64,000 nt of DNA. Origin: a bacterium (GTDB taxonomy: Bacteria; UBP15; UBA6099; JAJRTR01). Positions 1 through 64,000 of the stretch are shown piece after piece (within the stretch, counting starts at the first letter, position 1; each line of letters begins with the position of its first letter). Below the pieces are notes generated by a model. The model searched no databases. It was not told the DNA's origin and saw only the letters and a program-made list of their open reading frames with translations. The translations under genes were made by a program, and so were the position numbers. Location of the stretch: contig JAJRTR010000174.1 of assembly GCA_024278215.1 (NCBI GenBank), forward strand, positions 23,489-87,488. The letters are read 5' to 3'.

Positions 1-37
1 ATATATTGAGATTTCACTTTTACTTGGAGTATATGCC

Positions 38-3000
38 ATGGTAGCGATAGATTTTTTTCTGCGCAAACGCATTTTCAGTTTCATACTCATGGGACTTGTA
101 ATAGTAATCGGCTATACATCCGTTACCAGACTACATGTCGAAACCCTGCCGGAAGTCAACGCGCCTGTGATCTTTGCCGCCCTGCCGCTGCCCGGCGGCG
201 CGCCCGAGGAGGTCGAGATGCTGGTGACGAACCCGGTCGAGGAAAGACTCGCCGAGATCGAGGGCATCTCAAAGATAACATCTTCATCCTGGCAGAATGT
301 TTCCATTATTATCTGTTTCTTCGACCGTTCGGTGGACCCCGGGGAGAAATATAAAGAATTCCGCAGTGCTATCCAGCAGGTGAAATCGAAATTGCCGTCG
401 GAAGTCCTGGACCCGATTATCGAAGAGATAAGTTTCGAGAATCTCCCGATGATGTTCGTGGGTTTTGCGGACGAAGAGAAAACGCAATACGAGCTGAGCC
501 GCGACGCGGTGAAGCTGAAAAAAGAACTATCTGCCCTGTCGGGCGTAAAAAAAGTGGTAATGAAAGGCGCGACGGATAAGCGCATCGAAGTGCTCGTGCG
601 ACCCGAAAGCCTCAAGAAGTTCGGCGCGGCCCCGATGGCGGATGTTATAGATAAATTCAACGAGATCAACACCAATATGCCCGGCGGCAAACTCAATCTG
701 ATGGGTACGGAATATGTCGTCAGGACAATAGGCAAATTCAGCGGAGTAAATGACCTGAAGAAGATGGTGCTCGGTGTGCATGATGGCGAATCCGTCACGC
801 TGGGAAAGCTCGCGGACGTACATGAGAATTACCCCGAACCGGAAACGATCGTGCATCTGGACGGTAAGCGCGGCGTGGCGCTCGGAATCATGAAGAAACG
901 CGGTTTCGGGACTATAGACGTTGCCGAAAGAGTAAAGGAAGTCCTGAAGAACTATCCTGATGTGGTGATTATGTCCGACTCCTCTGAGTTCATCGAGCAC
1001 CAGATGGGCGACCTGCGGACACACGCGCTCTGGGGCGCATGTCTCGTCATGCTGATTCTTTTTCTGTCGCTCGGGTTCAAAGTTGCCTCTATAGTAACTT
1101 TCGCGCTGCCCATGTCGTTTTTTATGACATTCATGGCAATGAATTTCAAGGGAATGACAATAAATATGGTCACGCTTTTCTCGCTGCTGCTTGCACTGGG
1201 AATGATGGTAGACAACTCGATAGTGGTGTGCGAAAACATAGTGCGGCACCGCTCGCTGGGCGCGAGTCCGCGAACGGCGGCGCTCGAGGGCGCGGGCGAA
1301 GTAAGCTGGCCGATATTTTCATCTACAGCAGCTATCGTTTCGGCTTTTCTGCCTATGGCGTTCTTTCTCGGCGGCCCCATCGGTGAATTCACAAGGCCGA
1401 TCCCCATCGTAGTCACCTTCGCGCTCGTGTCGTCTCTGTTCGTCGCCAATTTTTTCAACCCGATACTGTGCGAAACATTCCTGAAAAACGTAAAACATAC
1501 GTCCGGTGGCCCCGGCAGCGGCACGATAGCCCAGCGCACATACAGGCGCGTCATGGAATGGAGCATCGATCACGGCGGCATAGTAGTTTCCGCCGCGCTG
1601 CTGCTTCTTGTCGGCGCTGTTTTGATAATGGCGCTGAAAATCGTAGGGCTACAGCTTTTCCCGCAGCTCGACACCGCAAAGTTTTATATCGACCTGCGAA
1701 CACCGGCCGGCACAAAGCTTGAAGATACACAAAGGGAAGTTCGAAAGATCGAAAAACTGTTCGACAATTCCAAATATGTCTCCCACTATATCGCCAATAT
1801 CGGCACATCGGGCATGCGCGTCGAGATCGATGACACAGTGGATTTCGGCTCGAATATCGCCCGTTTCATCGTGGACCTCGAGCCCGCGTCAAAAGTCAAC
1901 CGTGGAAACAAGGAAACGATCCATCACTTCAGGGAAGAAATACCGAAGTTGCTGAAAAAGGACACGAAAATCAATTTCATAGAAAAAATGCTCGGACCGC
2001 CCGTTGGCAAGCCGATAAATGTGCAGGTTTCGGGTCCGGAGTTCAAACAGCTCGGAGTTGTCAGGACGGCTATAAACAAGTTTTTGATGAATGAAAAAGG
2101 AGTTATCGACCTCGAGGATGATTTCCCGCAGAAAGTACCGCAGATTGTGCTGGAAGCGAACCAGGCGAATCTGGGCAGGCTCGGTATGACTACCCATGAA
2201 ATAGGCGGTTTCATTTTTCTCGCGCTCACCGGATACAAGATCGGAGACATGGTGATCGACGACGAAAAACATGACGTTTTTCTGAAAATTAAACAGGAAG
2301 GCGGCGGGATGGCCTCGATTCAGAACTCCGATTTTACCATGCCCGACGGCGAAAAAGTCAAGTTCTCCGACCTGCTGTCCTACAAAATAACAAGCGGCCT
2401 GTCGGCAGTCGAACACCACAACGACAAACGCACAGTGAAAATCGAGGCGGGTGTGGCCGCCGGTTATGAAGCTGAACCTGTAATAACAAGGCTCAAGAAG
2501 GCAGTACCTGGAATTCTTGAAAAGTTAAAAAAAGGGGATCCGTCAATAGGGAATGTCGAGGTTTCCTACGAAGGAGAAACGATGCTGCTCGGAGAAGCTT
2601 TCCAGGACCTGCTGACAGCTGTTCTCGTTTCCATCGCGCTCATATACCTGATACTGCTGCTCGAGTTCAGGTCGACTTTTCAGCCGCTGATAATTCTCGT
2701 ATGTATCCCTTATGCGCTGGTGGGCGTAATACTCGGGCTACTGATCATGGGCTACTCTTTCAGCATACTCGCGGGCATCGGACTGCTGTGCCTGATAGGT
2801 ATTGTTGTTAATAATGGGATAATATTTATCGACTACGCGAACCTGCTCCAGGAGCGTGGCAGGAGCCGCAGGGAAGCCTGTCTCGAAGCGTGCGCGACGC
2901 GCCTGCGACCGATCATCCTCACCAAGGCCACCGTCATCCTCGGCATCATGCCGCTGGCGCTGGCCTCGGCTTCGAAAACCCAGTTCTGGAAACCGCTCTG

Positions 3001-3145
3001 CTGGGCGATTATATGGGGACTTCTTATTGCGACGACCCTCACGCTCATTATCATTCCCGTCGTATATTACATCACGGAAGGCTGGCGCAAACATTATTAC
3101 GAAAAAAGGCCCGTCGATGAGCCGGTCATTGAGACTAAGGCATAG
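38..3145 (+). CDS. RND-family efflux transporter permease (AcrB/HAE1-like), 1035 aa
   Basis: 1035-aa ORF with 12-TM RND architecture. Two large periplasmic loops and conserved AcrB-like TM segments (e.g. 'LALGMMVDNSIVVCENI', 'GIVVNNGIIFIDYAN'). TAG stop. Confidence 0.85.
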   Translation: MVAIDFFLRKRIFSFILMGLVIVIGYTSVTRLHVETLPEVNAPVIFAALPLPGGAPEEVEMLVTNPVEERLAEIEGISKITSSSWQNVSIIICFFDRSVDPGEKYKEFRSAIQQVKSKLPSEVLDPIIEEISFENLPMMFVGFADEEKTQYELSRDAVKLKKELSALSGVKKVVMKGATDKRIEVLVRPESLKKFGAAPMADVIDKFNEINTNMPGGKLNLMGTEYVVRTIGKFSGVNDLKKMVLGVHDGESVTLGKLADVHENYPEPETIVHLDGKRGVALGIMKKRGFGTIDVAERVKEVLKNYPDVVIMSDSSEFIEHQMGDLRTHALWGACLVMLILFLSLGFKVASIVTFALPMSFFMTFMAMNFKGMTINMVTLFSLLLALGMMVDNSIVVCENIVRHRSLGASPRTAALEGAGEVSWPIFSSTAAIVSAFLPMAFFLGGPIGEFTRPIPIVVTFALVSSLFVANFFNPILCETFLKNVKHTSGGPGSGTIAQRTYRRVMEWSIDHGGIVVSAALLLLVGAVLIMALKIVGLQLFPQLDTAKFYIDLRTPAGTKLEDTQREVRKIEKLFDNSKYVSHYIANIGTSGMRVEIDDTVDFGSNIARFIVDLEPASKVNRGNKETIHHFREEIPKLLKKDTKINFIEKMLGPPVGKPINVQVSGPEFKQLGVVRTAINKFLMNEKGVIDLEDDFPQKVPQIVLEANQANLGRLGMTTHEIGGFIFLALTGYKIGDMVIDDEKHDVFLKIKQEGGGMASIQNSDFTMPDGEKVKFSDLLSYKITSGLSAVEHHNDKRTVKIEAGVAAGYEAEPVITRLKKAVPGILEKLKKGDPSIGNVEVSYEGETMLLGEAFQDLLTAVLVSIALIYLILLLEFRSTFQPLIILVCIPYALVGVILGLLIMGYSFSILAGIGLLCLIGIVVNNGIIFIDYANLLQERGRSRREACLEACATRLRPIILTKATVILGIMPLALASASKTQFWKPLCWAIIWGLLIATTLTLIIIPVVYYITEGWRKHYYEKRPVDEPVIETKA

Positions 3146-3422
3146 ATATTTAGAAATACTTGTGCGAATTCGTTCATTCCCTGAGGATTTTGTGGACATG
3201 ATCCGAACTTGTCTTTAGCCTGGATTTATAGAAGAAGAAATCCGGAAAATCGTCCCGGACACCTATTCTACGCCCGCTGCGGCGGCGGCTCGGGATCTGT
3301 CGCATACCGGCATTTTGCGAAAGAGTCCGTTGCGGCACCGGCTCCCTCACCTTTCACTTGCCGCACCTTGTATTATAAGTTGTTCTTTGGATATTTGAAC
3401 CCGCGTTTGTGAAATATACGGG

Positions 3423-4751
3423 TTATAATGGCATACCATTGTTACTTGATATGCCTAGTGTTTCGAGGAAAATGTGCTTCTGCGTCTCGATGCTGAATGA
3501 CTCCGGCATCTCACTTTCGATATTGCCGGAAGCACAGGATTCTATGAAAGACGATACCGCCACAGGCCGGTTGCTGTTTGCACTCTCGATATCGACATTG
3601 AAAAACTGCGGTATACCGGATGAAATATTCCAGACTTCGCTTCCCGGCGGCGAGGCTGAAAGTACGGGTTTGCGAGCCCATATATAGTCGAAAAGTTTGC
3701 TTGGTATAGCGGCGTTCGAGACCGACAAAAGAAGCAGTCCGTCGACATCGCTTATGATTTTCAGCATCTCGCTTTTTGCGACCGGTTTCCTTCTGTTGAT
3801 TGACCATCCGCATTTTTTCGCCGATTTTTCGTAATGTCTGATTTCTTTCATATCTGATTCCAGCAGGCCGCCCATGAGTATGATTTTCGCTTTGACTCCT
3901 GCATCTGCGGCACATGCTAAAAGTGGTTCGAGGAGCAGCGACGGCCTGCGCCTGTTGCTCGATCCCATGAATCTGCCTGCGTGCAAAAGAGTTATCGAAT
4001 CCTTTTTCCGGTCTATATTGTCAACTTCTACCGGCGGCGAATCTTCAGGATAACAGTTTGTCAAAACTTCGATCTTTTTTTCCGCCGCAGGGAATCTTTT
4101 CGCGAGCATTTTTTTCCATGTCCCGGAAGTTACGAAAATATGGTGGGCCGATGTCACAATATTCGCTTCGAGCGCGGCTTCGCGCATCCGCTTTTGTCCG
4201 GGTTTCCGGAGTGAAGGTTTCAGTGGTTCGTCGAGCCAGCCGTCGCGCAGGTCGACAACGAGTTTCGCACCTGCGCGGGAGGCGATTGTCCGGGCGGCGA
4301 CATGTGCCGATTCGGGCGGACTCGACGAGATCACCCAGTCTGCTCCGCGCGCATGCTGGATTACATTCTTATCCGCCGCCGCATGCCGCGCCCACACGGC
4401 ACCGGGATCGGGGTTGTATATCTGATACGACGCATTTCTCGCCGCGGCGTATAACATGCTCTTAAGTAAACCGCCGTTCGTGTTGCGCCCCGATGAATCC
4501 GGCGAACTGCTTCCCGCGCCGGACACTGCCACAAACGGGTCTCCGACCGTAATCTCGAATCCCCATTCTGTCTTTGCGACCGAATCATTGCCGCTACCAC
4601 AACTGGCGACGACAACAACTTCGACACCGGCTTCGGAAAGCCAGCGAATGAATCTGCCGCACCTGTAATTGCCGACGTGTCCGTCCCTGTTCATGAACGG
4701 CGCTATCATCACCGCTTTTCCGAATGTGTTCCGGGTTGTATTCGCTGTCAT
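3423..4751 (-). CDS. Glycosyltransferase, GT4 / group-1 family
   Basis: 442 aa with Rossmann GT-B halves. The C-terminal half has a typical GT4 E-x7-E-like region ('GGLLESDMKEIRHYEKSAKK', 'PSKLFDYIWARKPVL'). Confidence 0.65.
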   Translation of the reverse strand: MTANTTRNTFGKAVMIAPFMNRDGHVGNYRCGRFIRWLSEAGVEVVVVASCGSGNDSVAKTEWGFEITVGDPFVAVSGAGSSSPDSSGRNTNGGLLKSMLYAAARNASYQIYNPDPGAVWARHAAADKNVIQHARGADWVISSSPPESAHVAARTIASRAGAKLVVDLRDGWLDEPLKPSLRKPGQKRMREAALEANIVTSAHHIFVTSGTWKKMLAKRFPAAEKKIEVLTNCYPEDSPPVEVDNIDRKKDSITLLHAGRFMGSSNRRRPSLLLEPLLACAADAGVKAKIILMGGLLESDMKEIRHYEKSAKKCGWSINRRKPVAKSEMLKIISDVDGLLLLSVSNAAIPSKLFDYIWARKPVLSASPPGSEVWNISSGIPQFFNVDIESANSNRPVAVSSFIESCASGNIESEMPESFSIETQKHIFLETLGISSNNGMPL

Positions 4752-4847
4752 ATTTCCTTATCCGGTCGAGACCGATTCTTTATTATAGTTTTAATAAGAT
4801 CACGATATCGGGCCTTGTTTTGACGAATCGAAAAACATTACTGTACC

Positions 4848-4918
4848 GAGCCGATTGCAAAATTCTGATTCGGCTGCGGTCGGCTGCTATTGTCCATAGC
4901 TGCGTTGTCGGCACAAAT
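4848..4918 (-). repeat. Truncated copy (~70 bp, one terminal half) of MITE-like repeat family 1
   Basis: 'gagccgattgcaaaattctgattcggctgcggtcggctg...' matches the reverse complement of the right end of the full copies at 14868-15047 and 45760-45940. Confidence 0.6.
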
Positions 4919-5004
4919 TACCATTTAGACTCAACACGGACTTTTTACGCCGGAATCAAATGTACAAGTTCGCAATGAAAGTCAGCACTTAAGTCCGGGG
5001 TATT

Positions 5005-5394
5005 TCATTTCTTCAACACTGCGCTTGATATCGTTTTATACATCATATCTATATTGAGTGGTTTATGAAGGATGTCAAATACGCCCTCTGCTTTTATTTC
5101 CTTGATGATATTTTCTTCTTTGCCCAGGGCCGTCATCAATATTATCGGTGTCTCAAATGTTATCTTCCTCAGTTCTCTTATGGTTTTAATACCACTCATA
5201 GGACGCATAAGATAATCCACAATTATCAGACAGTATCGGTTTCTTTTCACTGCTTCGACAGCTTCATAGCCGCTGTTGACGGTTTGAACATTATAGCCAT
5301 CGAGTTCCAGCATATCTTTCAAAGCCTCGCAAATATCGACATCGTCGTCGACAATCAGAATTGACTCTGCGGATGTCATATCATTCGTCCTCAC
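5005..5394 (-). CDS. Single-domain response regulator (CheY-like receiver)
   Basis: 'ILIVDDD...' acidic pocket, conserved D in 'LIIVDYLMRPMSG' and K in 'ILMTALGK'. TGA stop. Overlaps the upstream kinase by 4 bp (ATGA). Confidence 0.8.
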   Translation of the reverse strand: MRTNDMTSAESILIVDDDVDICEALKDMLELDGYNVQTVNSGYEAVEAVKRNRYCLIIVDYLMRPMSGIKTIRELRKITFETPIILMTALGKEENIIKEIKAEGVFDILHKPLNIDMMYKTISSAVLKK

Positions 5395-7553
5395 TTCTCG
5401 ACGGGCAGTTTTATTGTTATATCAGTGCCTTCTCCCCTGCGAGACACTGCCTTTACAGTTCCTCCGTGCTGTTCGACAATCATGCCGACAATAGTTAATC
5501 CGAATCCTATTCCGTATGTTTTCGTAGTAAACAAAGGCTCAAAGACTTTCTCCTCGGTATTCTCCGGCAGGCCACCGCCCGTATCCGATATTGTAACAAG
5601 TGCGTACTTCGCGCCTCCCGAATCCACAGTCGATACAGTCAACGTCAATTTGCCTGCAACCTCCATCGCCTGCAACGCATTCTTAATAATATTATTTATT
5701 GCAATTTCCATCTGTTTGCGGTCAAGTTCAACGAAAAGGTCATCTTCGGGAAACCGCTTCACGATCTCTATGCTTTCGGGTATCTGCGCGGATTCGATTG
5801 TACTCTCGATAAAGCCGGAAATCTCAATAGATTTGAATACAGGGCTTTCCCTCCTCGTCAGCTTCATAATGCTTTCAATGATGTCAGCCATGCGATCGAC
5901 CTGGAAAACTATCTTATCCAGATGCCTCAGTTGTTTATCTCCAATGTCCTTAACGGTTCGTTTCAGGAAATGCGCGGAAAGGGAGATCACGCCGAGAGGA
6001 TTGCGTATCTCGTGCGCAAGGCTGCCTGAGAACTTGCCGAGGATAGCCAGCCGCTCGGACGCGATAAGTTTTTCCTGGGCTTTCTCGAGTTCTTCGGTTC
6101 TCTTCTCCACGAGTTCCTCGAGTTGATCTCTATACAGGTTAAGCTCTCGCTCAGCTCTTTTCTTCTCTGTTATGTCCCTTATGACAGTGATAATCTGTGT
6201 AATCTTATTATCGTTATATACAGGTATCTTTCTCGTTTCTGTTATTATTTCGTCGTTCCCAACAACATTACATTCCTCGCTTGTCAGCACCTCTCCGGTT
6301 CTAAAAACGCGAAGGTATTCTTCCTTAATGTTCTCCGTCAGAAAAGAATATATTTCGAAAATATTCTTCCCGACAATTTCCGTCTCGAGCCCGAGTTCCA
6401 GATTCCATTGTTTTATCGAGTTGTTGATAATAACAATATTGAAGTTTCTGTCAATTACATGAATAGCATCGCTCATGGAATTGATAGCGCTTCTGTACCT
6501 GGCTTCAGAATCGTTAGCAGCCCGCAGAGCTCTTTTTCGCTCGTTCTGGACAAGGATTTTTGCTACCTGATCCGCGATTTCACCGGCGAAGGAAATCTCG
6601 TCCGATGTCCATTTGCGTCTTTCGCCGACATGCTCGAAACTGACAACACCCATCACCCGGCCACGCAACCTTATTGCCGCATCGAGTACGGACTCTACCC
6701 TGTGGCGCTTGAAATAAGTGTTCTTGAACTCGAATGTGCGCGGGTCGCTGTTTGCGTCTTGTGCGTCGACAGCTCTTTCAAGCATTATCGCTTTGAAGTA
6801 TTCGGGATACTCCTTTGCCATGAATACTTCGCCCTCGGAAAATCTCTTTGTCGAGCAGTCATATATACAAACGCCGGTCAGTCGTTCTTCCTCTTCATCA
6901 AAAAGCCACGCGCCGCTTTTTTGCACGTCGAGCGTCTCGCCCGCTATCTTCGTAATCGTCTCCAGAGCTTTCTTCATGTCGGCTTCAATAACGGATTCGG
7001 CTGAAAGTATATCAATTATCGCAGCGTGGAATTTGCGTATTCGCAAGTCTCTTCTTTCGTTATAATCATCCGTATTCCTTCGCTCCGTGACATCAAGAAA
7101 AAAACCGGTATTGTATTCGATTCCATCAATTATGATATTTCCCATGTCGATATCAGTGAAAAAAACTTCACCATTTTTTCTGATACATGGAACATCGGAC
7201 GCCAATCGCACCTTTCCCTCTGCCTGGTCTTTAAACAGAGACAATACATAGTCGACATCCTTTTCAGGATGAATATCTCTCACATCAAGGCGCAGCAGCT
7301 CTTCCGCCGTGTATCCGAACATTTCGCAAGCGGCTTTGTTGGCATAATAGAACTGCCTGTTCGCGACATCCGCAACGAGAATTGCTTCGACGGCGCTGTC
7401 TAATATCGTCTTGTATCTCTCGGCCTCCACACGCAGAGCCTGATTCTGTATATGTAGTTCATCTGTTGAATCCGAATGATTATCGGATATTTCAGGTTTC
7501 GACAGGAGAACGTTTTGGCTTTCGGTACCGTCGATACTTTTGTGTTCACTCAT
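5391..7553 (-). CDS. Sensor histidine kinase with PAS/GAF input domains
   Basis: HisKA H-box 'LAHEIRNPLGVI'. HATPase_c G-boxes 'ISDTGGGLP' and 'GIGFGLTIV'. N-terminal PAS-like segments. Translationally coupled to the receiver at 5005-5394. Confidence 0.8.
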   Translation of the reverse strand: MSEHKSIDGTESQNVLLSKPEISDNHSDSTDELHIQNQALRVEAERYKTILDSAVEAILVADVANRQFYYANKAACEMFGYTAEELLRLDVRDIHPEKDVDYVLSLFKDQAEGKVRLASDVPCIRKNGEVFFTDIDMGNIIIDGIEYNTGFFLDVTERRNTDDYNERRDLRIRKFHAAIIDILSAESVIEADMKKALETITKIAGETLDVQKSGAWLFDEEEERLTGVCIYDCSTKRFSEGEVFMAKEYPEYFKAIMLERAVDAQDANSDPRTFEFKNTYFKRHRVESVLDAAIRLRGRVMGVVSFEHVGERRKWTSDEISFAGEIADQVAKILVQNERKRALRAANDSEARYRSAINSMSDAIHVIDRNFNIVIINNSIKQWNLELGLETEIVGKNIFEIYSFLTENIKEEYLRVFRTGEVLTSEECNVVGNDEIITETRKIPVYNDNKITQIITVIRDITEKKRAERELNLYRDQLEELVEKRTEELEKAQEKLIASERLAILGKFSGSLAHEIRNPLGVISLSAHFLKRTVKDIGDKQLRHLDKIVFQVDRMADIIESIMKLTRRESPVFKSIEISGFIESTIESAQIPESIEIVKRFPEDDLFVELDRKQMEIAINNIIKNALQAMEVAGKLTLTVSTVDSGGAKYALVTISDTGGGLPENTEEKVFEPLFTTKTYGIGFGLTIVGMIVEQHGGTVKAVSRRGEGTDITIKLPVEK

Positions 7554-7831
7554 ATCAATACCAATCGAATATTATTCAAGCGAAAAAATAAATTATATAG
7601 TATTATCTATCTTCGTATTATACACGTTTTTCAATATCCTACCGGAATATGTGCGCAAATAATTGAAAGCGCCGCAGGATTGGGAGAGTCCAATTCATTC
7701 ACTATGGGCACAACAACAAATATATAGAGTTGCCGAGATACGCAAGAAACATACGATCTGTATTTTGTTAAGGAGGGCTCAACTTCGCTACAAAAATCAT
7801 CACAAAATCACCCTGAAAGGCCTGTTCACTA

Positions 7832-8963
7832 TCATTTAACTACGCTGGCGCCTGTACCTTTTTCGGCGGTCTTGAACTTTAGAAACGACCATATAAAATC
7901 GTCCAGGTCGCCGTCCATCACCGCCTGTGTGTTTCCTGTTTTGTAGTCGGTCCGCAGGTCTTTGACCATGTTGTAAGGATGAAATACGTAGCTGCGGATC
8001 TGACTGCCCCAGGCAATCTCTTTGAGCTCGCCCTGTATTTCGTTGACCTTCTCTTCCTTGAGCTGGCGCATGTGCGCGGCGAGCCTGGCTCTGAGGATAC
8101 GCATGGCGACATCTTTGTTCTTGTGCTGCGAGCGTTCATTCTGGCATTGCACAACAATCCCTGTGGGTATATGTGTGATCCTGACGGCGGAGTCGGTCTT
8201 GTTGACATGCTGACCGCCTGCGCCGCTTGCACGGTATGTGTCTATCTTCAGTTCATCCGCGTTTATTTCCAGGTTGTCATCACCTTCAATCTCCGGGATG
8301 ACATCGACAGCGGCGAAAGACGTGTGTCGTCTTTTGTTCGCGTCGAACGGTGATATTCTCACAAGCCGGTGTATCCCTTTTTCGGCGCTTAGAAAACCGT
8401 AGGCGTTATGTCCGTTCACTTCGACCACTACACTTTTAATACCGGCCTCTTCTCCCGGTGTCGTGTCGATTATCGACGTCTTGAAATTCTTCGATTCCAT
8501 CCAGCGAAGATACATGCGCAGAAGCATTTCCGTCCAGTCCTGCGCCTCTGTGCCGCCCGCGCCGGCATGTATGGAAAAAATCGCGTTGCTGGAGTCGTAC
8601 TCGCCGGAAAGAAGGGTCGAGAGTTCGAAACTCTTGAATTCTTTCATTATAGCCTTGAAATCGTTTTCAATATCCTTAACGGTTTCATCATCATCTTCTT
8701 CGAGCGCCATTTCCAATAATTCACAGGAATCCTTAACTTTTGTGGAAAGCGATTGCCACGAATCGAGTTTTTCTTTAAGCCTGTTTCTCTTTTCGATCAG
8801 TTTCTGGGCGCTTTCGGGGTCGTCCCAGAACCCACTGGCTGACATTTCCGTCTCGTAGGCATCTATTTCCTTGCTCAGTTCATCGACGTTAAAGATACCC
8901 CCTCATGGCGTCGACGCGGGCCTCGAGTTCTTTGAGGTCCTCCACCACTGTTGTTTCAATCAT
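7832..8963 (-). CDS. prfB: Peptide chain release factor 2 with programmed +1 ribosomal frameshift
   Basis: Tracked ORF 7832-8845 has the GGQ motif 'RASGAGGQHVNKTDSAVRITHIPTG' and the SPF-like 'RISPFDANKRRHTSF'. A short upstream frame (ATG at 8961-8963, 'MIETTVVEDLKELEARVDAMRGYL*') ends in the classical shift cassette AGGGGG TAT CTT TAA C (complement of 8888-8903). A +1 shift after CTT restores '...NVDELSKEIDAYETEMSASGFWDDP'. Confidence 0.85.
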
Positions 8964-9517
8964 AGTTCCGCCTCCATTATCTCCATGCGGTTGTGCTGTG
9001 TCTGACAAATTCTATATGTATTTGTTGAACATGTCATCATTTTTGATTATTTTGATTTTAAGTAGCAGAGTCGACAAAAAACACTTATACTGTTGTCAGG
9101 TAGCCTTGTATCGTGCGTATTAAATGGAATATGCCTACCTATACTATATAGTATAATTACCTATCGCAAGGAATATCATTTGCAGGTTTCAGCAATTATG
9201 TCAGGTGATTGATATGTAAAATGTCGTGAAGATGGATGATGATGAGTTCGTTGCTGAAGGCAGACTGTAATATAAAAGATACAGGACAGCAAAGAATAGC
9301 GGTTGAATAATCGCGATATCAAAAAGCATGATTAAAGTTAAAAACCAAGAAAAAGCGGAGATAAACAGCAATATTTTGTAATACATGCAGCCTGAATCAC
9401 AGCACGAGTCAAACAGTATGAAATGAGAATAGCGAAAATGCAAGGCGGACTTGACTTTGAATAAACGATTTGATATAAATTTGTGGGCTGAAAAAATGAA
9501 AATCGGGCTATATTAAG

Positions 9518-9546
9518 TTGACAAAGTATTTGACAAGAGGTATATT
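9518..9546 (+). promoter_or_regulatory. Putative sigma70-type promoter of the dsr operon
   Basis: TTGACA (9518-9523), 17-nt spacer, TATATT (9541-9546). About 200 nt upstream of dsrD in an AT-rich gap. Confidence 0.4.
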
Positions 9547-9750
9547 ACATTAACTAAAAAGCAGTGATGGGTAAGACTGTGGCAGGAATACAGTTGCAGA
9601 AGCATCTTCACGGAAGCAGGCTAAGTCATTCCAACAGCAAGCCGACAGGAGAACGATCGTGTTGAAAGCTGCGCACCGGCATTTTGATGCTCGGTTTTGC
9701 GCATTAATGGCAGATGGCTCGAAAGAAGAACAAATATAAAGTAAAGGGAG

Positions 9751-10011
9751 GTGAATAAAGTGAACGAGGATATTAAGAAGGCAATATTCGGGTTTTATGA
9801 AAAGAAAAGAAAGACGAAGACACGATTTCCGATGAAAGATATTGTGACATACCTGAAGGATTTCAACAGGAGGGAAGTAAAAACAACGTTGATGGAGATG
9901 GCCAACGCTGGAGATCTTAAAGTGTGGTCGAGTGGAAGCAGCTCATATTATATGATGCCTGAGGATTTCGAGAAACTGATTAAAGCCGGCGCCGAGGAAA
10001 TGGAAGAATAG
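9751..10011 (+). CDS. dsrD: DsrD-like small winged-helix protein
   Basis: '...REVKTTLMEMANAGDLKVWSSGSSSYYMM' matches the DsrD signature ('...YWSSGSTTMYGL' in Desulfovibrio). The tracked GTG at 9751 abuts the SD GGGAGG, so the true start is more likely GTG 9760. Confidence 0.7.
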   Translation: MNKVNEDIKKAIFGFYEKKRKTKTRFPMKDIVTYLKDFNRREVKTTLMEMANAGDLKVWSSGSSSYYMMPEDFEKLIKAGAEEMEE

Positions 10012-10212
10012 GTTCCGGGTCAGAATCAAGTGATTTCTCAAGCGGCATGGATGTGGAATAAAGAAGATCAGGAAAATGTAGGTCGCCGAAGTGCGTTCGG
10101 GGCGGGTGAAGCAAGTGGAAAACGATTCCGCAAGCGGTTGAGAGGTACAGGAACGAAAAAGGCGATCTTTAGAAATACAGAATAATTCGGAAAAGATAGA
10201 AAAAAAACGGAG

Positions 10213-11439
10213 GTGAATCTTTTGGCCGAAGAAAGCAAAACACCATTGCTTGACGAGCTGGAAAAAGGTCCGTGGCCGAGCTTCGTAACAGACATTAAGA
10301 TGGCTGCGAAGAGAAAACCGGAAACAATGGATCTTCTGAATCAGCTTGAACTGTCCTATGAAGAGAAAATAGGACACTGGAAACACGGCGGTATCGTAGG
10401 AGTCATGGGATATGGCGGAGGAGTCATCGGAAGGTATTCCGACAGGCCCGACCTGTTCCCCGGTGTGAAGGATTTCCACACACTGCGAGTAAACATGCCG
10501 ACCGGGTGGTTTTATACCACCAAAGCGCTCAGGACGATTTGTGATATCTGGGACAAACGAGGAAGCGGAATGACAAACTTCCACGGTTCCACAGGCGACA
10601 TCATTCTCCTGGGAACAGACACAGATCAACTGCAGCCTTTATTCGACGATCTGTCGGAAGCGGGATTCGATCTCGGCGGTTCCGGCTCGGACCTCAGGAC
10701 ACCGAGCGCATGTTGCGGCCCGGCCAGGTGTGAGTGGGCATGTTTCGACAATCTTCAGATGTGTTACGACATGACCATGGAATACCAGATGGAACTGCAC
10801 AGGCCGATGTGGCCCTACAAGTTCAAATTCAAATTCTCCGGCTGCCCCAATGATTGTGTTGCCGCTGTCGCACGCGCCGACATGTCCTTTATCGGCACCT
10901 GGAGAGACGACATCCAGGTCAACGACGACGAGATCGCCGCATATGCTGAAGGCGGACTCGACATTCAGGCCGATGTCGCCGACAATTGCCCGACAAAGTG
11001 CATCAGCTACGATGCGTCGAGCAAAAAGATCAAGATCGACAACAGCAACTGTGTAAGGTGCATGCACTGCATCAACGTTATGCCCAAAGCGCTCAAACCC
11101 GGCAAAGAACGCGGTTGCACACTGATGGCCGGCGCGAAGGCCCCGATCCTTATGGGTGCCCGCCTTTCGTCAGTTATCGTTCCATTCGTACCAAAAGAAA
11201 AACTCGAACCGCCCTACGAATGGTTCAAAGATTTTATCGACAGGCTCTGGGAATGGTGGGACGAAAATGGAAAGTTCCGCGAAAGATTCGGAGAACTGCT
11301 CGACAGAGTAGGAATGAGGGTTTTCCTGAAAGCTATGGACATGGAACCCATTCCGCAGATGATCGAGGCGCCGAGAACAAATCCGTTCGTGTTCTGGTGG
11401 CCTGAAGATGTTGAAACTTCTGGAAAGGAGGCAAAATAA
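10213..11439 (+). CDS. dsrA: Dissimilatory sulfite reductase alpha subunit
   Basis: Extensive DsrA identity by eye: '[10 protein letters not shown]', '[20 protein letters not shown]', 'FHTLRV', '[14 protein letters not shown]', '[17 protein letters not shown]', 'CVRCMHCIN', 'GAKAPIL'. The tracked GTG abuts the SD, so the real start is probably TTG 10222. Confidence 0.9.
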
Positions 11440-12524
11440 TGCCGGCAAAAACTGACATTGGTCCTCCGTATTTTAAAGATTTTCTACCCAAAGTCATACT
11501 GGACAACTATGGCAAATGGGACTATCACGAAATCGTGAAACCCGGCGTGCTAATGCACGTGGGCGAGAGTGGAGACAAACTCTGGAGTGTGCGTGTAGGC
11601 GGCGCCAGATTGATCTGCACAGACCGTGTTCGCGAATACTGCGACATCGCAGACGAATTCTGCGACGGCCATTTCCGGTTCACGAGCCGTCACAATGTTG
11701 AATTCCTCGTTGCCGACGAAGCGAAGCTCGAACCCCTGATTAAAGTTCTCACCGATAAGGGATACCCCATCGGTGGAACGGGCAACGGAATCACCAGCAT
11801 CGTCCACACGCAGGGATGGGTTCACTGCCACACTCCCGCGACCGACGCCTCCGGCCCGGTCAAGGCCGTCATGGACGAACTTATCGACTACTTCACAGGC
11901 GTAAAGACACTGCCCGCGCAGTTGCGCATCGCCCTGGCCTGCTGCCTGAACATGTGCGGTGCCGTACACTGCTCTGATATCGCCATTCTCGGTATCCACA
12001 GGAAACCGCCGAAACCCGATGTCAACAAACTGCCTAAGGTCTGCGAAGTTCCTTCGACAATCTCATCGTGCCCGACTTATGCCATAAAACCCAAGAAACT
12101 CGAAGACGGCACAAAATCGATCGAGATCAATGATGAAAGGTGCATGTACTGCGGCAACTGCTACACGATGTGCCCGGCAATGCCGCTGGCAGACCCCGAA
12201 GCCGATGGAATCGCTATCTGGGTAGGCGGCAAAGTATCAAATGCACGCTCAGGCCCGAAATTCTCGAAACTCGCCATACCGTTTCTGCCCAACAACCCGC
12301 CCAGGTGGCCGGAAGTTGTCGACGCTATCAAGAATATCGTCGAGTTATATGCCGCAGACGCACGCAAGTATGAAAGGGTAGGCGATTGGATCGAAAGAAT
12401 CGGCTGGGAAACCTTCTTCGACAAAACAGGCATTCCCTTCACCGATATGCACATCGACGATTTCGACGGTGGCGCGCCGCCCCCGCATATCGCTTTCAGA
12501 ACAACGGCCCAGTTCCGGTTCTGA
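11439..12524 (+). CDS. dsrB: Dissimilatory sulfite reductase beta subunit
   Basis: '[13 protein letters not shown]', '[33 protein letters not shown]', '[26 protein letters not shown]', ferredoxin insert '[15 protein letters not shown]', '[14 protein letters not shown]'. AAGGAGG SD with ATG overlapping the dsrA stop. Confidence 0.9.
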
Positions 12525-12549
12525 TGATTGCCGGGAGGCAAATTGTATT

Positions 12550-13974
12550 GTGAATACACCGCGAGTACTCATAGCAGGCCTCCGCGGAGGCTCCGGGAAG
12601 ACTCTCTGCAGCACGGGTTGCGTTGCAGCCCTTGCGCGCCGTGGTCTTTGCGTGCAGCCATATAAAAAGGGGCCGGATTACATCGACGCCGCATGGCTTG
12701 GCCGCGCGGCGGGACGCCCCTGCTACAATCTTGATACCTTTATGACAGGCGAGGACCGTATATCACGGTCCTTCGCCTCAAGGGTGTCGGACGCGGATAT
12801 TGCTCTCATCGAGGGTAACCGCGGCTTGTTCGACGGCATGGATACCGACGGCAGCCACAGCACCGCGAAGCTCGCCGCATTACTCGAATCCCCCGTTGTT
12901 ATCACGGTCGACTGCACCAAGAGCACACGCACTGTCGCGGCCTTTGTTAAAGGCTGCATCGATTTTGATCCCGATATAAACATCGCCGGCATCATCCTTA
13001 ATCGCGTTGCGGGCATAAGGCACCAGAAAGTAGTTACTTCTTCTATCGAGAAGTACTGCGGCGTTCCCGTCCTCGGCGCTATACCAAAACTGAAGTTCCT
13101 CCCGTTTCCGGAGCGTCATATGGGCCTCGTTCCCCCGCAGGAACACAGCCTGCTCGAGGACGCAATAAACCAAACAGCCGACGTTATCGAACAATGTGTC
13201 GATCTCGACGTGCTGATTGATATCGCAAACCGGGCTGCACCTCTGCCTGCATGGGTTCAGGGGCACATATTAACGGAAAGCAGCCGGACTGCCGCGCCTG
13301 TTATAGGTGTAGTTCGTGATTCTGCATTCCAGTTCTACTACCCCGAGAATATCGAAGAGCTGGCCGCTCGTGGTGCGCGCATTGTGGAAACCAGTCCGTT
13401 GAAAGAAGAACGGCTTCCCGAAGTGGACGCACTATACATCGGCGGTGGATTCCCCGAGACTCATGCGCGGCAACTCGCGTCCAATGCAGGCTACAGGCGT
13501 TCAGTCAGGGATGCGGTCGAAGATGGTCTTCCTGTTTATGCGGAATGCGGCGGCGCAATGTTTCTTGGAAAAGAAATTGTCGTCGACGGTACAGCATACC
13601 CGATGGCAGGTGTTTTCAGGGCGACTTTTGGAATGGATAAAAAACCCCAACGGCACGGTTACACAATACTCGAAACTCAGAAACGCAACCCGTTCTTCAA
13701 AATGGGCACTGTATTTCGTGGTCACGAATTTCATTATTCGAAGATAATCGGGTGGGACGGCAATGAACCGCCGATGGCATTCCGTGTCAAAAGGGGATAT
13801 GGTATGAACGGCAGACACGATGGTTTGTGCTACATGAACACTGTCGCTCTATACACCCATGTACATGCACTCGGCGTAGATGAATGGGCAGAATTCTTTG
13901 TGAATTCCGCAAAGAACTCTGCTGCCGGAAGGATGATGGACAATCGAACAGTCCATGCCGCAAAGAGCAGTTGA
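12550..13974 (+). CDS. dsrN: DsrN-like siroheme amidase (CobB/CbiA cobyrinic acid a,c-diamide synthase family)
   Basis: CbiA P-loop 'RVLIAGLRGGSGKT' and the C-terminal glutamine amidotransferase ('YAECGGAMFLG', catalytic Cys), sitting right after dsrB. The tracked ORF starts at 12469 inside dsrB. GTG 12550, preceded by GGGAGG, is the likely start. Confidence 0.75.
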   Translation: MNTPRVLIAGLRGGSGKTLCSTGCVAALARRGLCVQPYKKGPDYIDAAWLGRAAGRPCYNLDTFMTGEDRISRSFASRVSDADIALIEGNRGLFDGMDTDGSHSTAKLAALLESPVVITVDCTKSTRTVAAFVKGCIDFDPDINIAGIILNRVAGIRHQKVVTSSIEKYCGVPVLGAIPKLKFLPFPERHMGLVPPQEHSLLEDAINQTADVIEQCVDLDVLIDIANRAAPLPAWVQGHILTESSRTAAPVIGVVRDSAFQFYYPENIEELAARGARIVETSPLKEERLPEVDALYIGGGFPETHARQLASNAGYRRSVRDAVEDGLPVYAECGGAMFLGKEIVVDGTAYPMAGVFRATFGMDKKPQRHGYTILETQKRNPFFKMGTVFRGHEFHYSKIIGWDGNEPPMAFRVKRGYGMNGRHDGLCYMNTVALYTHVHALGVDEWAEFFVNSAKNSAAGRMMDNRTVHAAKSS

Positions 13975-14065
13975 CGAGATAATGAAATTTGAAATATGTG
14001 TTATACTAAATCGTAGCGGAAGTTATGATTTTCGCACGTAAAATCTTTCAAGGGAGTACAGAATA

Positions 14066-14383
14066 ATGGCAACATTAAATCTTGGTGGAAAAGAAGTAGA
14101 AATTGACGAAGATGGCTTCATCCAGGACCCTGAAGTATGGGACGAAGATGTAGCAATAGACCTTGCCGCCACTGAAGGCGTCGACGAATTGGGCGAAGAC
14201 CATTGGAAACTTGTCCACTATCTGCGAGATTATTACCTGAAATTCGGGATCGCCCCGATGATTCGCAAACTCTGCAAAGAGACAGGATTCGATCTCAAGT
14301 ATGTTTACGAGATGTTCCCGTCCGGACCGGCCAAAGGTGCCTGCAAAGTAGCAGGACTGCCCAAACCCACAGGATGCGTCTGA
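14066..14383 (+). CDS. dsrC: DsrC (TusE/DsrC family) with the two conserved C-terminal cysteines
   Basis: 105 aa ending '...GACKVAGLPKPTGCV', the DsrC hallmark. 'DPEVWDEDVA', 'HWKLVHYLRDYY'. Confidence 0.85.
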   Translation: MATLNLGGKEVEIDEDGFIQDPEVWDEDVAIDLAATEGVDELGEDHWKLVHYLRDYYLKFGIAPMIRKLCKETGFDLKYVYEMFPSGPAKGACKVAGLPKPTGCV

Positions 14384-14540
14384 TTTTCAGGTATTCGCTG
14401 TAATTACGCAATTCTAAAGAGTCCTGTAAATGGGACGTATTTAATATTTGATTATTATTAAATCTTTTTGTGTTGATAAAATGGTCACAATGTGTGGCCA
14501 TTTTTATTTTGACCTGTAATCAATCATCTGCATTCGTTGC

Positions 14541-14746
14541 TATCTTACGACTGAAATGCTACGCAGGATGGTAAAGAGATGCTGAAAAGAGATCGCTGAA
14601 AGCTGGAACTTCCAGTTACAGGCGTTTCCAAGGTAGACCTTTGGAATGATGAAACTCTGTGTGCCGTGCTCAAACCGCATTTGTTTGGGCACGAAAATGA
14701 GGCCTGTTTGGTTTCGGCTTTGCCGGTTAGGGGATTCTTTGTAGTG
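14541..14746 (+). repeat. Repeat family 2, copy 1 (~205 bp, conserved hairpin-containing 3' half)
   Basis: 5' 'tatcttacgactgaaatgctacgca.gatggtaaaga' and 3' 'gatgaaac..tgtgtgccgtgctcaaaccgcatttgtttgggcacgaaaatg.ggcct.tttg.t.cggctttgccgg.ttagg' are shared with 28761-28997. Confidence 0.65.
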
Positions 14747-14867
14747 CTTAACTTATGCGAATTCAGATATTTTGTATGAATTTCGGGGACATGACTGGAA
14801 TGCGCCCTTTAATTCCGGATTGTGTCCCCAGGAAATTCAGCGCATGTTTCAAAAACGCACAGTCATA

Positions 14868-15047
14868 AGAGCCGATTGCAAAATTATGTTCGAAGCGAGG
14901 TCGAGCGAAATTGTTCAGAGCAAGGCTGAGGTGTAAAATCCTCGCAGGCGTACTTGTAGAGTACATCGAGGAAGATTTTGCGCCGACAACGCAGCTATAG
15001 ACAATAACAGCCGACCGCAGCAGAATCATAATTTTGCAATCAGCTCT
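14868..15047 (+). repeat. MITE-like repeat family 1, full copy (~180 bp) with 17-bp terminal inverted repeats
   Basis: Starts 'agagccgattgcaaaat' and ends 'attttgcaatcagctct'. Near-identical copies at 45760-45940 (direct) and 20413-20596 (inverted). Confidence 0.7.
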
Positions 15048-15147
15048 TATGTAGTGTTTAAACATGTTAAAAATACTGAATGCCGAATATTTGATGCTGT
15101 TCCATGCTGGTGTTATAATTCCCGTGAATTCATGAGGAAAATCTTTT

Positions 15148-16950
15148 ATGAGTGCAATTTCATTAATGATAATCATTCTCGGAACGTCAGATGTGAATAA
15201 ATGGCGAAGAGCGAATAATCTCAAAGATTTTAAAACAGTTTGTCCCATTGCAACCTTTGTGAATTATTGCTTTATAGCTTTCGCAGCAGCGGCTTCACTT
15301 TTGTGTTCCTCATCATACGCGGAAACAGGATATGCGCCGGAAACACTGAGATCTCCGGATAATTTCGCCGACTATATTGTCATTGCGTCACCGGATTTTG
15401 CGGATGCGCTCAGGCCGCTGATGGACCACAGGACATCAGGTGGACAGGTGGTTTTGCTCGCGACAACCGACAGGCTGGCAGATGAGTTCGGCATATATGG
15501 AACGGGGCCGGAGCACATCGCGGCATTTGTAAGGTATGCATATTTCCAGTGGCGTCCGCCCGCACCGCGCTATCTGCTTCTCGCGGGTGACGCTTCACCA
15601 ACAGGCGCAACACACACGACCGGGCTCGATATTCCAACAAATATTCTGTATTCACGTTATCCCGTCGTTCCAGAACAGAGCAAAACTATTGCGAGCGACT
15701 CGGCCTACGGAGACATGGACGGCGACGGCGCTCCTGAAATAGCTGTCGGCAGAATACCTGCGGACTCGCCAGAGGAACTCGGCAATATTGTCGAAAAGAT
15801 CATATCTTATGAGACCTGGCCGCCAGCCGGACTATGGAAACGACGCCTCACGTTTATCATGAGCCGGGGCGATTCCGGCGCAGTCGATAAAGTTGTCGAA
15901 AAGATGTACAGAACTATTATTCGCGACAATATCTCCCCTGCTATCGACGTGAATATGACTTGCACGAATCCTGAAACGCCTTATTTTTATCCACTTCCGC
16001 AATTCAACAAAAAAGTTATCGAAAGATACAACGACGGTTCACTGATGATGCTCTACATCGGACACGGCTTCACAGGGGATTTCGGGAAAGTCGGTCGGCA
16101 GGGGCAGGAATACCCGATAATGCGGATAGAAGATGTTCCGCTTCTGAATGCGGCAGGCAGGTTGCCGTTCATGGTTATTAGCGCGTGTCTTACCGGCAAC
16201 ATCGATGCGACAGGCACAGACAGCATATCAAAAGTGTTGTTGAAAAAAAACGGCGGCCCGGTCGGTGTGATTTCCGCTTCCGCTGTTTCACAGCCATACT
16301 CCAACACCATCTTTAATATGGCTATATTCAGAAGTGTGTTCCAGGAAAGTGTGCCGACGCTCGGTATGGCACTTGTACGCGCCCAGCACGAATTGCTTTA
16401 CGGAGAAAATTCCGAAGAGCGAAACATCATTGAAAAATTCGCCATAGAAAAATTCGGCGGATCAATATATACAAAAGCAGAAATGCTCGCACACAACAGG
16501 GAAACAGTCTTCATGTACAACCTGCTGGGCGACCCCGCGACGAAGATTCAATTGCCGCCAGGCGACATCGCGATAAGCGCGCCGGAAACGGCAACCGCCG
16601 GCGATTCAATTGATGTCTCGGGCACCACAGCGCGTATCAAAAGCGGCGAAGCGCACGTCGAACTCGCCTGTCTCCCGACCGATATTATTTATCCTGTAAA
16701 AAACATCGACGGACTTGAAGGCGAAACACTTGAAAAAACAATAAAAAATAATTATCGAAACGCAAACAATAAATCGGCATTGGAAAAAGTCGTCGGGATC
16801 AGCGATGGTAAATTCGAGGTTAACATACGGATTCCGGACTTTTTGCCGGGAAATATCTATTACATAAAAGTAATGGCAGTCGGCGCTGATGGGCTCGACG
16901 CTCTCGGTGCACAACCGATAAAGATAAAAGCAAACATCAAAACCGAATGA
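15148..16950 (+). CDS. Secreted clan-CD cysteine peptidase, gingipain-like (C25 family)
   Basis: His/Cys dyad context 'MMLYIGHGF' ... 'FMVISACLTGN'. Gingipain-type 'YGDMDGDGAPEIAVGRIPA' block. Hydrophobic N-terminus 'FIAFAAAASLLCSSSYA'. Confidence 0.55.
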   Translation: MSAISLMIIILGTSDVNKWRRANNLKDFKTVCPIATFVNYCFIAFAAAASLLCSSSYAETGYAPETLRSPDNFADYIVIASPDFADALRPLMDHRTSGGQVVLLATTDRLADEFGIYGTGPEHIAAFVRYAYFQWRPPAPRYLLLAGDASPTGATHTTGLDIPTNILYSRYPVVPEQSKTIASDSAYGDMDGDGAPEIAVGRIPADSPEELGNIVEKIISYETWPPAGLWKRRLTFIMSRGDSGAVDKVVEKMYRTIIRDNISPAIDVNMTCTNPETPYFYPLPQFNKKVIERYNDGSLMMLYIGHGFTGDFGKVGRQGQEYPIMRIEDVPLLNAAGRLPFMVISACLTGNIDATGTDSISKVLLKKNGGPVGVISASAVSQPYSNTIFNMAIFRSVFQESVPTLGMALVRAQHELLYGENSEERNIIEKFAIEKFGGSIYTKAEMLAHNRETVFMYNLLGDPATKIQLPPGDIAISAPETATAGDSIDVSGTTARIKSGEAHVELACLPTDIIYPVKNIDGLEGETLEKTIKNNYRNANNKSALEKVVGISDGKFEVNIRIPDFLPGNIYYIKVMAVGADGLDALGAQPIKIKANIKTE

Positions 16951-16963
16951 GAGGTTACAGGGA

Positions 16964-17173
16964 ATGGGAAAAATAGTTGGATGCGTATGTTTTTCGGCGG
17001 AAACCGCAAAGAATGTCGAGGAAGACTTGCTTGGTAAAAAGATCACAAAGTGGATGCAGGATAATCCCTTTGCACAGCTTGAAGGTAGAGAAGTTGTTCA
17101 GAGCGACAACTACATTAGTGTTCTTTTCCTCTATTCCGGACAGGCGGGCGCTGTGAATCCTCTGGACATATGA
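16964..17173 (+). CDS. Hypothetical small protein (69 aa)
   Basis: ATG 13 nt after the peptidase stop with a GAGAGG SD. No recognisable motif. Confidence 0.3.
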   Translation: MGKIVGCVCFSAETAKNVEEDLLGKKITKWMQDNPFAQLEGREVVQSDNYISVLFLYSGQAGAVNPLDI

Positions 17174-17300
17174 TTTTGAGTCTCTATCCTGATTACTGTA
17201 TCCATGTTTGATGTATAAACAATTACGGTATCCGTTTACAGCGGGTGATTGTCAAGCGGAGTTGAATTTTTCGCTTCCCATATATAATCCGCTATACTTT

Positions 17301-17350
17301 GTTTCGTGTGTAAAAAGTCACGGATGACATTTGTCAACAGCCAATAAGCT
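17301..17350 (+). repeat. Repeat family 3, direct partial copy
   Basis: 'ttcgtgtgtaaaaagtcacggatgacatttgtcaaca' resembles 17648-17697 'ttcgtgtgtaataagtcgaagataacaattgtcaaca'. Confidence 0.5.
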
Positions 17351-17453
17351 ACATTAGCGAACTCGCAAAGAGCTTTTTTGTGCATTTCCGCCAACTTTGA
17401 AAACAACGGCTGCATTGGGAATGACTAATTATACGTGAATCAATAATTCGGGG

Positions 17454-17687
17454 TCATTCTTCCTCTATATCCACGTACATTTGCGTATTGTCCATTTCTT
17501 CAAACTCTTTTATTTTCCCTTCTTTCGACAAGCGTGCTGCACGTATCCAATCATCATTGGCAGCGGTTGAACCAGGATTTATAATAATTTCACCGTCTTT
17601 GCCTCGTTCAATTTTCTTAATTGGTTTATAAACCATATCAAAATCCTGATTCGTGTGTAATAAGTCGAAGATAACAATTGTCAACAA
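17454..17687 (-). CDS. Hypothetical small charged protein (77 aa; possibly 60 aa from the internal Met)
   Basis: Non-low-complexity ORF bracketed by family-3 repeats. No recognisable domain. Confidence 0.3.
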   Translation of the reverse strand: MLTIVIFDLLHTNQDFDMVYKPIKKIERGKDGEIIINPGSTAANDDWIRAARLSKEGKIKEFEEMDNTQMYVDIEEE

Positions 17688-17787
17688 ACAATGATCGACT
17701 ATAACGAACGTGCGTTCAGCATTTTAAAGCATCATGACTGACTTTGGCAAAACATTGTTTTTGAAAATGACTTATTACACACGAATC
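17648..17787. repeat. 19-bp perfect inverted repeat pair (gattcgtgtgtaataagtc / gacttattacacacgaatc) separated by ~101 bp
   Basis: 17648-17666 and 17769-17787 are exact reverse complements. The left arm overlaps the start of ORF 17454-17687. Confidence 0.6.
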
Positions 17788-18074
17788 AAGCCTCCTCGAA
17801 ATCTTCTGAAGCTTGTTTTGGTTCCCCGTGAAATGGAGAATGAGGGGATACGTTTTTTGTGATGTTCAGCCCATCGGCCTGGTTCGATTATACGCCTTGC
17901 GGTCGTGGTGTCAAGGGTCTGCGATGAACGGCTGAAAAAATTTTGCTGCGCAATATCCCTCCGGCCCCACGGGTTTTCAGCCGCCTTTGACTGTCCGGCC
18001 CGCTGCGGCCTCGACGCTGCCCGCACAAAACGAACAGACAACAACTATGTGTACATTGGGGAATGGCGGACCCC

Positions 18075-19292
18075 TCAACTTTCGATCATTTCCATAAAAC
18101 CCTGCAAGCGTGTCAGGAGTTGCCCCTCGGAGTAATTGCGGCTGTCGACACAGTCCACATCGAGGTTTATCATCGGCACCCCGATCTTCGCAAGGTCCGA
18201 TTTGATGATCTCACGCACACCGCAGTTCTGGCGGCATCCCCAGTGCGAAGGATTAACAGCACCGTCGATTGCATAGTCTTCGCATAACTTCTTCAATATA
18301 TCTATCCTGTGCCCGACTTTTCCGTTCAGCGGGTGTGAGATCAATCGTATGGCAAGCGCCTCGAGCGGCCTGTCCTCGTCCATATCATCCCAGTAGATGT
18401 AGTTAAGTTCATCAATTACAATCTTCGCGTTGTAGTTTTCCTGCAGGTAGTCGATGAGTTTTGTCTTATACTGAATGCGGTTCTGGACCCAGAGGAGCCG
18501 GATGTCTTCCTTCGGCAGGTCGGCGCAACCGTTTTTCAAGTGCTGCTTCGCTTCGTCGAGGAAAACCTGTGCGACTTCGACACCTTCCTTTGTTCCCAGC
18601 AGCAGCGCGAATATTATCTGAAAATTCTTCAGAGTGTCGCTTGTTATCGGTGCGGGCTTTTGCGTGCAAAGTTCATACAATTCACGAATTATCCGTGTCG
18701 CTTCATTCGAGTAGCGAATCGACTCCTTCATTCTGTCCGGGTCGTATTTTTTGCCTGAAAATTCTGTGATATAATCGATCATACCTCGAAATTGCTTAAC
18801 GAGATAATCGGTTTTTTCCCTTGTGACGGGAGGATAGGGTATGTCGATGACAAAAGTTTCGAGCCCGATATTTTCGCCGAGATTCAGAATAGTTTTCAGT
18901 CCGCCGTCGCAGGGTGCCGTTGCGCCTATGAGGAGTTCCGGCCTGCCGATAAAACTGTCGAGCGCGGCGCCGACAAGGGCTCTGTGATATGCGCAGCCAT
19001 CGGGTGAATATCCGAACCGCTCGGCTTTCCGGAGAAACTCCGGTGCCTGGCCTGTGCCCGCGAGCATCGCGCCGATATACTCGACATAGACCGCGCCCAC
19101 ATCCATAGCCTGGAATATCTCGAACGGCATGAACACGCCGGTCCACGCGCTCGCATATTTTTTGTCGAAAAGCTTCCGGCCAATCCTGGCTGTTTCATAG
19201 ACAAGTAATCGGCGGGCGGTTTTCTTATCTTTCAGTTTCTTTTCAAGCGCGTCGACTACACTGTCGAAGTAAATTTCAATTGGTGTTGTCAC
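18075..19292 (-). CDS. 2-hydroxyacyl-CoA dehydratase family subunit (HgdB/HadC/BcrB-like)
   Basis: 405 aa with conserved Cys positions of the HgdB-like Fe-S dehydratase beta family ('ATAPCDGG', 'HWGCRQNC'). 17-bp overlap with the partner gene upstream. Confidence 0.65.
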   Translation of the reverse strand: MTTPIEIYFDSVVDALEKKLKDKKTARRLLVYETARIGRKLFDKKYASAWTGVFMPFEIFQAMDVGAVYVEYIGAMLAGTGQAPEFLRKAERFGYSPDGCAYHRALVGAALDSFIGRPELLIGATAPCDGGLKTILNLGENIGLETFVIDIPYPPVTREKTDYLVKQFRGMIDYITEFSGKKYDPDRMKESIRYSNEATRIIRELYELCTQKPAPITSDTLKNFQIIFALLLGTKEGVEVAQVFLDEAKQHLKNGCADLPKEDIRLLWVQNRIQYKTKLIDYLQENYNAKIVIDELNYIYWDDMDEDRPLEALAIRLISHPLNGKVGHRIDILKKLCEDYAIDGAVNPSHWGCRQNCGVREIIKSDLAKIGVPMINLDVDCVDSRNYSEGQLLTRLQGFMEMIES

Positions 19293-20394
19293 GTGGTATC
19301 GTCCCCCTGGTTTCTTTCAGCATCTCGATAAATGCCTGCACCCGTGTCGCTGCCTGGCCGGCACCTTGCGAATAGTCGCTTTCGAGAAACAGCGCCTTCA
19401 CGTTCATTTCGTCGAGCGCCGTCCTGAGGCGCGGCACATCGTACAGGTGCGTGTCGCAGAATTTCAATGTGTAGACTATCACCCCGTCGGGGTCCTGATG
19501 CGCGACAAGTTCTTTAACTACATCCACAGCAGTTTTCGATGCGGCCATACGCGAGCAAGGTGATTTCGTCAGATATGCTCTCGCCAGTGATCTGCAAAAC
19601 GGTTTGTCCGGTCTGGGCTCCGGAATATTCCAGAAACGGCGGCCCGGGCATACCTCGTCCATCATAACGTGCCCGCCATATTTCTCGACAAGTCGCAGGA
19701 AACCGGGGTCGTCCATCATATTGCCGTAAAGCAACAATCTTGGTCCGACGGGAAACTCCCTGTACTTTATTATCGACTCCTCCTCGTCGAGGAGTTTCAG
19801 CGCGAGCGGCGCGGGCATACGCAGAACCTGCAGCATGACTTCCATCACATAGGAACCTTTCACCTTCGGCGGTTGTCTGCGCCGCGCACCGTCATAACCT
19901 CTGAGCCGCGCACGCAAATACCTGTACAGATCCATCGCGTCAAGTAATTTTTTATCGTCTATTTCTTTTTTGAATGTCGTCTCTATCCAATTTTTAAGTT
20001 CGTCGATTTCACCTGCGAATCTCTCGATATGTTCATCACCATCTTTCTTGGGTACCTGAAGCAGGAAAACCGGTATGCCGGGCTTTCTGCTTCTGACAAT
20101 TTCGTATAGACGCCTCTGTGCGTCGCAGCCGTTTGTCAGGACGAGCGCGTCGAGGAAATCGAGCGTGCCCGATTCGAACTCATCCACCAACGACTTGATG
20201 AACGGGCAAATATTTGTGTGCATCAGAGAATCACCCAACGATGTGGGGCCGTGTGCGCCTGAAATTCTCACAGGTGTCAGTTCCGCTGCCTCGAATATTT
20301 CGAGCGGTGTGTATGTGCAGAACCAGCCTACTGCCGGTCTGCCGTAAGATTTTATCTTCTTCATTTCTTTTTCAGTAAATTGTGTTCCGGCCAT
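19276..20394 (-). CDS. 2-hydroxyacyl-CoA dehydratase family subunit (HgdA/HadB/BcrC-like)
   Basis: 'WFCTYTPLEIFEAAELTPVRI', 'ICPFIKS', 'TNGCDAQRR', 'KFCDTHLYD'. The tracked ORF extends to 20532 through a MITE copy. The Met at 20394 ('MAGTQFTEKEM') is the likely start. Confidence 0.65.
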   Translation of the reverse strand: MAGTQFTEKEMKKIKSYGRPAVGWFCTYTPLEIFEAAELTPVRISGAHGPTSLGDSLMHTNICPFIKSLVDEFESGTLDFLDALVLTNGCDAQRRLYEIVRSRKPGIPVFLLQVPKKDGDEHIERFAGEIDELKNWIETTFKKEIDDKKLLDAMDLYRYLRARLRGYDGARRRQPPKVKGSYVMEVMLQVLRMPAPLALKLLDEEESIIKYREFPVGPRLLLYGNMMDDPGFLRLVEKYGGHVMMDEVCPGRRFWNIPEPRPDKPFCRSLARAYLTKSPCSRMAASKTAVDVVKELVAHQDPDGVIVYTLKFCDTHLYDVPRLRTALDEMNVKALFLESDYSQGAGQAATRVQAFIEMLKETRGTIPRDNTN

Positions 20395-20412
20395 CTTGTC
20401 CTCGCTTCCTAT

Positions 20413-20596
20413 AGAGAGCCAATTGCAAAATTTCGATTCGGCTGCGGTCGGCTGCAATTGTCCATAGCCGCGTTGTCGGCACAAAATCATCCTCAACGTA
20501 CTCGGCGAGTTCGCCTGCGGGGGATTTTGCACCTCCGCCTTGCTTCTGAAAAATTTCGTTCGGCCTCGCTACGAACATAATTTTGCAATTGGCTCT
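20413..20596 (-). repeat. MITE-like repeat family 1, full copy in inverted orientation
   Basis: The reverse complement aligns end to end with 14868-15047 and 45760-45940, including both terminal inverted repeats. Confidence 0.7.
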
Positions 20597-20635
20597 AAAG
20601 TATTTTCTGCATATTATAGCAACTCCGAGTGAAAT

Positions 20636-21517
20636 TTACTTTGCGTGCCTGCTCTTATCCCTGCTGACATCCGTGACCAGCATTGCCGCGAAAATAAGAA
20701 TTCCGCCGGCGGCGATGCGCACAGTAATTATTTCACCAAGATAGATACAGGCGACTACAGCGGCGAAAACCGGCTCTGTTGCATATATCATCGCAGCCTT
20801 GACCTCGCTGATATATTTCTGGTATTGCGCCTGCACCGTGAGCACATAAGCGCTCCCGAAAACTGCGCAGAATATGATGCTGCGCCACACAGCTGGGTTT
20901 TCAGGCACCGATATGTTGCCGTTGACGACAAGACCGGCGGCACAGGATACGACGCCAACCGTCAGCAACTGTACAATCGAAAACAGCGCCGCGTCGATAT
21001 GATTTATCATTCGTCCCACCATCAGGATGTGCGCCGCAAATGTGAACGCGCATAACAACGCCCACAAATCGCCCCGGTTTACTGAATATCCATCTTTGAG
21101 TGTGAGCAGTCCGAGGCCGATGAAGGCCGCAATTATCGAAAGTATCTGAATGAGGCCCGGCAGCTTCCTGTCGATAAAAGCAACATATATGGGAACTATA
21201 ACAACGCATAAACCTGTGATGAATGCCGCGTTGGAGGCAGTCGTATATTTTATTCCGATTGTCTGAAAGATAAATGATATGCCGAGCACATAACCGATTA
21301 TTACACCCTTTTTGATGATCTCAAGGTTAATATCGGAAAAGCGCCGAAAAAATATAACGAACAGAATCAGCACTGCAATAAAAAACCTGAAAGCAATGAA
21401 AGAAAAGGCATCAATAGTCTCTAATGATTCCTTGATTAAGACGAATGTTACGCCCCAGAAGAATACTCCGATCAGAAGGAGTATTGTCGGAGCGCATTGG
21501 TTTTTCGGTTTATTCAT
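20636..21517 (-). CDS. EamA/DMT-superfamily transporter
   Basis: 293 aa with 10 predicted TM helices and the duplicated EamA-domain pattern. Confidence 0.7.
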   Translation of the reverse strand: MNKPKNQCAPTILLLIGVFFWGVTFVLIKESLETIDAFSFIAFRFFIAVLILFVIFFRRFSDINLEIIKKGVIIGYVLGISFIFQTIGIKYTTASNAAFITGLCVVIVPIYVAFIDRKLPGLIQILSIIAAFIGLGLLTLKDGYSVNRGDLWALLCAFTFAAHILMVGRMINHIDAALFSIVQLLTVGVVSCAAGLVVNGNISVPENPAVWRSIIFCAVFGSAYVLTVQAQYQKYISEVKAAMIYATEPVFAAVVACIYLGEIITVRIAAGGILIFAAMLVTDVSRDKSRHAK

Positions 21518-21558
21518 ATTTTTAATAGCATCATCATCTGTGTTGATCGAGAAGAATT

Positions 21559-21592
21559 TCAGCCCGCATTGATGAGATATGCGGGCTTTTCC
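21559..21592 (+). terminator. Possible intrinsic terminator hairpin
   Basis: 'agcccgcattgatgagatatgcgggct' stem-loop followed by TTTTCCCC. Confidence 0.25.
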
Positions 21593-21795
21593 CCCTCGGC
21601 ACAGGAAAGCTTTTCGTGAAGCTTTTCTTGATGAGATACTGGAAGAAATAGTCGTTTCGAGCCGTGGCCGTCGAAATCCGAGGGGGTATTAAACGAAAGA
21701 TGATCAATTGGCCGGTACGTCCAAAGCCTGTTGGCCCAACGCTACGAATCGAGTACAAGTGCAACATATTGATTCTTAACTAAGCAGTATTGGGG

Positions 21796-22431
21796 CTAAA
21801 TATCCTTCACCAGCGCTTCTTCATCGCAGTCTGGGAAATGTACGCATCGCACACATTCGAACCACACTTTTTTCGGCAGATCGTTCACGTCGACACGATA
21901 GAAGCCCAGCTTCTCGAAAAAACCCGCCTGAAACGTCAACGTAAATAATCGTGTTATGCCCAGTTTTTTCGCCTCGCGAGTAGCCTTCCCGACAAGCATC
22001 GTGCCGTATCCGTTTTTCGCATGTTTCGGATAGACAGCAAGTGATTTTACCTCCGCAAGGTTGTCCCAGCAGACATGCAGACTGCCGCACGCAACTATGC
22101 GGTCGTCTTTTTCTATTACGGAGAAGTCTCTGATGTTTTCGTATATCTCATTTAGCGAACGCGGCAACATTTCTTCTCGTTTCGCATAAAACATTACAAG
22201 CTTCTGTATGTCGGTGGCGTCTTTCATCTCGGCCTTGCGCATTACTGCTTTACTACTGTTCTTCACTTTTTTCTTCGTCGCTGCTTTCTTCGCCGTCTGT
22301 TTTCTCTTTGTGGATTTTGCCTTTACCGAGGAGGACTTTGATGAGCGTTTCCGAGAGTCCGGGTTGCTGCTTGCTTTCTCCGTTTTTGCTTTCTTCGCCG
22401 GTGTTGTCATTTTCTTTTTTATCTGTACCAT
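21796..22431 (-). CDS. GNAT N-acetyltransferase (ArgA-short-form-like) with a Lys/Ser-rich histone-H1-like N-terminal extension
   Basis: GNAT core 'IVACGSLHVCWDNLAEVKSLAVYPKHAKNGYGTMLV'. The N-terminal ~65 aa are K/S/A-rich. Internal Mets at 22242 and 22227 would give a conventional ~148-aa GNAT. Confidence 0.55.
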   Translation of the reverse strand: MVQIKKKMTTPAKKAKTEKASSNPDSRKRSSKSSSVKAKSTKRKQTAKKAATKKKVKNSSKAVMRKAEMKDATDIQKLVMFYAKREEMLPRSLNEIYENIRDFSVIEKDDRIVACGSLHVCWDNLAEVKSLAVYPKHAKNGYGTMLVGKATREAKKLGITRLFTLTFQAGFFEKLGFYRVDVNDLPKKVWFECVRCVHFPDCDEEALVKDI

Positions 22432-23281
22432 TTTTTTCTATCTCCGGTTGCTGCGTTTTTGCAGGCGACTGTACGACTGGGGGTTTCGGACCCGCTATTT
22501 TAAACTCTTCGTCACTGTCTCCCCGCCTGAATCTATCAAGCCCCAGCGCCGCCGACGCATCAAACGGACTTCTCCCCACCCTGTTTTTCATTTCATATAA
22601 AGTGTATAGCGTGTCCGCACAAAAGTTAATAGTTCGGTTGATGACGTCCTGTGTCTGTCTTTCAATCTGCCGGTATGTCGCACCATCCCGATATGCCTTA
22701 TAAATAACATCCGCCGTTTTTGACGAATGCTCGAGCTCCGAGCTGATACGTTTCGGAAACGAACTGATCAGCTTGCGCGTAACATAAAAATATCTGTAGC
22801 GACCGATGTTCTGCTCCGCGTCGTCCAGAAAGAAAATCCTGTTTGCGGAAATTCCGATAAAACGGAACGCTGATGATTGCGGCAACGGTTCGAGAAGGTC
22901 CGAGGCGGAGCGCACAAGTTTTCCGGCCTCGTAGGCAGTTGTCCTGTCGCCTGGCTTTCGTTCCATAAGAAACTGGACACGCTTATAGTTGAAGTAGAAT
23001 CTTTCGATGCCGAGATTCCTGAGATAATCGACACTGAAATCGTCTTTCTGTTCAAGTGCTCTGTCGAACAGTTCTTTCTCGTCGGTCACGCCTTTCAGGA
23101 AGTCGCGCTTATTCTCGTTCAGGAAATCTTTTAAAGCTGCCGGCAACAGAACGATGGTCTCCTCCGCAATCCGTTCATGCACCGGCAGAGTCCATGCAAA
23201 ACAATCTGAAGCCTTAAAACATACAAACACCGCAAGGAAAAACAACAGTGCGCCAAGTCTGAAACACTTGCTTGTGCGCAA
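22253..23281 (-). CDS. Secreted hypothetical protein with acidic/lysine-rich C-terminal tail
   Basis: Signal-peptide-like 'MRTSKCFRLGALLFFLAVFVCFKASDCFA'. Low-complexity E/K/S tail. The 3' 179 bp overlap the GNAT ORF's K-rich N-terminus in another frame. Confidence 0.45.
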   Translation of the reverse strand: MRTSKCFRLGALLFFLAVFVCFKASDCFAWTLPVHERIAEETIVLLPAALKDFLNENKRDFLKGVTDEKELFDRALEQKDDFSVDYLRNLGIERFYFNYKRVQFLMERKPGDRTTAYEAGKLVRSASDLLEPLPQSSAFRFIGISANRIFFLDDAEQNIGRYRYFYVTRKLISSFPKRISSELEHSSKTADVIYKAYRDGATYRQIERQTQDVINRTINFCADTLYTLYEMKNRVGRSPFDASAALGLDRFRRGDSDEEFKIAGPKPPVVQSPAKTQQPEIEKNGTDKKENDNTGEESKNGESKQQPGLSETLIKVLLGKGKIHKEKTDGEESSDEEKSEEQ

Positions 23282-23339
23282 GTTGAAATCACCAGTTGAA
23301 ATACTTGACGAAAAAACAGTTGTCGATGGAGAATGAGGT

Positions 23340-23642
23340 TCATTTTGACTTCAACTGCGCTTCCAGTTCGGCAATGCGCCGATTCGCGGCCTCAAGCTCG
23401 CGCTTGAGTCTGATAATCTCCTTGACGCCTGCGAGATTCACACCATCCTCTCGGGTAAGCTTCCTTATTTCTCTCACATCGTCGAGATCGCGCAGGGAAT
23501 AGAGTCTCTGCTGCGTATCGGTTCGCTTAGGCTGAATTAGTCCTTTGCGCTCATACATTCTGAGCGTCTGCGGGTGTGCTCCGAGCAGCTCGGATGCCAC
23601 CGAAATCACATAAACAGCCTCTTCATACAAGTGGAGTTCCAT
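23340..23642 (-). CDS. MerR-family transcriptional regulator (HspR-like)
   Basis: HTH '[39 protein letters not shown]' followed by a coiled-coil '[22 protein letters not shown]'. Confidence 0.75.
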
Positions 23643-23672
23643 AAAATATCCTGAAAGTTATACTTAGAATAA

Positions 23673-23876
23673 TTATCCGGAAATGCTTTTCACAAACGGC
23701 ACACCCCATCGGAATACCCATATCCAGATCAGCGCAATCAGCGCTATGCCGACAACAGACAGGGCGATCATCTTCCAGTCGTCGCCGCCCGACGCATCAT
23801 CCGCGGGTATCTCATGCACCAGTCCGCACTTCTCACAAACCTTTTTTTCAATCATCATGGTCTCCCGCTCCGCCAT
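23673..23876 (-). CDS. Small zinc-ribbon membrane protein (possible anti-sigma-like)
   Basis: 'KKVCEKCGLVHE' followed by a single TM 'IALSVVGIALIALIWIWVF'. Start taken at the internal Met (the tracked ORF extends to 24020). Confidence 0.35.
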   Translation of the reverse strand: MAERETMMIEKKVCEKCGLVHEIPADDASGGDDWKMIALSVVGIALIALIWIWVFRWGVPFVKSISG

Positions 23877-24146
23877 AACAGCATTGGACTCAAGCTTTTG
23901 TAAATAATATACTGAATTTATGCGTTTTTGTAAATGGTAATTGTATTTCCGGGAACATCCGGAATTAAATGGCAAATTCCGGTCATGTCCCAGAAGTTTA
24001 CAGGTAATATTGAAAAACATATAAGATCAGATAATTTTACAATCGGCTCTCCTGATAGATATTTTACCAGTTTACTTGACAAAAAGAGTAATACATTTAA
24101 AATACCAGTAAAACGATAAAGTTTATGATAGACATGGGTTTAGTCT

Positions 24147-24632
24147 ATGAAGATCAACACACGTGCAAGGTACGCGCTAAGACTCATGATTGACATGGCG
24201 CTGAATACGACTCCGGATAAACCTCTCAATCTCAAGGATATATCAGAGAGGCAGGGTATATCTAAAAGGTATCTAGGCCAGATTATCGTTTCACTCAGGA
24301 ACAATTCACTTGTAAAGGGAATGCCGGGTAAGAGTGGCGGTTACATTCTGGCACGCAAACCCGAGGAAATAACTATCAGGAGAATATTTGAGGCTGCTCT
24401 AGGCCCGATAAATATGGTCGATTGCGTTATGAATCCTGAAAGTTGCATCAAGTCGGATTATTGCGAATGCAGGCCTGTGTATGAGTTGATAAACAGCAGG
24501 GTAACGGAGTCGCTGAGTGAATTCACACTCGCGGACCTCGCGCTCGCGTCGAAAAATGCCGGGCACAGAGCGATTCAGGATGATGCACAGGTTGATTTCG
24601 GAATAGACCTGTGCAGTTCACCCGGCAAATAG
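24147..24632 (+). CDS. Rrf2-family (IscR-like) transcriptional regulator
   Basis: 'RARYALRLMIDMA', HTH 'LKDISERQGISKRYLGQIIVSLRNNSLV', Cys ligands 'CVMNPESCIKSDYCECR'. Immediately upstream of dsrMK. Confidence 0.8.
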   Translation: MKINTRARYALRLMIDMALNTTPDKPLNLKDISERQGISKRYLGQIIVSLRNNSLVKGMPGKSGGYILARKPEEITIRRIFEAALGPINMVDCVMNPESCIKSDYCECRPVYELINSRVTESLSEFTLADLALASKNAGHRAIQDDAQVDFGIDLCSSPGK

Positions 24633-24732
24633 ACTGTAGGCGACATATTTATACTTTCATGCCGGTTTGTTCATGGAACCGGATCAGGTGAATTTTTAAA
24701 TAAATGGAAAAATCAAATTAAGACAGGAGGCT

Positions 24733-25677
24733 TTGATGGGACCTATACTGCACCTATTGACCTACGTATGTATGATCGTTTTTGTTGTGGCGGTTGTGCA
24801 TAAATTCAACGAGTACAACAAAATGCCGATGCATCTGCGATGGGAACTCTACCCGGTTGCCCACGAGGGGAAGAAGGCGAGCTATGGCGGTTCGTATTTT
24901 GAAGAAGTCGACTGGTGGGAAAAAGAACGCACCGTAGACATGGGTACGGAAATGAAGCAGATGTCGCAGGAGATTTTATTTCTTGCCGCCGTGAAGGAAC
25001 ACAACCCGAAACTGTGGCTTCGGACATTTCCGTTTCATTTCGGCATGTACAGCCTGATCGGTTTTCTTATGCTTCTTATAGCGGGGGCGCTGCTGGGTGT
25101 GGCCGGTGTCGATATGAGCGGAGGCGGCTTCGGAACTGTGGTGGGCACACTGACAGCCATCGCAGGCTTTGCAGGCGCTGTGCTCGGCGCAATCGGTGCG
25201 CTCGGACTGATCGCGCGCAGGCTTTTCGACGAAGACCTCAAGGACTTCACAAAACCGTCGGATATTTTCAACCTTGTTTTCCTGCTGTCGGTTTTCCTGC
25301 TTATGGCGGCAACAGGAGCGTCCGATCCCTATTTCACCGGACTTCGCGAATATGTTCAGAGTATTATCACTTTCAATATAAACTACGTTCCGTCGAACCC
25401 GGCTGCTGTCGGAGCGATCGCGCTGGCATCGCTTGTGGTCGCATACATTCCTCTCACGCACATGGCGCACTTTGTCGTTAAATATTTCACCTACCACAAC
25501 ATCCGATGGGACGACAGGCCCAACGTGCCCGGTAAGGACCCGATGGGCGATCAGATTGCCGAAGTTCTTCAGTATGAAATAACATGGGCTGCGAGCCACA
25601 TAAACCCAAACGGCACGAAGAAGACCTGGGCCGAAGCAGCCACGGAAAATCCAGAAGAGTTAAAGGAGAGCAAATAA
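24733..25677 (+). CDS. dsrM: DsrM-like NarI-type membrane cytochrome b
   Basis: 314 aa, 5-6 TM with conserved His ('VVHKF', 'PLTHMAHFVVKYFTYH'). Directly precedes dsrK with a 1-nt gap. Confidence 0.65.
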   Translation: MMGPILHLLTYVCMIVFVVAVVHKFNEYNKMPMHLRWELYPVAHEGKKASYGGSYFEEVDWWEKERTVDMGTEMKQMSQEILFLAAVKEHNPKLWLRTFPFHFGMYSLIGFLMLLIAGALLGVAGVDMSGGGFGTVVGTLTAIAGFAGAVLGAIGALGLIARRLFDEDLKDFTKPSDIFNLVFLLSVFLLMAATGASDPYFTGLREYVQSIITFNINYVPSNPAAVGAIALASLVVAYIPLTHMAHFVVKYFTYHNIRWDDRPNVPGKDPMGDQIAEVLQYEITWAASHINPNGTKKTWAEAATENPEELKESK

Positions 25678-25678
25678 C

Positions 25679-27298
25679 ATGGCAAAACCCAAAGACACTA
25701 AACTTTCGCTGAACGATTTTGGGAAACCATGTGACCGCCTTGCGCACATGAACCCTGAAAACCTGATGCCTATGTCCAGGCCGCTCGACTGCCGGGAGCC
25801 CGAGTGGAGTCCTCTCAAGGAGGAGACAAAAGAAAAGTACATGGCATCTCTCGACGACACTCTTGTGCTGAATATTCCCAGACCTCAGAGCAAACGAGAA
25901 GAGCAGGAACTTGTCAGAAAATTTCTTTCCGGTGTGGAAAAGTTGTTTCAGAAGAACAATAACTGGACGTTCCTCCAGCCGCTGGTTTCTACGGTCGAGC
26001 ACTGTGCAAAATGCCAGACATGCAGCGATTCGTGCCATATTTATGAATCGAGCGGAAAGCATGATATGTACCGGCCTACATACCGCTCGGAGATATTCAG
26101 GCGCATCTACCAGGATTACATTCATCCTTCGGGCAGGTACCACAAAACGTGGAAAAACGGTGGTGAGATAAAACTAAGCTGGCTGACGGTGGCCCGTCTG
26201 GGCGAACTCTCCTACAGGTGTAATATATGCCGGCGTTGCGCCCAGTCGTGTCCGATCGGCGCGGATAATTCCGTAGTGGCGCGTGAGATTCGCAAAGTTT
26301 TCAGTCAGGAACTCGGCATCCATACCGTCGAACTGCACGACAACGGCTCGATGCTTCAGCTCAAGGTCGGCTATTCCACGGGAATGAATCCTGAGATCGT
26401 GAAAGACAATATCGAGTTTATCGACGAAGACATGAGCGAAAAAACAGGTATGAAACTCGAGACGCCATGGGATAAGAAAGGTGCCGACATCCTGCTGATC
26501 CACAATGCGGGCGAGATAATGGCATGGCCTGAAAACATAGGCGCGTTCACGGCTATATTCCAGAGCGCAGGCCTCAACTGGACGATGTCCAGTGAAGCGC
26601 TCGGCTACGACAACATCAACTACGGACTCTTCTACGACGACGTGCAGTTTGCGCGTGTAGTGATCAAGCATTTCCAGTGTGCGCAGAAGCTGGGTGTGAG
26701 GAAGATAGTTTTCGGCGAGTGTGGACACGCGACAAAGGCGGCGATGATTATCGCCGACCGCATTCTTACCGGCGACTTGAATATTCCGCGCGAAAGCTGC
26801 TTCCCGCTTTTGAAACAACTCGTCGAGGGCGGCTCTCTGAAGCTCGATCCTTCCAGCAATAACTTTCCGGTCACTCTGCACGATCCGTGCAATCTCGTCC
26901 GCCTGATGGGCATCGTCCAGCCGCAGCGCGACGTTATAAAAAAGATTTGCCCGAAATTCCGCGAGATGACGCCCCACGGCGTGAACAACTACTGTTGTGG
27001 CGGCGGAAGCGGGTTCGCCATCCACTCGGGGCACAACTTCGAAGAGTGGCGTTTCAAGATTTCAGGACGCAAGAAACTTTCGCAGATTCTCAATGCCTTC
27101 AGCGACTGCATCGAGCCGGAAACAAAGAAGTATGTCTGCGCCCCATGCTCGAACTGCAAAGGCCAGATACGAGATATTCTCGGGCATTACAATCTCTGGA
27201 ACGATGCGGGCATCACTTATGGAGGGCTCGTCGAGCTTATCGTCAACGCTATGACGGATGTGAAGCCGAACTATATCGACTGGGACGAAATCATCTGA
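25679..27298 (+). CDS. dsrK: DsrK-like iron-sulfur CCG-domain protein (HdrD-like)
   Basis: Two ferredoxin motifs 'CAKCQTCSDSC' and 'CNICRRCAQSCP'. CCG-domain cysteines 'PCN...YCCGGGSG' and 'CAPCSNCKG'. Confidence 0.8.
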   Translation: MAKPKDTKLSLNDFGKPCDRLAHMNPENLMPMSRPLDCREPEWSPLKEETKEKYMASLDDTLVLNIPRPQSKREEQELVRKFLSGVEKLFQKNNNWTFLQPLVSTVEHCAKCQTCSDSCHIYESSGKHDMYRPTYRSEIFRRIYQDYIHPSGRYHKTWKNGGEIKLSWLTVARLGELSYRCNICRRCAQSCPIGADNSVVAREIRKVFSQELGIHTVELHDNGSMLQLKVGYSTGMNPEIVKDNIEFIDEDMSEKTGMKLETPWDKKGADILLIHNAGEIMAWPENIGAFTAIFQSAGLNWTMSSEALGYDNINYGLFYDDVQFARVVIKHFQCAQKLGVRKIVFGECGHATKAAMIIADRILTGDLNIPRESCFPLLKQLVEGGSLKLDPSSNNFPVTLHDPCNLVRLMGIVQPQRDVIKKICPKFREMTPHGVNNYCCGGGSGFAIHSGHNFEEWRFKISGRKKLSQILNAFSDCIEPETKKYVCAPCSNCKGQIRDILGHYNLWNDAGITYGGLVELIVNAMTDVKPNYIDWDEII

Positions 27299-27319
27299 AT
27301 CGGTCGATTGTAATGTTAT

Positions 27320-28774
27320 GTGAAGGAGAAGCATGTGATTCCCGAGCAGGTCGACAACTGGATTCGCGAGGAGATTTTCGACCGTGTACCCGTCAGTATA
27401 TGCGTGATTGACAGGGACTTCGGAATAGTCAAAGCGAACGAATATTTCCGTCGCAAATTCGGCAGGATACGGGGCAGGCGTTGTTACGAGGCTTACAAGG
27501 GTAACGACGCCCCCTGCGACGACTGCCGGGCGATGAAAACATTCAGCGACGGCGAAGTGCGCGTAACTCAGGAACTGGGCATAGACCGCGACGGGAATCA
27601 TATTCTATACGTTGTCAGGCTCGCGCCGCTCGTCGAGAAAGACGGCTCGATCCCCTATATCATCGAGATGGCCACGGATATTACCGAAGTTAAATTTCTC
27701 CAGAACCAGCTCCGCGAAAAACAGGAACGCTACCGGCTGCTGTTCGACGAAGTTCCATGTTACATAACGATACAGGACCGCGATTTCAAACTTCTCGAAA
27801 CGAACCGGATGTTTAAAGATCATTTCGGAGACCACAAGGGAGAACACTGCTACGAAGTCTACAAACAACGCACAGAACAATGCTACCCCTGCCCCGTTGC
27901 GCAGACGTTCGAGGACGGGAAAGTTAATCGCAGTGAGATGGTGGTAACGTCTAAAGCAGGCGACACTATAAATGTTGTGTCGTACACAGCACCTATCAGG
28001 GACGCGGCCGGCGACATCATGGCCGTCATGGAAATGTCGACGGACATCACGCAGATACGGCAGTTGCAATCCCAGTTGACCAGTCTCGGCCTGCTCATCG
28101 GATCGATATCTCATGGGATAAAGGGCCTGCTCATGGGGCTCGACGGCGGCATCTATGCGATGGAAACGGGTTTTGAAAAGAACGACCAGCAAAAAATCGC
28201 CAAGGGCTGGGAAATGGTGAAGCGCAATGTCGGTCGTGTGCGCAGCATGGTTCTCGACATCCTTTATTATGCGAAAGAGAGGGCATCTGTTCCTGAAACG
28301 ATAGAAGCGCACGTGCTTGCCGGGGAAGTCGCGGAGATCATGCGGCCCAAAGCTACTACATTCAATATCGTTTTCAACACCGACATTCATGATATCTCCG
28401 GAGATATGGAAGTCGACTACAAGGCGGTTCGCTCGATGCTCGTCAATATTATTGAAAATGCTTTCGAAGCTTGCAGAGTCGACAAGGAGAAAACCATACA
28501 CAAAGTCGATTTCATTTTGCGTGAATCTGGCAATGATGTGGTTTTTGAAATAGTCGACGACGGTATCGGTATGGACAGGGACACAAGGAATAAGATATTC
28601 ACATTGTTCTTTTCGACAAAAGGGACTTCGGGAACCGGACTTGGCCTCTTTATTTCCAATAAGATCGCGCGTGATCATGGAGGAAGCATCGAGGTCGAGT
28701 CGACACTCGGCAAAGGCTCAAAGTTCACAATAAGACTGCCGAGGGATATGCCCTCCGCAGTATCTTACGACTGA
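27320..28774 (+). CDS. Sensor histidine kinase with two tandem 4-Cys PAS domains
   Basis: PAS1 Cys set 'SICVIDRD ... RRCYEAYKGNDAPCDDC'. PAS2 Cys set 'PCYITIQDRD ... HCYEVYKQRTEQCYPC'. H-box 'SISHGIKGLLMGL'. HATPase_c 'DDGIGMD', 'GTGLGLFISNKIARDHGGSIEV'. Starts 21 nt after dsrK. Confidence 0.8.
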   Translation: MKEKHVIPEQVDNWIREEIFDRVPVSICVIDRDFGIVKANEYFRRKFGRIRGRRCYEAYKGNDAPCDDCRAMKTFSDGEVRVTQELGIDRDGNHILYVVRLAPLVEKDGSIPYIIEMATDITEVKFLQNQLREKQERYRLLFDEVPCYITIQDRDFKLLETNRMFKDHFGDHKGEHCYEVYKQRTEQCYPCPVAQTFEDGKVNRSEMVVTSKAGDTINVVSYTAPIRDAAGDIMAVMEMSTDITQIRQLQSQLTSLGLLIGSISHGIKGLLMGLDGGIYAMETGFEKNDQQKIAKGWEMVKRNVGRVRSMVLDILYYAKERASVPETIEAHVLAGEVAEIMRPKATTFNIVFNTDIHDISGDMEVDYKAVRSMLVNIIENAFEACRVDKEKTIHKVDFILRESGNDVVFEIVDDGIGMDRDTRNKIFTLFFSTKGTSGTGLGLFISNKIARDHGGSIEVESTLGKGSKFTIRLPRDMPSAVSYD

Positions 28775-28997
28775 AATGCTACGCATGATGGTAAAGAAAT
28801 GATGAAAAAGAGATCGGTGAACGCGGAGCGTTCAGTCCCTGCGTTCCGGGTCGGAATCAGGATCGATGAAAAACCGGTGTGGACGAGTGTGAGTGTGATG
28901 ACTGTGGGAATGATGAAACCATGTGTGCCGTGCTCAAACCGCATTTGTTTGGGCACGAAAATGCGGCCTTTTTGTTCCGGCTTTGCCGGGTTAGGAA
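28761..28997 (+). repeat. Repeat family 2, copy 2 (~237 bp), overlapping the kinase stop codon
   Basis: Same 5' and 3' conserved blocks as 14541-14746. The TGA of the kinase lies inside 'tatcttacgactga'. Confidence 0.65.
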
Positions 28998-29033
28998 TAC
29001 GGTAAATATACGGGTGAAAGATGGAGAAGTTCG

Positions 29034-29432
29034 ATGCAGGATAAGAAAAAGATTTTCATTATTGACGACGAGCCGGATACCGTTGACTTTCTGTCAATGA
29101 TATTCGAGGATGGCGGTTTCGACGTTATTTCCGTTACTAATCCCGACAGGGCGGTCGAGATCATCGCTGCTGAGAATCCGGACCTGATAACGCTCGATAT
29201 TGTCATGCCGCACAAAACCGGCGCGAAAATATATAACGAACTACGCACTAAAATCGAATACGCGAATATCCCCGTTATTGTCATTTCCGGCGTTGAACCC
29301 GGAGATTACATCCACAACATATCCGTCAATGATTCGACTGAAAACTCGATAGCAGGCCCCTGCGCTTTCATTGAAAAACCCATCGATAAATCTTTTCTTT
29401 TGAACACTGTCCGCAAGCTGCTTTCCTGCTGA
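29034..29432 (+). CDS. Single-domain response regulator (receiver only)
   Basis: 'IFIIDDEPD', 'LITLDIVMPHKTG', 'PVIVISGV'. Confidence 0.8.
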   Translation: MQDKKKIFIIDDEPDTVDFLSMIFEDGGFDVISVTNPDRAVEIIAAENPDLITLDIVMPHKTGAKIYNELRTKIEYANIPVIVISGVEPGDYIHNISVNDSTENSIAGPCAFIEKPIDKSFLLNTVRKLLSC

Positions 29433-29550
29433 AACCGGCCCCGACTTCGACACCTTTTCATGATATATGTGCCGCATCCACGCATTTAGGCTCTTGTCAC
29501 TATTGATTCGATTGTAAAAACGCGCCGCTATCGGTGTGTGCAGGATTGTT

Positions 29551-30129
29551 CTACATTGTGAACATGACAAGATTTGTCAGGTATGCGGGGATGATAAAAA
29601 GTATGAGGTAGAGTACTGCGGTGAATATGAAAGAGAAGAACAGTGCGAGTGTGGACGATATCCAGTCGACGTTGAACACTTCCCTTGTGCCGATGATAAT
29701 GAGGATTATCGCGTAGGTGTGCGTAACGATGTTTATGTATGGCAGGAACTGGAAGAGCGAAAGGAAAAGTATAAATGCAAGAATTTTATATGCGCCTTCA
29801 AGGTTTCCGATGCCGCCGAAGAAATTGCTGATTCGGTACAGAAAAATGGATTGAGAATAGATGATGAGCAATAAAAGAAAAGGTATCATGCCGATGAATA
29901 TTGCCGCGGCAATTGTGACCGGCGGGATCGTCTGGAAACGCGGCGAGAAAAAATAGCCCTGGTTGTAGCTGATCAGAAAGTAGATTACGCAGCGTATGTA
30001 ATATATCATCAGCGCGAAGTATGTGGCTCGCCGTATTCCTTCTGTTATGGACATGCCTCGGAAGAAGTTTATCGGGGTCAGCAATATATCTCTGGCTATT
30101 GTTATATATTCTACGAACGATTCCCTCAT
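29551..30129 (-). CDS. Yip1-like multi-pass membrane protein
   Basis: 192 aa, about 5 TM, hydrophobic with a short soluble N-terminus. Family assignment by resemblance only. Confidence 0.35.
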   Translation of the reverse strand: MRESFVEYITIARDILLTPINFFRGMSITEGIRRATYFALMIYYIRCVIYFLISYNQGYFFSPRFQTIPPVTIAAAIFIGMIPFLLLLIIYSQSIFLYRISNFFGGIGNLEGAYKILAFILFLSLFQFLPYINIVTHTYAIILIIIGTREVFNVDWISSTLALFFSFIFTAVLYLILFIIPAYLTNLVMFTM

Positions 30130-30354
30130 CTACAGGGCCTTTCGATTTGTTTACATCCGCCGTATTTTATGAACCGCAAACTTAATAATAAGGTTATTTC
30201 AGTTTCGCTTCCATAATTGATGCACACATTCTAATAGTTCATTTTATTCGTTTCCATCGTGCTGTACAAGTAAAACTCAAGGTTGCCGGTTATTTTTTTA
30301 CATATAACGTGCAAAATGCTACAATCGAATAAAAGAAAACCGGGAGGAATCTAT

Positions 30355-30903
30355 ATGAAAGAATATACGCCTGAAGGTGGTTTGAGGATAATAAATTCGG
30401 GACCTGCCGTGGTGGTAACGTGCGGCCCGCTGGAAAAACCTAACGCTATAACGATTGCATGGAGCACAGTCGTCAGCCGTCAGCCGCCGCTTGTGGCTGT
30501 TTCGCTGGCGACGACACATTATTCGACAGAAATTATAGAAAAAAGCGGTGATTTCATCATAAACGTGCCGTGCGCCGACCATCTCGATGAATTGATGTAT
30601 TGCGGCAGGCACAGCGGCAGGGACGGCGACAAGTTCGAACCGGCGGGGATCACGGCAGCACCTGGGGAGAAAGTCGCTACCGCATATATTAAAGAATTTC
30701 CGGCGCGCCTCGAATGTTCTTTGCATAAAGCGATAACGGTCGGCGACCACACGCTTTTTATCGGGGAAGTCAGGGGCGCGTTTGCCGAGGAGGAAGCCTT
30801 CAACGGCAGTTGGACGCTCGACGGTCGCGGGCGCACGCTACACCATCTGGGTGGCCCGAAATTCGGCATCCTGTCTGAAATGGTCACATATTCCGCGAAG
30901 TAG
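30355..30903 (+). CDS. Flavin reductase-like FMN-binding domain protein
   Basis: Split-barrel flavoreductase pattern 'AVVVTCGPLEKPNAITIAWSTVVSRQPPLVAVSL', 'DKFEPAG'. ATG 30355 preceded by GGGAGG (the tracked ORF starts earlier at 30283). Confidence 0.65.
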   Translation: MKEYTPEGGLRIINSGPAVVVTCGPLEKPNAITIAWSTVVSRQPPLVAVSLATTHYSTEIIEKSGDFIINVPCADHLDELMYCGRHSGRDGDKFEPAGITAAPGEKVATAYIKEFPARLECSLHKAITVGDHTLFIGEVRGAFAEEEAFNGSWTLDGRGRTLHHLGGPKFGILSEMVTYSAK

Positions 30904-31063
30904 TTTCAGGGAATCTATGTCCATCATTAAACTGTTTTCTCATAGTTCCGAAGCTCTGCCCCTGAAAGTACGGAATGATCGCTTTGCATTCTAAGTTCTT
31001 TTCTTATTTGGAAATACACGTGCGATGATATGATAATGTTAAAAAATAAAACGATGTGAAAAT

Positions 31064-34000
31064 ATGCAAAAATCTAATTTGAAACATTTTGTTGTTGCAA
31101 TTTTCATGATCTGTGCAATCTCTGTGCATGCATCGGCTTCCGCCGATTTTACGTCGAGTTGGACAAGTATCGAAACGAATGAAAGCACGTGCTCGGCGTG
31201 GGGCGATTATGACGGGGACGGCGACCTGGACGTTGTAGTCGGCGACGCAAATACCGGCACTATGCTTTACAGCAACGCGGGCGGCGCGTCTTTCAGTATC
31301 GTGTGGCAGTCGGAGGACGCCGACCTTGTCGTCTCACTTGCCTGGGGCGATTACGACCGTGACGGCGACCTGGATATACTTGTCGGCAACAATCCCGGAA
31401 ACAACAGGGTTTACAGCAACAGCGGCGGCGGAGTTTTCACGCTCGCCTGGACTTCCAGCAGTGTCAGGAGAACAGTCAGGGCGGAGTGGGGAGATGCGGA
31501 CGCCGACGGTGACCTGGACTTTCTCGCGGGCGTCTACGATGAACCTGCAAGGGCTTTCAGGAACACGGGCGCGAGCCAATTTGAATTGATATGGAGTTCG
31601 CAGGAATCCGATCCGACTACATGTATCGACTGGGCCGACGCCGATGCGGACGGCGACCTCGATTTTGTAAAAAGTGCGAACAGCGCCGTCGACCGGGTGT
31701 ACCGGAATGAAGGCGGTTCGGCCTACACTCTTATGTGGTCTTCCGCAAGATCGGATAAGGCGTATTTCACCGAATGGAGCGATTACGACGGCGACGGCGA
31801 CCTTGATTTCGCGGTCGCCAATTACGATGAAAAAGACCGTGTCTACAAAAACTCCGGCAACTGGTATTTCGATATGGTCTGGGCTTCGGCGACCGACTCT
31901 CCCTCAATCGGACTGGCATGGGGCGACTACGACGGCGATGGTGACAGCGATTTGCTCTTCGGCAACTACGCTGCAAGCAATAATGTTGTTGCTTACGCCG
32001 GTTCCGATAATTTCACTGATTCATGGTCTTCGCCGGAAGCCGATTATACATACCAGGTGACATGGGCCGACTACGACGGCGACGGCGATCTCGACCACTT
32101 CGTTTCAAACATCAGCAGCCAGTCAAACCGACTCTACAAGAATAATCTTTCCATATCCAATTCACCGCCTGCGGCCCCGGTGATTACCGGACAGCCGGAC
32201 GGTCTGCCCGGACTCATCACGCTTAGCTGGTCCGCCGCATCCGACGACATCACACCCGCTGTGGACCTCACTTACCAGGTGCGCGTGGGCACTTGCTCTG
32301 GGTGTGGCGGCATAATATCGGGCGCTTTCGCGCCTCCTTTCGGCAATTCGCGACAGACGGAATTCCATAAACTTAATATCCAGGACGACGGTACGTATTA
32401 CTGGTCAGTGGCCGCCGTCGATAGCGCTGGGTTCTCGACCTCGACATGGTATGTCGAGGACTCGTTCACAATATCTGCTCCGAGCGGAACTCCGTACCAG
32501 TCTATATGGACCGGTCCGTCGTCTGACCAGACAACAGCTATTGCGACCGCCGACTACGACGACGACGGTGACCTCGATTTTATTGCCGCCAATGACTCTG
32601 AAGTCAATACAGTGTACAGGTATAACGGTAACAATACTTTCACCGCCGTGTGGTCGTCTCCGGAAACAGACGCCACGAACGACGCGGCATGGGCCGACTA
32701 CGACGGGGACGGCGACCTCGACCATGCTGTCGCCGACAACGGCGCGAACCGCGTCTACTCCAAAACGGACGATTACAACTTCAGCCTCGTCTGGTCATCG
32801 ACGGAAACCTCCAACTCACTCGCGACAGCCTGGGGAGACTACGACCGCGACGGCGATCTCGATTTATTTGCGGGCAACGTCGGCGCGAACCATCTGTACA
32901 GAAACAATTCGGACGACACATTTACTCTCGTCTGGACTTCGACAGAAACAGACACGACTTCGGGCGCGGTATGGCTCGACGCCGACGCCGACGGCGTTCC
33001 GGACATTTTCTGCGCCTCCGACGGCACTTCCGACAGGCTCTACTTGAACAACGGTGACGACACTTTCACTCTCGCATGGTCATCGACTCAGACAGACGCG
33101 ACAAAAGACGCGGCGGCGGCGGATTATGACGGGGACGGACTCGTGGACATTTCCGCGCCTGCGGTCGGCGCGACACAAAACAGGCTCTACTCAAATAACG
33201 GCGACGGCACTTTCACTCTCGCATGGTCATCGACTCAGACAGATGAAACATATTCGTGCACATGGGGCGATTACGACGGTGACGGCGACTGGGACCTGCT
33301 TGCCGGCAACAGCGGCGTCAACAGGGTATACGCGGGCGACGGCGCGGGCGGCTTCACGCTCGAGTGGTCATCCGCTGAAGGCGAAGTCACTTACGCTGCC
33401 GCATGGGGCGATGTGGACGGCGACGGCGACCTTGATATAATCTCCGGTAACAACACTTCGGCCAACAGGCTATATCTTTACACCTCCGATATCTCGAACC
33501 TCAACCCGGCCGCGCCCGTTTTAGTCGCCGGGAGCAACGCGACACTTTCCGGCGCTACCGTTTCCGTTACTTTCAACTGGAACGCTGCCGTCGACGACAC
33601 GACCGCCCCTGTCTCGATGATGTACCATCTGCGTGCCGGCACATGTTCCGGTTGCGACGACATCGTTTCCGGAGCTTACGCTTCACCAGTTCCCAATGTC
33701 GGCGCGACAACTTCCATTTCCATCGTTTTCGATGCTACCGGCACATACTACTGGTCTGTTGCTGCCATCGACAACACTTCTCTAAGTGCGTCATCATGGA
33801 GTTCGGAGGATAGCTTCGAGATTATCGAGCCCACGGGAACACAAACGCCGTTCGAGTCGATATGGACCGGAACGGATATCAACCTGACTCGAGATGCCGC
33901 GTGGGGCGACTACGACGGCGACGGCGATCTTGATTTCTTTGCAGCGAACTATACGCAGGGAAATTTCGTATACCGCAACGACGGCAGCGCTACTTTCAAT

Positions 34001-37000
34001 AAAGTTTACGAAGACAACCTTTTCTCATATACAACATCCGGTGCGTGGGGTGACTACGACGGCGACGGCGATCTCGATTTGCTGTTCTCAAACTATAATG
34101 AAAGCAATTACGTTTTTAAAAACACGGGAAGTGACGATTTCGTGTCGGCATGGTCCACAACGCAGGCGAATTCAACAAACGACGCCGAGTGGGGCGATAT
34201 GGACGGCGACGGCGATCTCGATTTCATCGCGGGCAATGACGGCCAGTCGATTTTAGTTTTCAGCAACAACGGATCGGGCGGTTTCACGTATGGCTGGGGC
34301 TCGACGGAAACGAATAATACGAGTTCTATTTCAGTGGTCGATTTCGATAAGGACGGTGACCTCGATTTCATCGCGGTGAACAACGGACAGTCCGATATTA
34401 TCTACGATAACGGCGGAGGCGGCACTTTCAGCGTCGCCTGGACGTCTGCTGAAACAGACAGCGGCAGCGGCGGCGCGTGGGGTGACTATGACGGCGACGG
34501 CGACTACGACATAGCCGTAGCCAACAACACGCAGTCGAATCGCGTTTACTCGAACGCCGGGGCCGCAAACTTCACATCGGTCTGGACATCCACGGAGGCG
34601 GATGCGTCGCACACTGCCGCGTGGGGCGACTACGACGGCGACGGCGATCTCGACCTGCTTTTCGGCAACTATTATACGACTTCCGACACCGACAGAGTCT
34701 ACACCAACGCAGGCGGCGACAATTTCCCGCTGGGCTGGTCGGCGACAAATCAGGAATACACGCGCGCGGCGGCCTGGGGCGATTACGACGGCGACGGCGA
34801 TCTCGATTTCATCGCGGCCAACGAAGACGGCTCCGACAGGATTTACAGAAACAATCTTTCCATCTCCAACACCGCTCCGCCCGCTCCCACACTGACGTTA
34901 ATTGACGACGGTGACCCGGGTACGGTCGTTTTTCAATGGGCTGCCACTTCCGATGACATCACCCCCGACAGCCTGCTTGCATTCCAGTTGCGCGTCGGCA
35001 CGTGCACGGGCTGCGACGACATTATAAGCGGCGAATTCGCGCCTCCTTTTGTCAACATGGGCGCTACCGGCTCCTACCCGATGATACTCGGCAACGGCGA
35101 TTATTACTGGTCCATTGCTTCTGTCGACACCACAGGTTTCTCTGTTTCCTCGTGGAGCACAGAAGACGACTTTCACCTCGAACATATACCGGCAGTCCCA
35201 TTCGAGTCCACATGGCAAAGCACCGAAAGCAACAGGACGGCGGCACTCGCATTGGGCGATTTCGACGGCGACAGCGACCTCGACCACATTGCTGCCGACT
35301 CCGATTCGATTCGCCTTTACCGCAACACAGGATCGTATTCTTTCACGCTCGCCTGGTCATCGTCGTCGATGACAAACAACATGGATGCCGCGTGGGGCGA
35401 CTACGACGGCGACGGCGATCTCGATTTCGCTGTTTCCACCGGCTCGGGCGGTTACGTGTCGGTCTATGAGCAGACAACTTACGCCGCCTTTTCATCCGTA
35501 TGGGCTTCGTCTCAAACAGATAAAACATACAGTGTCGCGTGGGCCGACTGCGACGCGGACGGCGACCTCGACCTTCTAACCGCCAATCTCGCGGACGGCT
35601 CGACTGGTTCGAACAACAGGGTATACCGTAACGAAGGCCGCGGCGACTTTGTCGTCAACTGGACATCTGCCGAGGCCGACATAACTTATGATGCCGCGTG
35701 GGGCGATTACGATGGCGACGGCTACAGGGATATTGTCGCGGGAAACGACGGCGCGAACAGGATTTACCGAAATGTCGCATGTGACTACTTCACCATCGTG
35801 TGGACTTCCGTCGAAAGCGACAGGACGACCGGCGTCGCGTGGATGGACTACGACGGCGACGGCGACCTTGATTTCGCCGCGGGCAGCGCGGACGGCAACG
35901 ACCGTGTTTATAATAACGACGGCGCGGGCGGTTTCTCCGCCGTGTGGACTTCCACCGCCACATCGACGACTTCATCAGTCGCATGGGGCGACTACAACGC
36001 CGACGGCTACCCCGATCTCGCTTCAGTCAACAACAGTTCTATCGCCGATTCGGAACATGTTTACGGCAACAACGGCGACGATACCTTTTCGACAGCGTGG
36101 AACTCGCCTCTCGATGAGGAATCGCAGGACGTCGCATGGGGCGACATCGACGGCGACGGCGACCTCGACCTGCTCATAGCTTCCGGCGGCGACACATCGG
36201 CGGATGCGAATATCCTGTATGTCAATTACGTCGAGCCGGCGAACAACGCACCTACTACTCCGTCCGTAACCGTGGTTCCAGACGGTTTCACCGGCTATGT
36301 CGACCTGCAATGGACTGCTTCAACTGATGATGTTACTCCGTCTGATGAAATCCGCTACATCGTCCGGGCCGGTACTTGCTCCGGTTGCAACGACATCATT
36401 TCCGGCCTCTATTCGCCGCCTCTGACCAATGCCGGTACGGCAACTAGTTACAGGGTACATATCGCCGGTGCGGATACATATTACTGGCAGGTTAAGGCGA
36501 TAGATATGGCAGGCTTCCGCGAATCAGGCTGGTCGAACGCCGATGATTTCGTCTTGACAGACCGTTTCTCATCCGCATGGACCGGAAGCGCATATTACAA
36601 TATTGAAGATGTCGCGTGGGGCGACTACGACGGCGACGGCGACCTCGACATAGCTGCGGCGGTAAACGGTACGCCCAACCTTGTTATCGAAAACAGCGGT
36701 GGCGGCAGTTTTTCGACGGTTTGGTCTTCTTCCGAAAGCGATTACACACGCTCCGCCGCCTGGGGCGACGCGGACAACGACGGCGATCTCGATATTCTCG
36801 TGGGCAACACCGATTCGGCTTCGGGCGGCGACCAGAACCGCGTCTATTCCAACAACGGCGACGGCACGTTTACTGTCACATGGTCCACCTTTGAAATGAA
36901 CCGTACTTACGATGCTGTGTTTACAGACTGCGACGCGGACGGCGACCTCGATATTGTCGCCGCTAATGAATATGAAAACATAATTTACACCAATAATGGC

Positions 37001-40000
37001 GGTAGTTCGTTCACTTCAAGTTCATTGTCTTCACACCAGGAGCGGACACGGGCGCTATCTCCCGCCGACTTCGATGCCGACGGCGACTTCGACTTGCTCG
37101 AAGGCAACTACGGCGCGCCCAACAGGGTATTCAGAAACGACGGCTCGGGCAATTTCTCCGAACTGTGGGCCTCTTCCGGCAGTGAATATACCTCTGCTGT
37201 CGCATGGGCCGACACAGACGGCGACGGCGACCTCGACGCTTTCTTCGGCAACAGTTACGTGGGTGCACTGAACTATATTAATGTTAATGACGGCGCGGGT
37301 TCGTTCTCCGCCTCATGGACATCGCGCGACGCCGACGAAACTTATGACGCCGCGTTCGGCGACACAGACGGCGACGGGGACCTCGACCTGATTACCGCCA
37401 ACAGCGATTCTGATTCCACCCGCGATAATTACAGGCTCATCCGCGTTTACTCGAATTCCGGCGGCAACTTGTTCGCGGCATCGGCAAACATGGGAGCCGG
37501 CGATTATGCCGTTGCTGTCGCGCTCGGCGACTATGACGGCGACGGCGACCTCGATATCCTCGAAGGTTCGAGCGACGGCGGCGACGACATGCCTGTTCGT
37601 GTGTATATGAATAACATGGACCCGTCGAATGCCGCTCCATCCGCGCCGTCTGTTATCAAAACAGACAACCAGGTTCTCTCAGCCGCTACTTCTCCGATCT
37701 CCATAGCGTGGTCCGCACCGTCCGACGACATCACAGTCACCGCGCTCCTGTCATATCAGTTACGTATCGGCACATGCCCCGGCTGCAGCGATGTTATGTC
37801 GGGCGCTTTCGCGCCTCCCGGCGGCAATATCGGCGCGACGACTGCTGTCAATATCAACATGTCCGATTCTGGCACGTACTACTGGTCGGTCGCGGCGGTG
37901 GACAACACAGGCTTCGCGACAGGCGCATGGTCGGACGAGGAATTTTTCGCCGTTTCACTTCCCCTGTTCGATACAGGTTGGACGAGTCCCGAAGGTGGAA
38001 CATGCAGGGATGCCGCGGCAGGTGACTTCGACGGCGACGGCGACCTCGATATTGCATCGAGCTTCGACGCGCAGAATATGGTTTATGAGAATAACGGCAG
38101 TGGCTCTTTCAGCGACGCATGGACATCCGCCGAGTCTGAAAACACGATGGAAGTCGCATGGGGCGACTACGACAACGACGGCGACCCGGACATACTTGTC
38201 GCCTCCGCAAACGGGCCTGCGAGGATATATAAAAACACTGGCGGCACCTTCTCTACTGCATGGTCATCCATTATGAGCGTGCAGGGCGGCGGCGTCTCAT
38301 GGGCCGACCTCGACAACGATGGCGACCTCGACTTCGCCGCCTCGAGCTACGGCATAAACAATCTCGTCTACAGAAACGACGGCGGCGATTCTTTCACCCT
38401 TTCATGGCTTTCCAGCGACACAGACAACACAACTGACGTCGAATGCGCCGACTTCGACAATGACGGCGACAGCGACATTGCCGCTGCGAATGAGTCCGGA
38501 CCTGTGAAGCTTTACGCAAACGACGGCGCGGGCAGTTTCATTGCTGTCTGGACATCCTCCGACACCGGCTACACAAGTGGGATTTCGACCGGAGATTACG
38601 ACGGTGACGGCAATTTGGATATGCTCACGGTGGCTGGTTCTTCATACTACAACAGAGTGTACCGGGGCGGTGGCGGCGGCACATTCACAGCCGTGTGGAC
38701 CGCTGGAGAGGACGGTCCGTTTTCCGGCGGCGCGTGGGGCGACTACGACGCGGACGGCGACCTCGATTTCTTCGTCTCCTACAGCGGCACAGACAGTCGT
38801 GGCAGCCACGTTTATCGCAATACAGGTAGTGATTCCTTCAACCTCGTGTGGGCGTCGCTGAATGATGACGCGTCGTACAGCGCCGCCTTCGGCGATTTCG
38901 ACGGCGACGGCAATATCGATCTGCTCTCGGCGAATACCGGCGTAAGAACATGGACGAATATGTCCACCGTATCGAACAGCGCGCCCGCGCAGCCGACTGT
39001 AACAGCCGTCGGCGATCAGGAATTCCACATCTCGGCCACTCCTGCCGTAACACTGTCATGGACCGCGCCCTCCGACGACTACACACCCTCGAATTCACTC
39101 ACATACCAGGTGCGAGTCGGCACTTGTTCGGGATGTAGCGACATCGTCTCCGACACTTTCGTGCCGCCGTGGGGCAACGCCGGCCCTTCGACGTCATACA
39201 CTTTCAACGCGACCGCATCCGGCACTTATTACTGGAGTGTATCCGCCGTGGACACTTCGGGGTTCCTCGTGGGCGCGTCGAGCGCGGAGGATGTCTTCGA
39301 TGTTTCATTTTCGATGCTCGGCACAAGGACACCGTTCGATTACTCGTGGTACGGCAGCGCGTCCGACTACAGCAGCGGCAGCGCCTGGGGCGACTACGAC
39401 GCCGACGGCGACCTCGACATCCTGATTTCAGACGCCGGCGCGTCCGCCGGCAACAGGATATACTCGAACGACGGCGGCAACACCTTCACGCTCGCGTGGA
39501 CGGCGACTGAATGGAACACAACGGAAGCCGCCGCCTGGGCTGACTACGACGGTGACGGCGACCTCGACGCTGTTTTCGTTTCAGGCGGTTCGGGCGAGCC
39601 GAATTATGTTTACCGAAATGTTGGCGCGGGCGGCTTCGTAGTCGGTTGGACTTCGACGGAAACCGAGCCTTCGCAGGCCGTTGCCATCGGCGATTTCGAC
39701 GGCGATGGCGATCTTGATATCTTCGTCGGAAATAACAGCGCGTCTGTTCCTGACCGCGTTTATAAAAATGTTTCCACAGGTTTCACCACCGCCTGGACTT
39801 CGTCTTCATACTACACGACGCGCGCCGTGGATATGGCAGACTACAACCTCGACGGTCGCCCCGACTTACTGCTCGGCAACAGCGGCTCTGCCATGGAACC
39901 GATTGTCATATATTCGAACAAAGGCGGCGAGTGTTTCACCGAAGCCTGGACTTCGTCCGAGCAGGAATACACTTCCGCCGTCGAGTGGGGCGACTACGAC

Positions 40001-42571
40001 GGCGACGGCGACCTCGACATCGCCGCCGGCAACTGGATGGGCGACGAAACTATCAGGATATACGCCAACATCAGCGGTAATTACTCTTCCGTCTGGACCC
40101 GCTCCAGCGTCGACAGAACCGTCGATGTCGCCTGGGGCGACTACGACGGCGATGGCGACCTCGATCTGCTCGCCGGCAACGCGGAAGTCAACTATAAATA
40201 TAATCGCATCTTCACAAACGACGGCGGCGATTCTTTCTCTCTCTACTGGTCTTCTGCCGAAGACGAGAGTACCGGTGATGTCGACTGGGCGGATTACGAC
40301 AACGACGGCGACCTTGACTTCTTCGCTGCAAACAACGGTATCGACAGGGTTTATACGAACAACGACAACCCGTCGAACACCCCCCCGTCCGCGCCGGTCG
40401 TCAATGCTGTGCCGGACGGCTATACCGGTCGAATATCCTTCTCGTGGTCGGCGGCTTCGGACGACATAACAGGCGGCAGCGCACTTAACTACCAGGTGCG
40501 CATCGGCACATGTTCAGCTTGCGACGACATCATGCCGGGCGAATTCTCACCACCACGCACGAATGCAGGAGCGACTACTTCCATCACTCTCGGCATCGCC
40601 GAGACCGGAACATATTACTGGTCGGTAGCCGCCGTTGACGCCACCGGTTTCTCCGTATCGTCATGGAGCGCGGAGGACACTTTCACATTGACTGAGCCCT
40701 CGGGGACATTCTCGACATTCTGGCTGGACATGACTTCTGACGAGACGCGCGGCGTCGCCTGGGGCGATTACGACGGTGACGGCTACCTCGATTTCGCCGC
40801 TGGTAATTACGGGCAGCCCAACCGGATTTTCCGAAACAGCGGCGGTACTGCTTTCGTGTTTACGTGGAAAACCACTGAGGCCGACAACACTACCGGCGTC
40901 GCATGGGGCGACTACAACGGCGACGGCTACCTCGACCTGCTCGCACCTTCTTACAACAGCAAAAACCGCGTTTACCGCTACGACGGCGGCGACTTCACAC
41001 TCGCATGGTCTTCGGATAATTCGGATACGACCACGGACGCCCTGTGGGGTGACAGCGACAACGACGGCGACCTCGATATTTTCGTTGCCGACAAAGGACA
41101 GGCACTTCGCGTTCTCAACAATTCTAATGGGAGTTTCTCTTCCGTGTGGACTTCGCTTCAGGCCTACAATACGAATTCTATTGACTGCGGTGATTTCGAC
41201 GGCGACGGCGACCTCGATATCATTGCAGGCATCGGCGGTTCCGCTTCGAACAGAATTTATGAAAATTCAGGCAGCAACTTATTTGTGCTTGTCTGGTCGT
41301 CCGCGCAGACTTACTCGACTGAATATGTGCTGTGGGGCGATTACGACGGCGATGGCGACCTCGATATTTTCTCTGCAAATACCGGCGGTTCGGACCCGAA
41401 TGTCATTTATTCAAATTACGGTCTGCGCACCTTTGTGCAAACGTGGGCCTCTGCTGAAATGGAAACATCACAGGCAGCCGCACACGGCGACTACGACGGC
41501 GACGGCGATTTCGACATCGTTGTCGGAAACACCGATGAAACTTCCAACCGCGTCTACAGCAACGACGGTTCCGGCAGTTTCACTCTCCAGTGGACATCCC
41601 CGCATACGGAAGACACGTACAGCATCGCTTTCGGCGACTTAGACAACGACGGCGACATCGACATGCTCGCGGGCGGCGACACGCTGCGCGTTTATGAAAA
41701 CAACACAGACCCCGCGAACACCGCGCCCGTCGCTTCGGATTTAACCGCTGTTTCGGATGCGGAAATTCAGGGAGATTCTCTCGATGTCGCTTTTCTGTGG
41801 TCCGACGCCGGCGACGATCTCACCGCGGCACCCCTGCTGTCGTATCAACTCCGAATCGGCACATGCTCGGGTTGCGACGACATCGTATCCGGCACATTCG
41901 TGCCCCCGTCCGGCAATATCACCGCCACTCAAACTTTTATAACTTTCAGCACTGCCGGTGATTACTACTGGTCTGTGCGCGCTGTGGACAGCACGGGCTT
42001 CTCCGCCGGAAGCTGGAGTTCGGAGGACACTTTCACACTCACTTTCGGCGCTCAGCAGACGACAACATTGACCTCCGGCTGGAATCTCATGACATTCCCC
42101 GGCGACATAGCTTCGAGCACTATCAGCTCATCTCTCAGTACTTACTCTGATGTCGGCGACACATTCGGTTTCTCCGGCGGCAAACTTATTGAAGGAACAA
42201 GCGTTAATGTCGAACTCGCTTCAGGCTACTGGGTATACGCGGAAAACTCCGTGGAAATAACACTCGGCGGCGCGTCGGCTACGCCAGACTCTCAAACCGT
42301 CACTGTCTCTCCACTCGACAACGGCTGGAACCTCGTCGGAAATCCTTATGTGAAATATCTGAAATGGGCCGACAACATAACCATCGACTGCGGCTCAGGA
42401 GACACAGTTCTTTCCGGTGCCGTGACAGCAGGATATACCGACGGCAACATATATGAATATTCGGGGTCAGGGTATGAAAAAATATCCAGCGGCGACTACA
42501 TAAAACCATGGAACGCATTTTTTATTAGGATCGAGCAAACCTGCTGCTCGATGAAGCTCACACTTGATTAA
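31064..42571 (+). CDS. Giant secreted FG-GAP/VCBS-repeat protein (3835 aa), eight [7-bladed propeller + FN3-like] modules
   Basis: Signal peptide 'MQKSNLKHFVVAIFMICAISVHASASA'. About 60 copies of 'AWGDYDGDGDLD..(N)..NRVY.N.G.G.FT..W.S'. Eight copies of an FN3-like unit '(LSWSA.SDDITP...YQLRIGTCSGCDDIVSG.F.PP...T......GTYYWSVAAVD.TGFS.S.WS)'. Confidence 0.85.
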   Translation: MQKSNLKHFVVAIFMICAISVHASASADFTSSWTSIETNESTCSAWGDYDGDGDLDVVVGDANTGTMLYSNAGGASFSIVWQSEDADLVVSLAWGDYDRDGDLDILVGNNPGNNRVYSNSGGGVFTLAWTSSSVRRTVRAEWGDADADGDLDFLAGVYDEPARAFRNTGASQFELIWSSQESDPTTCIDWADADADGDLDFVKSANSAVDRVYRNEGGSAYTLMWSSARSDKAYFTEWSDYDGDGDLDFAVANYDEKDRVYKNSGNWYFDMVWASATDSPSIGLAWGDYDGDGDSDLLFGNYAASNNVVAYAGSDNFTDSWSSPEADYTYQVTWADYDGDGDLDHFVSNISSQSNRLYKNNLSISNSPPAAPVITGQPDGLPGLITLSWSAASDDITPAVDLTYQVRVGTCSGCGGIISGAFAPPFGNSRQTEFHKLNIQDDGTYYWSVAAVDSAGFSTSTWYVEDSFTISAPSGTPYQSIWTGPSSDQTTAIATADYDDDGDLDFIAANDSEVNTVYRYNGNNTFTAVWSSPETDATNDAAWADYDGDGDLDHAVADNGANRVYSKTDDYNFSLVWSSTETSNSLATAWGDYDRDGDLDLFAGNVGANHLYRNNSDDTFTLVWTSTETDTTSGAVWLDADADGVPDIFCASDGTSDRLYLNNGDDTFTLAWSSTQTDATKDAAAADYDGDGLVDISAPAVGATQNRLYSNNGDGTFTLAWSSTQTDETYSCTWGDYDGDGDWDLLAGNSGVNRVYAGDGAGGFTLEWSSAEGEVTYAAAWGDVDGDGDLDIISGNNTSANRLYLYTSDISNLNPAAPVLVAGSNATLSGATVSVTFNWNAAVDDTTAPVSMMYHLRAGTCSGCDDIVSGAYASPVPNVGATTSISIVFDATGTYYWSVAAIDNTSLSASSWSSEDSFEIIEPTGTQTPFESIWTGTDINLTRDAAWGDYDGDGDLDFFAANYTQGNFVYRNDGSATFNKVYEDNLFSYTTSGAWGDYDGDGDLDLLFSNYNESNYVFKNTGSDDFVSAWSTTQANSTNDAEWGDMDGDGDLDFIAGNDGQSILVFSNNGSGGFTYGWGSTETNNTSSISVVDFDKDGDLDFIAVNNGQSDIIYDNGGGGTFSVAWTSAETDSGSGGAWGDYDGDGDYDIAVANNTQSNRVYSNAGAANFTSVWTSTEADASHTAAWGDYDGDGDLDLLFGNYYTTSDTDRVYTNAGGDNFPLGWSATNQEYTRAAAWGDYDGDGDLDFIAANEDGSDRIYRNNLSISNTAPPAPTLTLIDDGDPGTVVFQWAATSDDITPDSLLAFQLRVGTCTGCDDIISGEFAPPFVNMGATGSYPMILGNGDYYWSIASVDTTGFSVSSWSTEDDFHLEHIPAVPFESTWQSTESNRTAALALGDFDGDSDLDHIAADSDSIRLYRNTGSYSFTLAWSSSSMTNNMDAAWGDYDGDGDLDFAVSTGSGGYVSVYEQTTYAAFSSVWASSQTDKTYSVAWADCDADGDLDLLTANLADGSTGSNNRVYRNEGRGDFVVNWTSAEADITYDAAWGDYDGDGYRDIVAGNDGANRIYRNVACDYFTIVWTSVESDRTTGVAWMDYDGDGDLDFAAGSADGNDRVYNNDGAGGFSAVWTSTATSTTSSVAWGDYNADGYPDLASVNNSSIADSEHVYGNNGDDTFSTAWNSPLDEESQDVAWGDIDGDGDLDLLIASGGDTSADANILYVNYVEPANNAPTTPSVTVVPDGFTGYVDLQWTASTDDVTPSDEIRYIVRAGTCSGCNDIISGLYSPPLTNAGTATSYRVHIAGADTYYWQVKAIDMAGFRESGWSNADDFVLTDRFSSAWTGSAYYNIEDVAWGDYDGDGDLDIAAAVNGTPNLVIENSGGGSFSTVWSSSESDYTRSAAWGDADNDGDLDILVGNTDSASGGDQNRVYSNNGDGTFTVTWSTFEMNRTYDAVFTDCDADGDLDIVAANEYENIIYTNNGGSSFTSSSLSSHQERTRALSPADFDADGDFDLLEGNYGAPNRVFRNDGSGNFSELWASSGSEYTSAVAWADTDGDGDLDAFFGNSYVGALNYINVNDGAGSFSASWTSRDADETYDAAFGDTDGDGDLDLITANSDSDSTRDNYRLIRVYSNSGGNLFAASANMGAGDYAVAVALGDYDGDGDLDILEGSSDGGDDMPVRVYMNNMDPSNAAPSAPSVIKTDNQVLSAATSPISIAWSAPSDDITVTALLSYQLRIGTCPGCSDVMSGAFAPPGGNIGATTAVNINMSDSGTYYWSVAAVDNTGFATGAWSDEEFFAVSLPLFDTGWTSPEGGTCRDAAAGDFDGDGDLDIASSFDAQNMVYENNGSGSFSDAWTSAESENTMEVAWGDYDNDGDPDILVASANGPARIYKNTGGTFSTAWSSIMSVQGGGVSWADLDNDGDLDFAASSYGINNLVYRNDGGDSFTLSWLSSDTDNTTDVECADFDNDGDSDIAAANESGPVKLYANDGAGSFIAVWTSSDTGYTSGISTGDYDGDGNLDMLTVAGSSYYNRVYRGGGGGTFTAVWTAGEDGPFSGGAWGDYDADGDLDFFVSYSGTDSRGSHVYRNTGSDSFNLVWASLNDDASYSAAFGDFDGDGNIDLLSANTGVRTWTNMSTVSNSAPAQPTVTAVGDQEFHISATPAVTLSWTAPSDDYTPSNSLTYQVRVGTCSGCSDIVSDTFVPPWGNAGPSTSYTFNATASGTYYWSVSAVDTSGFLVGASSAEDVFDVSFSMLGTRTPFDYSWYGSASDYSSGSAWGDYDADGDLDILISDAGASAGNRIYSNDGGNTFTLAWTATEWNTTEAAAWADYDGDGDLDAVFVSGGSGEPNYVYRNVGAGGFVVGWTSTETEPSQAVAIGDFDGDGDLDIFVGNNSASVPDRVYKNVSTGFTTAWTSSSYYTTRAVDMADYNLDGRPDLLLGNSGSAMEPIVIYSNKGGECFTEAWTSSEQEYTSAVEWGDYDGDGDLDIAAGNWMGDETIRIYANISGNYSSVWTRSSVDRTVDVAWGDYDGDGDLDLLAGNAEVNYKYNRIFTNDGGDSFSLYWSSAEDESTGDVDWADYDNDGDLDFFAANNGIDRVYTNNDNPSNTPPSAPVVNAVPDGYTGRISFSWSAASDDITGGSALNYQVRIGTCSACDDIMPGEFSPPRTNAGATTSITLGIAETGTYYWSVAAVDATGFSVSSWSAEDTFTLTEPSGTFSTFWLDMTSDETRGVAWGDYDGDGYLDFAAGNYGQPNRIFRNSGGTAFVFTWKTTEADNTTGVAWGDYNGDGYLDLLAPSYNSKNRVYRYDGGDFTLAWSSDNSDTTTDALWGDSDNDGDLDIFVADKGQALRVLNNSNGSFSSVWTSLQAYNTNSIDCGDFDGDGDLDIIAGIGGSASNRIYENSGSNLFVLVWSSAQTYSTEYVLWGDYDGDGDLDIFSANTGGSDPNVIYSNYGLRTFVQTWASAEMETSQAAAHGDYDGDGDFDIVVGNTDETSNRVYSNDGSGSFTLQWTSPHTEDTYSIAFGDLDNDGDIDMLAGGDTLRVYENNTDPANTAPVASDLTAVSDAEIQGDSLDVAFLWSDAGDDLTAAPLLSYQLRIGTCSGCDDIVSGTFVPPSGNITATQTFITFSTAGDYYWSVRAVDSTGFSAGSWSSEDTFTLTFGAQQTTTLTSGWNLMTFPGDIASSTISSSLSTYSDVGDTFGFSGGKLIEGTSVNVELASGYWVYAENSVEITLGGASATPDSQTVTVSPLDNGWNLVGNPYVKYLKWADNITIDCGSGDTVLSGAVTAGYTDGNIYEYSGSGYEKISSGDYIKPWNAFFIRIEQTCCSMKLTLD

Positions 42572-42588
42572 TCGCATTTCCATGCAAT

Positions 42589-43533
42589 CTACTGCAACGG
42601 GTTCTCGCTGCGAGGTATCTCCTTAGCGTCATCCTGAATCTTCATGATTACCGGCAGGATACGCTGGAATGCAAACGTCGTCTCGGAAGAGATATGTTCA
42701 TACACAAACGGTTTGCCCGTTTCCGCCGACTTTGCGACAATCGGGTCGAGCGGGATACTGCCAAGGTAAGGGACGTCGAGATCTTCGCACATTTCCCTGC
42801 CGCCGCCAACGCCGAATATTTCGATCTCCTTCTTGCAGTGCGGGCACACAAGGCCACTCATATTCTCGATAACGCCGATAATCGGGATGTGGATTTTGCG
42901 GCAGAATGTAATAGTCTTTCTCACGTCGGTAATAGATATACCCTGCGGCGTAGTGACAATGACGGCACCGTCGATATTCGGTATCAACTGGCAGATCGTA
43001 AGGGGTTCATCGCCTGTGCCCGGCGGAGAGTCGATAATCAGGAAATCGAGATCACCCCACTGCACCTCGCGAAGGAACTGCTGCAGGAAGGATATCTTCG
43101 ACGGGCCGCGCCATATTACCGCGTCGTCTTTCGATCTCAGCATGAATCCAAGCGACATAACCTTAAAATACTTTTCGTATTGTTCCGGCAATATTATCTG
43201 ACCGGCGGTTTTCACCACACCGTCTTCCATATTCAACATCCTTGGAACACTTGGACCATGCAGGTCTGTATCCATCAGTCCCACTTCCCTGCCCGCGAGC
43301 GAAAGAGCCATTGCCATATTCACAGCAACCGTGCTTTTCCCCACACCGCCCTTGCAACTCATAACGATTACCTTATGTTTTATGCGGCCAAGACTGCGGG
43401 CAAACTCACGCCTGTCTATCGAGCCTTCAACCGACCTCTGTTCAATTTCTTCCTGTTCCTTCGGTGACTTCTGTTCACTACTTTGCCCACAGCTTGTTCC
43501 CGAGCAACTCTCGCATAAGTTTTCTTCAGTCAT
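42589..43533 (-). CDS. apbC: Mrp/NBP35-family Fe-S cluster carrier ATPase (ApbC-like)
   Basis: Walker A 'SCKGGVGKSTVAVN', 'DSPPGTGD', 'CPHC' motif. Confidence 0.85.
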   Translation of the reverse strand: MTEENLCESCSGTSCGQSSEQKSPKEQEEIEQRSVEGSIDRREFARSLGRIKHKVIVMSCKGGVGKSTVAVNMAMALSLAGREVGLMDTDLHGPSVPRMLNMEDGVVKTAGQIILPEQYEKYFKVMSLGFMLRSKDDAVIWRGPSKISFLQQFLREVQWGDLDFLIIDSPPGTGDEPLTICQLIPNIDGAVIVTTPQGISITDVRKTITFCRKIHIPIIGVIENMSGLVCPHCKKEIEIFGVGGGREMCEDLDVPYLGSIPLDPIVAKSAETGKPFVYEHISSETTFAFQRILPVIMKIQDDAKEIPRSENPLQ

Positions 43534-43933
43534 TATTCTTCACCTCGAAGTCATATATATAGCAGGATTCACCCGCCAATCCAATAAAAATCGAAAAACA
43601 AATCCCGACCCGGCATAGCCGGAACCAGAAAGGTCGCATTTTTCACCGATCTCTTTTCAACATTTCTTTACCACCTTGCGCAGGATCTCATTATTATTCA
43701 ATCCAGTTGATAAATACCACCTCACTGTGCAAGTATATCTGAAACCGTAAACTATTAAGGATATTTTTATTAACAAAACTTTTCTTATCACTGTATACGC
43801 GGCACTGTGCGTCACTTTCTTTTTTTCACATACCTCTCTTGCAGACCGGTGCGCAGAGGGCGCATGGGAGTGTTCGGAAGACGGATATACGCTGAAAACA
43901 TGTACGAAAGGCACATGGATCACGCGGGAGTGC

Positions 43934-45538
43934 ATGAGGGAAAGCGGTATGCTGTGCGAGGAAGGCGCATGTGTGCAGCCGTGGCGCTATGGCGATCCCG
44001 AGTGGTCCCGCGCCGGGGACGAGCCGCTCGCCACACCCGAATCACTGTCTGAGAAAGCTGCTTACTATGAGGAGATATCAAGACGACTGCATGTGCATCC
44101 GGAATTGAAATGGATGATGGGCGCTGAATTGCCCTGCAAGGAGATCGAATGCGGCGCGGGCCAGTCGCCGCCGTGCCTCGATTGCTCAAAATCCGATATA
44201 TCAATTGATGAAGCTACCTGGCGCGATGTCGTCAGATGGCGTTCGAGCGAAAACGACGGCCTGTGGAGCGCTCTCTACATGGCCGCTGAAGCGTTCAGGT
44301 ACGCCGCCACACGCGACGACGAGGCGCTCTCTATGATCAGGACGCTGCTCGAAGGCGACAACACCAGGATGGAAATCACAGGTGTGCCGGGAAATTTCAC
44401 AAGGCAGTACATACCTCCCGGAATAAATGGGCTTTCATGTCCGGAGAATAAAAGCAGCTATATACCGGATGTGGAAAAAGACGATAACAAGTGGGTGCGT
44501 ATCGGCAATGACGGATGCGCTGAATATGTTGACGCAGAAACATTGGAATGGGTTACGACCGACCACTGCATCGACAAAAAATACGCCGGTTGGTGCTGGC
44601 TGGACAACACGAGCAAAGACGAGTATAGCGGCAACATGTTCGCGCTCGGCGCGGTCTATAAACTCGTTGACGATCCGCAAATACGGGAGATGGTCAAAGG
44701 CCTGCTCTACAGGATCGGAGTCCACCTTGTCAAAAACGATATGGCTTTCACCGACTGGGACGGTCGTATATGCGAACACGGACGCATCTTCGCAGGCACG
44801 TTCGGCGACTATCCCGGCTTCAACGCCGCCATGGCGCTCGATTTCATGAAGATCATTGCTGTTGCAACCGGCGACGCGCGATTTCAGAAGTATTTCGACA
44901 CCTGCCTGATGCAGAAAAACAAACGGCGGCGCTGCTTTAAAAAGTCGATGTCCGCGCCAAGGCCATATACGGAATTTCTCCCTTTCAACGGCATGTTTCC
45001 CGGCTTCGAAGGCTGCAAGGCGAACTACAACAACATCTCGATGCACATGCTGAGCATGCACAACCTTGTCTGGTTCGAGCACGACCCTGCCCTGCGCGAA
45101 AAATACCAGGTAAGCCTCGACAGGGACGTGTTCAGAGCGCCGGGCCGGCCCCGCGCCGTAATAAAACAGAACAATCCATGGTTCGATTTCATCTGGGCAT
45201 CGCAGAAAAAACTCGGCCCGCTCTCCGACGGACCCGCTTTCGATGTCGTAGATAACGCGGTCCGCATGCTACGCCAGTTCCCGGCGCGCCAGCACCCCAT
45301 GAACATTGAATGCCCGCCTGATAAATGTAAAAACTATTGCAATGACCGCTTTAAAAGGCCTGTGTCGGATTACCCGAGACAAGCGGCGGAAAGGTGTCCC
45401 GGCAGATTCCTGTGGTGGTCCGATCCCTACCGCATGGGCGGCTGCACCGAAAACACGCGCATAATCTACCCACCTGCCGACTATCTCCTGCCCTACTGGA
45501 TGGGGCGCTACTACGGATTCATCAAAGAAGATCAATGA
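43934..45538 (+). CDS. Cys-rich hypothetical protein, probably secreted. The real N-terminus likely lies ~55 aa upstream.
   Basis: In-frame upstream sequence back to the stop at 43748 encodes a signal-peptide-like 'KTFLITVYAALCVTFFFSHTSLA|DRCAEGAWECSEDGYTLKTCTKGTWITREC' with no ATG/GTG/TTG in frame. Confidence 0.45.
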   Translation: MRESGMLCEEGACVQPWRYGDPEWSRAGDEPLATPESLSEKAAYYEEISRRLHVHPELKWMMGAELPCKEIECGAGQSPPCLDCSKSDISIDEATWRDVVRWRSSENDGLWSALYMAAEAFRYAATRDDEALSMIRTLLEGDNTRMEITGVPGNFTRQYIPPGINGLSCPENKSSYIPDVEKDDNKWVRIGNDGCAEYVDAETLEWVTTDHCIDKKYAGWCWLDNTSKDEYSGNMFALGAVYKLVDDPQIREMVKGLLYRIGVHLVKNDMAFTDWDGRICEHGRIFAGTFGDYPGFNAAMALDFMKIIAVATGDARFQKYFDTCLMQKNKRRRCFKKSMSAPRPYTEFLPFNGMFPGFEGCKANYNNISMHMLSMHNLVWFEHDPALREKYQVSLDRDVFRAPGRPRAVIKQNNPWFDFIWASQKKLGPLSDGPAFDVVDNAVRMLRQFPARQHPMNIECPPDKCKNYCNDRFKRPVSDYPRQAAERCPGRFLWWSDPYRMGGCTENTRIIYPPADYLLPYWMGRYYGFIKEDQ

Positions 45539-45759
45539 ATCTGAAATTCCGCTTTTCATTTATACATCAATGAAACAAAAGCCTTCGCGGCGGGAACTTA
45601 TATATATATTTGTTTGTCTGTATTTGATGCCACATTATTAACTGAACTTGTGCGTTTTTATAAAAGGTAGTGCCATGGCAACATAGAAAAAATGTAAGAT
45701 GGGGTAGCGTAAAAACTATTAAAGTGTAGGGCGGGGGCACCGTACCCAGCCTCAACTTG

Positions 45760-45940
45760 TGAGCCAGTTGCAAAATCATGTTCGAAGCGAGGTCGAGCGA
45801 AATTGGTCGGAAGCAAGGCGGAGGTGCAAAATCCCCGCAGGCGTACTTGTAAAGTACGTCGAGGATGATTTTGTGCCAACAACGCAGCTGTTGCCAATTG
45901 CAGCCGACCGTAGCCGAATCAGAATTTTGCAATTGGCTCT
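45760..45940 (+). repeat. MITE-like repeat family 1, full copy (direct orientation)
   Basis: 'gagccagttgcaaaatcatgttcgaagcgaggtcgagcgaaatt ... agaattttgcaattggctct', colinear with 14868-15047. Confidence 0.7.
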
Positions 45941-46141
45941 TGTGCCTGTACAAATTGTTTTCGCGAGAAATATGTTCAGGCGGGCTACGGTGCCCCCGCC
46001 CTTCCCGCGTCATTACAATCCTGACGTGACAGTAGTCGAATTTATGGAGACACGATCCGGAACTAAGGTCAAATTTCTGTTATGTCCCCTAAATTCTCAC
46101 AATATATTGAAAAACGCACATGTTTAGCTATTAAATTGTAA

Positions 46142-48298
46142 ATGGAGAAAAACGTGAAGCAGGTTTTAATACAGAACGGGCAGGCGGTCGTTGAAGATGT
46201 GCCGCCGCCACAACCCGAATCCGGCACAATTGTTGTCCGTGTACTGAACTCGTGTATTTCGCCCGGCACAGAAGGCAGCGGAATGAAAGAGTCGGCGGAA
46301 CCACTCTGGAAGCGTGCCCTGAAGAATCCCGGCAAAGTGAAGCAGGCGCTTCATATGCTGGCGACTTCAGGTTTTTCGCACACAAGAAGTGTCGTGCAGG
46401 GCAAACTCCAGTCCGGGTATGCTACGGGCTATTCGGCAGCTGGCAGAGTAATGGTCGTCGGCGCTGGTATAGACGACATCAAGGAGGGCGACATCGTGGC
46501 CTGCGCCGGCGCTCAATGCGCCCATCACGCCGAGATCATCAGGGTACCGCGCAACCTCGCCGTGCAGGTGCCAGACGGACTCGACGCCTCGCACGCAAGC
46601 ACCGTAGCACTCGGCGCTATAGCCATGCAGGGCGTGCGCCGCGCGAAACCGTCGCTTGGTGAAAACTTTGTCGTCATCGGGCTCGGCGTTATCGGGCAAC
46701 TTACCGCTCAATTTCTCAAAACGAACGGCTGCCGGGTTATCGGCGCAGATCTCGATCCCGAAAGATCACGCATCGCCATGGAACTCGGTATGGACATCGA
46801 ACTCAAGCCGGACGACGGTCCCGGCGTCGAGAATGTGATGCGACTGACCGGCGGCCTCGGCGCGGACGGTGTCATCATTACAGCTTCCACAAGCTCGCAT
46901 GAAGTCCTCTCCACCGCGTTTCAGATGTGCCGCCGCAAGGGCCGTGTCGTACTTGTCGGCGTTGTCGGCATGACTATGAACAGGGAAGACATTTACGCGA
47001 AGGAACTCGACTTCTTTATTTCCACCTCTTACGGCCCGGGCCGCTACGACAACAATTACGAGGAAAAAGGACACGATTATCCGCCATCTTATGTGCGCTG
47101 GACCGAAAACAGGAACATGTGGGAATATCTCCGCCTGCTTGCCGACGGTAGAATAAATATCGAGCCTCTAATATCCGCAACGCATGTTATAGACGATGCT
47201 CCCACAGCTTATGCGGCGATAGCGGACGGCGAACACAGGCCGATGATCACACTTCTTTCTTATCCCGAAAACAGCAACGCGGCCACCGGCGGCAGGTTAC
47301 TCAATCCTTCCGCTTCGCCCTCACAAAAGAGTGTTCTTAATCTCGCGCTTGCAGGAGCGGGCGGCTTCGCGCACGGGATGCACCTTCCCAATCTGAGCAG
47401 AATGAAGAACCTTTATTGTCTTCATGCCGTTATGAGCCGCACCGGTCACAACGCGAAGGCGACAGCGAAACAGTTCGGCGCAAAATATGCGACGACCGAT
47501 TACCGCGAGATCGTCTCCGACGCGGATGTCGACGCTGTTCTTATCTGCACACGGCATGACTCACACGCGAAGATGACACTCGACGCACTTCGAGCCGGAA
47601 AACACGTTATCGTCGAAAAACCGCTTGCCCTCGACCGCGATGAAATGAGTGCTGTCGAAGAGTTCTATAATAACGCCGGCGGCGAATCCGGCGCGCCGGT
47701 CCTGCTGACCGGCTTCAACAGGCGCTTTTCGAAATTCTCGAGGCGTATCGCAGAAATAATTGCAGGCAGGAAAAACCCGATAATCATCAACTACCGTATG
47801 AACGCAGGCTATATCCCACTCGACAGCTGGCTCCACAACGAACAGGGCGGCGGCCGCAATATAGGCGAAGCCTGCCATATTTACGACCTGTTCACGTTTT
47901 TCACGAACGCGAAAGCCGTTGCAGTTGACGCAAGATCAATCACCGCCGAGCCCGGTTATTACTCGAACAGGGACAATTTCATCGCCACTGTTTCCTTCGA
48001 CGATGGCTCGATTGCAACCCTCACATACACTGCGCTCGGATCGAAAGACTTCCCTAAAGAGACTATGGAAATATATTGTGACGGAAAAATACTTTCGATG
48101 TGCGATTACAAAAAACTTACTGTTTACGGCACGAACCTGAGCGGCATCGAATCATCAGCGTTCGACAAGGGGCACCGCGAAGAACTCGAAGAGTTCGCGC
48201 GCGCTGTGAAGGGCGGCGGCGCGTGGCCGATACCGTTGTGGCAGCAGCTACAGGCAATGGAAATAGCTTTCAGGGTTGAAGAAATGTTGACGCGGTGA
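46142..48298 (+). CDS. Bi-domain oxidoreductase: N-terminal zinc-type MDR dehydrogenase fused to C-terminal Gfo/Idh/MocA oxidoreductase
   Basis: MDR GroES-like plus Rossmann 'VIGLGVIGQL'. Gfo/Idh/MocA 'LALAGAGGFAHGMHLP', 'VLICTRHDSHA', 'AGKHVIVEKPLA'. Confidence 0.8.
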   Translation: MEKNVKQVLIQNGQAVVEDVPPPQPESGTIVVRVLNSCISPGTEGSGMKESAEPLWKRALKNPGKVKQALHMLATSGFSHTRSVVQGKLQSGYATGYSAAGRVMVVGAGIDDIKEGDIVACAGAQCAHHAEIIRVPRNLAVQVPDGLDASHASTVALGAIAMQGVRRAKPSLGENFVVIGLGVIGQLTAQFLKTNGCRVIGADLDPERSRIAMELGMDIELKPDDGPGVENVMRLTGGLGADGVIITASTSSHEVLSTAFQMCRRKGRVVLVGVVGMTMNREDIYAKELDFFISTSYGPGRYDNNYEEKGHDYPPSYVRWTENRNMWEYLRLLADGRINIEPLISATHVIDDAPTAYAAIADGEHRPMITLLSYPENSNAATGGRLLNPSASPSQKSVLNLALAGAGGFAHGMHLPNLSRMKNLYCLHAVMSRTGHNAKATAKQFGAKYATTDYREIVSDADVDAVLICTRHDSHAKMTLDALRAGKHVIVEKPLALDRDEMSAVEEFYNNAGGESGAPVLLTGFNRRFSKFSRRIAEIIAGRKNPIIINYRMNAGYIPLDSWLHNEQGGGRNIGEACHIYDLFTFFTNAKAVAVDARSITAEPGYYSNRDNFIATVSFDDGSIATLTYTALGSKDFPKETMEIYCDGKILSMCDYKKLTVYGTNLSGIESSAFDKGHREELEEFARAVKGGGAWPIPLWQQLQAMEIAFRVEEMLTR

Positions 48299-48369
48299 GC
48301 TGCATGTTACGTACCTTTACTCACAGTGAGTGCGAACAGACTCATATCATTTTGAATGGATAAAACAAG

Positions 48370-50268
48370 ATGTGCGGAATCACAGGAGCGCTGACTTTTA
48401 AAAACAGCGCTTTCGAAATAACGGAAGAATACATAACGGCAATGCGCGACACGATGATACATCGCGGCCCCGACGGCGCGGGCACATGGGTGTCGGGCGA
48501 CAGGTCTGTCGGGCTCGGACACAGGCGGCTCTCGATCATCGACCTATCGGAATCCGCCGCGCAGCCGATGTGCAGCCACGACGAATCCGTGCAACTTGTG
48601 TACAACGGCGAAATATATAATCACGAGGAAATACGCAGGGAACTCGATGCGATTCGTCCGCGCAAATGGAAAACCCACCACTCGGACACCGAGGTAATTA
48701 TCCACGCTTACGAAGAATGGGGTGTCGACTGCCTCGAAAAGTTTCGTGGCATGTTCGCCTTCGCCCTGTGGGACACGCGACTCGGTCGCCTGTGGCTCGT
48801 CAGGGACAGGATCGGCATCAAACCCCTCTACTACAGCATCCATCACGGCAGGATCACCTTCGCATCCGAGATAAAAGCACTGCTCGAAGACCCCGATCAG
48901 AAAAGGGTTCTCGACGAGCGCAGTTTCTTTCATTTCCTCTCTATGATCTTCTCTCCCGCGCCTGATTCGCTTTTCGAAGGGATAAATAAGATTCCCGGCG
49001 GCTGCTGGCTGATGGTGGACAGAAACGGCAAATCGGAACTCAGACGATACTGGGACGTGCTCGAAAGAACGACACCGCTGACGGATGCGAGCGAAGATGA
49101 AATCGCCGAAATGATTATCGAGACACTTCGCGAGGCCGTGCAGCTGAGAAAGGTAAGCGACGTGCCTGTCGGTGTGTTCCTTTCGGGCGGAATCGATTCG
49201 AGCACCAACACAGCCCTGTTTTCCGAAGGCGCGCGCGAGCCGGTAAAAACATTCACTATCGGCTACGACACGGATTACGGCTCATACAAAAACGAAATAC
49301 ATTACGCGAAGATGATGGCCGAATACGGAGGCGCGATTTATCACGAGAAACTTCTTAATATCGATTACCTCATTGATTTCCTGCCTCAGATGGTTCACCT
49401 CCAGGACGAACCGATTGCAGACCCCGTATGCGTCCCAGTCTATTATGTATCGAAGCTCGCGCGGGACAACGGCGTCATCGTCTGCCAGGTGGGCGAAGGC
49501 GCGGACGAACTGTTTTTCGGCTACGGCCACTGGAAACACCTTCTGCAATTGCAACAGTGGGACAACCTGCCCGTGCCGCGTTTTATGAAAAAAATGGGGC
49601 TCGCGGCCTTGCGTTCCATCGGCAAAGAGGACAATCTGCCGTTCGAGTGGCTGCGGCGCGGCTCGCTCGGACAGCCTGTCTTCTGGGGCGGCACAGACTA
49701 TTTCACCGACTACCAGAAACGGAAACTTCTATCAGATCGCCTCAATAAAAACTTTTCAGACATTACCACCTGGGATGTCATGCGTCCCCTGCGACAGCGG
49801 TTTATCGAGAAAGACTGGGAAAAATCGGACATGAACTGGATGTCTTTCATCGACCTTCACCAGCGATTGCCCGAACTGCTCCTTATGCGCGTCGATAAAA
49901 TGAGCATGGGCGTAAGCCTCGAAACTCGCGTGCCTTTTCTCGATCATAAATTCGTCGAACTCGCCTTCAGCATCCCGCAGTCTCTCAAACTGAAGAACGG
50001 CACACTGAAATATATGCTGAAAAAATCAGTCCGCGGCGTGATACCCGACGAACTGATCGACAGACCCAAACAGGGCTTCGGCGTTCCTCTTCACGAATGG
50101 TTTTTCGACAAACTCGGCGACAGGGTCAAAAATGAAATCAAATACTTTTGTGAACAGACCGACCTGCTGGACAAACAATATGTCGACTCTCTTTTCGATT
50201 CACAGAGGTTCACGGACCTGTGGTTTGTTTTCAATTTCGCGCTCTGGTGGAAAGAATTTTTGGAATGA
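48370..50268 (+). CDS. asnB: Asparagine synthase (glutamine-hydrolysing)
   Basis: 'MCGITG' Ntn nucleophile, 'HRGPDG', 'RRLSIIDL', PP-loop 'VGVFLSGGIDSS'. Confidence 0.9.
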   Translation: MCGITGALTFKNSAFEITEEYITAMRDTMIHRGPDGAGTWVSGDRSVGLGHRRLSIIDLSESAAQPMCSHDESVQLVYNGEIYNHEEIRRELDAIRPRKWKTHHSDTEVIIHAYEEWGVDCLEKFRGMFAFALWDTRLGRLWLVRDRIGIKPLYYSIHHGRITFASEIKALLEDPDQKRVLDERSFFHFLSMIFSPAPDSLFEGINKIPGGCWLMVDRNGKSELRRYWDVLERTTPLTDASEDEIAEMIIETLREAVQLRKVSDVPVGVFLSGGIDSSTNTALFSEGAREPVKTFTIGYDTDYGSYKNEIHYAKMMAEYGGAIYHEKLLNIDYLIDFLPQMVHLQDEPIADPVCVPVYYVSKLARDNGVIVCQVGEGADELFFGYGHWKHLLQLQQWDNLPVPRFMKKMGLAALRSIGKEDNLPFEWLRRGSLGQPVFWGGTDYFTDYQKRKLLSDRLNKNFSDITTWDVMRPLRQRFIEKDWEKSDMNWMSFIDLHQRLPELLLMRVDKMSMGVSLETRVPFLDHKFVELAFSIPQSLKLKNGTLKYMLKKSVRGVIPDELIDRPKQGFGVPLHEWFFDKLGDRVKNEIKYFCEQTDLLDKQYVDSLFDSQRFTDLWFVFNFALWWKEFLE

Positions 50269-50322
50269 CGACGGGCTCCACGCACCTTTCGCACATTGTC
50301 CGGCCTGTTCCAGTTGGAATGA

Positions 50323-51945
50323 TTGACTTTGAATAGAAAAAAACAGTTCATCCTCGACCTCGATGATGTCGGAGACCGCGCCGCAGCCCCTGCCGGTTCC
50401 ACATACTACGATATTTATTCGCTCAGAGAAATACTAAGCCCCCGCGAACTCCTGAAACATATATTCAGATACTCTGAATCGACTGTCCTTGTCTACATCA
50501 ACGATTCCTTCCGTCGCCCTCTGTTCGTTTCCGTTCTGCTGCGTCTCATGAGCAGGGGCAGGTGTTTTTCTCTCGATTGCAACGGCCATAGAAAGAACAT
50601 TACATTTTTCAACATCATTGGCTTTGCTTCAAAGTTCGCTATTGATTATTTGCGCAGTAAAAAAGTTGTCCGCAATGCAGAAAACGATGAGCGGGAGATA
50701 AAATATAAATATGCTAGCATTGCCAATAAGCAATTACGTATAGACATGTCCGCGTCACCCGTTTATATGAGAACCGACCTTAAACTCGGACTCACCGCGG
50801 GCGGTTCCGTAGGCCACATCGCCGGTGTGTTGAACAATCTCGACTGTTTCTGCGCAACACCCATATTCATTACTTCGGATAATATACCCACAGTTCGAGA
50901 CGACATCGAAAAGCATATTGTAGATGCCGGGCCGGATTTCCGCGACTTCACCGAAGTGCAGTTCCTTCACTATTCAGCAATATTCTTCAATCGTTCACTC
51001 GAAATATTGAGCGGCGCAAAACCATCATTTATATACCAGAGATACAGTCTCGGCAATATGTCGGGAATAATGCTTGCGCGGCATTTCGGGGTTCCGCTCG
51101 CACTCGAATTCAACGGCTCGGAAGTATGGGTGAGCCGTAACTGGGGCAAGCCGGTGAAATATGGAGACCTGCTCGAAAGGATCGAGTCGACCGTCAACCT
51201 TGCTGCCGATGTCGTTGTTGTTGTCAGCAGGCCGCTGAAGGAACAACTTGTCGCGGCGGGCGTCGAGGCTGGGAAGATACTTGTCAATCCCAACGGAGTC
51301 GATCCTGCGAAGTATTCACCCGGCATCGACGGCTCGAAAATAAGGAATAAATACAGGCTCGAAGGAAAAACCGTTATTGGATTTATCGGTACTTTCGGGA
51401 TGTGGCACGGCGCGGAGGTTCTCGCGGAAGCATTCGGAAAACTTCTAGCGAAACGACCCGAACTGCGTCATAAAACAAGTCTCCTTATGATAGGCGACGG
51501 CGTGATGATGAAGCAGGTTCGCGAAAACCTGAATAAATATGATGTGATGAAATATGCAACGCTAACCGGCATTGTGCCGCAGAGCGAAGGACCTGAACAC
51601 CTTGCCGCCGCAGACATCCTTGCGTCGCCTCATGTGCCTAACCCGGACGGATCGCCTTTCTTCGGTTCGCCGACAAAGCTTTTCGAGTATATGGCGATGG
51701 GCAAAGGGATAGTCGCTTCCGATCTGGCGCAAATCGGCGAGATACTCGACGACAACCACACCGCTGTACTTGTCGAGCCGGGCAACTCCGACGATTTCAT
51801 GCACGGACTTGAAGTTTTACTCGACGATAAAAACAAGAGAGAATCGCTCGGCCATGAAGCTCGCAGGGTAGTTGTCGAAAAATATACATGGAAAGAACAC
51901 ACTCGCAGGATAATCGAAAAACTGAAGGAAAGATGCGGTGCGTGA
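50323..51945 (+). CDS. Glycosyltransferase (GT4-like C-terminal domain) with an uncharacterised N-terminal half
   Basis: 'GKILVNPNGVD', 'FIGTFGMWHG', 'ASDLAQIGEILDD'. TTG start in the track. Confidence 0.7.
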   Translation: MTLNRKKQFILDLDDVGDRAAAPAGSTYYDIYSLREILSPRELLKHIFRYSESTVLVYINDSFRRPLFVSVLLRLMSRGRCFSLDCNGHRKNITFFNIIGFASKFAIDYLRSKKVVRNAENDEREIKYKYASIANKQLRIDMSASPVYMRTDLKLGLTAGGSVGHIAGVLNNLDCFCATPIFITSDNIPTVRDDIEKHIVDAGPDFRDFTEVQFLHYSAIFFNRSLEILSGAKPSFIYQRYSLGNMSGIMLARHFGVPLALEFNGSEVWVSRNWGKPVKYGDLLERIESTVNLAADVVVVVSRPLKEQLVAAGVEAGKILVNPNGVDPAKYSPGIDGSKIRNKYRLEGKTVIGFIGTFGMWHGAEVLAEAFGKLLAKRPELRHKTSLLMIGDGVMMKQVRENLNKYDVMKYATLTGIVPQSEGPEHLAAADILASPHVPNPDGSPFFGSPTKLFEYMAMGKGIVASDLAQIGEILDDNHTAVLVEPGNSDDFMHGLEVLLDDKNKRESLGHEARRVVVEKYTWKEHTRRIIEKLKERCGA

Positions 51946-51968
51946 CTGCCGCGTGATAATTTTCTGCT

Positions 51969-54296
51969 ATGGGAATCACATCTTATGTGAAAAAAGCGTT
52001 TTCGATGCCGCCCGGCATGTTGTTCAGGAAGGCGGCGGCACGTGTGCTTCCCGGCTGGAACCAATTCAAAAGGAAACGTCATGATCTAAGGCATACTACA
52101 TATATATGCGAAACTCCATTTAAGAATAATTCGTTTGATCTTAACCTGCCGGACATAACAATATCCGCCGAACAATTGGTGCCGCATTCGGAATGGATCG
52201 CGGGAACAACGGAAAATTATCTGGCCCATCGTTTCGACCTTCTCGGCTCGGGCTGGACGTGCGTCGCGCACGGGATACGCTGCCGGGGCTTCGAGGGCTC
52301 ACGCTATGACAGCGGCTGCGCGGTCGACACCAAAACAGGCGACAGCCGCTTCCGCGACAGAATCAACAAATCCAATTCGGCTGAATCTCATAGAATATGG
52401 TCGCTTATCGGCAATGATTACGATCACATAGATTGGCATATCGATTTCAAGTCCGGCCGGCGCTGGAGCGAAGCCGCCTGGTACCGGAATATCTGGTACG
52501 GGCACAAGCGAGGCGTCGATGTGAAAGTGCCCTGGGAACTCGCCCGCATGCAGCACCTGCCGCATCTCGCTTATGCTTTCATTCTCGCCGCCGGCGGCAC
52601 AGACGGATTTGATGAACCGGCGCGGTACGTGCATGAGTTCCGCAATCAGGTTCTTGATTTCGTTGCCGGCAATCCGCCCCGCTTCGGCGTCAACTGGACA
52701 TGCACAATGGACGTTGCGATACGTGTCTCTAACTGGATCATGGCACGCGCTTTATTCGAATCCGGCGGAGCGGACTTCGACAGCGATTTCATTTCCGTTT
52801 TCAACAGGAGCGTCTATGAGCACGGTGTTCACATAATCAACAATCTCGAATGGAACCCCGAACTGCGCGGGAATCATTATCTGTCGGACATCGCCGGGCT
52901 GATATTCGTTTCAGCAGCTCTGCCGTGTGTGCCGGAGACAAACGCATGGCTCGCGTTCGGAGTGCAGGAACTGATCTCGGAAACAGAGAAACAATTTTTC
53001 AGGGATGGCGGCAATTTCGAATGCTCGACCGCCTACCACAGGCTGTCCGCAGAACTCGTCGCGTATTCCGCGGCTGTGATTCTTGGACTGCCGCCTGAAA
53101 AAATCGACGCGCTCTGCGAATACGACAATAAATTGCACAAAACCTTACCCCCGCTGAAACCCGCGCCGATTAAACTGTATGACATTCCGGGCCTGAACAT
53201 GACCAGCCCCCTGCCCCGCCGGTTCCTCGACAGAATGCACCGTATGGCGACATTCAGCATCGACATTACCAAACCGTGCGGCCACATTCCACAGTTCGGA
53301 GACAACGACAGCGGCAGGTTTTTCAAGTTTAACCCGATATACAATAAAATGGCGGTTTCAGATGCTCGCGGCCTGTACGGCAATCTCTGTGATTACAAAG
53401 AGCTCGACGATGATGCCGTTTATTGGGACGAAAACCATATCGATCACCGCAGTACAGTTTCAGCGATAAACGGTTTTTTCCTCGACCGCCGTTTTTCTGC
53501 CTTTACAGGCAGCAACATACTGGATGAAATCGTAATCAGAGAGCTTGCGGGTTTTTCACCTGGACAGTCACTTCCGAGAGCGGACATTTGCAATCGTCAT
53601 ATCATCGCGACTTCGGAACATACGCCGGAAACATGTAACAACATACTGGAATCATTGCCCGACAACAAAAAAAACACGATAGAGATTGAGTTGCCCGGCG
53701 TTTCGAGCGCGGGAGAAATCGTTCTGACGCAGTACCCTGAATTCGGACTGTATATCTTCAGGAATGAGGTGATGTTTCTCGCCGTCCGATGCGGCCCCAT
53801 CGGACAGAACGGGTTCGGCGGCCACGCCCATAACGACCAGCTTGCCATCGAGTTACAGCTTGCCGGAAAGGACATTATTGTCGATCCGGGCACATACATT
53901 TATACGCCGGTCCCCGAGATAAGAAATAAGTACAGGTCGGTGCGCGCACATTTCGCCCCCAGGCCCGTCAATGCAAAAGAACCCGGCAGGTTGGACCTCG
54001 GACTGTTCCGGCTCGGCGATGAAGCGAAAGCCGAATGTCTCTACGCAGACGACCACACATTCGCAGGCAGGCACTTCGGCTTCGGCAGCCCTGTCTATCG
54101 CATGATAAAAATCACACAGGAAAAACTGATAATCACCGACTGGATCGAATCGGATGACGACACGGAGGCAATCGAGTTGCTTACAGTAGACAAACACGCC
54201 TCGGCAGTGAATGAATTGGGTTTTTCACCTGCCTATGGCGTTAAATATACGAAAACAAATGCCTCTTCGCTATTTGGTGTGGATAGAGAAATGTAG
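51969..54296 (+). CDS. Heparinase II/III-like family protein
   Basis: 'WNPELRGNHYLSDIAGLIFVSAALP', 'GGHAHNDQLAIELQLAG'. Typical neighbour of AsnB and the bi-domain oxidoreductase in polysaccharide loci. Confidence 0.65.
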   Translation: MGITSYVKKAFSMPPGMLFRKAAARVLPGWNQFKRKRHDLRHTTYICETPFKNNSFDLNLPDITISAEQLVPHSEWIAGTTENYLAHRFDLLGSGWTCVAHGIRCRGFEGSRYDSGCAVDTKTGDSRFRDRINKSNSAESHRIWSLIGNDYDHIDWHIDFKSGRRWSEAAWYRNIWYGHKRGVDVKVPWELARMQHLPHLAYAFILAAGGTDGFDEPARYVHEFRNQVLDFVAGNPPRFGVNWTCTMDVAIRVSNWIMARALFESGGADFDSDFISVFNRSVYEHGVHIINNLEWNPELRGNHYLSDIAGLIFVSAALPCVPETNAWLAFGVQELISETEKQFFRDGGNFECSTAYHRLSAELVAYSAAVILGLPPEKIDALCEYDNKLHKTLPPLKPAPIKLYDIPGLNMTSPLPRRFLDRMHRMATFSIDITKPCGHIPQFGDNDSGRFFKFNPIYNKMAVSDARGLYGNLCDYKELDDDAVYWDENHIDHRSTVSAINGFFLDRRFSAFTGSNILDEIVIRELAGFSPGQSLPRADICNRHIIATSEHTPETCNNILESLPDNKKNTIEIELPGVSSAGEIVLTQYPEFGLYIFRNEVMFLAVRCGPIGQNGFGGHAHNDQLAIELQLAGKDIIVDPGTYIYTPVPEIRNKYRSVRAHFAPRPVNAKEPGRLDLGLFRLGDEAKAECLYADDHTFAGRHFGFGSPVYRMIKITQEKLIITDWIESDDDTEAIELLTVDKHASAVNELGFSPAYGVKYTKTNASSLFGVDREM

Positions 54297-54366
54297 TGTG
54301 CCGGAGGATAACCAAATGTTTGCAAAGGCCTATGAAGAGTTTTTCGTGCTCACTGAAGTTTTTTAT

Positions 54367-54428
54367 GGTGAATGCGGAGCGTTCAGTCCCTGCGTTCCGG
54401 GTCGGAGCCTTGGAACGATGAAAGCTGT
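54367..54428 (+). repeat. Repeat family 2 fragment (mosaic of the middle blocks of copies 1 and 2)
   Basis: 'gcggagcgttcagtccctgcgttccgggtcgga' is identical to 28826-28858. 'ttggaacgatgaaagct' resembles 14641-14657. Confidence 0.5.
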
Positions 54429-54506
54429 TTTACCCACACGATTCAGCGAAGAGCCAAATGAATAAATCGACTTAATGATTTTCACGCATGTTTGCGGTGC
54501 GGCACA

Positions 54507-54842
54507 TTACTTATTACTGCCGTAGACGACGATATGTGCTTTTTCGAGCGTGACAAGGCCTCCCGGAACCATTTCTTTAACAATTGGAATAAACTCCTGT
54601 ATTTTTTCCGTCTTATCGACTATCTCGACAACAAAAGGCAAATCTTCCGACAGACGGAGTATGCTGGTTGTACTGATGTGATTATTTGCACCAAAGCCCA
54701 TGCGCCCCCGGATCGCTGTTGCACCCGCAAGGCCATGTTCCCTTGCTTTTTTCACAATGGCTTCGTACAGTGGACGGCCCTTCCATTTCTGAGTCTCGCC
54801 TACAAATATTCTCAGCAGTTGCGCGTCATCTCTGGCATCCAT
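54507..54842 (-). CDS. DUF190 (P-II-like) protein, the usual crcB partner
   Basis: 111 aa; 'RIFVGE...KGRPLYEAIVKKAREHGLAGATAIRGRMGFG'. Confidence 0.7.
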   Translation of the reverse strand: MDARDDAQLLRIFVGETQKWKGRPLYEAIVKKAREHGLAGATAIRGRMGFGANNHISTTSILRLSEDLPFVVEIVDKTEKIQEFIPIVKEMVPGGLVTLEKAHIVVYGSNK

Positions 54843-54869
54843 TGGAAGCCTCCATTTAATAAGGTAATT

Positions 54870-54900
54870 AGAACCGATTGCAAAATCATGTTCGTCGCAG
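54870..54900 (+). repeat. MITE-like repeat family 1, 31-bp terminal fragment
   Basis: 'agaaccgattgcaaaatcatgttcgtcgcag' matches the left end of the full copies. Confidence 0.45.
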
Positions 54901-55003
54901 TTGAATATCTTATCATTAAGTATAACAAGCTACAGTAAAACAAGAGCTATCGAAAGAAAAAACTGGTGATCGTGACAAAAAGCAGGCTATCGAACAAACC
55001 GCA

Positions 55004-55384
55004 TCAGAAATGCAATGATTTCATCATAATCCATCCGGCTGCAACAGCGAAAATGCCGACAATAAGATTAGTGCCGATATTTGCAATCGCAGAAACATAC
55101 TGAGATTCGCGCAACAATGCATAAGTCTCGAAACCGAATGTCGAGAAAGTTGTGAACGAGCCAAGAATCCCCGTAAATATAAAAAGACGCGCTTCCGTTT
55201 CTATCATACGCCTGTCCTCTACCAGAAACATAAGCGTACCGATAATGAAGCAGCCAAGCACATTCACCAGTAGTGTACCGTAAGGGAACGAACCGTTCAG
55301 GAATCTGTGCGGCACACCGGAAATAACATACCTTGCAATTGCCCCGATAAATCCACCGAATCCTATAAGCAAAAATTTTTGCAT
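55004..55384 (-). CDS. crcB: Fluoride ion channel CrcB/Fluc
   Basis: 126 aa, 4 TM. 'GFGGFIGAIARY', 'TLLVNVLGCFIIG', 'GILGSFTTFSTF' (conserved F/T and the Fluc TxxF motifs). Confidence 0.85.
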   Translation of the reverse strand: MQKFLLIGFGGFIGAIARYVISGVPHRFLNGSFPYGTLLVNVLGCFIIGTLMFLVEDRRMIETEARLFIFTGILGSFTTFSTFGFETYALLRESQYVSAIANIGTNLIVGIFAVAAGWIMMKSLHF

Positions 55385-55863
55385 CCGGCATTATAGCAAT
55401 TTATCACGTCTAAAAACAAGTCGGAAATGACAAGAGTATTCAAAACAATTAATGGGAGCATAAACATTCACTTCCTGTTTTCACGTATCTGTTCACAGGC
55501 AACTGTTTGCAATGGAACATCTGAAATTCCGGGGAGTGCAACGACTGTGTGGTGCAACGGTGAAGAAGTCGCATTTCGCAAAAACTGACGTTTTTGCATT
55601 CCAGAATTTGCTGATAGTACAGTTAACCCCAATACCGTTTACTTAAGAAGGTATGTGTATCAATATTCGCGATAAATACAGGCTTTTTACGCATCATTTT
55701 TGCTAAAGCGAACGGTATTGCCGTTAACCCGCATATTTCACCAATCCGGGCTAAACTCAAAATCCGTATATTGTCATTCTGAGAAAAGCAAATAATTTCC
55801 AGGTGTTTAACGCAATATTTCCAATGCCACCCCTTCGTGAACAGTTACATTTTTCACAGACTC

Positions 55864-57495
55864 TCAATCCGGCAATTCCCCGTTGTTGCCAGCGTTCAGT
55901 ATTGTGGTGATATTCATACGGAAACCGCCCTGCGAGGAACCTGCGTACAGGAACTGCCCGTCTGATGAAAAGTTCAGTCCCCTTATACGCCTTCCGATGT
56001 AACATTTCGTGATTATCCGCCACGAATGGGCATCCAGAAAATAGAGATGCCCGTCGGCATAACCCGCGACTATTATGGTGTCTCCGTCCGGCGTTACAGC
56101 TATGTTTCTGACACCCGGCGCTATGAACTTGCGTCTCTCCTCACGGAACTTATCGTCCATTTCCGACAATGTTCCGGCCCACATATTGCTCACAAGAATA
56201 CTGCCCGGCTCGATGCCCCTTTGCAGAAAAACGTCCAGCCGCTGATATACCGGAATGTGTATATCCTGCCTGTTTTCAACTACTATCTCACCGGCATCGC
56301 CGCCATCTTCGTAACGAAAACGCACCATACTGTAGTCGGGCTCGGTGACGGCAACGAAATAATCATTTTCAGTATAATATATCCACTCATCAGGACCGGT
56401 TATCCGGGCAATCGCCTTTCCTCCGGTCCCGGGATAAACGAAAAACGTATGGGATTCGTTCAATGCGTAATAGCGACTTCCGTCACGCGCGGCCTCGATC
56501 CTTGTCGCCTTGAAATCGACAGGTATCGGCGGGCGCGTCGCCTCAGATATATCGTCCGCCCGAATGAAACGGATAGCGCTTGCACCGGAAAAATCCCCTA
56601 TTGCGATTTCGTTCCGTTCGCAATCGAGAATCATATTGTCGGAACTCTCGCCTATCACAGTTGAACTTTCCGCCCGGCCCGCCGCCGGTTCGTATTTTAT
56701 CAGTCCGCTTTTTCTCCCCCCCTGCATTCCGATATAGATGATATCGCCCCCACAGCCTTCCATCACAAACATTATCTGTTCGCCAATGATTTTACCCACC
56801 GGCTGCTCTCTGTCATAAGTGAACAGTACATCCACTCCAGGCTGGGACTCGATAATCCGCATGTCCGCGTCTCCGTTTATGTTATAAAACCTGAATGCAA
56901 CAAATATTGTAAAAAATGTCATCGCGGCCGATGCAGGCACCCAGGCGGGTACCCTGTATTTGTGCTTTCCGGGTAGTACTTTCGCTATAAGCAAAAGAGC
57001 GCAAAGCACAGCTATTGCAAGCAACAACGACATAAACGGGAAATAAATGAGCCACAGAGCCAAAGCAGGCAGACAGACCGCTATCCTTATCCAAAAAGGA
57101 ACTTTACCGCCGATGCACAGTCCAAAAACTGCGGTTCCGCAGGCTATTGCAACCCAAGGATACATCGGGTTCACGAGCCGAATTTCACCGCAGAGTACCA
57201 GGCCCCACAACGGCATCAGAACCAGTGCCGGGCTCCACAACAAAAATACAGGAACACGCGGCTCGCACCTTTTTTTTATCAGGTATACCCACCTCGCAAG
57301 ATGCAGCAGCAGCAACAGAACTACCCACCCTGCAAGCAGATCGAAGAATACAATATAATTGATAGCGGGTGGCACGGCCGCGAGCCACAGCGCGAGACAC
57401 ACTGCCTCAAGCAATAATCTTCTGCCGATCTGCACCACTTTTTTCATTACCGGTAAGCTTCTTTCTTTTTTGGGCGAAACACATCTCTCCAGCAT
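55864..57495 (-). CDS. Membrane-anchored hypothetical protein with C-terminal beta-propeller-like domain
   Basis: The N-terminal ~230 aa hold 6-7 TM helices. The C-terminal ~300 aa have repeated D-G-x / PDG beta-strand blades. Confidence 0.45.
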   Translation of the reverse strand: MLERCVSPKKERSLPVMKKVVQIGRRLLLEAVCLALWLAAVPPAINYIVFFDLLAGWVVLLLLLHLARWVYLIKKRCEPRVPVFLLWSPALVLMPLWGLVLCGEIRLVNPMYPWVAIACGTAVFGLCIGGKVPFWIRIAVCLPALALWLIYFPFMSLLLAIAVLCALLLIAKVLPGKHKYRVPAWVPASAAMTFFTIFVAFRFYNINGDADMRIIESQPGVDVLFTYDREQPVGKIIGEQIMFVMEGCGGDIIYIGMQGGRKSGLIKYEPAAGRAESSTVIGESSDNMILDCERNEIAIGDFSGASAIRFIRADDISEATRPPIPVDFKATRIEAARDGSRYYALNESHTFFVYPGTGGKAIARITGPDEWIYYTENDYFVAVTEPDYSMVRFRYEDGGDAGEIVVENRQDIHIPVYQRLDVFLQRGIEPGSILVSNMWAGTLSEMDDKFREERRKFIAPGVRNIAVTPDGDTIIVAGYADGHLYFLDAHSWRIITKCYIGRRIRGLNFSSDGQFLYAGSSQGGFRMNITTILNAGNNGELPD

Positions 57496-57787
57496 TCAGC
57501 AATGCTTATAAAAGAGTAGTGAGCAACTTCATTTATGCCTCGAACGCCTGATATAAGATGCTTTTCAAGGTGTGTCGGGAGCAACGGTAATATTGCACTC
57601 CTTGTAAACAGTTTTCATAAATGTTTCTTCAGGCAGCTATCCGAAATTCCGATCTGCAATAAAAAACGAATCATCATCATTATATCCCACTTGCAGATTC
57701 TACGCAGGAAACTTTCATTTTCACTTCAAAGTCATTATATTCAATGTTCAGCAGATTCTTTTTTTTGCTCTGCGGACTGGTGAATCA

Positions 57788-60760
57788 ATGAATACAATTT
57801 TTCCCGCTAATGTGTCTGCGCACTTACTGCTGCAGGCCATGGCAGCTAATTACAATCTCAGGTATCGATACAGGAAGTATCTCAAGAGCACAAACGGCTG
57901 GATCGACTTCTCGGTGGGTTTCAGAACACGCGACGACACCATCGTTCAGACTATTAGCTTCAAAGACGGTCGTGCCCGTGTGACAGGCCGAATCATAAAA
58001 AATGTGGATGCGGTGATAGTGTTCGAGGACGATTCCGCTTTCATGAATATGCTCAGCAATTCTTCCGAAGAAGTATTGACTATGATGCTTAAAAACCGTA
58101 TCCGCATAAAAGGCAATCATTTATGTGTGCTGCTGTTCTATTTTCTTATGTCCCTTCTTATGAATGAGTTCAAGGGCAAGGGGACGGGTAAGGAGACGGC
58201 CCGCAACGGCAACACGCCGCCTCGCAAAAAAAGTGCATTGCCGAAGCACGTACCGGAGCGCCCCAGTATTCGACGCAAGGCTACCCTCACTATCGAGCGC
58301 ACCGGTGAGGGGGTTAAGTATCTCGACGATCCATACCTGTCACAATACTGCCTTGAAGACTTTCCGCGCCTGGGGCGTTTCCTTTCCATTCACTTCGACA
58401 CGATGCCCGAGGTTTGCCCGGAGCGTGCAAAGTTGATCACGGACTGGTATCTGAAAAACGGGTTCGAGAAGAAGCGCAACGGGCAACCGTGGATTCCCGA
58501 GACGCGCCAGGCTTACGCGTTCAAGCACCTGATGGAAAACAAGAAACCCATCATTCGCGAAGATGACCTTATCGCCGGAACCACCACGACTATGCCGATA
58601 GGGGCGGTAATGTATCCCGATTCGCAGGGTATGTTTATATGGCCCGAACTGTACACTATGTCCAGCCGTGAGATGAACCCGTGCCGCGTTTCACGCAGAA
58701 CGGCAAAGGTCCTGCACCACCATGTGTTTCCGTTCTGGATGCGGCGCAACATCAAGCTGTGGGTAGGCGAAAAATACAATAACCCGCTGTGCGAACAAAT
58801 CGGTGACCACCTTGTGGTGTACATACTGTCAAAAAGTGTGGCCCTGTCGCACACGATTGCGGATTTCCCAACACTTCTGGCACTCGGCACCAGCGGCATC
58901 CGCCGTAAAATCAGCGAGGAATTGCTGCGCGATACGGCGGCGGACAAGCAAAAACGATATACCCTGGAAGCAATGTCTATATGTCTCGACGGACTGGAAT
59001 CGTATACAAGAAACCTCGCCGGGCACGCGCGTAAACTTGCGCGCAAGGCCGTAAGCACGCAACGACGCGGGGAACTCGAGCGCCTCGCTGAAATCTGCGA
59101 CAAAGTTGCTGTTGATCCGCCCGATACCCTTGACGAGGCGATAAATCTCATCTGGATCGCCTGGGTGGCTCTGCACATGGAAAACACCAACGTGGGGCTG
59201 TCGCTGGGTCGTATGGACCAGTGGCTGCAACCGTTCTTCGAGTCCGATATAGAAAAGTGCACAACACAGGAACAACGCGAGAAATATATCAAGCACGCCA
59301 TACGGCTTGTGTGCTGCTTCTTCCTGAGATGTACGGATCATATACCTATGTCGCCGGATGTGGGCAAACATGTGGTGGGCGGTGCGCCTGCCAACCAGGC
59401 CGTTACTCTGGGCGGTGTCACGCCGGACGGCAAGGATGCCGTCAACGACATGACCTATATTTTTCTTAAGGCAACCGAGATGCTCGGCATCCGCGACCCC
59501 AACGTGAACGCGCGATACAGCCCGGAGAAGAATTCCGACACGTATCTCAAGCGCCTGTGCGAAGTGAATCTGATCACCACCGCTTCACCGTCCATGCACA
59601 ATGACAGCGCGGTGATAACATCGCTTGAAGAGTTCGACTATCCTATTGAAGATGTACGCGACTGGTCGTCCACAGGCTGTGTCGAGCCCACGCTTTCGGG
59701 CAAACACATCGGGCACACCGGCTGCATGATGATGAACATGGTTGCCGCGCTGGAGATGGCACTCAACGACGGCACCCACCCGCTGATGAAGTGGGACCTC
59801 GGCCCGAAAACAGGGAGTATCGACAACGGCGCTTTCCCCACTTTCGAGGACTTCTTCGAAGCGTTTAAAATACAGTTCGAGTTCCTGATTGCAAACGCCG
59901 TGCAGTACAACAACTACCTTGGCGAATCGCACAGCGTGATGCGCCCTACTCCGCTGCTTTCGGCCATGATCCGCGACTGCATCCGCAACGGAAAAGACCT
60001 GACCAAAGGCGGCGCACGCTATAATTCATCAGGCATAGCCTGCATCGGACTGATCGACGTTACGGACTCGCTTATCGCTATAAAAAAATTCGTTTACGAC
60101 GACAAACTCATTACGTTCGCGGAACTCAAGGACGCAGTTGATTCCAATTTCAAAAAACACAGTATGCTGTACGCCATGATCCAGAATAAATCCGTCCGGT
60201 TCGGATCGGGCAACGCCGAGGCGCTCGAAATGGCCAACAGGATAACGAAAGTCACGCACGACGCGTTCGCGTCGCACAGGAACTTCCGGGGAGGTATCTA
60301 CACTACCGGGTTCTGGTCGATGTCCAACCATGTGGCGTTCGGAATGCTCACAGGGGCGCTTCCTTCGGGGCGCCTTGCTGGTGCTCCCTTCACACCCGGC
60401 CTCACGCCGCAGTCGCACGCTTCCAACAACCTGCTCGACAATATCAAGGACGTTGCCGGGCTGGACCCGCACAACATGAACAACAACATCGCCTTTAATA
60501 TAAAGGTATTTCCCGCTGCCGGAGAAAGCCATGAGAAATCTGTGGACGATATATATTCTTACGTGAAGACATACTTCGATCTGGGCGGTATGCAGATACA
60601 GCTCAACGTGATCAACACCGAGACGCTGCGCGATGCGATGGCCCGCCCTGAGAATTACCAGAACCTGCTTGTGCGCATTTCGGGGTATAACGCTTACTTC
60701 ACTACACTTACAAAGGAGCTTCAGCTCGAACTCATCCATCGGGCCGAGTTCGGCATCTGA
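57788..60760 (+). CDS. Glycyl radical enzyme, 1,2-eliminase/lyase class (GCVEP Cys loop), with N-terminal SCP2-like extension
   Basis: C-terminal glycine-radical motif 'VRISGYNAYFTTL'. Cys loop 'SSTGCVEPTLSG' (TGT at 59668-59670). PFL-like fold signatures throughout. The first ~130 aa resemble an SCP2 lipid-binding fold. Confidence 0.85.
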   Translation: MNTIFPANVSAHLLLQAMAANYNLRYRYRKYLKSTNGWIDFSVGFRTRDDTIVQTISFKDGRARVTGRIIKNVDAVIVFEDDSAFMNMLSNSSEEVLTMMLKNRIRIKGNHLCVLLFYFLMSLLMNEFKGKGTGKETARNGNTPPRKKSALPKHVPERPSIRRKATLTIERTGEGVKYLDDPYLSQYCLEDFPRLGRFLSIHFDTMPEVCPERAKLITDWYLKNGFEKKRNGQPWIPETRQAYAFKHLMENKKPIIREDDLIAGTTTTMPIGAVMYPDSQGMFIWPELYTMSSREMNPCRVSRRTAKVLHHHVFPFWMRRNIKLWVGEKYNNPLCEQIGDHLVVYILSKSVALSHTIADFPTLLALGTSGIRRKISEELLRDTAADKQKRYTLEAMSICLDGLESYTRNLAGHARKLARKAVSTQRRGELERLAEICDKVAVDPPDTLDEAINLIWIAWVALHMENTNVGLSLGRMDQWLQPFFESDIEKCTTQEQREKYIKHAIRLVCCFFLRCTDHIPMSPDVGKHVVGGAPANQAVTLGGVTPDGKDAVNDMTYIFLKATEMLGIRDPNVNARYSPEKNSDTYLKRLCEVNLITTASPSMHNDSAVITSLEEFDYPIEDVRDWSSTGCVEPTLSGKHIGHTGCMMMNMVAALEMALNDGTHPLMKWDLGPKTGSIDNGAFPTFEDFFEAFKIQFEFLIANAVQYNNYLGESHSVMRPTPLLSAMIRDCIRNGKDLTKGGARYNSSGIACIGLIDVTDSLIAIKKFVYDDKLITFAELKDAVDSNFKKHSMLYAMIQNKSVRFGSGNAEALEMANRITKVTHDAFASHRNFRGGIYTTGFWSMSNHVAFGMLTGALPSGRLAGAPFTPGLTPQSHASNNLLDNIKDVAGLDPHNMNNNIAFNIKVFPAAGESHEKSVDDIYSYVKTYFDLGGMQIQLNVINTETLRDAMARPENYQNLLVRISGYNAYFTTLTKELQLELIHRAEFGI

Positions 60761-60762
60761 CT

Positions 60763-61665
60763 ATGGCCGGCGATCCGCTTATATTCGAGATAAAGAGAAA
60801 TTCACTTGACGACGGACCCGGCATCCGCACGGTAATATTCTTCAAGGGCTGCCCGCTGTCCTGCTCATGGTGCCAGAACCCGGAGGGCCGCTGTCCGCGT
60901 GTCGAGATTTCCTTTGATCGGAAAAAGTGCATTGATTGTAAGACCTGCCTTAACATCTGCAAAAACAGCGCGCTGGACCGCCATCCGCTTTATTTCATCG
61001 AACGCGAGAAGTGTGACCTGTGCTTCGAATGCGCGGACAACTGCCCGACCGAAGCGCTGGCACGTGTGGGCAGGCATATTTCGGTACAAGAAATCATGGA
61101 CGCCGTTGTTCGCGACATTCCGTTCTTCAACACTTCGGGCGGTGGCGTCACTCTGTCCGGCGGCGAGGCAACTCTATACATGCCGTTCGCCTCGAAACTC
61201 CTCCAGGCTCTCAAGCAGCAGGACATCAGCACACTGCTCGAAACCTGCGGCCATTTCGATTTCCAGGCCTTCGACGAGCTTATCTACCCATGGCTGGACC
61301 AGATTTATTACGATTTGAAGTTTTTCGATTCCGGCTTCCACCGGAAATACTGCGGGGTCCCAAACGATCAGATTCTCGAAAACTTCGAGAAGCTCTACGC
61401 TCGCTCGCTTGACGGCGGCGTGCCGATTCTGCCGCGCATTCCGCTCGTTCCGAGACTGACTGCCGTGAAGACGAATCTACGGGCTCTGGCCGCTTTCCTC
61501 CGCAAGAACAAGGCTCGGCAGGTTTCCCTGCTCGAATACAATCCACTGTGGCAGGATAAAATGATTACCGTTGGAATGACCAGTGATTACGACAAGACCG
61601 ACTGGATGACAAAAAAGGAAGTGAAAGTATGCCGGTCTTTCTTTAAAAAATTCGACATCATATAA
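60763..61665 (+). CDS. Glycyl-radical-enzyme activating enzyme (radical SAM) with two extra ferredoxin-type clusters
   Basis: Radical-SAM 'GCPLSCSWCQNP' (CX3CX2C). Ferredoxin motifs 'CIDCKTCLNICK' and 'CDLCFECADNCP'. SAM-binding 'LSGGEAT'. Starts 3 nt after the glycyl radical enzyme. Confidence 0.9.
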   Translation: MAGDPLIFEIKRNSLDDGPGIRTVIFFKGCPLSCSWCQNPEGRCPRVEISFDRKKCIDCKTCLNICKNSALDRHPLYFIEREKCDLCFECADNCPTEALARVGRHISVQEIMDAVVRDIPFFNTSGGGVTLSGGEATLYMPFASKLLQALKQQDISTLLETCGHFDFQAFDELIYPWLDQIYYDLKFFDSGFHRKYCGVPNDQILENFEKLYARSLDGGVPILPRIPLVPRLTAVKTNLRALAAFLRKNKARQVSLLEYNPLWQDKMITVGMTSDYDKTDWMTKKEVKVCRSFFKKFDII

Positions 61666-61753
61666 TCAATCGCGTCGAGCCCATATATGTGCGCCTCAAC
61701 CACGGGCTTCTTCGCATTCAGGAACAGGATTACAGGAAAGAGGATATCGACTC

Positions 61754-64000
61754 ATGCAGAACAGAAAGTGGAACTACGAGGAATATTGCAGGCCGGATTT
61801 TGTGAAGATGCTTCGGGCGCTGAGGCTCGATGTGCATTTCACGAGAGCCGCCGGCGATTACCTTTATTATACCGACGATAACGGGCAGGAGATTGCTATA
61901 CTCGACCTTGCGGGCGGCATGGGCTCAACGATACTTGGACACAACAATCCGGCAGTAAACAAAACACTTGCCCGCTGCCTCGAGTCCGGTGTGCCGATGC
62001 ACGCCCAGGGCACGGTACGCGAGTCTGCCGGCAGGCTGGCCGCCCGCCTCAACCAATTATATCCCGGCGCACAGAAACGCATTTGTATCTTTACCAACAC
62101 TGGCACCGAAGCTGTCGAAACCGCACTCAAACACGCCGAGATGAATCGCATGAAACGCCTGCTTGCAATCGGTAAGGACCTCAAAGCGCACCACAAAAAG
62201 ATGCGGGAGTACTTCCGCGACAATACAGGCTACACCCTGCCGGAAAAATATCGCGACAGGGGCTTCGACTCGCTGCTTAACGACATTCTCATGCAGGGGC
62301 TGCTGCTCGAGCAACTCCCGCCGGTCGTTATATCCACAAAAGGCGCGTTCCACGGCAAGACCACCTCGGCGCTGAGCGTGACAGGCAACAAGATGTACCG
62401 CGAGCCTTTCGCCCGTATGAGCGGCATCCGGACAAAGTTCATCGATTTCAACGATGCCGCTCAACTCGAATCAACTCTGGAAAATAATTATTTCGAAATA
62501 AACAAGATCGTTGTCGAAGACGGCATTGTCAGGCTTGTCCCCGATAAGCATCTGAATATTACGGCATTCATCACGGAACCGATTCAGGGCGAGGGCGGTA
62601 TACATGTCGCCACACAGGAATTTATCGGGCAGATCGCCGCTCTTCGCGACAGACACGGGTTCGAATGGATCGTGGACGAAATACAGTCGGGCATGGGCCG
62701 CACTGGTTCTTTCTTCGCTATGGAACGATACGGAATCGACCCGGACACGGTGGACTATGTGCTGCTTTCCAAGTCGCTCGGCGGAGCCGTATCCAAACTC
62801 AGCGTCGCTATGATCCGCGAGCCGATACACGACGGCAATTTCGGGATGCTTCACACGTCTACCTTCGGCGAGGACGCTTTATCATGCGAAGTGGCCCTGA
62901 CTGTTCTGGATGAACTTACCGGTAATGATAAAGCGCTGATACGCAACTGCTCCGACATGGGCGACTACCTGATGGCCGGACTGCGCGAACTGAAGGAAAA
63001 ACACCCGGGCGTTGTGTCGGGTGTGCGCGGAGCGGGTCTCATGGCTGGTGTCGAGTTCAATGTGCGACGCAACGGCAAGTCGATCTTCTTCGCCGAACTC
63101 GCGGCCCAGGGCGGACTGGGAATGCTCATTGCCGGATACCTGTTCCACGAGCACCGCATACGCACTCAACCACCCCTCAACTCCATCATCACTAAAAAAC
63201 CTTCGAACATACTCCGCATCGAGCCTTCCGCACTTATCGACAAAAAAGACATCGACCGTGTGCTCTTCGCCCTCGACCGCGCATGTGAGATCGTCGAAAA
63301 ATCAAATGCTTACGAACTTACAAAATTCGTGATCGACAAGGAAACACCCGGCGAATATGTAGATATTAAGGACTTCTTCGAACCTGTGGAACCGTCCGCG
63401 GAGCAGGCGGACTTCGAGAACGTGCGCCAGATGGGTTTCCAGTTCCACCCGCTGGACGTACACCAGGTGATGGAAGGCTTCGACAAATCGCTGTGCGAGT
63501 TCAGCCGCGAGCCGGACCCCGCAACCGGGCAATCGGAGCGCGACCTGTACTGGGACCGCCTCGTGCCCATTCTGGGCGCATTCGTGCTCAAGGTAATCAA
63601 TCTGAAGTCGCCCCGCACCGGCGACAGAGTGCGTGCCACACTGTTCGGACTGCCCTACACAACACGTCAGATGCTGGACCTGCATAAAAACAATCCCCAA
63701 TTCCTCATCGACCGCATCCAGGAAGGTGCCGAACGCGCCGCCGCTATGGGCGCGCGCATATTCGGGCTCGGGGCTTTCAACTCCATCGTCACTCACGACG
63801 GCATGGACCTCGACGACACCAACATCCGCATCACCAGCGGCAACTCATACACCGCCGCACTGATATGGCAAAGTGTCCTCAAGGTTGCCGATTACGCCGA
63901 ACTCGATCTGGAAAAATCAACCGCTGCAATCGTCGGCGCCGGCGGCAACATCGGCAGCGTCACAGCCAGTCTTCTGTCCGAAGACATCTCGCACTTTATC
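61754..64000 (+). CDS. Fusion protein: class-III (PLP) aminotransferase plus acyl-ACP-reductase-like NAD(P) domain. 3' end outside window.
   Basis: Uninterrupted frame from ATG 61754 (SD AGGAAAGAGGA) to the window edge; it is absent from the ORF track because it has no stop. Aminotransferase motifs 'KGAFHGKTTSALSVTG', 'EPIQGEGG', 'DEIQSGMGRTGSFFA', 'LSKSLGG'. C-terminal 'GLGAFNSIV', 'TSGNSYTAALIWQSV', 'AAIVGAGGNIGSVTASLL' parallel cyanobacterial acyl-ACP reductase. Confidence 0.7.
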   Translation, partial: MQNRKWNYEEYCRPDFVKMLRALRLDVHFTRAAGDYLYYTDDNGQEIAILDLAGGMGSTILGHNNPAVNKTLARCLESGVPMHAQGTVRESAGRLAARLNQLYPGAQKRICIFTNTGTEAVETALKHAEMNRMKRLLAIGKDLKAHHKKMREYFRDNTGYTLPEKYRDRGFDSLLNDILMQGLLLEQLPPVVISTKGAFHGKTTSALSVTGNKMYREPFARMSGIRTKFIDFNDAAQLESTLENNYFEINKIVVEDGIVRLVPDKHLNITAFITEPIQGEGGIHVATQEFIGQIAALRDRHGFEWIVDEIQSGMGRTGSFFAMERYGIDPDTVDYVLLSKSLGGAVSKLSVAMIREPIHDGNFGMLHTSTFGEDALSCEVALTVLDELTGNDKALIRNCSDMGDYLMAGLRELKEKHPGVVSGVRGAGLMAGVEFNVRRNGKSIFFAELAAQGGLGMLIAGYLFHEHRIRTQPPLNSIITKKPSNILRIEPSALIDKKDIDRVLFALDRACEIVEKSNAYELTKFVIDKETPGEYVDIKDFFEPVEPSAEQADFENVRQMGFQFHPLDVHQVMEGFDKSLCEFSREPDPATGQSERDLYWDRLVPILGAFVLKVINLKSPRTGDRVRATLFGLPYTTRQMLDLHKNNPQFLIDRIQEGAERAAAMGARIFGLGAFNSIVTHDGMDLDDTNIRITSGNSYTAALIWQSVLKVADYAELDLEKSTAAIVGAGGNIGSVTASLLSEDISHFI

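Follow-up and report, generated by a model that had tools for sequence, protein, structure and literature searches.

A predicted operon encoding an SCP2-fused glycyl radical enzyme, its activase, and a TamH/PigE-type transaminase-thioester reductase

The window analyzed here is a 64,000-nt stretch of bacterial DNA (GCA_024278215.1, JAJRTR010000174.1:23489-87488). Its 3' end was confirmed to carry a three-gene predicted operon encoding a glycyl radical enzyme (GRE), a GRE activase, and an aminotransferase/reductase fusion (ORF3), as listed in Table 1. ORF scanning and translation placed the three co-directional ORFs at the positions given in a first-pass annotation of the sequence. The 88-nt gap ahead of ORF3 was also as annotated, but the gap between the GRE and activase genes, given as 3 nt, was measured at 2 nt (60761-60762). 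ORF3 is open from its start to the window edge and is 100% identical over these 749 aa to residues 1-749 of P0122, the uninterrupted 1020-aa product of the full 3' gene recovered from the source assembly. P0122 and P0001, the protein identical to the window GRE, are taken to be encoded on one contig. Since P0122 matches all 749 window residues, ORF3 is one intact gene of 1020 aa rather than two ordinary genes.

Table 1. Features of the predicted operon, in window coordinates (residue numbers refer to the encoded protein)
Feature	Coordinates	Strand	Basis or remark
SCP2-fused GRE, 990 aa, stop included	57788..60760	+	ORF scan; Pfam; identical protein P0001
N-terminal SCP2-fold domain (predicted), residues ~6-125	57803..58162	+	Pfam in family; AF2 model; Foldseek
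Linker, variable, charged, predicted-disordered, residues ~126-175	58163..58312	+	pLDDT; family identity
GRE catalytic core, residues 176-990	58313..60757	+	Family conservation; alignment to solved GREs
His355, invariant	58850..58852	+	Alignment column = propanediol dehydratase His = CutC Asp
Pocket loop, residues 527-536	59366..59395	+	Clade KHVVGGAPAN vs family NYLFGGSSSD
Cys loop G630-C631-V632-E633-P634, CXE motif	59675..59689	+	Alignment; same as glycerol dehydratase GCVEP (C433/E435)
Glycyl radical motif R963-I-S-G966-Y967 (RISGY, 963-967)	60674..60688	+	Motif scan; Gly_radical coverage
GRE-activating radical SAM enzyme, 300 aa	60763..61665	+	TIGR02494; Cys motifs
Intergenic spacer, 88 nt	61666..61753	.	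No terminator-like site or Rfam element found
TamH/PigE-type transaminase-thioester reductase (ORF3), first 749 of 1020 codons	61754..64000	+	Translation without stop; P0122 identity
Class-III PLP transaminase domain, residues ~27-475	61832..63178	+	Aminotran_3 PF00202, 231 bits
AAR-like thioester reductase domain, N-terminal part, residues ~560-749	63431..64000	+	Profile matches; GAGGNIG at 728

The N-terminal extension of the GRE had been described as an SCP2-type lipid-carrier fold of ~130 aa. The fold was supported by the structure prediction and by HMM scans of family members, but the length was not, as the extension is ~175 aa with its linker. The window N-terminus by itself matched Pfam SCP2 (PF02036) with an E-value of 0.072 and 13.9 bits, below the 21.3 cut-off. 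Sixteen of the 25 family N-termini scanned against Pfam matched SCP2 at E ≤10, the best at 5.7e-6, and SCP2 was the only family to recur in this set. An AlphaFold (AF2) model had block-mean pLDDT values of 76-94, mostly ~90, across residues 11-130 and showed an a-a-b-b-b-b-a-a-b-a topology. The top 46 Foldseek matches in the PDB were all SCP2 domains (probability 0.95-1.00, target-normalized TM up to 0.72), led by UbiJ-SCP2, AF1534, the SCP2 domains of alkylsulfatases, and SCP2. Together with the recurrent Pfam matches, the predicted model identifies the extension as an SCP2 fold. Residues 132-159 of the linker had pLDDT <50, and identity across the family was ~16-27% in the linker compared to 64-72% in the core. 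The alkylsulfatases SdsA1 and Pisa1 use the SCP2 fold to recruit long alkyl chains, and UbiJ uses it for polyprenyl quinone intermediates. In SdsA1, Pisa1, and UbiJ/UbiT, the same five-stranded alpha/beta fold is attached to a catalytic unit; the window domain, in contrast, is N-terminal, is followed by a long disordered linker, and is joined to a radical enzyme. No description of this combination was found in the searchable literature. The domain does set the protein apart from characterized GREs, as had been noted, and the June 2026 review of the superfamily does not mention one like it.

The catalytic part of the protein is that of a GRE. It scored 537 bits with PFL-like (PF02901) and 84 bits with Gly_radical (PF01228, residues 868-972). 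Pfam and NCBIfam placed the core at residues ~203-988, solved GREs aligned from residue ~193 in a PDB profile search, and conservation within the family extended from G175/V176 onward. Thus, a PFL-like barrel, a glycyl radical domain, the Cys-loop cysteine, and an adjoining radical SAM activase are all present, as are the RISGY and GCVEP motifs that were first reported. The CXE motif is the defining mark of GRE eliminases and isomerases (PMC13450708). C631-V-E633 is invariant, which places the window GRE in the Cys-x-Glu (eliminase-type) class and not with PFL, in agreement with the initial assignment; judged by sequence, eliminase and isomerase outcomes look alike. C631, unchanged across 34 family members, aligns with Cys433 of glycerol dehydratase (GD), and E633, H355, and G966 are likewise invariant family-wide. 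By way of the propanediol dehydratase (PD) alignment, His355 is the probable equivalent of GD His164, which protonates the departing hydroxyl (PMC13450708). The activase scored 277.5 bits with TIGR02494 (cut-off 174) and contains a CX3CX2C motif (residues 30-37) and two CX2CX2CX3C ferredoxin motifs (56-66 and 84-94). It had been singled out as ferredoxin-rich; the clusters are indeed there, but they are normal for the TIGR02494 class rather than unusual.

Comparison with characterized enzymes, in which several pocket mappings came from pairwise HMM alignments and numbering offsets rather than from a structure, set the window GRE apart from GD, PD, HypD, CutC, and the C-S lyases. It has its own pocket residues, the sulfonate and choline anchors are absent, and no equivalog model accepted it in the NCBIfam profile scan. 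GD and PD (PDB 1R8W, 5I2A) share with it the PFL-like barrel and glycyl radical domain, an identical GCVEP Cys loop, a dedicated activase with two extra ferredoxin-type clusters, and, in PD, an active-site His in the His355 column. They are only distantly similar, since they scored 357-360 bits over ~790 residues, and they do not have the ~175-aa SCP2 and linker extension. The position of GD Phe333 and PD Phe338 is Gly532 in the window GRE. The GD 'WHD447' segment becomes H640-I-G-H643-T644-(N/G) in SCP2-GREs, so that the column of Asp447, which we take to be a diol-pocket residue of GD, holds Asn in the family and Gly in the window's clade, where the Asp has no counterpart. A GD/PD identity was rejected on these two positions and on the PFL2-3 subfamily score (526 bits, below the 678 cut-off), with His355 alone being kept. 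HypD was rejected with 445 bits against the NF043068 cut-off of 1100, and its Ser334, Asp339, and Tyr450 (residue roles from PMC7077986) aligned with Gly532, Gln537, and Met648. CutC was rejected with 381 bits against the TIGR04394 cut-off of 1050; the Asp column of its 'GGGDTCPGY' segment, presumably the trimethylammonium-binding Asp216, holds His355. The top-scoring solved relative, at 390 bits, was AfPFL2 of Archaeoglobus fulgidus (PDB 2F3O), a CXE-type GRE that also has His in the His355 column ('ISHVAVNY') but is 776 aa long and has no SCP2 domain. AfPFL2 lends no functional transfer because the 2026 review continues to list it as 'a GRE of unknown function'. Gly532 itself is invariant, and CutC, like GD and PD, has Phe there. 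The window's clade carries 26 fixed changes at positions otherwise conserved in the family; these are concentrated on the pocket loop, and polar residues were lost. At the mapped positions, the SCP2-GRE pocket appears enlarged and more hydrophobic.

The GRE had been called an orphan, which did not hold up: the full SCP2-linker-GRE architecture is shared by at least 120 protein clusters and at least 80 species-level genomes, with up to 573 candidates. Among the matches listed, the SCP2 domain was retained in all 120 homologues at query coverage of at least 97%. The family spans Desulfobacterota, Actinomycetota, Chloroflexota, Spirochaetota, and others, and it is abundant in Smithella, Chloroflexota, Actinomycetota, and Spirochaetota. 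It is therefore a large, widespread, tightly conserved, and uncharacterized family, and no description of it was found in the searchable literature, the June 2026 GRE review included. Among 41 family loci flanked by at least 5 kb on each side, 26 carry within 5 kb a member of a gene family usually concerned with aldehydes, alcohols, or amines (aldehyde:ferredoxin oxidoreductase, SDR, extended SDR, or class-III transaminase), and 11 have an acyl-CoA ligase within that distance. Upstream sequence was long enough at 70 loci, and 28 of these have a TetR gene at most 1 kb upstream. Individual loci also had PlsC/GpsA, an MMPL transporter, or acyl-CoA dehydrogenases nearby.

ORF3 is a single aminotransferase/acyl-ACP-reductase-like polypeptide, as first proposed. 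Its transaminase (TA) domain has the PLP lysine, Lys340 (SK340SLGG), and DEIQSG at 308. The C-terminal part matched PigE over the latter's N-terminal reductase portion (E 2e-17) and also the cyanobacterial acyl-ACP reductase model TIGR04058 (E 4.8e-8), and PigE was the best NCBIfam match for both halves. In full-length P0122, the catalytic Cys951 (GCVAE) lies past the window edge and aligns with the PigE and SeAAR cysteines. Such a fusion has been described before: in both TamH (Pseudoalteromonas tunicata, tambjamine YP1) and PigE (Serratia, prodigiosin MAP), a class-III PLP transaminase is fused to an AAR-like NAD(P)H thioester reductase (TR). ORF3 has the TA-then-TR domain order of TamH, and PigE has the reverse (PMC9594044, PMC8341465). 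The GxxGxxG motif and catalytic Cys are conserved, and the protein holds all motifs corresponding to those of TamH, so ORF3 is a TamH/PigE-type transaminase-thioester reductase, a characterized kind. Orthology to PigE itself was rejected, as NF053554 gave 290 bits for the window fragment and 335-359 for full-length orthologues against a cut-off of 850. TamH was shown by experiment to convert acyl-ACP to aldehyde to amine, and it accepts C7-C14 aldehydes (PMC9594044). Generic TamH-like proteins from other phyla are 28-36% identical to the window's TA-TR subfamily. Unlike the TamH and PigE loci, the window has no pyrrole or tambjamine cluster, the organism is an anaerobe, and the fusion adjoins a GRE. 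No AMP-binding or PP-binding gene that could supply a TamA-type adenylation-ACP partner adjoins the fusion in the window or in the three related loci (L001, L004, and L008).

We propose that all three genes would be co-transcribed as one cassette and that the activase would install the glycyl radical on Gly966 by radical SAM chemistry. The GRE would be of the CXE 1,2-eliminase/isomerase type, with Cys631 as the thiyl, Glu633 as the base, and His355 as the proton donor, and an eliminase is suggested since these residues and Gly966 are intact and invariant. The flexibly tethered SCP2 domain would capture a hydrophobic long-chain substrate and hand it to the catalytic barrel. A long-chain substrate is suggested because the SCP2 fold is confidently predicted, conserved family-wide, and known to recruit alkyl chains and polyprenyl quinones elsewhere. 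The pocket differs from those of all characterized eliminases (Gly532, Met648, and the Asp447 column). By taking H from the carbinol carbon and expelling the vicinal hydroxyl or amine, the GRE would yield a long-chain aldehyde or ketone. The aldehyde-, alcohol-, and amine-handling neighbors in 26 of 41 loci point to an aldehyde node, and in this lineage the TamH-type enzyme may act at that same node. Its reductase domain would convert an acyl thioester to a fatty aldehyde, and its PLP domain would interconvert the aldehyde and a primary amine. In the direction we prefer, GRE-derived and thioester-derived aldehydes would both feed the transaminase, which would form a long-chain amine. Our best explanation, to which we give an even chance, is radical 1,2-elimination by the GRE on a long-chain hydroxylated substrate, with the aldehyde intermediate shared with the fusion enzyme. 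Weighing against it, the pairing with the fusion is confined to one narrow clade, no acyl carrier protein or adenylating partner is encoded nearby, the SCP2 domain may instead serve membrane association or oligomerization, an isomerase would look the same in sequence, and several pocket mappings come from pairwise HMM alignments and numbering offsets.

More tentatively, SCP2-GREs could be the first GRE family to act on lipids or long-chain amphiphiles, acting as radical 1,2-eliminases on vicinal diols or amino alcohols tethered to a lipid, with loss of water, alcohol, or amine. Candidate substrates would be monoalkyl- and monoacyl-glycerols, long-chain 1,2-diols, and sphingoid-type bases. If this is true, anaerobes would have a way of breaking down or remodeling ether and amino lipids without oxygen, and in the window's clade the retuned pocket and the TamH-like enzyme would tie lipid-GRE chemistry to fatty amines.

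The pairing of the GRE with the fusion is confined to one narrow, divergent clade. Of 52 family loci whose downstream sequence was long enough, 3 have the three-gene operon, as does the window, and the fusion is absent from the other 49. The linkage could be lineage-specific happenstance because of this narrow distribution and because more distant TA-TR members occur elsewhere; homologues at 51-56% identity have no adjoining GRE. One distant TA-TR homologue sits in a flagellin-glycosylation cluster. Also, in clade members the activase gene and ORF3 are separated by 62-178 nt, compared to 2-3 nt between GRE and activase. The GRE-activase pair and the TA-TR enzyme might then be functionally unrelated neighbors, the SCP2-GRE keeping its family role and the TamH-like enzyme serving in glycan or natural-product modification or similar. 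We regard this as rather doubtful. The trio is adjacent and co-directional in every clade member found, with wholly different flanking genes, so that the cassette persists in four genomic settings unrelated to one another (the window, L001, L004, and L008). This retention, the changes specific to the pocket loop of the clade GRE, and the lack of a terminator-like site ahead of ORF3 argue for coupling of the GRE and the fusion enzyme.

A coupled cassette could also run in the catabolic direction. The first-pass annotation had put forward a pathway acting on a lipid-like amine or amino alcohol, and this fits the data. Here, the GRE would cleave the C-N bond of a lipid-like vicinal amino alcohol, with sphingoid-type bases and N-(2-hydroxyethyl)alkylamines as examples. 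The transaminase domain would convert amine to aldehyde, and the reductase, reversed, would be an acylating aldehyde dehydrogenase feeding beta-oxidation. CutC-type C-N elimination runs on the same CXE machinery, and the loss of polar residues from the clade pocket is compatible with a change of leaving group. Elsewhere in the family, the GRE gene often has beta-oxidation genes, acyl-CoA ligase, and aldehyde:ferredoxin oxidoreductase as neighbors. A class-III omega-transaminase is found near the GRE in two unrelated lineages, fused here and stand-alone in four Actinomycetota loci; however, the latter association appears generic since that transaminase is 26% identical to the window TA domain. 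To our knowledge, oxidative operation of an AAR-type reductase has not been reported. His355 stands in place of the ammonium-binding Asp of CutC, and both TamH and PigE run from thioester to amine. Degradation of a long-chain amine or amino alcohol is therefore unlikely compared to the biosynthetic direction favored above.

It is less likely still that the SCP2 domain is not a delivery module but serves membrane docking, oligomerization, or partner binding, with a small and soluble substrate for the GRE. Other GREs bear non-catalytic N-terminal extensions, such as the long CutC form 9f3w, the linker here is long and disordered, and the SCP2 domain of UbiJ also organizes a multi-enzyme complex. 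On the other hand, the retention of the domain in 120 of 120 listed homologues, the apparently larger and more hydrophobic pocket, and the lipid, fatty-acid, and TetR flavor of the neighbors are better explained by delivery of a long-chain substrate.

The other route first suggested, in which the GRE would be an isethionate/DHPS-type C-S lyase supplying sulfite to DsrAB and the fusion would replace Tpa and SarD, is highly improbable: the Arg/Gln/Arg anchor is missing, an AAR/GluTR-type thioester reductase stands in place of a SarD-type sulfoacetaldehyde/aldehyde reductase, and an SCP2 domain would have no sensible role with a C2-C3 sulfonate. The resemblance to the IslA/IseG-Tpa-SarD system is a CXE GRE, a motif common to C-S lyases, with an activase, a class-III aminotransferase (Tpa is one), and a reductase in a dsr-bearing organism. 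That system has no SCP2 domain and uses another reductase family, and although dsrAB is on the same contig (window 10213-12521), it is ~46 kb away with unrelated genes between. The lineages in which SCP2-GREs are abundant include ones not known as sulfate reducers. The HpsG and HpfG models gave 370-373 bits against cut-offs of 1000, and IslA ranked among the lower-scoring PDB hits. Conservation of the three residues that anchor the sulfonate is restricted to the IseG/IslA cluster (PMC6453916). For these two Arg and one Gln (IslA R189, Q193, and R678), offset mapping, which is not residue-by-residue, found no Arg or Gln in the window GRE at ~347-356 (LSKSVALSHT) or ~839-841 (TTG).

The three genes of the window's cassette are listed with the other features in the table below, and the ORF calls, Pfam domains, and motifs agreed with the first-pass annotation, whose observation was sound. 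The glycyl radical enzyme (GRE) matched PFL-like at 537 bits (residues 205-852) and Gly_radical at residues 868-972, and it carries RISGY at 963-967 and GCVEP at 630-634. The activase is ordinary, with matches to Radical_SAM and several 4Fe-4S families in Pfam. ORF3 matched Aminotran_3 (231 bits). All 749 of its residues are 100% identical to the N-terminus of P0122, an uninterrupted protein of 1020 aa that we take to be its full-length form, and a 1015-aa ortholog aligned at 82% identity without gaps. Therefore, ORF3 is cut merely by the window edge, and the objection that a stop or frameshift divides it fails; it is one polypeptide, as had been proposed. No terminator-like site or Rfam element was found in either intergenic region, and scanning the operon for riboswitches, terminators, and promoters gave nothing exceeding chance.

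Features of the cassette, the window, and the loci of relatives (L-numbers)
Feature	Location	Strand	Remarks
GRE	window 57788-60760	+	990-aa ORF
SCP2 domain	GRE residues ~6-125
Variable charged linker	GRE residues ~126-175
GRE core	GRE, after the linker
GRE activase	window 60763-61665	+	300-aa ORF; start 2 nt past GRE stop
Activase/ORF3 spacer			88 nt
ORF3	window 61754 to window end	+	749 open codons
DsrA-/DsrB-like sulfite reductase subunits, then CobB/CobQ-type amidotransferase	window 10213-13974	+	NIR_SIR and ferredoxin-like half-domains; amidotransferase DsrN-like
Peptidase C25 protein	window 15148-16950	+	gingipain family
Two adjoining HGD-D proteins	window 18075-20532	-	2-hydroxyacyl-CoA dehydratase/benzoyl-CoA-reductase-like components
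ORF beside HGD-D pair	window 20636-21517	-	293 aa
Giant ORF	window 31064-42571	+	3835 aa
Asparagine-synthase-like, glycosyltransferase-like, and heparinase II/III-like genes	window 48370-54296	+	first two by eye, last by Pfam
CrcB-like small membrane protein and multi-pass membrane protein	window 54507-57495	-	CrcB-like by eye; multi-pass protein 543 aa
Long ORF, L001	18325->22967		>3200 aa
Long ORF, L002	18244->22967		>3200 aa
Exo_endo_phos, L004	17963-19015
Exo_endo_phos, L006/L007	14005-14940
Exo_endo_phos, L015	14145-14969
Two GRE systems, L005	10001-18448		Chloroflexota
Transaminase and DUF6206 upstream of SCP2-GRE, L088	6986-9809		Actinomycetota
Radical SAM/SPASM protein, SCP2-GRE, activase, and transporter, L089	8434-16363		Ca. 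Solincola
TA-TR homolog in glycosylation cluster, L090	5474-15658

The N-terminus of the GRE had been read as an SCP2 lipid-carrier fold. A whole-protein Pfam scan found nothing at E < 0.1 in residues 1-200, and the alignment of solved GREs to the window GRE begins only at residue ~193. When 25 N-termini of the family were scanned singly, SCP2 (PF02036) was the sole recurring family, matching 16 of them with a best E of 5.7e-6; the window copy itself was sub-threshold (E 0.072). Since a profile of the N-terminus against PDB sequences gave only noise, a fold search was needed. An AlphaFold model built on the family N-terminal alignment had block-mean pLDDT values of 76-94 (mostly ~90) over residues 11-130, with the topology a-a-b-b-b-b-a-a-b-a and predicted disorder at residues 132-159. 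The top 46 Foldseek matches of this model in the PDB were all SCP2 folds (probability 0.95-1.00, target-normalized TM up to ~0.7). Among them were UbiJ-SCP2, A. fulgidus AF1534, SCP2 proper, and the SCP2 domains at the C-termini of two alkylsulfatases, SdsA1 and Pisa1. The order of SCP2 domain, linker, and core was therefore drawn from the Pfam matches, the model, the fold search, and the start of the PDB alignment. Median identity across the family is about 39-46% in the SCP2 part, 16-27% in the linker, and 64-72% in the core. The SCP2 reading was thus borne out, and the fusion is real. A role for the N-terminus in microcompartment targeting was rejected, as shell genes were absent from every locus examined. 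We found no description of an SCP2-GRE family in targeted literature searches on GREs with SCP2, sterol-carrier, N-terminal extension, or lipid themes, and the June 2026 superfamily review nowhere mentions SCP2, sterol-carrier, or lipid-binding fusions (PMC13450708).

The enzyme had also been called an orphan, which did not hold, as the SCP2 fusion is the trait of a large family. A protein search returned at least 120 clusters of 973-1025 aa (56-81% identity, query coverage at least 97%), and tblastn confirmed at least 573 candidates when one genome per GTDB species was scanned. The full architecture was verified in the best 80 of these; each alignment starts no later than residue 25, reaches ~990, and has an identity of at least 54%. 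GREs without SCP2 may be among the other candidates because the search patterns were drawn from the C-terminal core. An exhaustive comparison of the N-terminus profile with 1.84 billion representatives gave 315 matches; the strong ones were fragments or full-length members of the family itself, and stand-alone SCP2-like proteins appeared among the weak ones only. The family occurs in anaerobes of sediments, aquifers, and digesters; the number of species-level genomes that carry it is at least 80 and may run to several hundred. The hosts are MAGs labeled Smithella, Syntrophaceae, Desulfomonilia, Desulfatibacillum, Desulfosudis oleivorans, Desulforapulum autotrophicum, Spirochaetota, Anoxymicrobiaceae/Geothermincolia, Ca. 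Solincola, Chloroflexota, and others, many of them placed in known hydrocarbon- and fatty-acid-degrading genera. Directly after the SCP2-GRE and activase of the Chloroflexota locus L005 come a second GRE of 838 aa that lacks SCP2, an activase of its own, and a PNPOx-like protein, so that two GRE systems stand in tandem.

No NCBIfam equivalog accepts the window GRE: it scored 445 bits with the HypD model (cut-off 1100), 381 with CutC (1050), 373 and 370 with HpfG and HpsG (1000), and 526 with the PFL2-3 subfamily model (678). Its best solved relative is A. fulgidus PFL2 (AfPFL2; 390 bits), still “a GRE of unknown function” in the superfamily review (PMC13450708). The CXE motif defines the 1,2-eliminases and a newer isomerase class; its Glu hydrogen-bonds the substrate hydroxyl, and His164 of glycerol dehydratase (GD) protonates the leaving hydroxyl (PMC13450708). 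C631-V-E633 is invariant in the family, and the GCVEP loop of the window GRE is identical in GD. His355 (ALSHTIADF) is also invariant and shares its column with His in propanediol dehydratase (PD; GVGHVTVQY) and in AfPFL2, whereas CutC has Asp (GGGDTCPGY). We infer that His355 is the equivalent of GD His164, and the predicted catalytic set is of the eliminase or isomerase type. After the Cys loop, GD and 9RCO read EGWHD, whereas the family reads H640-I-G-H643-T644-(N/G). The position of HypD Ser334 is Phe in GD, PD, and CutC (PMC7077986) and aligns with the family-invariant Gly532; HypD Asp339 and Tyr450 align with Gln537 and Met648. Overall, the catalytic residues follow the canonical pattern, and at the mappable positions the pocket seems larger and of lower polarity.

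We give an even chance to the reading that the GRE carries out a radical 1,2-elimination on a hydroxylated long-chain substrate with the help of its SCP2 domain, leaving aside which substrate this is and in which direction flux runs. In the window clade, the resulting aldehyde would be common to the GRE and the thioester-reductase/transaminase. The data also fit the earlier suggestion of a pathway acting on a lipid-like amine or amino alcohol. To our knowledge, the substrates of all characterized GREs are small and polar, for example glycerol, propanediol, choline, hydroxyproline, or a sulfonate, and a conserved family with a built-in lipid carrier would extend glycyl-radical chemistry to hydrophobic substrates. 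Little is understood of how ether lipids, long-chain diols, and amino lipids are broken down by anaerobes, and the SCP2-GRE family is a concrete, testable candidate for it.

Other assignments fared less well. A PEG or alcohol-ethoxylate lyase is pure speculation, since the literature searched held no description of the family. X-succinate synthase activity (alkane activation), suggested by the taxonomic distribution, looked unlikely: the enzyme has the eliminase CXE motif, no small-subunit genes were seen, and MasD and BSS were among the weakest PDB matches. The dsr genes on the contig had led the first-pass annotation to suggest a sulfonate route, which was set aside. The C-S lyase sulfonate anchor (IslA R189, Q193, and R678) is conserved in that cluster only (PMC6453916), and the corresponding stretches of the window GRE, ~347-356 (LSKSVALSHT) and ~839-841 (TTG) as placed by alignment offsets rather than by residue-by-residue IslA alignment, contain no Arg or Gln. 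The reductase is of the wrong type, the taxonomic spread argues against this route, and ~46 kb with many unrelated genes separates the dsr genes from the GRE operon downstream of them. HypD was dismissed because its Ser334, Asp339, and Tyr450 are not conserved, and a CutC-like choline lyase because of its insufficient equivalog score and the His in the Asp column.

ORF3 has a known counterpart. The PigE model matches it in both halves, but with their order reversed: profile positions ~508-733 fall on the transaminase part and 50-176 on the C-terminal part, which also matches cyanobacterial acyl-ACP reductase. PigE is a thioester reductase-transaminase (PMC8341465). In TamH of tambjamine YP1 biosynthesis, a PLP transaminase occupies the N-terminal half and a thioester reductase, AAR-like and NADH-dependent, the C-terminal half, which is exactly the order in ORF3; together with TamA, its acyl-ACP partner, TamH turns fatty acids into aldehydes and then amines, accepting C7-C14 aldehydes and refusing acyl-CoA (PMC9594044). 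The window portion of ORF3 contains the PLP Lys K340, DEIQSG, and GAGGNIG (728), and the full-length protein also contains the catalytic residue Cys951 (GCVAE), which lines up with its counterparts in PigE and SeAAR. All 25 subfamily members checked carry both this Cys motif and the PLP-Lys motif. These ~1015-aa proteins form a distinct subfamily (51-86% identity), with 36% identity or less (mostly ≤34%) to generic TamH-like proteins of other phyla. Judged by its motifs and domains, ORF3 is a new transaminase-thioester reductase (TA-TR) of the TamH/PigE kind. Enzymes of the TamH type attract biocatalytic interest as a means of making amines from fatty acids. At L090, a 51%-identical TA-TR homolog lies inside a flagellin glycosylation/nonulosonic-acid cluster with FliD, FliS, Maf, two PseB-like epimerase/dehydratases, a DegT aminotransferase, a CMP-transferase, and flagellin. 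This context suggests a role for part of the subfamily in forming an amine substituent of a flagellar glycan.

Whether the three genes act as a unit was weighed from their linkage. The activase and fusion gene follow the GRE in all homologs of at least 76% identity (P0002-P0005, and L008 at 80%); the trio was seen directly in L001-L004 and L008 and was deduced for P0003/P0121 and P0005/P0124 from contigs of equal length. The flanking genes are unrelated from genome to genome: heparinase-like and polysaccharide genes and a CrcB-like gene in the window, redox complex and two-component genes in L001, an IS200-like gene, a PlsC-type acyltransferase, and GpsA in L004, and AlaRS, sigma-70, and TrpD in L008. 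These four contexts, together with the trio in all close homologs, were counted for a functional unit. Counted against it were the presence of the fusion in just 3 of 52 family loci with at least 4.5 kb downstream (the window is the fourth) and the TA-TR members at 51-56% identity, which have no GRE nearby, one standing among the flagellin-glycosylation/nonulosonic-acid genes and one alone.

The window clade is a long-branched sister to the remaining family. Identity is 75-85% within it and 55-60% to all other members, whose median mutual identity is 66%. At 26 positions where the rest of the family is at least 90% conserved, the clade has a fixed difference; among these are N645G in the GD Asp447 column and a dense block in the pocket loop 527-536, where the family reads GNYLFGGSSSDQ and the clade GKHVVGGAPANQ. 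These changes probably reflect a specificity shift accompanying acquisition of the partner enzyme. The clade is a natural experiment that combines a divergent pocket with a fatty-amine-forming partner.

Neighbors across the wider family were counted at 82-85 loci by ORF calling and clustering with Pfam and NCBIfam annotation. The activase lies within ~400 nt downstream at 45 of the 66 loci with enough sequence (and upstream at others), and a TetR regulator lies within 1 kb upstream at 28 of 70. Among the 41 loci having at least 5 kb on each side, genes within 5 kb included aldehyde:ferredoxin oxidoreductase (10), acyl-CoA/AMP ligase (11), classical SDR (7), extended SDR (6, with weak best matches to the lipid-acting HpnA, OleD, and SdmB), class-III transaminase (7), and Exo_endo_phos phosphoesterase (7); 26 had at least one aldehyde-, alcohol-, or amine-handling gene. 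Single loci had acyl-CoA dehydrogenases (L006, L088), an MMPL/sterol-sensing-type transporter (L089), or PlsC and GpsA (L004). These neighbors fit a carbonyl product of fatty or lipid character and do not pinpoint the substrate.

Some neighbors deserve separate mention. The Exo_endo_phos genes (sphingomyelinase/phosphatase-type, without NCBIfam assignment) lie on the opposite strand just downstream of the GRE and activase at 9 of 85 loci. In Actinomycetota, at L088 (also L012, L013, L039, and L076), a class-III omega-transaminase and DUF6206 are divergently upstream of the SCP2-GRE, and L088 also has a desulfoferrodoxin upstream. This co-location is real, but the transaminase is a generic class-III enzyme, 26% identical to the window TA domain, and it was rejected as an independent GRE-aminotransferase association. 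At L089, the SCP2-GRE and activase have a radical SAM/SPASM protein in front of them, and an 811-aa MMPL/Patched/sterol-sensing-type transporter converges on them.

None of the window genes upstream of the cassette (48370-57495) is conserved beside it in related genomes. The 543-aa membrane protein, the immediate divergent neighbor of the GRE, has no Pfam match. The giant ORF lies in a markedly GC-richer stretch (57-59% vs ~48-52% elsewhere), and the long ORFs of the related loci L001 and L002, which have no Pfam match, lie slightly more than 1 kb downstream of the cassette. The HGD-D family includes bacterial plasmalogen and ether-lipid synthases, and the HGD-D pair, to which the adjacent 293-aa ORF possibly belongs, may therefore be of interest given the lipid theme. 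The peptidase C25 protein seems unusual for a dsr-bearing organism.

Follow-up and report, generated by a model that had tools for sequence, protein, structure and literature searches.

What is encoded by the reading frame that runs off the 3' end of this stretch of DNA, and what is the meaning of its position directly behind a gene for a glycyl radical enzyme (GRE)? The window, by which we mean the whole 64,000-nucleotide stretch analyzed here, contains 749 stop-free codons at positions 61754-64000 of the plus strand, in a frame that is still open at the window end. A preliminary description had drawn attention to an unlisted ORF of at least 749 codons and had attributed its absence from the ORF list to its running off the window end; translation gave no stop anywhere, and we arrived at the same cause. 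The nearest in-frame stop on the 5' side is at 61622, and the ATG at 61754 is preceded, at a distance of about 9 nucleotides, by a GAGGA ribosome-binding site. The full-length version is available as a 100% identical database protein of 1020 amino acids (P0001). Frame continuity between the two domains, which the preliminary description had wanted checked, is borne out by P0001 and by more than 20 homologues from independent assemblies (52-84% identity), all with the same uninterrupted ORF of about 1012-1022 amino acids. Judging from these sequences, a frameshift or assembly artefact is not the source of the fusion. The N-terminal features are as follows.

61754..64000, plus strand: 5' part of the transaminase-thioester reductase (TA-TR) fusion gene, 749 of 1020 codons (73%), no in-frame stop, 100% identity to P0001 residues 1-749
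61832..63178, plus strand: class-III omega-transaminase domain, residues 27-475 (Pfam Aminotran_3, E = 2.8e-68)
62675..62677, plus strand: codon for D308 in the DEIQSG motif; D308-E309-I310-Q311 invariant in alignments of 22 and 11 sequences
62771..62773, plus strand: codon for K340, the PLP Schiff-base lysine in LLSKSLGG, invariant in the same two alignments

The assignment of the N-terminal 450 or so residues to the class-III aminotransferases, and of the PLP lysine to LSKSLGG, had been made from the sequence at the outset and holds in both parts: the Aminotran_3 match extends over residues 27-475, and the lysine is K340. D308 is presumably the pyridine-N-binding Asp of class-III transaminases. 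The remainder of the chain consists of a linker, partly helical in the predicted structure model, and a domain that resembles acyl-ACP reductase (AAR).

63179..63421, plus strand: interdomain linker, residues ~476-556, bounded by the Pfam TA match and by the onset of the alignment with AAR and the reductase domain of PigE (PigE-TR)
63422..64000, plus strand: AAR-like thioester-reductase domain, N-terminal part, residues 557-749 of 557-1020
63935..63955, plus strand: nucleotide-binding motif G728-A-G-G731-N-I-G734, aligned with GATGDIG of AAR

Is this second domain a reductase? The likeness to AAR first rested on three pairs of segments (GLGAFNSIV/ALGGFTSII, TSGNSYTAALIWQSV/TTGNTHTAYVICRQV and AAIVGAGGNIGSVTAS/VAVVGATGDIGSAVCR), and all three recur in the HMMER alignment with S. 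elongatus AAR (6jzz/6jzq), which the in-window fragment matches at E of about 1e-4. The preliminary description had named a sub-threshold AAR score together with a match to an ordinary dehydrogenase family as its refutation, and here the outcome is split. The cyanobacterial AAR equivalog TIGR04058 gives 47.6 bits for the full domain and 33 bits for the in-window part, so far below its cut-off of 449.7 that the domain cannot count as an AAR orthologue, yet none of the ordinary dehydrogenase families takes it in. The AAR fold is present, and the catalytic Cys951 (a residue taken from full-length P0001 and encoded about 600 bp past the window end) stands at the position equivalent to AAR C294, within a stretch, residues 929-947, where model confidence is low (pLDDT <50). 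In the nucleotide-binding motif, G728, A729, G731, N732 and I733 are invariant in both the 22- and the 11-sequence alignments, and G734 in the 22-sequence clade alignment. By a wide margin, the top matches of the domain are the PigE reductase domain (E = 5.7e-66 for the reductase profile, chain residues 2-354, with catalytic motif GCVAET versus GCMAET) and AAR (E = 9.8e-50). The subfamily is divergent, with only about 33% identity in the reductase domain to its nearest other relatives.

These scores also decide against two other identities. A non-reductase, whether related to the TAD (the AAR-like terminal amidation domain found in NRPS/PKS lines) or engaged in other NAD-dependent chemistry, is very improbable: the reductase profile matches the TAD structure 9e4x at only E = 9e-15, the PigE-TR and AAR matches are 35-50 orders of magnitude stronger, the domain shares its polypeptide with a transaminase, as the TamH reductase does, and does not follow a megasynthase carrier protein, and the activity of the TAD is itself unproven. 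We rejected it on the scores, as we did a fused HemA-HemL pair (glutamyl-tRNA reductase and glutamate-1-semialdehyde aminomutase) for tetrapyrrole synthesis. GluTR is a distant AAR relative that passes an aldehyde to a class-III-fold PLP enzyme, and the profile does match GluTR 1gpj (E = 2.4e-9); yet NCBIfam hemA reaches just 12.8 bits (E = 0.041, cut-off 209.55), hemL is missing among the top TA matches, and GSAM structures rank far under CrmG, YgjG and PigE, leaving the HemA-HemL identity with a negligible chance.

The preliminary description had taken the fusion architecture to be undescribed. It is in fact known in both orders, as TA-TR in TamH (PMC9594044) and as TR-TA in the bifunctional PigE of the Serratia prodigiosin MAP pathway (PMC8341465), and because such two-domain enzymes have already been shown to make fatty amines from fatty acyl-thioesters in antibiotic pathways, the fusion is not new. 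The proposed route from acyl-thioester through aldehyde to primary amine fared better, having an experimental counterpart in PtTamH (A4C5V8) from the tambjamine YP1 pathway of Pseudoalteromonas tunicata, for which conversion of C12-acyl-ACP to aldehyde and then amine was demonstrated (ACS Catal 2022; PMC9594044). PtTamH has its TA domain ahead of its TR domain, with PLP lysine K340, a GxxGxxG motif and Cys887, and rejects acyl-CoA as a substrate (PMC9594044). The fusion shows the same succession of N-terminal class-III omega-transaminase, linker and C-terminal AAR-like thioester reductase on one chain, the PLP lysine likewise at residue 340, a reductase domain that has both the nucleotide motif and the catalytic Cys, and a length within the TamH-type range of about 900-1040 amino acids, a probable kinship that draws on shared PigE, AAR and CrmG matches and the published description. 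The architecture recurs in at least 120 database clusters, with all 120 of the best listed clusters spanning both halves, and 64 of the 150 top reductase-domain matches are proteins of 801-1060 amino acids with the reductase at the C-terminus.

There are differences as well. PtTamH has 941 amino acids against 1020 in the fusion, whose clade carries about 8 extra residues in the N-terminal lobe of the reductase, about 36 more as helices around residues 790-841, and a C-terminal tail of about 20. Unlike PtTamH, the fusion has no bipyrrole (pigment) gene cluster around it and no TamA-like adenylation-ACP partner: neither a TamA-like ANL-ACP nor a carrier protein was found in the 64-kb window or in related loci. 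It comes from an uncultivated anaerobe that carries dsrAB-like genes, and its gene adjoins that of a glycyl radical enzyme. PigE (PDB 4ppm; NF053554), also bifunctional, is the best database match for both halves, with 289.6 bits in four stretches of the in-window fragment (E = 5.5e-86; equivalog cut-off 850), but differs in domain order and pathway context. AAR (TIGR04058; PDB 6jzq) is a stand-alone protein of about 340 amino acids and the partner of aldehyde-deformylating oxygenase; the domain of the fusion is a superfamily relative.

These comparisons establish what the two domains are, that their catalytic residues are conserved, in which order they stand and that the fusion is intact. By analogy with TamH and PigE, from which we infer its chemistry, the ORF is probably a TamH-type bifunctional enzyme that would take a thioester through an aldehyde to a primary amine. 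Cys951 of the AAR-like domain would be loaded with the acyl group of a phosphopantetheine thioester, either acyl-ACP or acyl-CoA, NAD(P)H would reduce this group to the aldehyde, and this reactive product would be handed over to the PLP-dependent omega-transaminase domain (K340) of the same polypeptide and aminated. Such an enzyme would extend the known family of fatty acid to fatty amine biocatalysts into uncultivated anaerobes, and a divergent subfamily with no dedicated carrier protein could interest those seeking enzymes that take free acyl-CoA or bulk acyl-ACP.

What, then, of the genes immediately upstream? These encode a GRE and its activase.

57788..60760, plus strand: 990-amino-acid GRE of the eliminase/dehydratase type (Pfam PFL-like, E = 9.7e-161; Gly_radical, E = 1.4e-23)
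57788..58177, plus strand: SCP2-fold (lipid-binding) N-terminal domain of the GRE, residues ~1-130 (model pLDDT 87; Foldseek)
59678-59686, plus strand: Cys631-x-Glu633 loop of the GRE, GCVEP
60683-60685, plus strand: glycyl site of the GRE, RISG966Y
60763..61665, plus strand: GRE activase (radical SAM), 300 amino acids (TIGR02494, 277.5 bits versus cut-off 174.35; CxxxCxxC at residue 30)

With its PFL-like core, RISGY, GCVEP loop and dedicated activase, the GRE resembles the glycyl-radical 1,2-eliminases and dehydratases (glycerol/propanediol dehydratases, CutC, HypD; PFL2), and the Cys-x-Glu loop is that of the aldehyde-forming eliminases. Among PDB structures, A. fulgidus PFL2 matches it best (2f3o, E = 1.5e-115), and it scores under the cut-off of every named NCBIfam equivalog. 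Unlike GDH, it has the substrate-binding residues H281, S282 and D447 replaced in an alignment judged by eye, and unlike the eliminases and dehydratases at large it bears an N-terminal SCP2 domain followed by a basic linker of about 60 amino acids. All of the top 44 Foldseek matches of the SCP2-domain model have the SCP2 fold (best 3bn8, E = 2.6e-6). Pfam SCP2 (PF02036) matches 8 of 16 GRE family members (best E = 9.2e-5), the window copy reaching 14.8 bits (E = 0.037) against a gathering threshold of 21.3, and the domain is kept across the whole family, which is widespread in Chloroflexota, Actinomycetota and Desulfobacterota with 57-60% identity across phyla. The SCP2-bearing GRE beside the fusion is the new element of this locus: our literature search found no paper describing an SCP2 domain on a glycyl radical enzyme, and nothing relevant on linkage between GREs and AAR-like enzymes.

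The GRE and activase genes are separated by 2 bp and the activase and fusion genes by 88 bp, with no terminator-like site ahead of the fusion gene, and the fusion appears to be co-transcribed with the upstream GRE genes. Around the operon, scans for Rfam families, tRNAs, promoters and terminators gave nothing informative. The fusion gene lies directly 3' of the GRE, usually with the activase, within one uncultivated anaerobic lineage, where five distinct genomic contexts, all with different flanks, have only the block GRE-(activase)-TA-TR in common; downstream neighbours were studied in eight relatives (L001-L004 and L010-L013). This adjacency is limited to one clade of at least 76% identity and could be lineage-specific chance. 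A linkage beyond the close clade was rejected, as no GRE occurs within 10 kb of six TA-TR loci of 52-55% identity whose upstream sequence is complete, and GRE loci of four other lineages have no TA-TR.

Those same distributions bear on whether the fusion works by itself, as a fatty-amine (amino-lipid precursor) synthase on bulk acyl-ACP with the GRE and activase as incidental neighbours. The missing GRE at the six loci fits such a synthase, as does the absence of TA-TR beside most GRE relatives. The 52-55% relatives have variable contexts, some of them with an adjoining gene of N-acyltransferase type whose product could take up an amine (Lnt-like in L018-L020 and L022, LuxI-family in L026). 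Set against this are the three-gene block, intact in five contexts amid rearranged surroundings, and the tight spacing with no intervening terminator-like site, and we regard a stand-alone synthase as possible while leaning against it.

Alternatively, the two enzymes may meet at a common metabolite. We tentatively propose that in this lineage the fusion and the upstream SCP2-glycyl-radical eliminase share an aldehyde intermediate, and the context suggests that the substrate of the fusion may be hydrophobic. In favour of such a link are the shared block with its short, terminator-free gaps, and the Cys-x-Glu loop and SCP2 domain of the GRE. In other lineages, too, SCP2-GRE genes adjoin genes that handle aldehydes or lipids: those for an SDR and a phospholipase A1 in L027, and those in L007/L008 named below. 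Somewhat more doubtful is that GRE, activase and TA-TR form a functional cassette of an anaerobic lipid pathway not yet described. The substrate of the SCP2-tethered GRE would then be hydrophobic and carry a hydroxyl and a leaving group in vicinal positions, candidates being long-chain 1,2-diols, alkylglycerol ether lipids and sphingoid-type amino alcohols. A long-chain aldehyde would be released, which the fusion would route to an alkylamine and/or, with the reductase run in reverse, to acyl-CoA. Were this cassette real, the SCP2-GRE family would make up a functional class of its own, new among glycyl radical enzymes. The main value of the locus is as a functional clue for the SCP2-GRE, since a partner that acts on aldehydes, amines and thioesters reduces the candidate reactions to eliminations that form hydrophobic aldehydes, with a bearing on the oxygen-free breakdown of lipids such as diols, ether lipids and amino alcohols in sediments and aquifers.

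Reduction and transamination are each reversible in principle, the reversibility of AAR chemistry being assumed from general thermodynamics, and the whole fusion might run catabolically. A hydrophobic or fatty primary amine would be converted to an aldehyde by the TA domain, and the AAR-like domain would use NAD(P)+ and CoA to oxidise this aldehyde to acyl-CoA, taking the place of the non-homologous CoA-acylating aldehyde dehydrogenases usually found with glycyl-radical eliminases; the SCP2-GRE aldehyde would join at the same node. The dsrAB-like and 2-hydroxyacyl-CoA dehydratase genes also present in the window point to a strictly anaerobic host, which would suit this direction, as would the eliminase-type GRE in the operon and the lack of a carrier protein, adenylase or pigment cluster nearby. 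In other lineages, SCP2-GREs lie near aldehyde-oxidising or -reducing enzymes that feed beta-oxidation, as in L007/L008, where the neighbours are aldehyde:ferredoxin oxidoreductase, acyl-CoA synthetase and acyl-CoA dehydrogenase. But both characterised relatives, TamH and PigE, work reductively toward the amine, and nothing in the sequence indicates a direction; we consider catabolic operation rather unlikely.

Three further candidate associations were set aside. An apparent GRE/TA-TR link through P0046 and P0171 involves two different contigs that by coincidence are both 18,676 bp long. A neighbour of the Exo_endo_phos family recurs in L001, L005 and L007, probably by chance, as the proteins do not cluster together. 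The stand-alone aminotransferase near the GRE in L028 lends the link little weight because it is a generic class-III enzyme with 25% identity to the TA domain of the fusion.

The reading frame at 61754-64000 (+), absent from the ORF listing because it leaves the window before any stop, translates into 749 stop-free codons, as the preliminary description had said. The closest in-frame stop 5' of it lies at 61622, and a GAGGA ribosome-binding site precedes the ATG at 61754. P0001, a protein in the databases, matches it at 100% identity across 749/749 residues and goes on to 1020 amino acids; the NCBI contig encoding it is 108,291 bp long. More than 20 homologues from independent assemblies (1012-1022 amino acids, 52-84% identity) carry the same unbroken architecture; the fusion is thus neither a frameshift nor an assembly artefact, and the claimed continuity of the frame between its two domains holds. 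Two further genes lie upstream on the same strand:

57788-60760, + strand: glycyl radical enzyme (GRE), 990 amino acids
60763-61665, + strand: GRE activase, between the GRE and fusion genes
61754-64000, + strand: fusion gene, open at the window end
within the window: nucleotide motif G728-A-G-G-N-I-G734 of the fusion's reductase domain
about 600 bp past the window end: C951 of the same domain

The N-terminal part was correctly recognized as a class-III aminotransferase (residues 27-475, Pfam E = 2.8e-68). Its top NCBIfam matches, the transaminase part of PigE, putrescine aminotransferase and acetylornithine aminotransferases, jointly form the omega-transaminase group, and both K340 (LSKSLGG) and D308-E-I-Q are invariant in family alignments. 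A thioester reductase resembling acyl-ACP reductase (AAR) starts at about residue 557 (VRQMGFQFHPLD). The in-window fragment bears out this earlier assignment, matching the PigE model over its N-terminal portion (E = 1.4e-17), TIGR04058 AAR (E = 3.7e-8), PDB 4ppm (E = 2.1e-7) and Synechococcus elongatus AAR (E = 1.1e-4), and all three motif pairs originally cited fall within alignments to PigE or AAR. Combined into one profile, this domain, distant relatives with the same transaminase-reductase order (TA-TR) and stand-alone homologues align end-to-end with the PigE reductase domain (residues 2-354, E = 5.7e-66) and with AAR (residues 2-338 of 347, E = 9.8e-50), placing the family-invariant C951 on the catalytic FAC294FAE of AAR. 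Two outcomes had been named as speaking against an AAR-like domain, a score below the AAR threshold and a match to an ordinary dehydrogenase family. The first was found: 47.6 bits against a curated equivalog cut-off of 449.7 mark a superfamily relative rather than an AAR orthologue. The second was not, FolD-type matches reaching only about E = 1e-4 and being confined to the Rossmann fold. Scores also disfavor reading the reductase as similar to a terminal amidation domain, or the fusion as HemA/HemL.

The suggestion that such a fusion might not have been described before does not stand. PtTamH of the tambjamine pathway, with 941 amino acids, has the same domain order: about 50 amino acids of linker separate an omega-transaminase at the N-terminus (PLP lysine K340) from an AAR-like reductase at the C-terminus (GxxGxxG, Cys887; PMC9594044). 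Together with the acyl-carrier enzyme TamA, and with NADH and glutamate as cosubstrates, it turns C12 acid into C12 amine by way of C12-ACP and the C12 aldehyde, and it refuses C12-CoA (PMC9594044). PigE of the prodigiosin pathway, with demonstrated bifunctionality, has the two domains reversed (PMC8341465). Fusions of this kind are also common: both halves are covered in all 120 of the best homologue clusters listed. Used as sole query in an exhaustive search, the reductase domain retrieved 2,122 clusters (50% identity level, E up to 1e-3); the best 150 of these comprise 64 of TA-TR size with the domain C-terminal, 41 of stand-alone AAR size, 13 of megasynthase size, 30 intermediate or partial, and two fragments. 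Six proteins of 1,400-3,000 amino acids (P0252, P0253, P0272, P0274, P0361 and P0374) end in an AAR-like domain, probably the putative NRPS/PKS terminal amidation domain (PDB 9e4s) recently described (bioRxiv 10.1101/2024.10.28.620694).

The fusion is a new, divergent addition to a known kind of enzyme. Its clade (52-100% identity, about 1015-1020 amino acids) collapses to one 50% cluster, and the nearest relatives outside share about 33% identity in the reductase domain. Unlike other TA-TR proteins, PigE and AAR, the clade has an insertion of about eight amino acids in the reductase N-terminal lobe (window ~63500-63560) and about 36 amino acids of additional helix in the Rossmann lobe (P0001 residues ~790-841, past the window end); relative to other TA-TR proteins it also has a C-terminal tail of about 20 amino acids. 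Neither the window nor related loci showed a pigment cluster nearby, and a carrier protein and an adenylation enzyme were likewise absent.

By analogy with TamH and PigE, the fusion is probably a TamH-type bifunctional enzyme that would interconvert acyl-thioester, aldehyde and primary amine. The reductase would pass between acyl-thioester and aldehyde through an acyl-Cys951 intermediate using NAD(P)H, and the transaminase between aldehyde and primary amine using PLP on K340. The anaerobic, GRE-linked setting argues for the reverse direction, in which the reductase domain would work as a CoA-acylating aldehyde dehydrogenase. Both characterized relatives, TamH and PigE, argue for amine formation, and we consider the reverse the less likely of the two. 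Amine- or acyl-transfer genes adjoin TA-TR relatives of unrelated lineages: in L018-L020 and L022 the gene 5' of TA-TR encodes a homologue of apolipoprotein N-acyltransferase, Lnt-like in its LNT_N + CN_hydrolase domains, and in L026 the neighbor is a LuxI-family (Autoind_synth) protein of 403 amino acids (691-1902). The amine product may be N-acylated to lipid.

The chief interest lies in the neighboring GRE and its possible coupling to the fusion gene. Gaps of 2 bp (GRE to activase) and 88 bp (activase to fusion) separate the three genes, with no terminator-like site between them. In the GRE the glycyl site reads RISG966Y, and a GC631VE633P loop is of the kind typical of 1,2-eliminases/dehydratases; the enzyme scores under every named equivalog cut-off, its nearest match being Archaeoglobus fulgidus PFL2. 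The first ~130 residues (57788-58177) of the window copy have no significant Pfam match, and Pfam SCP2 matches eight of 16 family members (best E = 9.2e-5). With a structural model of this domain (pLDDT 87), all 44 of the top 44 Foldseek matches were SCP2-fold lipid-binding domains, including SCP2, UbiJ-SCP2, the alkyl-binding domain of alkylsulfatase SdsA1 and MFE-2 SCP2-L. As modeled, the domain is SCP2-fold, and lipid-binding by family; a basic linker of about 60 amino acids joins it to the rest of the enzyme. This SCP2-GRE architecture (about 986-1005 amino acids) recurs in L005-L009, L027 and L028, with 57-60% identity across Chloroflexi, Actinomycetota and Desulfobacterota, and our literature search found no published description of it.

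GRE, activase where present, and TA-TR form the sole block common to five distinct contexts (the window; L001; L002/L004/L013; L003/L012; L010/L011), all remaining flanking genes differing, which argues for coupling. However, all five fall within one clade at >=76% identity, no GRE occurs within 10 kb in six of six TA-TR loci at 52-55% identity with full upstream sequence, and the SCP2-GRE loci examined in other phyla lack TA-TR. In L002, L004 and L013 the TA-TR gene directly follows the GRE, and the activase must be encoded elsewhere. In other phyla SCP2-GRE repeatedly adjoins aldehyde- or lipid-handling genes:

L027: TetR-activase-GRE-SDR and phospholipase A1
L007/L008: aldehyde:ferredoxin oxidoreductase, acyl-CoA synthetase, acyl-CoA dehydrogenase
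L006: MMPL transporter
L028, 4986-7225, just 5' of SCP2-GRE: stand-alone class-III aminotransferase (omega-transaminase), DUF6206 protein, acyl-CoA dehydrogenase

The L028 aminotransferase shares 25% identity with the transaminase domain of the fusion. One tentative reading, which we rate as clearly less likely than not, is that the GRE might release a hydrophobic aldehyde removed by a differing enzyme in each lineage, here the TA-TR fusion. In L009 (Chloroflexi; 14007-17579), SCP2-GRE and its activase are followed by a second, shorter GRE (838 amino acids, 27% identity), a separate activase for it, and a PNPOx-like protein.

Just 5' of the cassette, surface-polysaccharide-type genes (46142-54296: a fused Zn-ADH/GFO-IDH-MocA oxidoreductase, asparagine synthase, GT4 glycosyltransferase and heparinase II/III-like protein) do not appear related to it. 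The host is an anaerobic bacterium, and MAGs of close relatives come from a deep mine and groundwater. Besides genes for 2-hydroxyacyl-CoA dehydratase, the window carries two adjoining NIR_SIR/ferredoxin-half-domain genes (dsrA/dsrB-like), followed by one for a CobB/CobQ-type, DsrN-like amidase (10213-13974); this dsr-like group suggests a sulfite- or sulfate-reducing organism. A homologue of the 2-hydroxyglutaryl-CoA dehydratase D-component (HGD-D, 18075-19292) is overlapped by an adjacent 418-amino-acid ORF on the same strand (19276-20532), and a 3,835-amino-acid protein (31064-42571) is built almost wholly from FG-GAP repeats, with 44 stretches matched.
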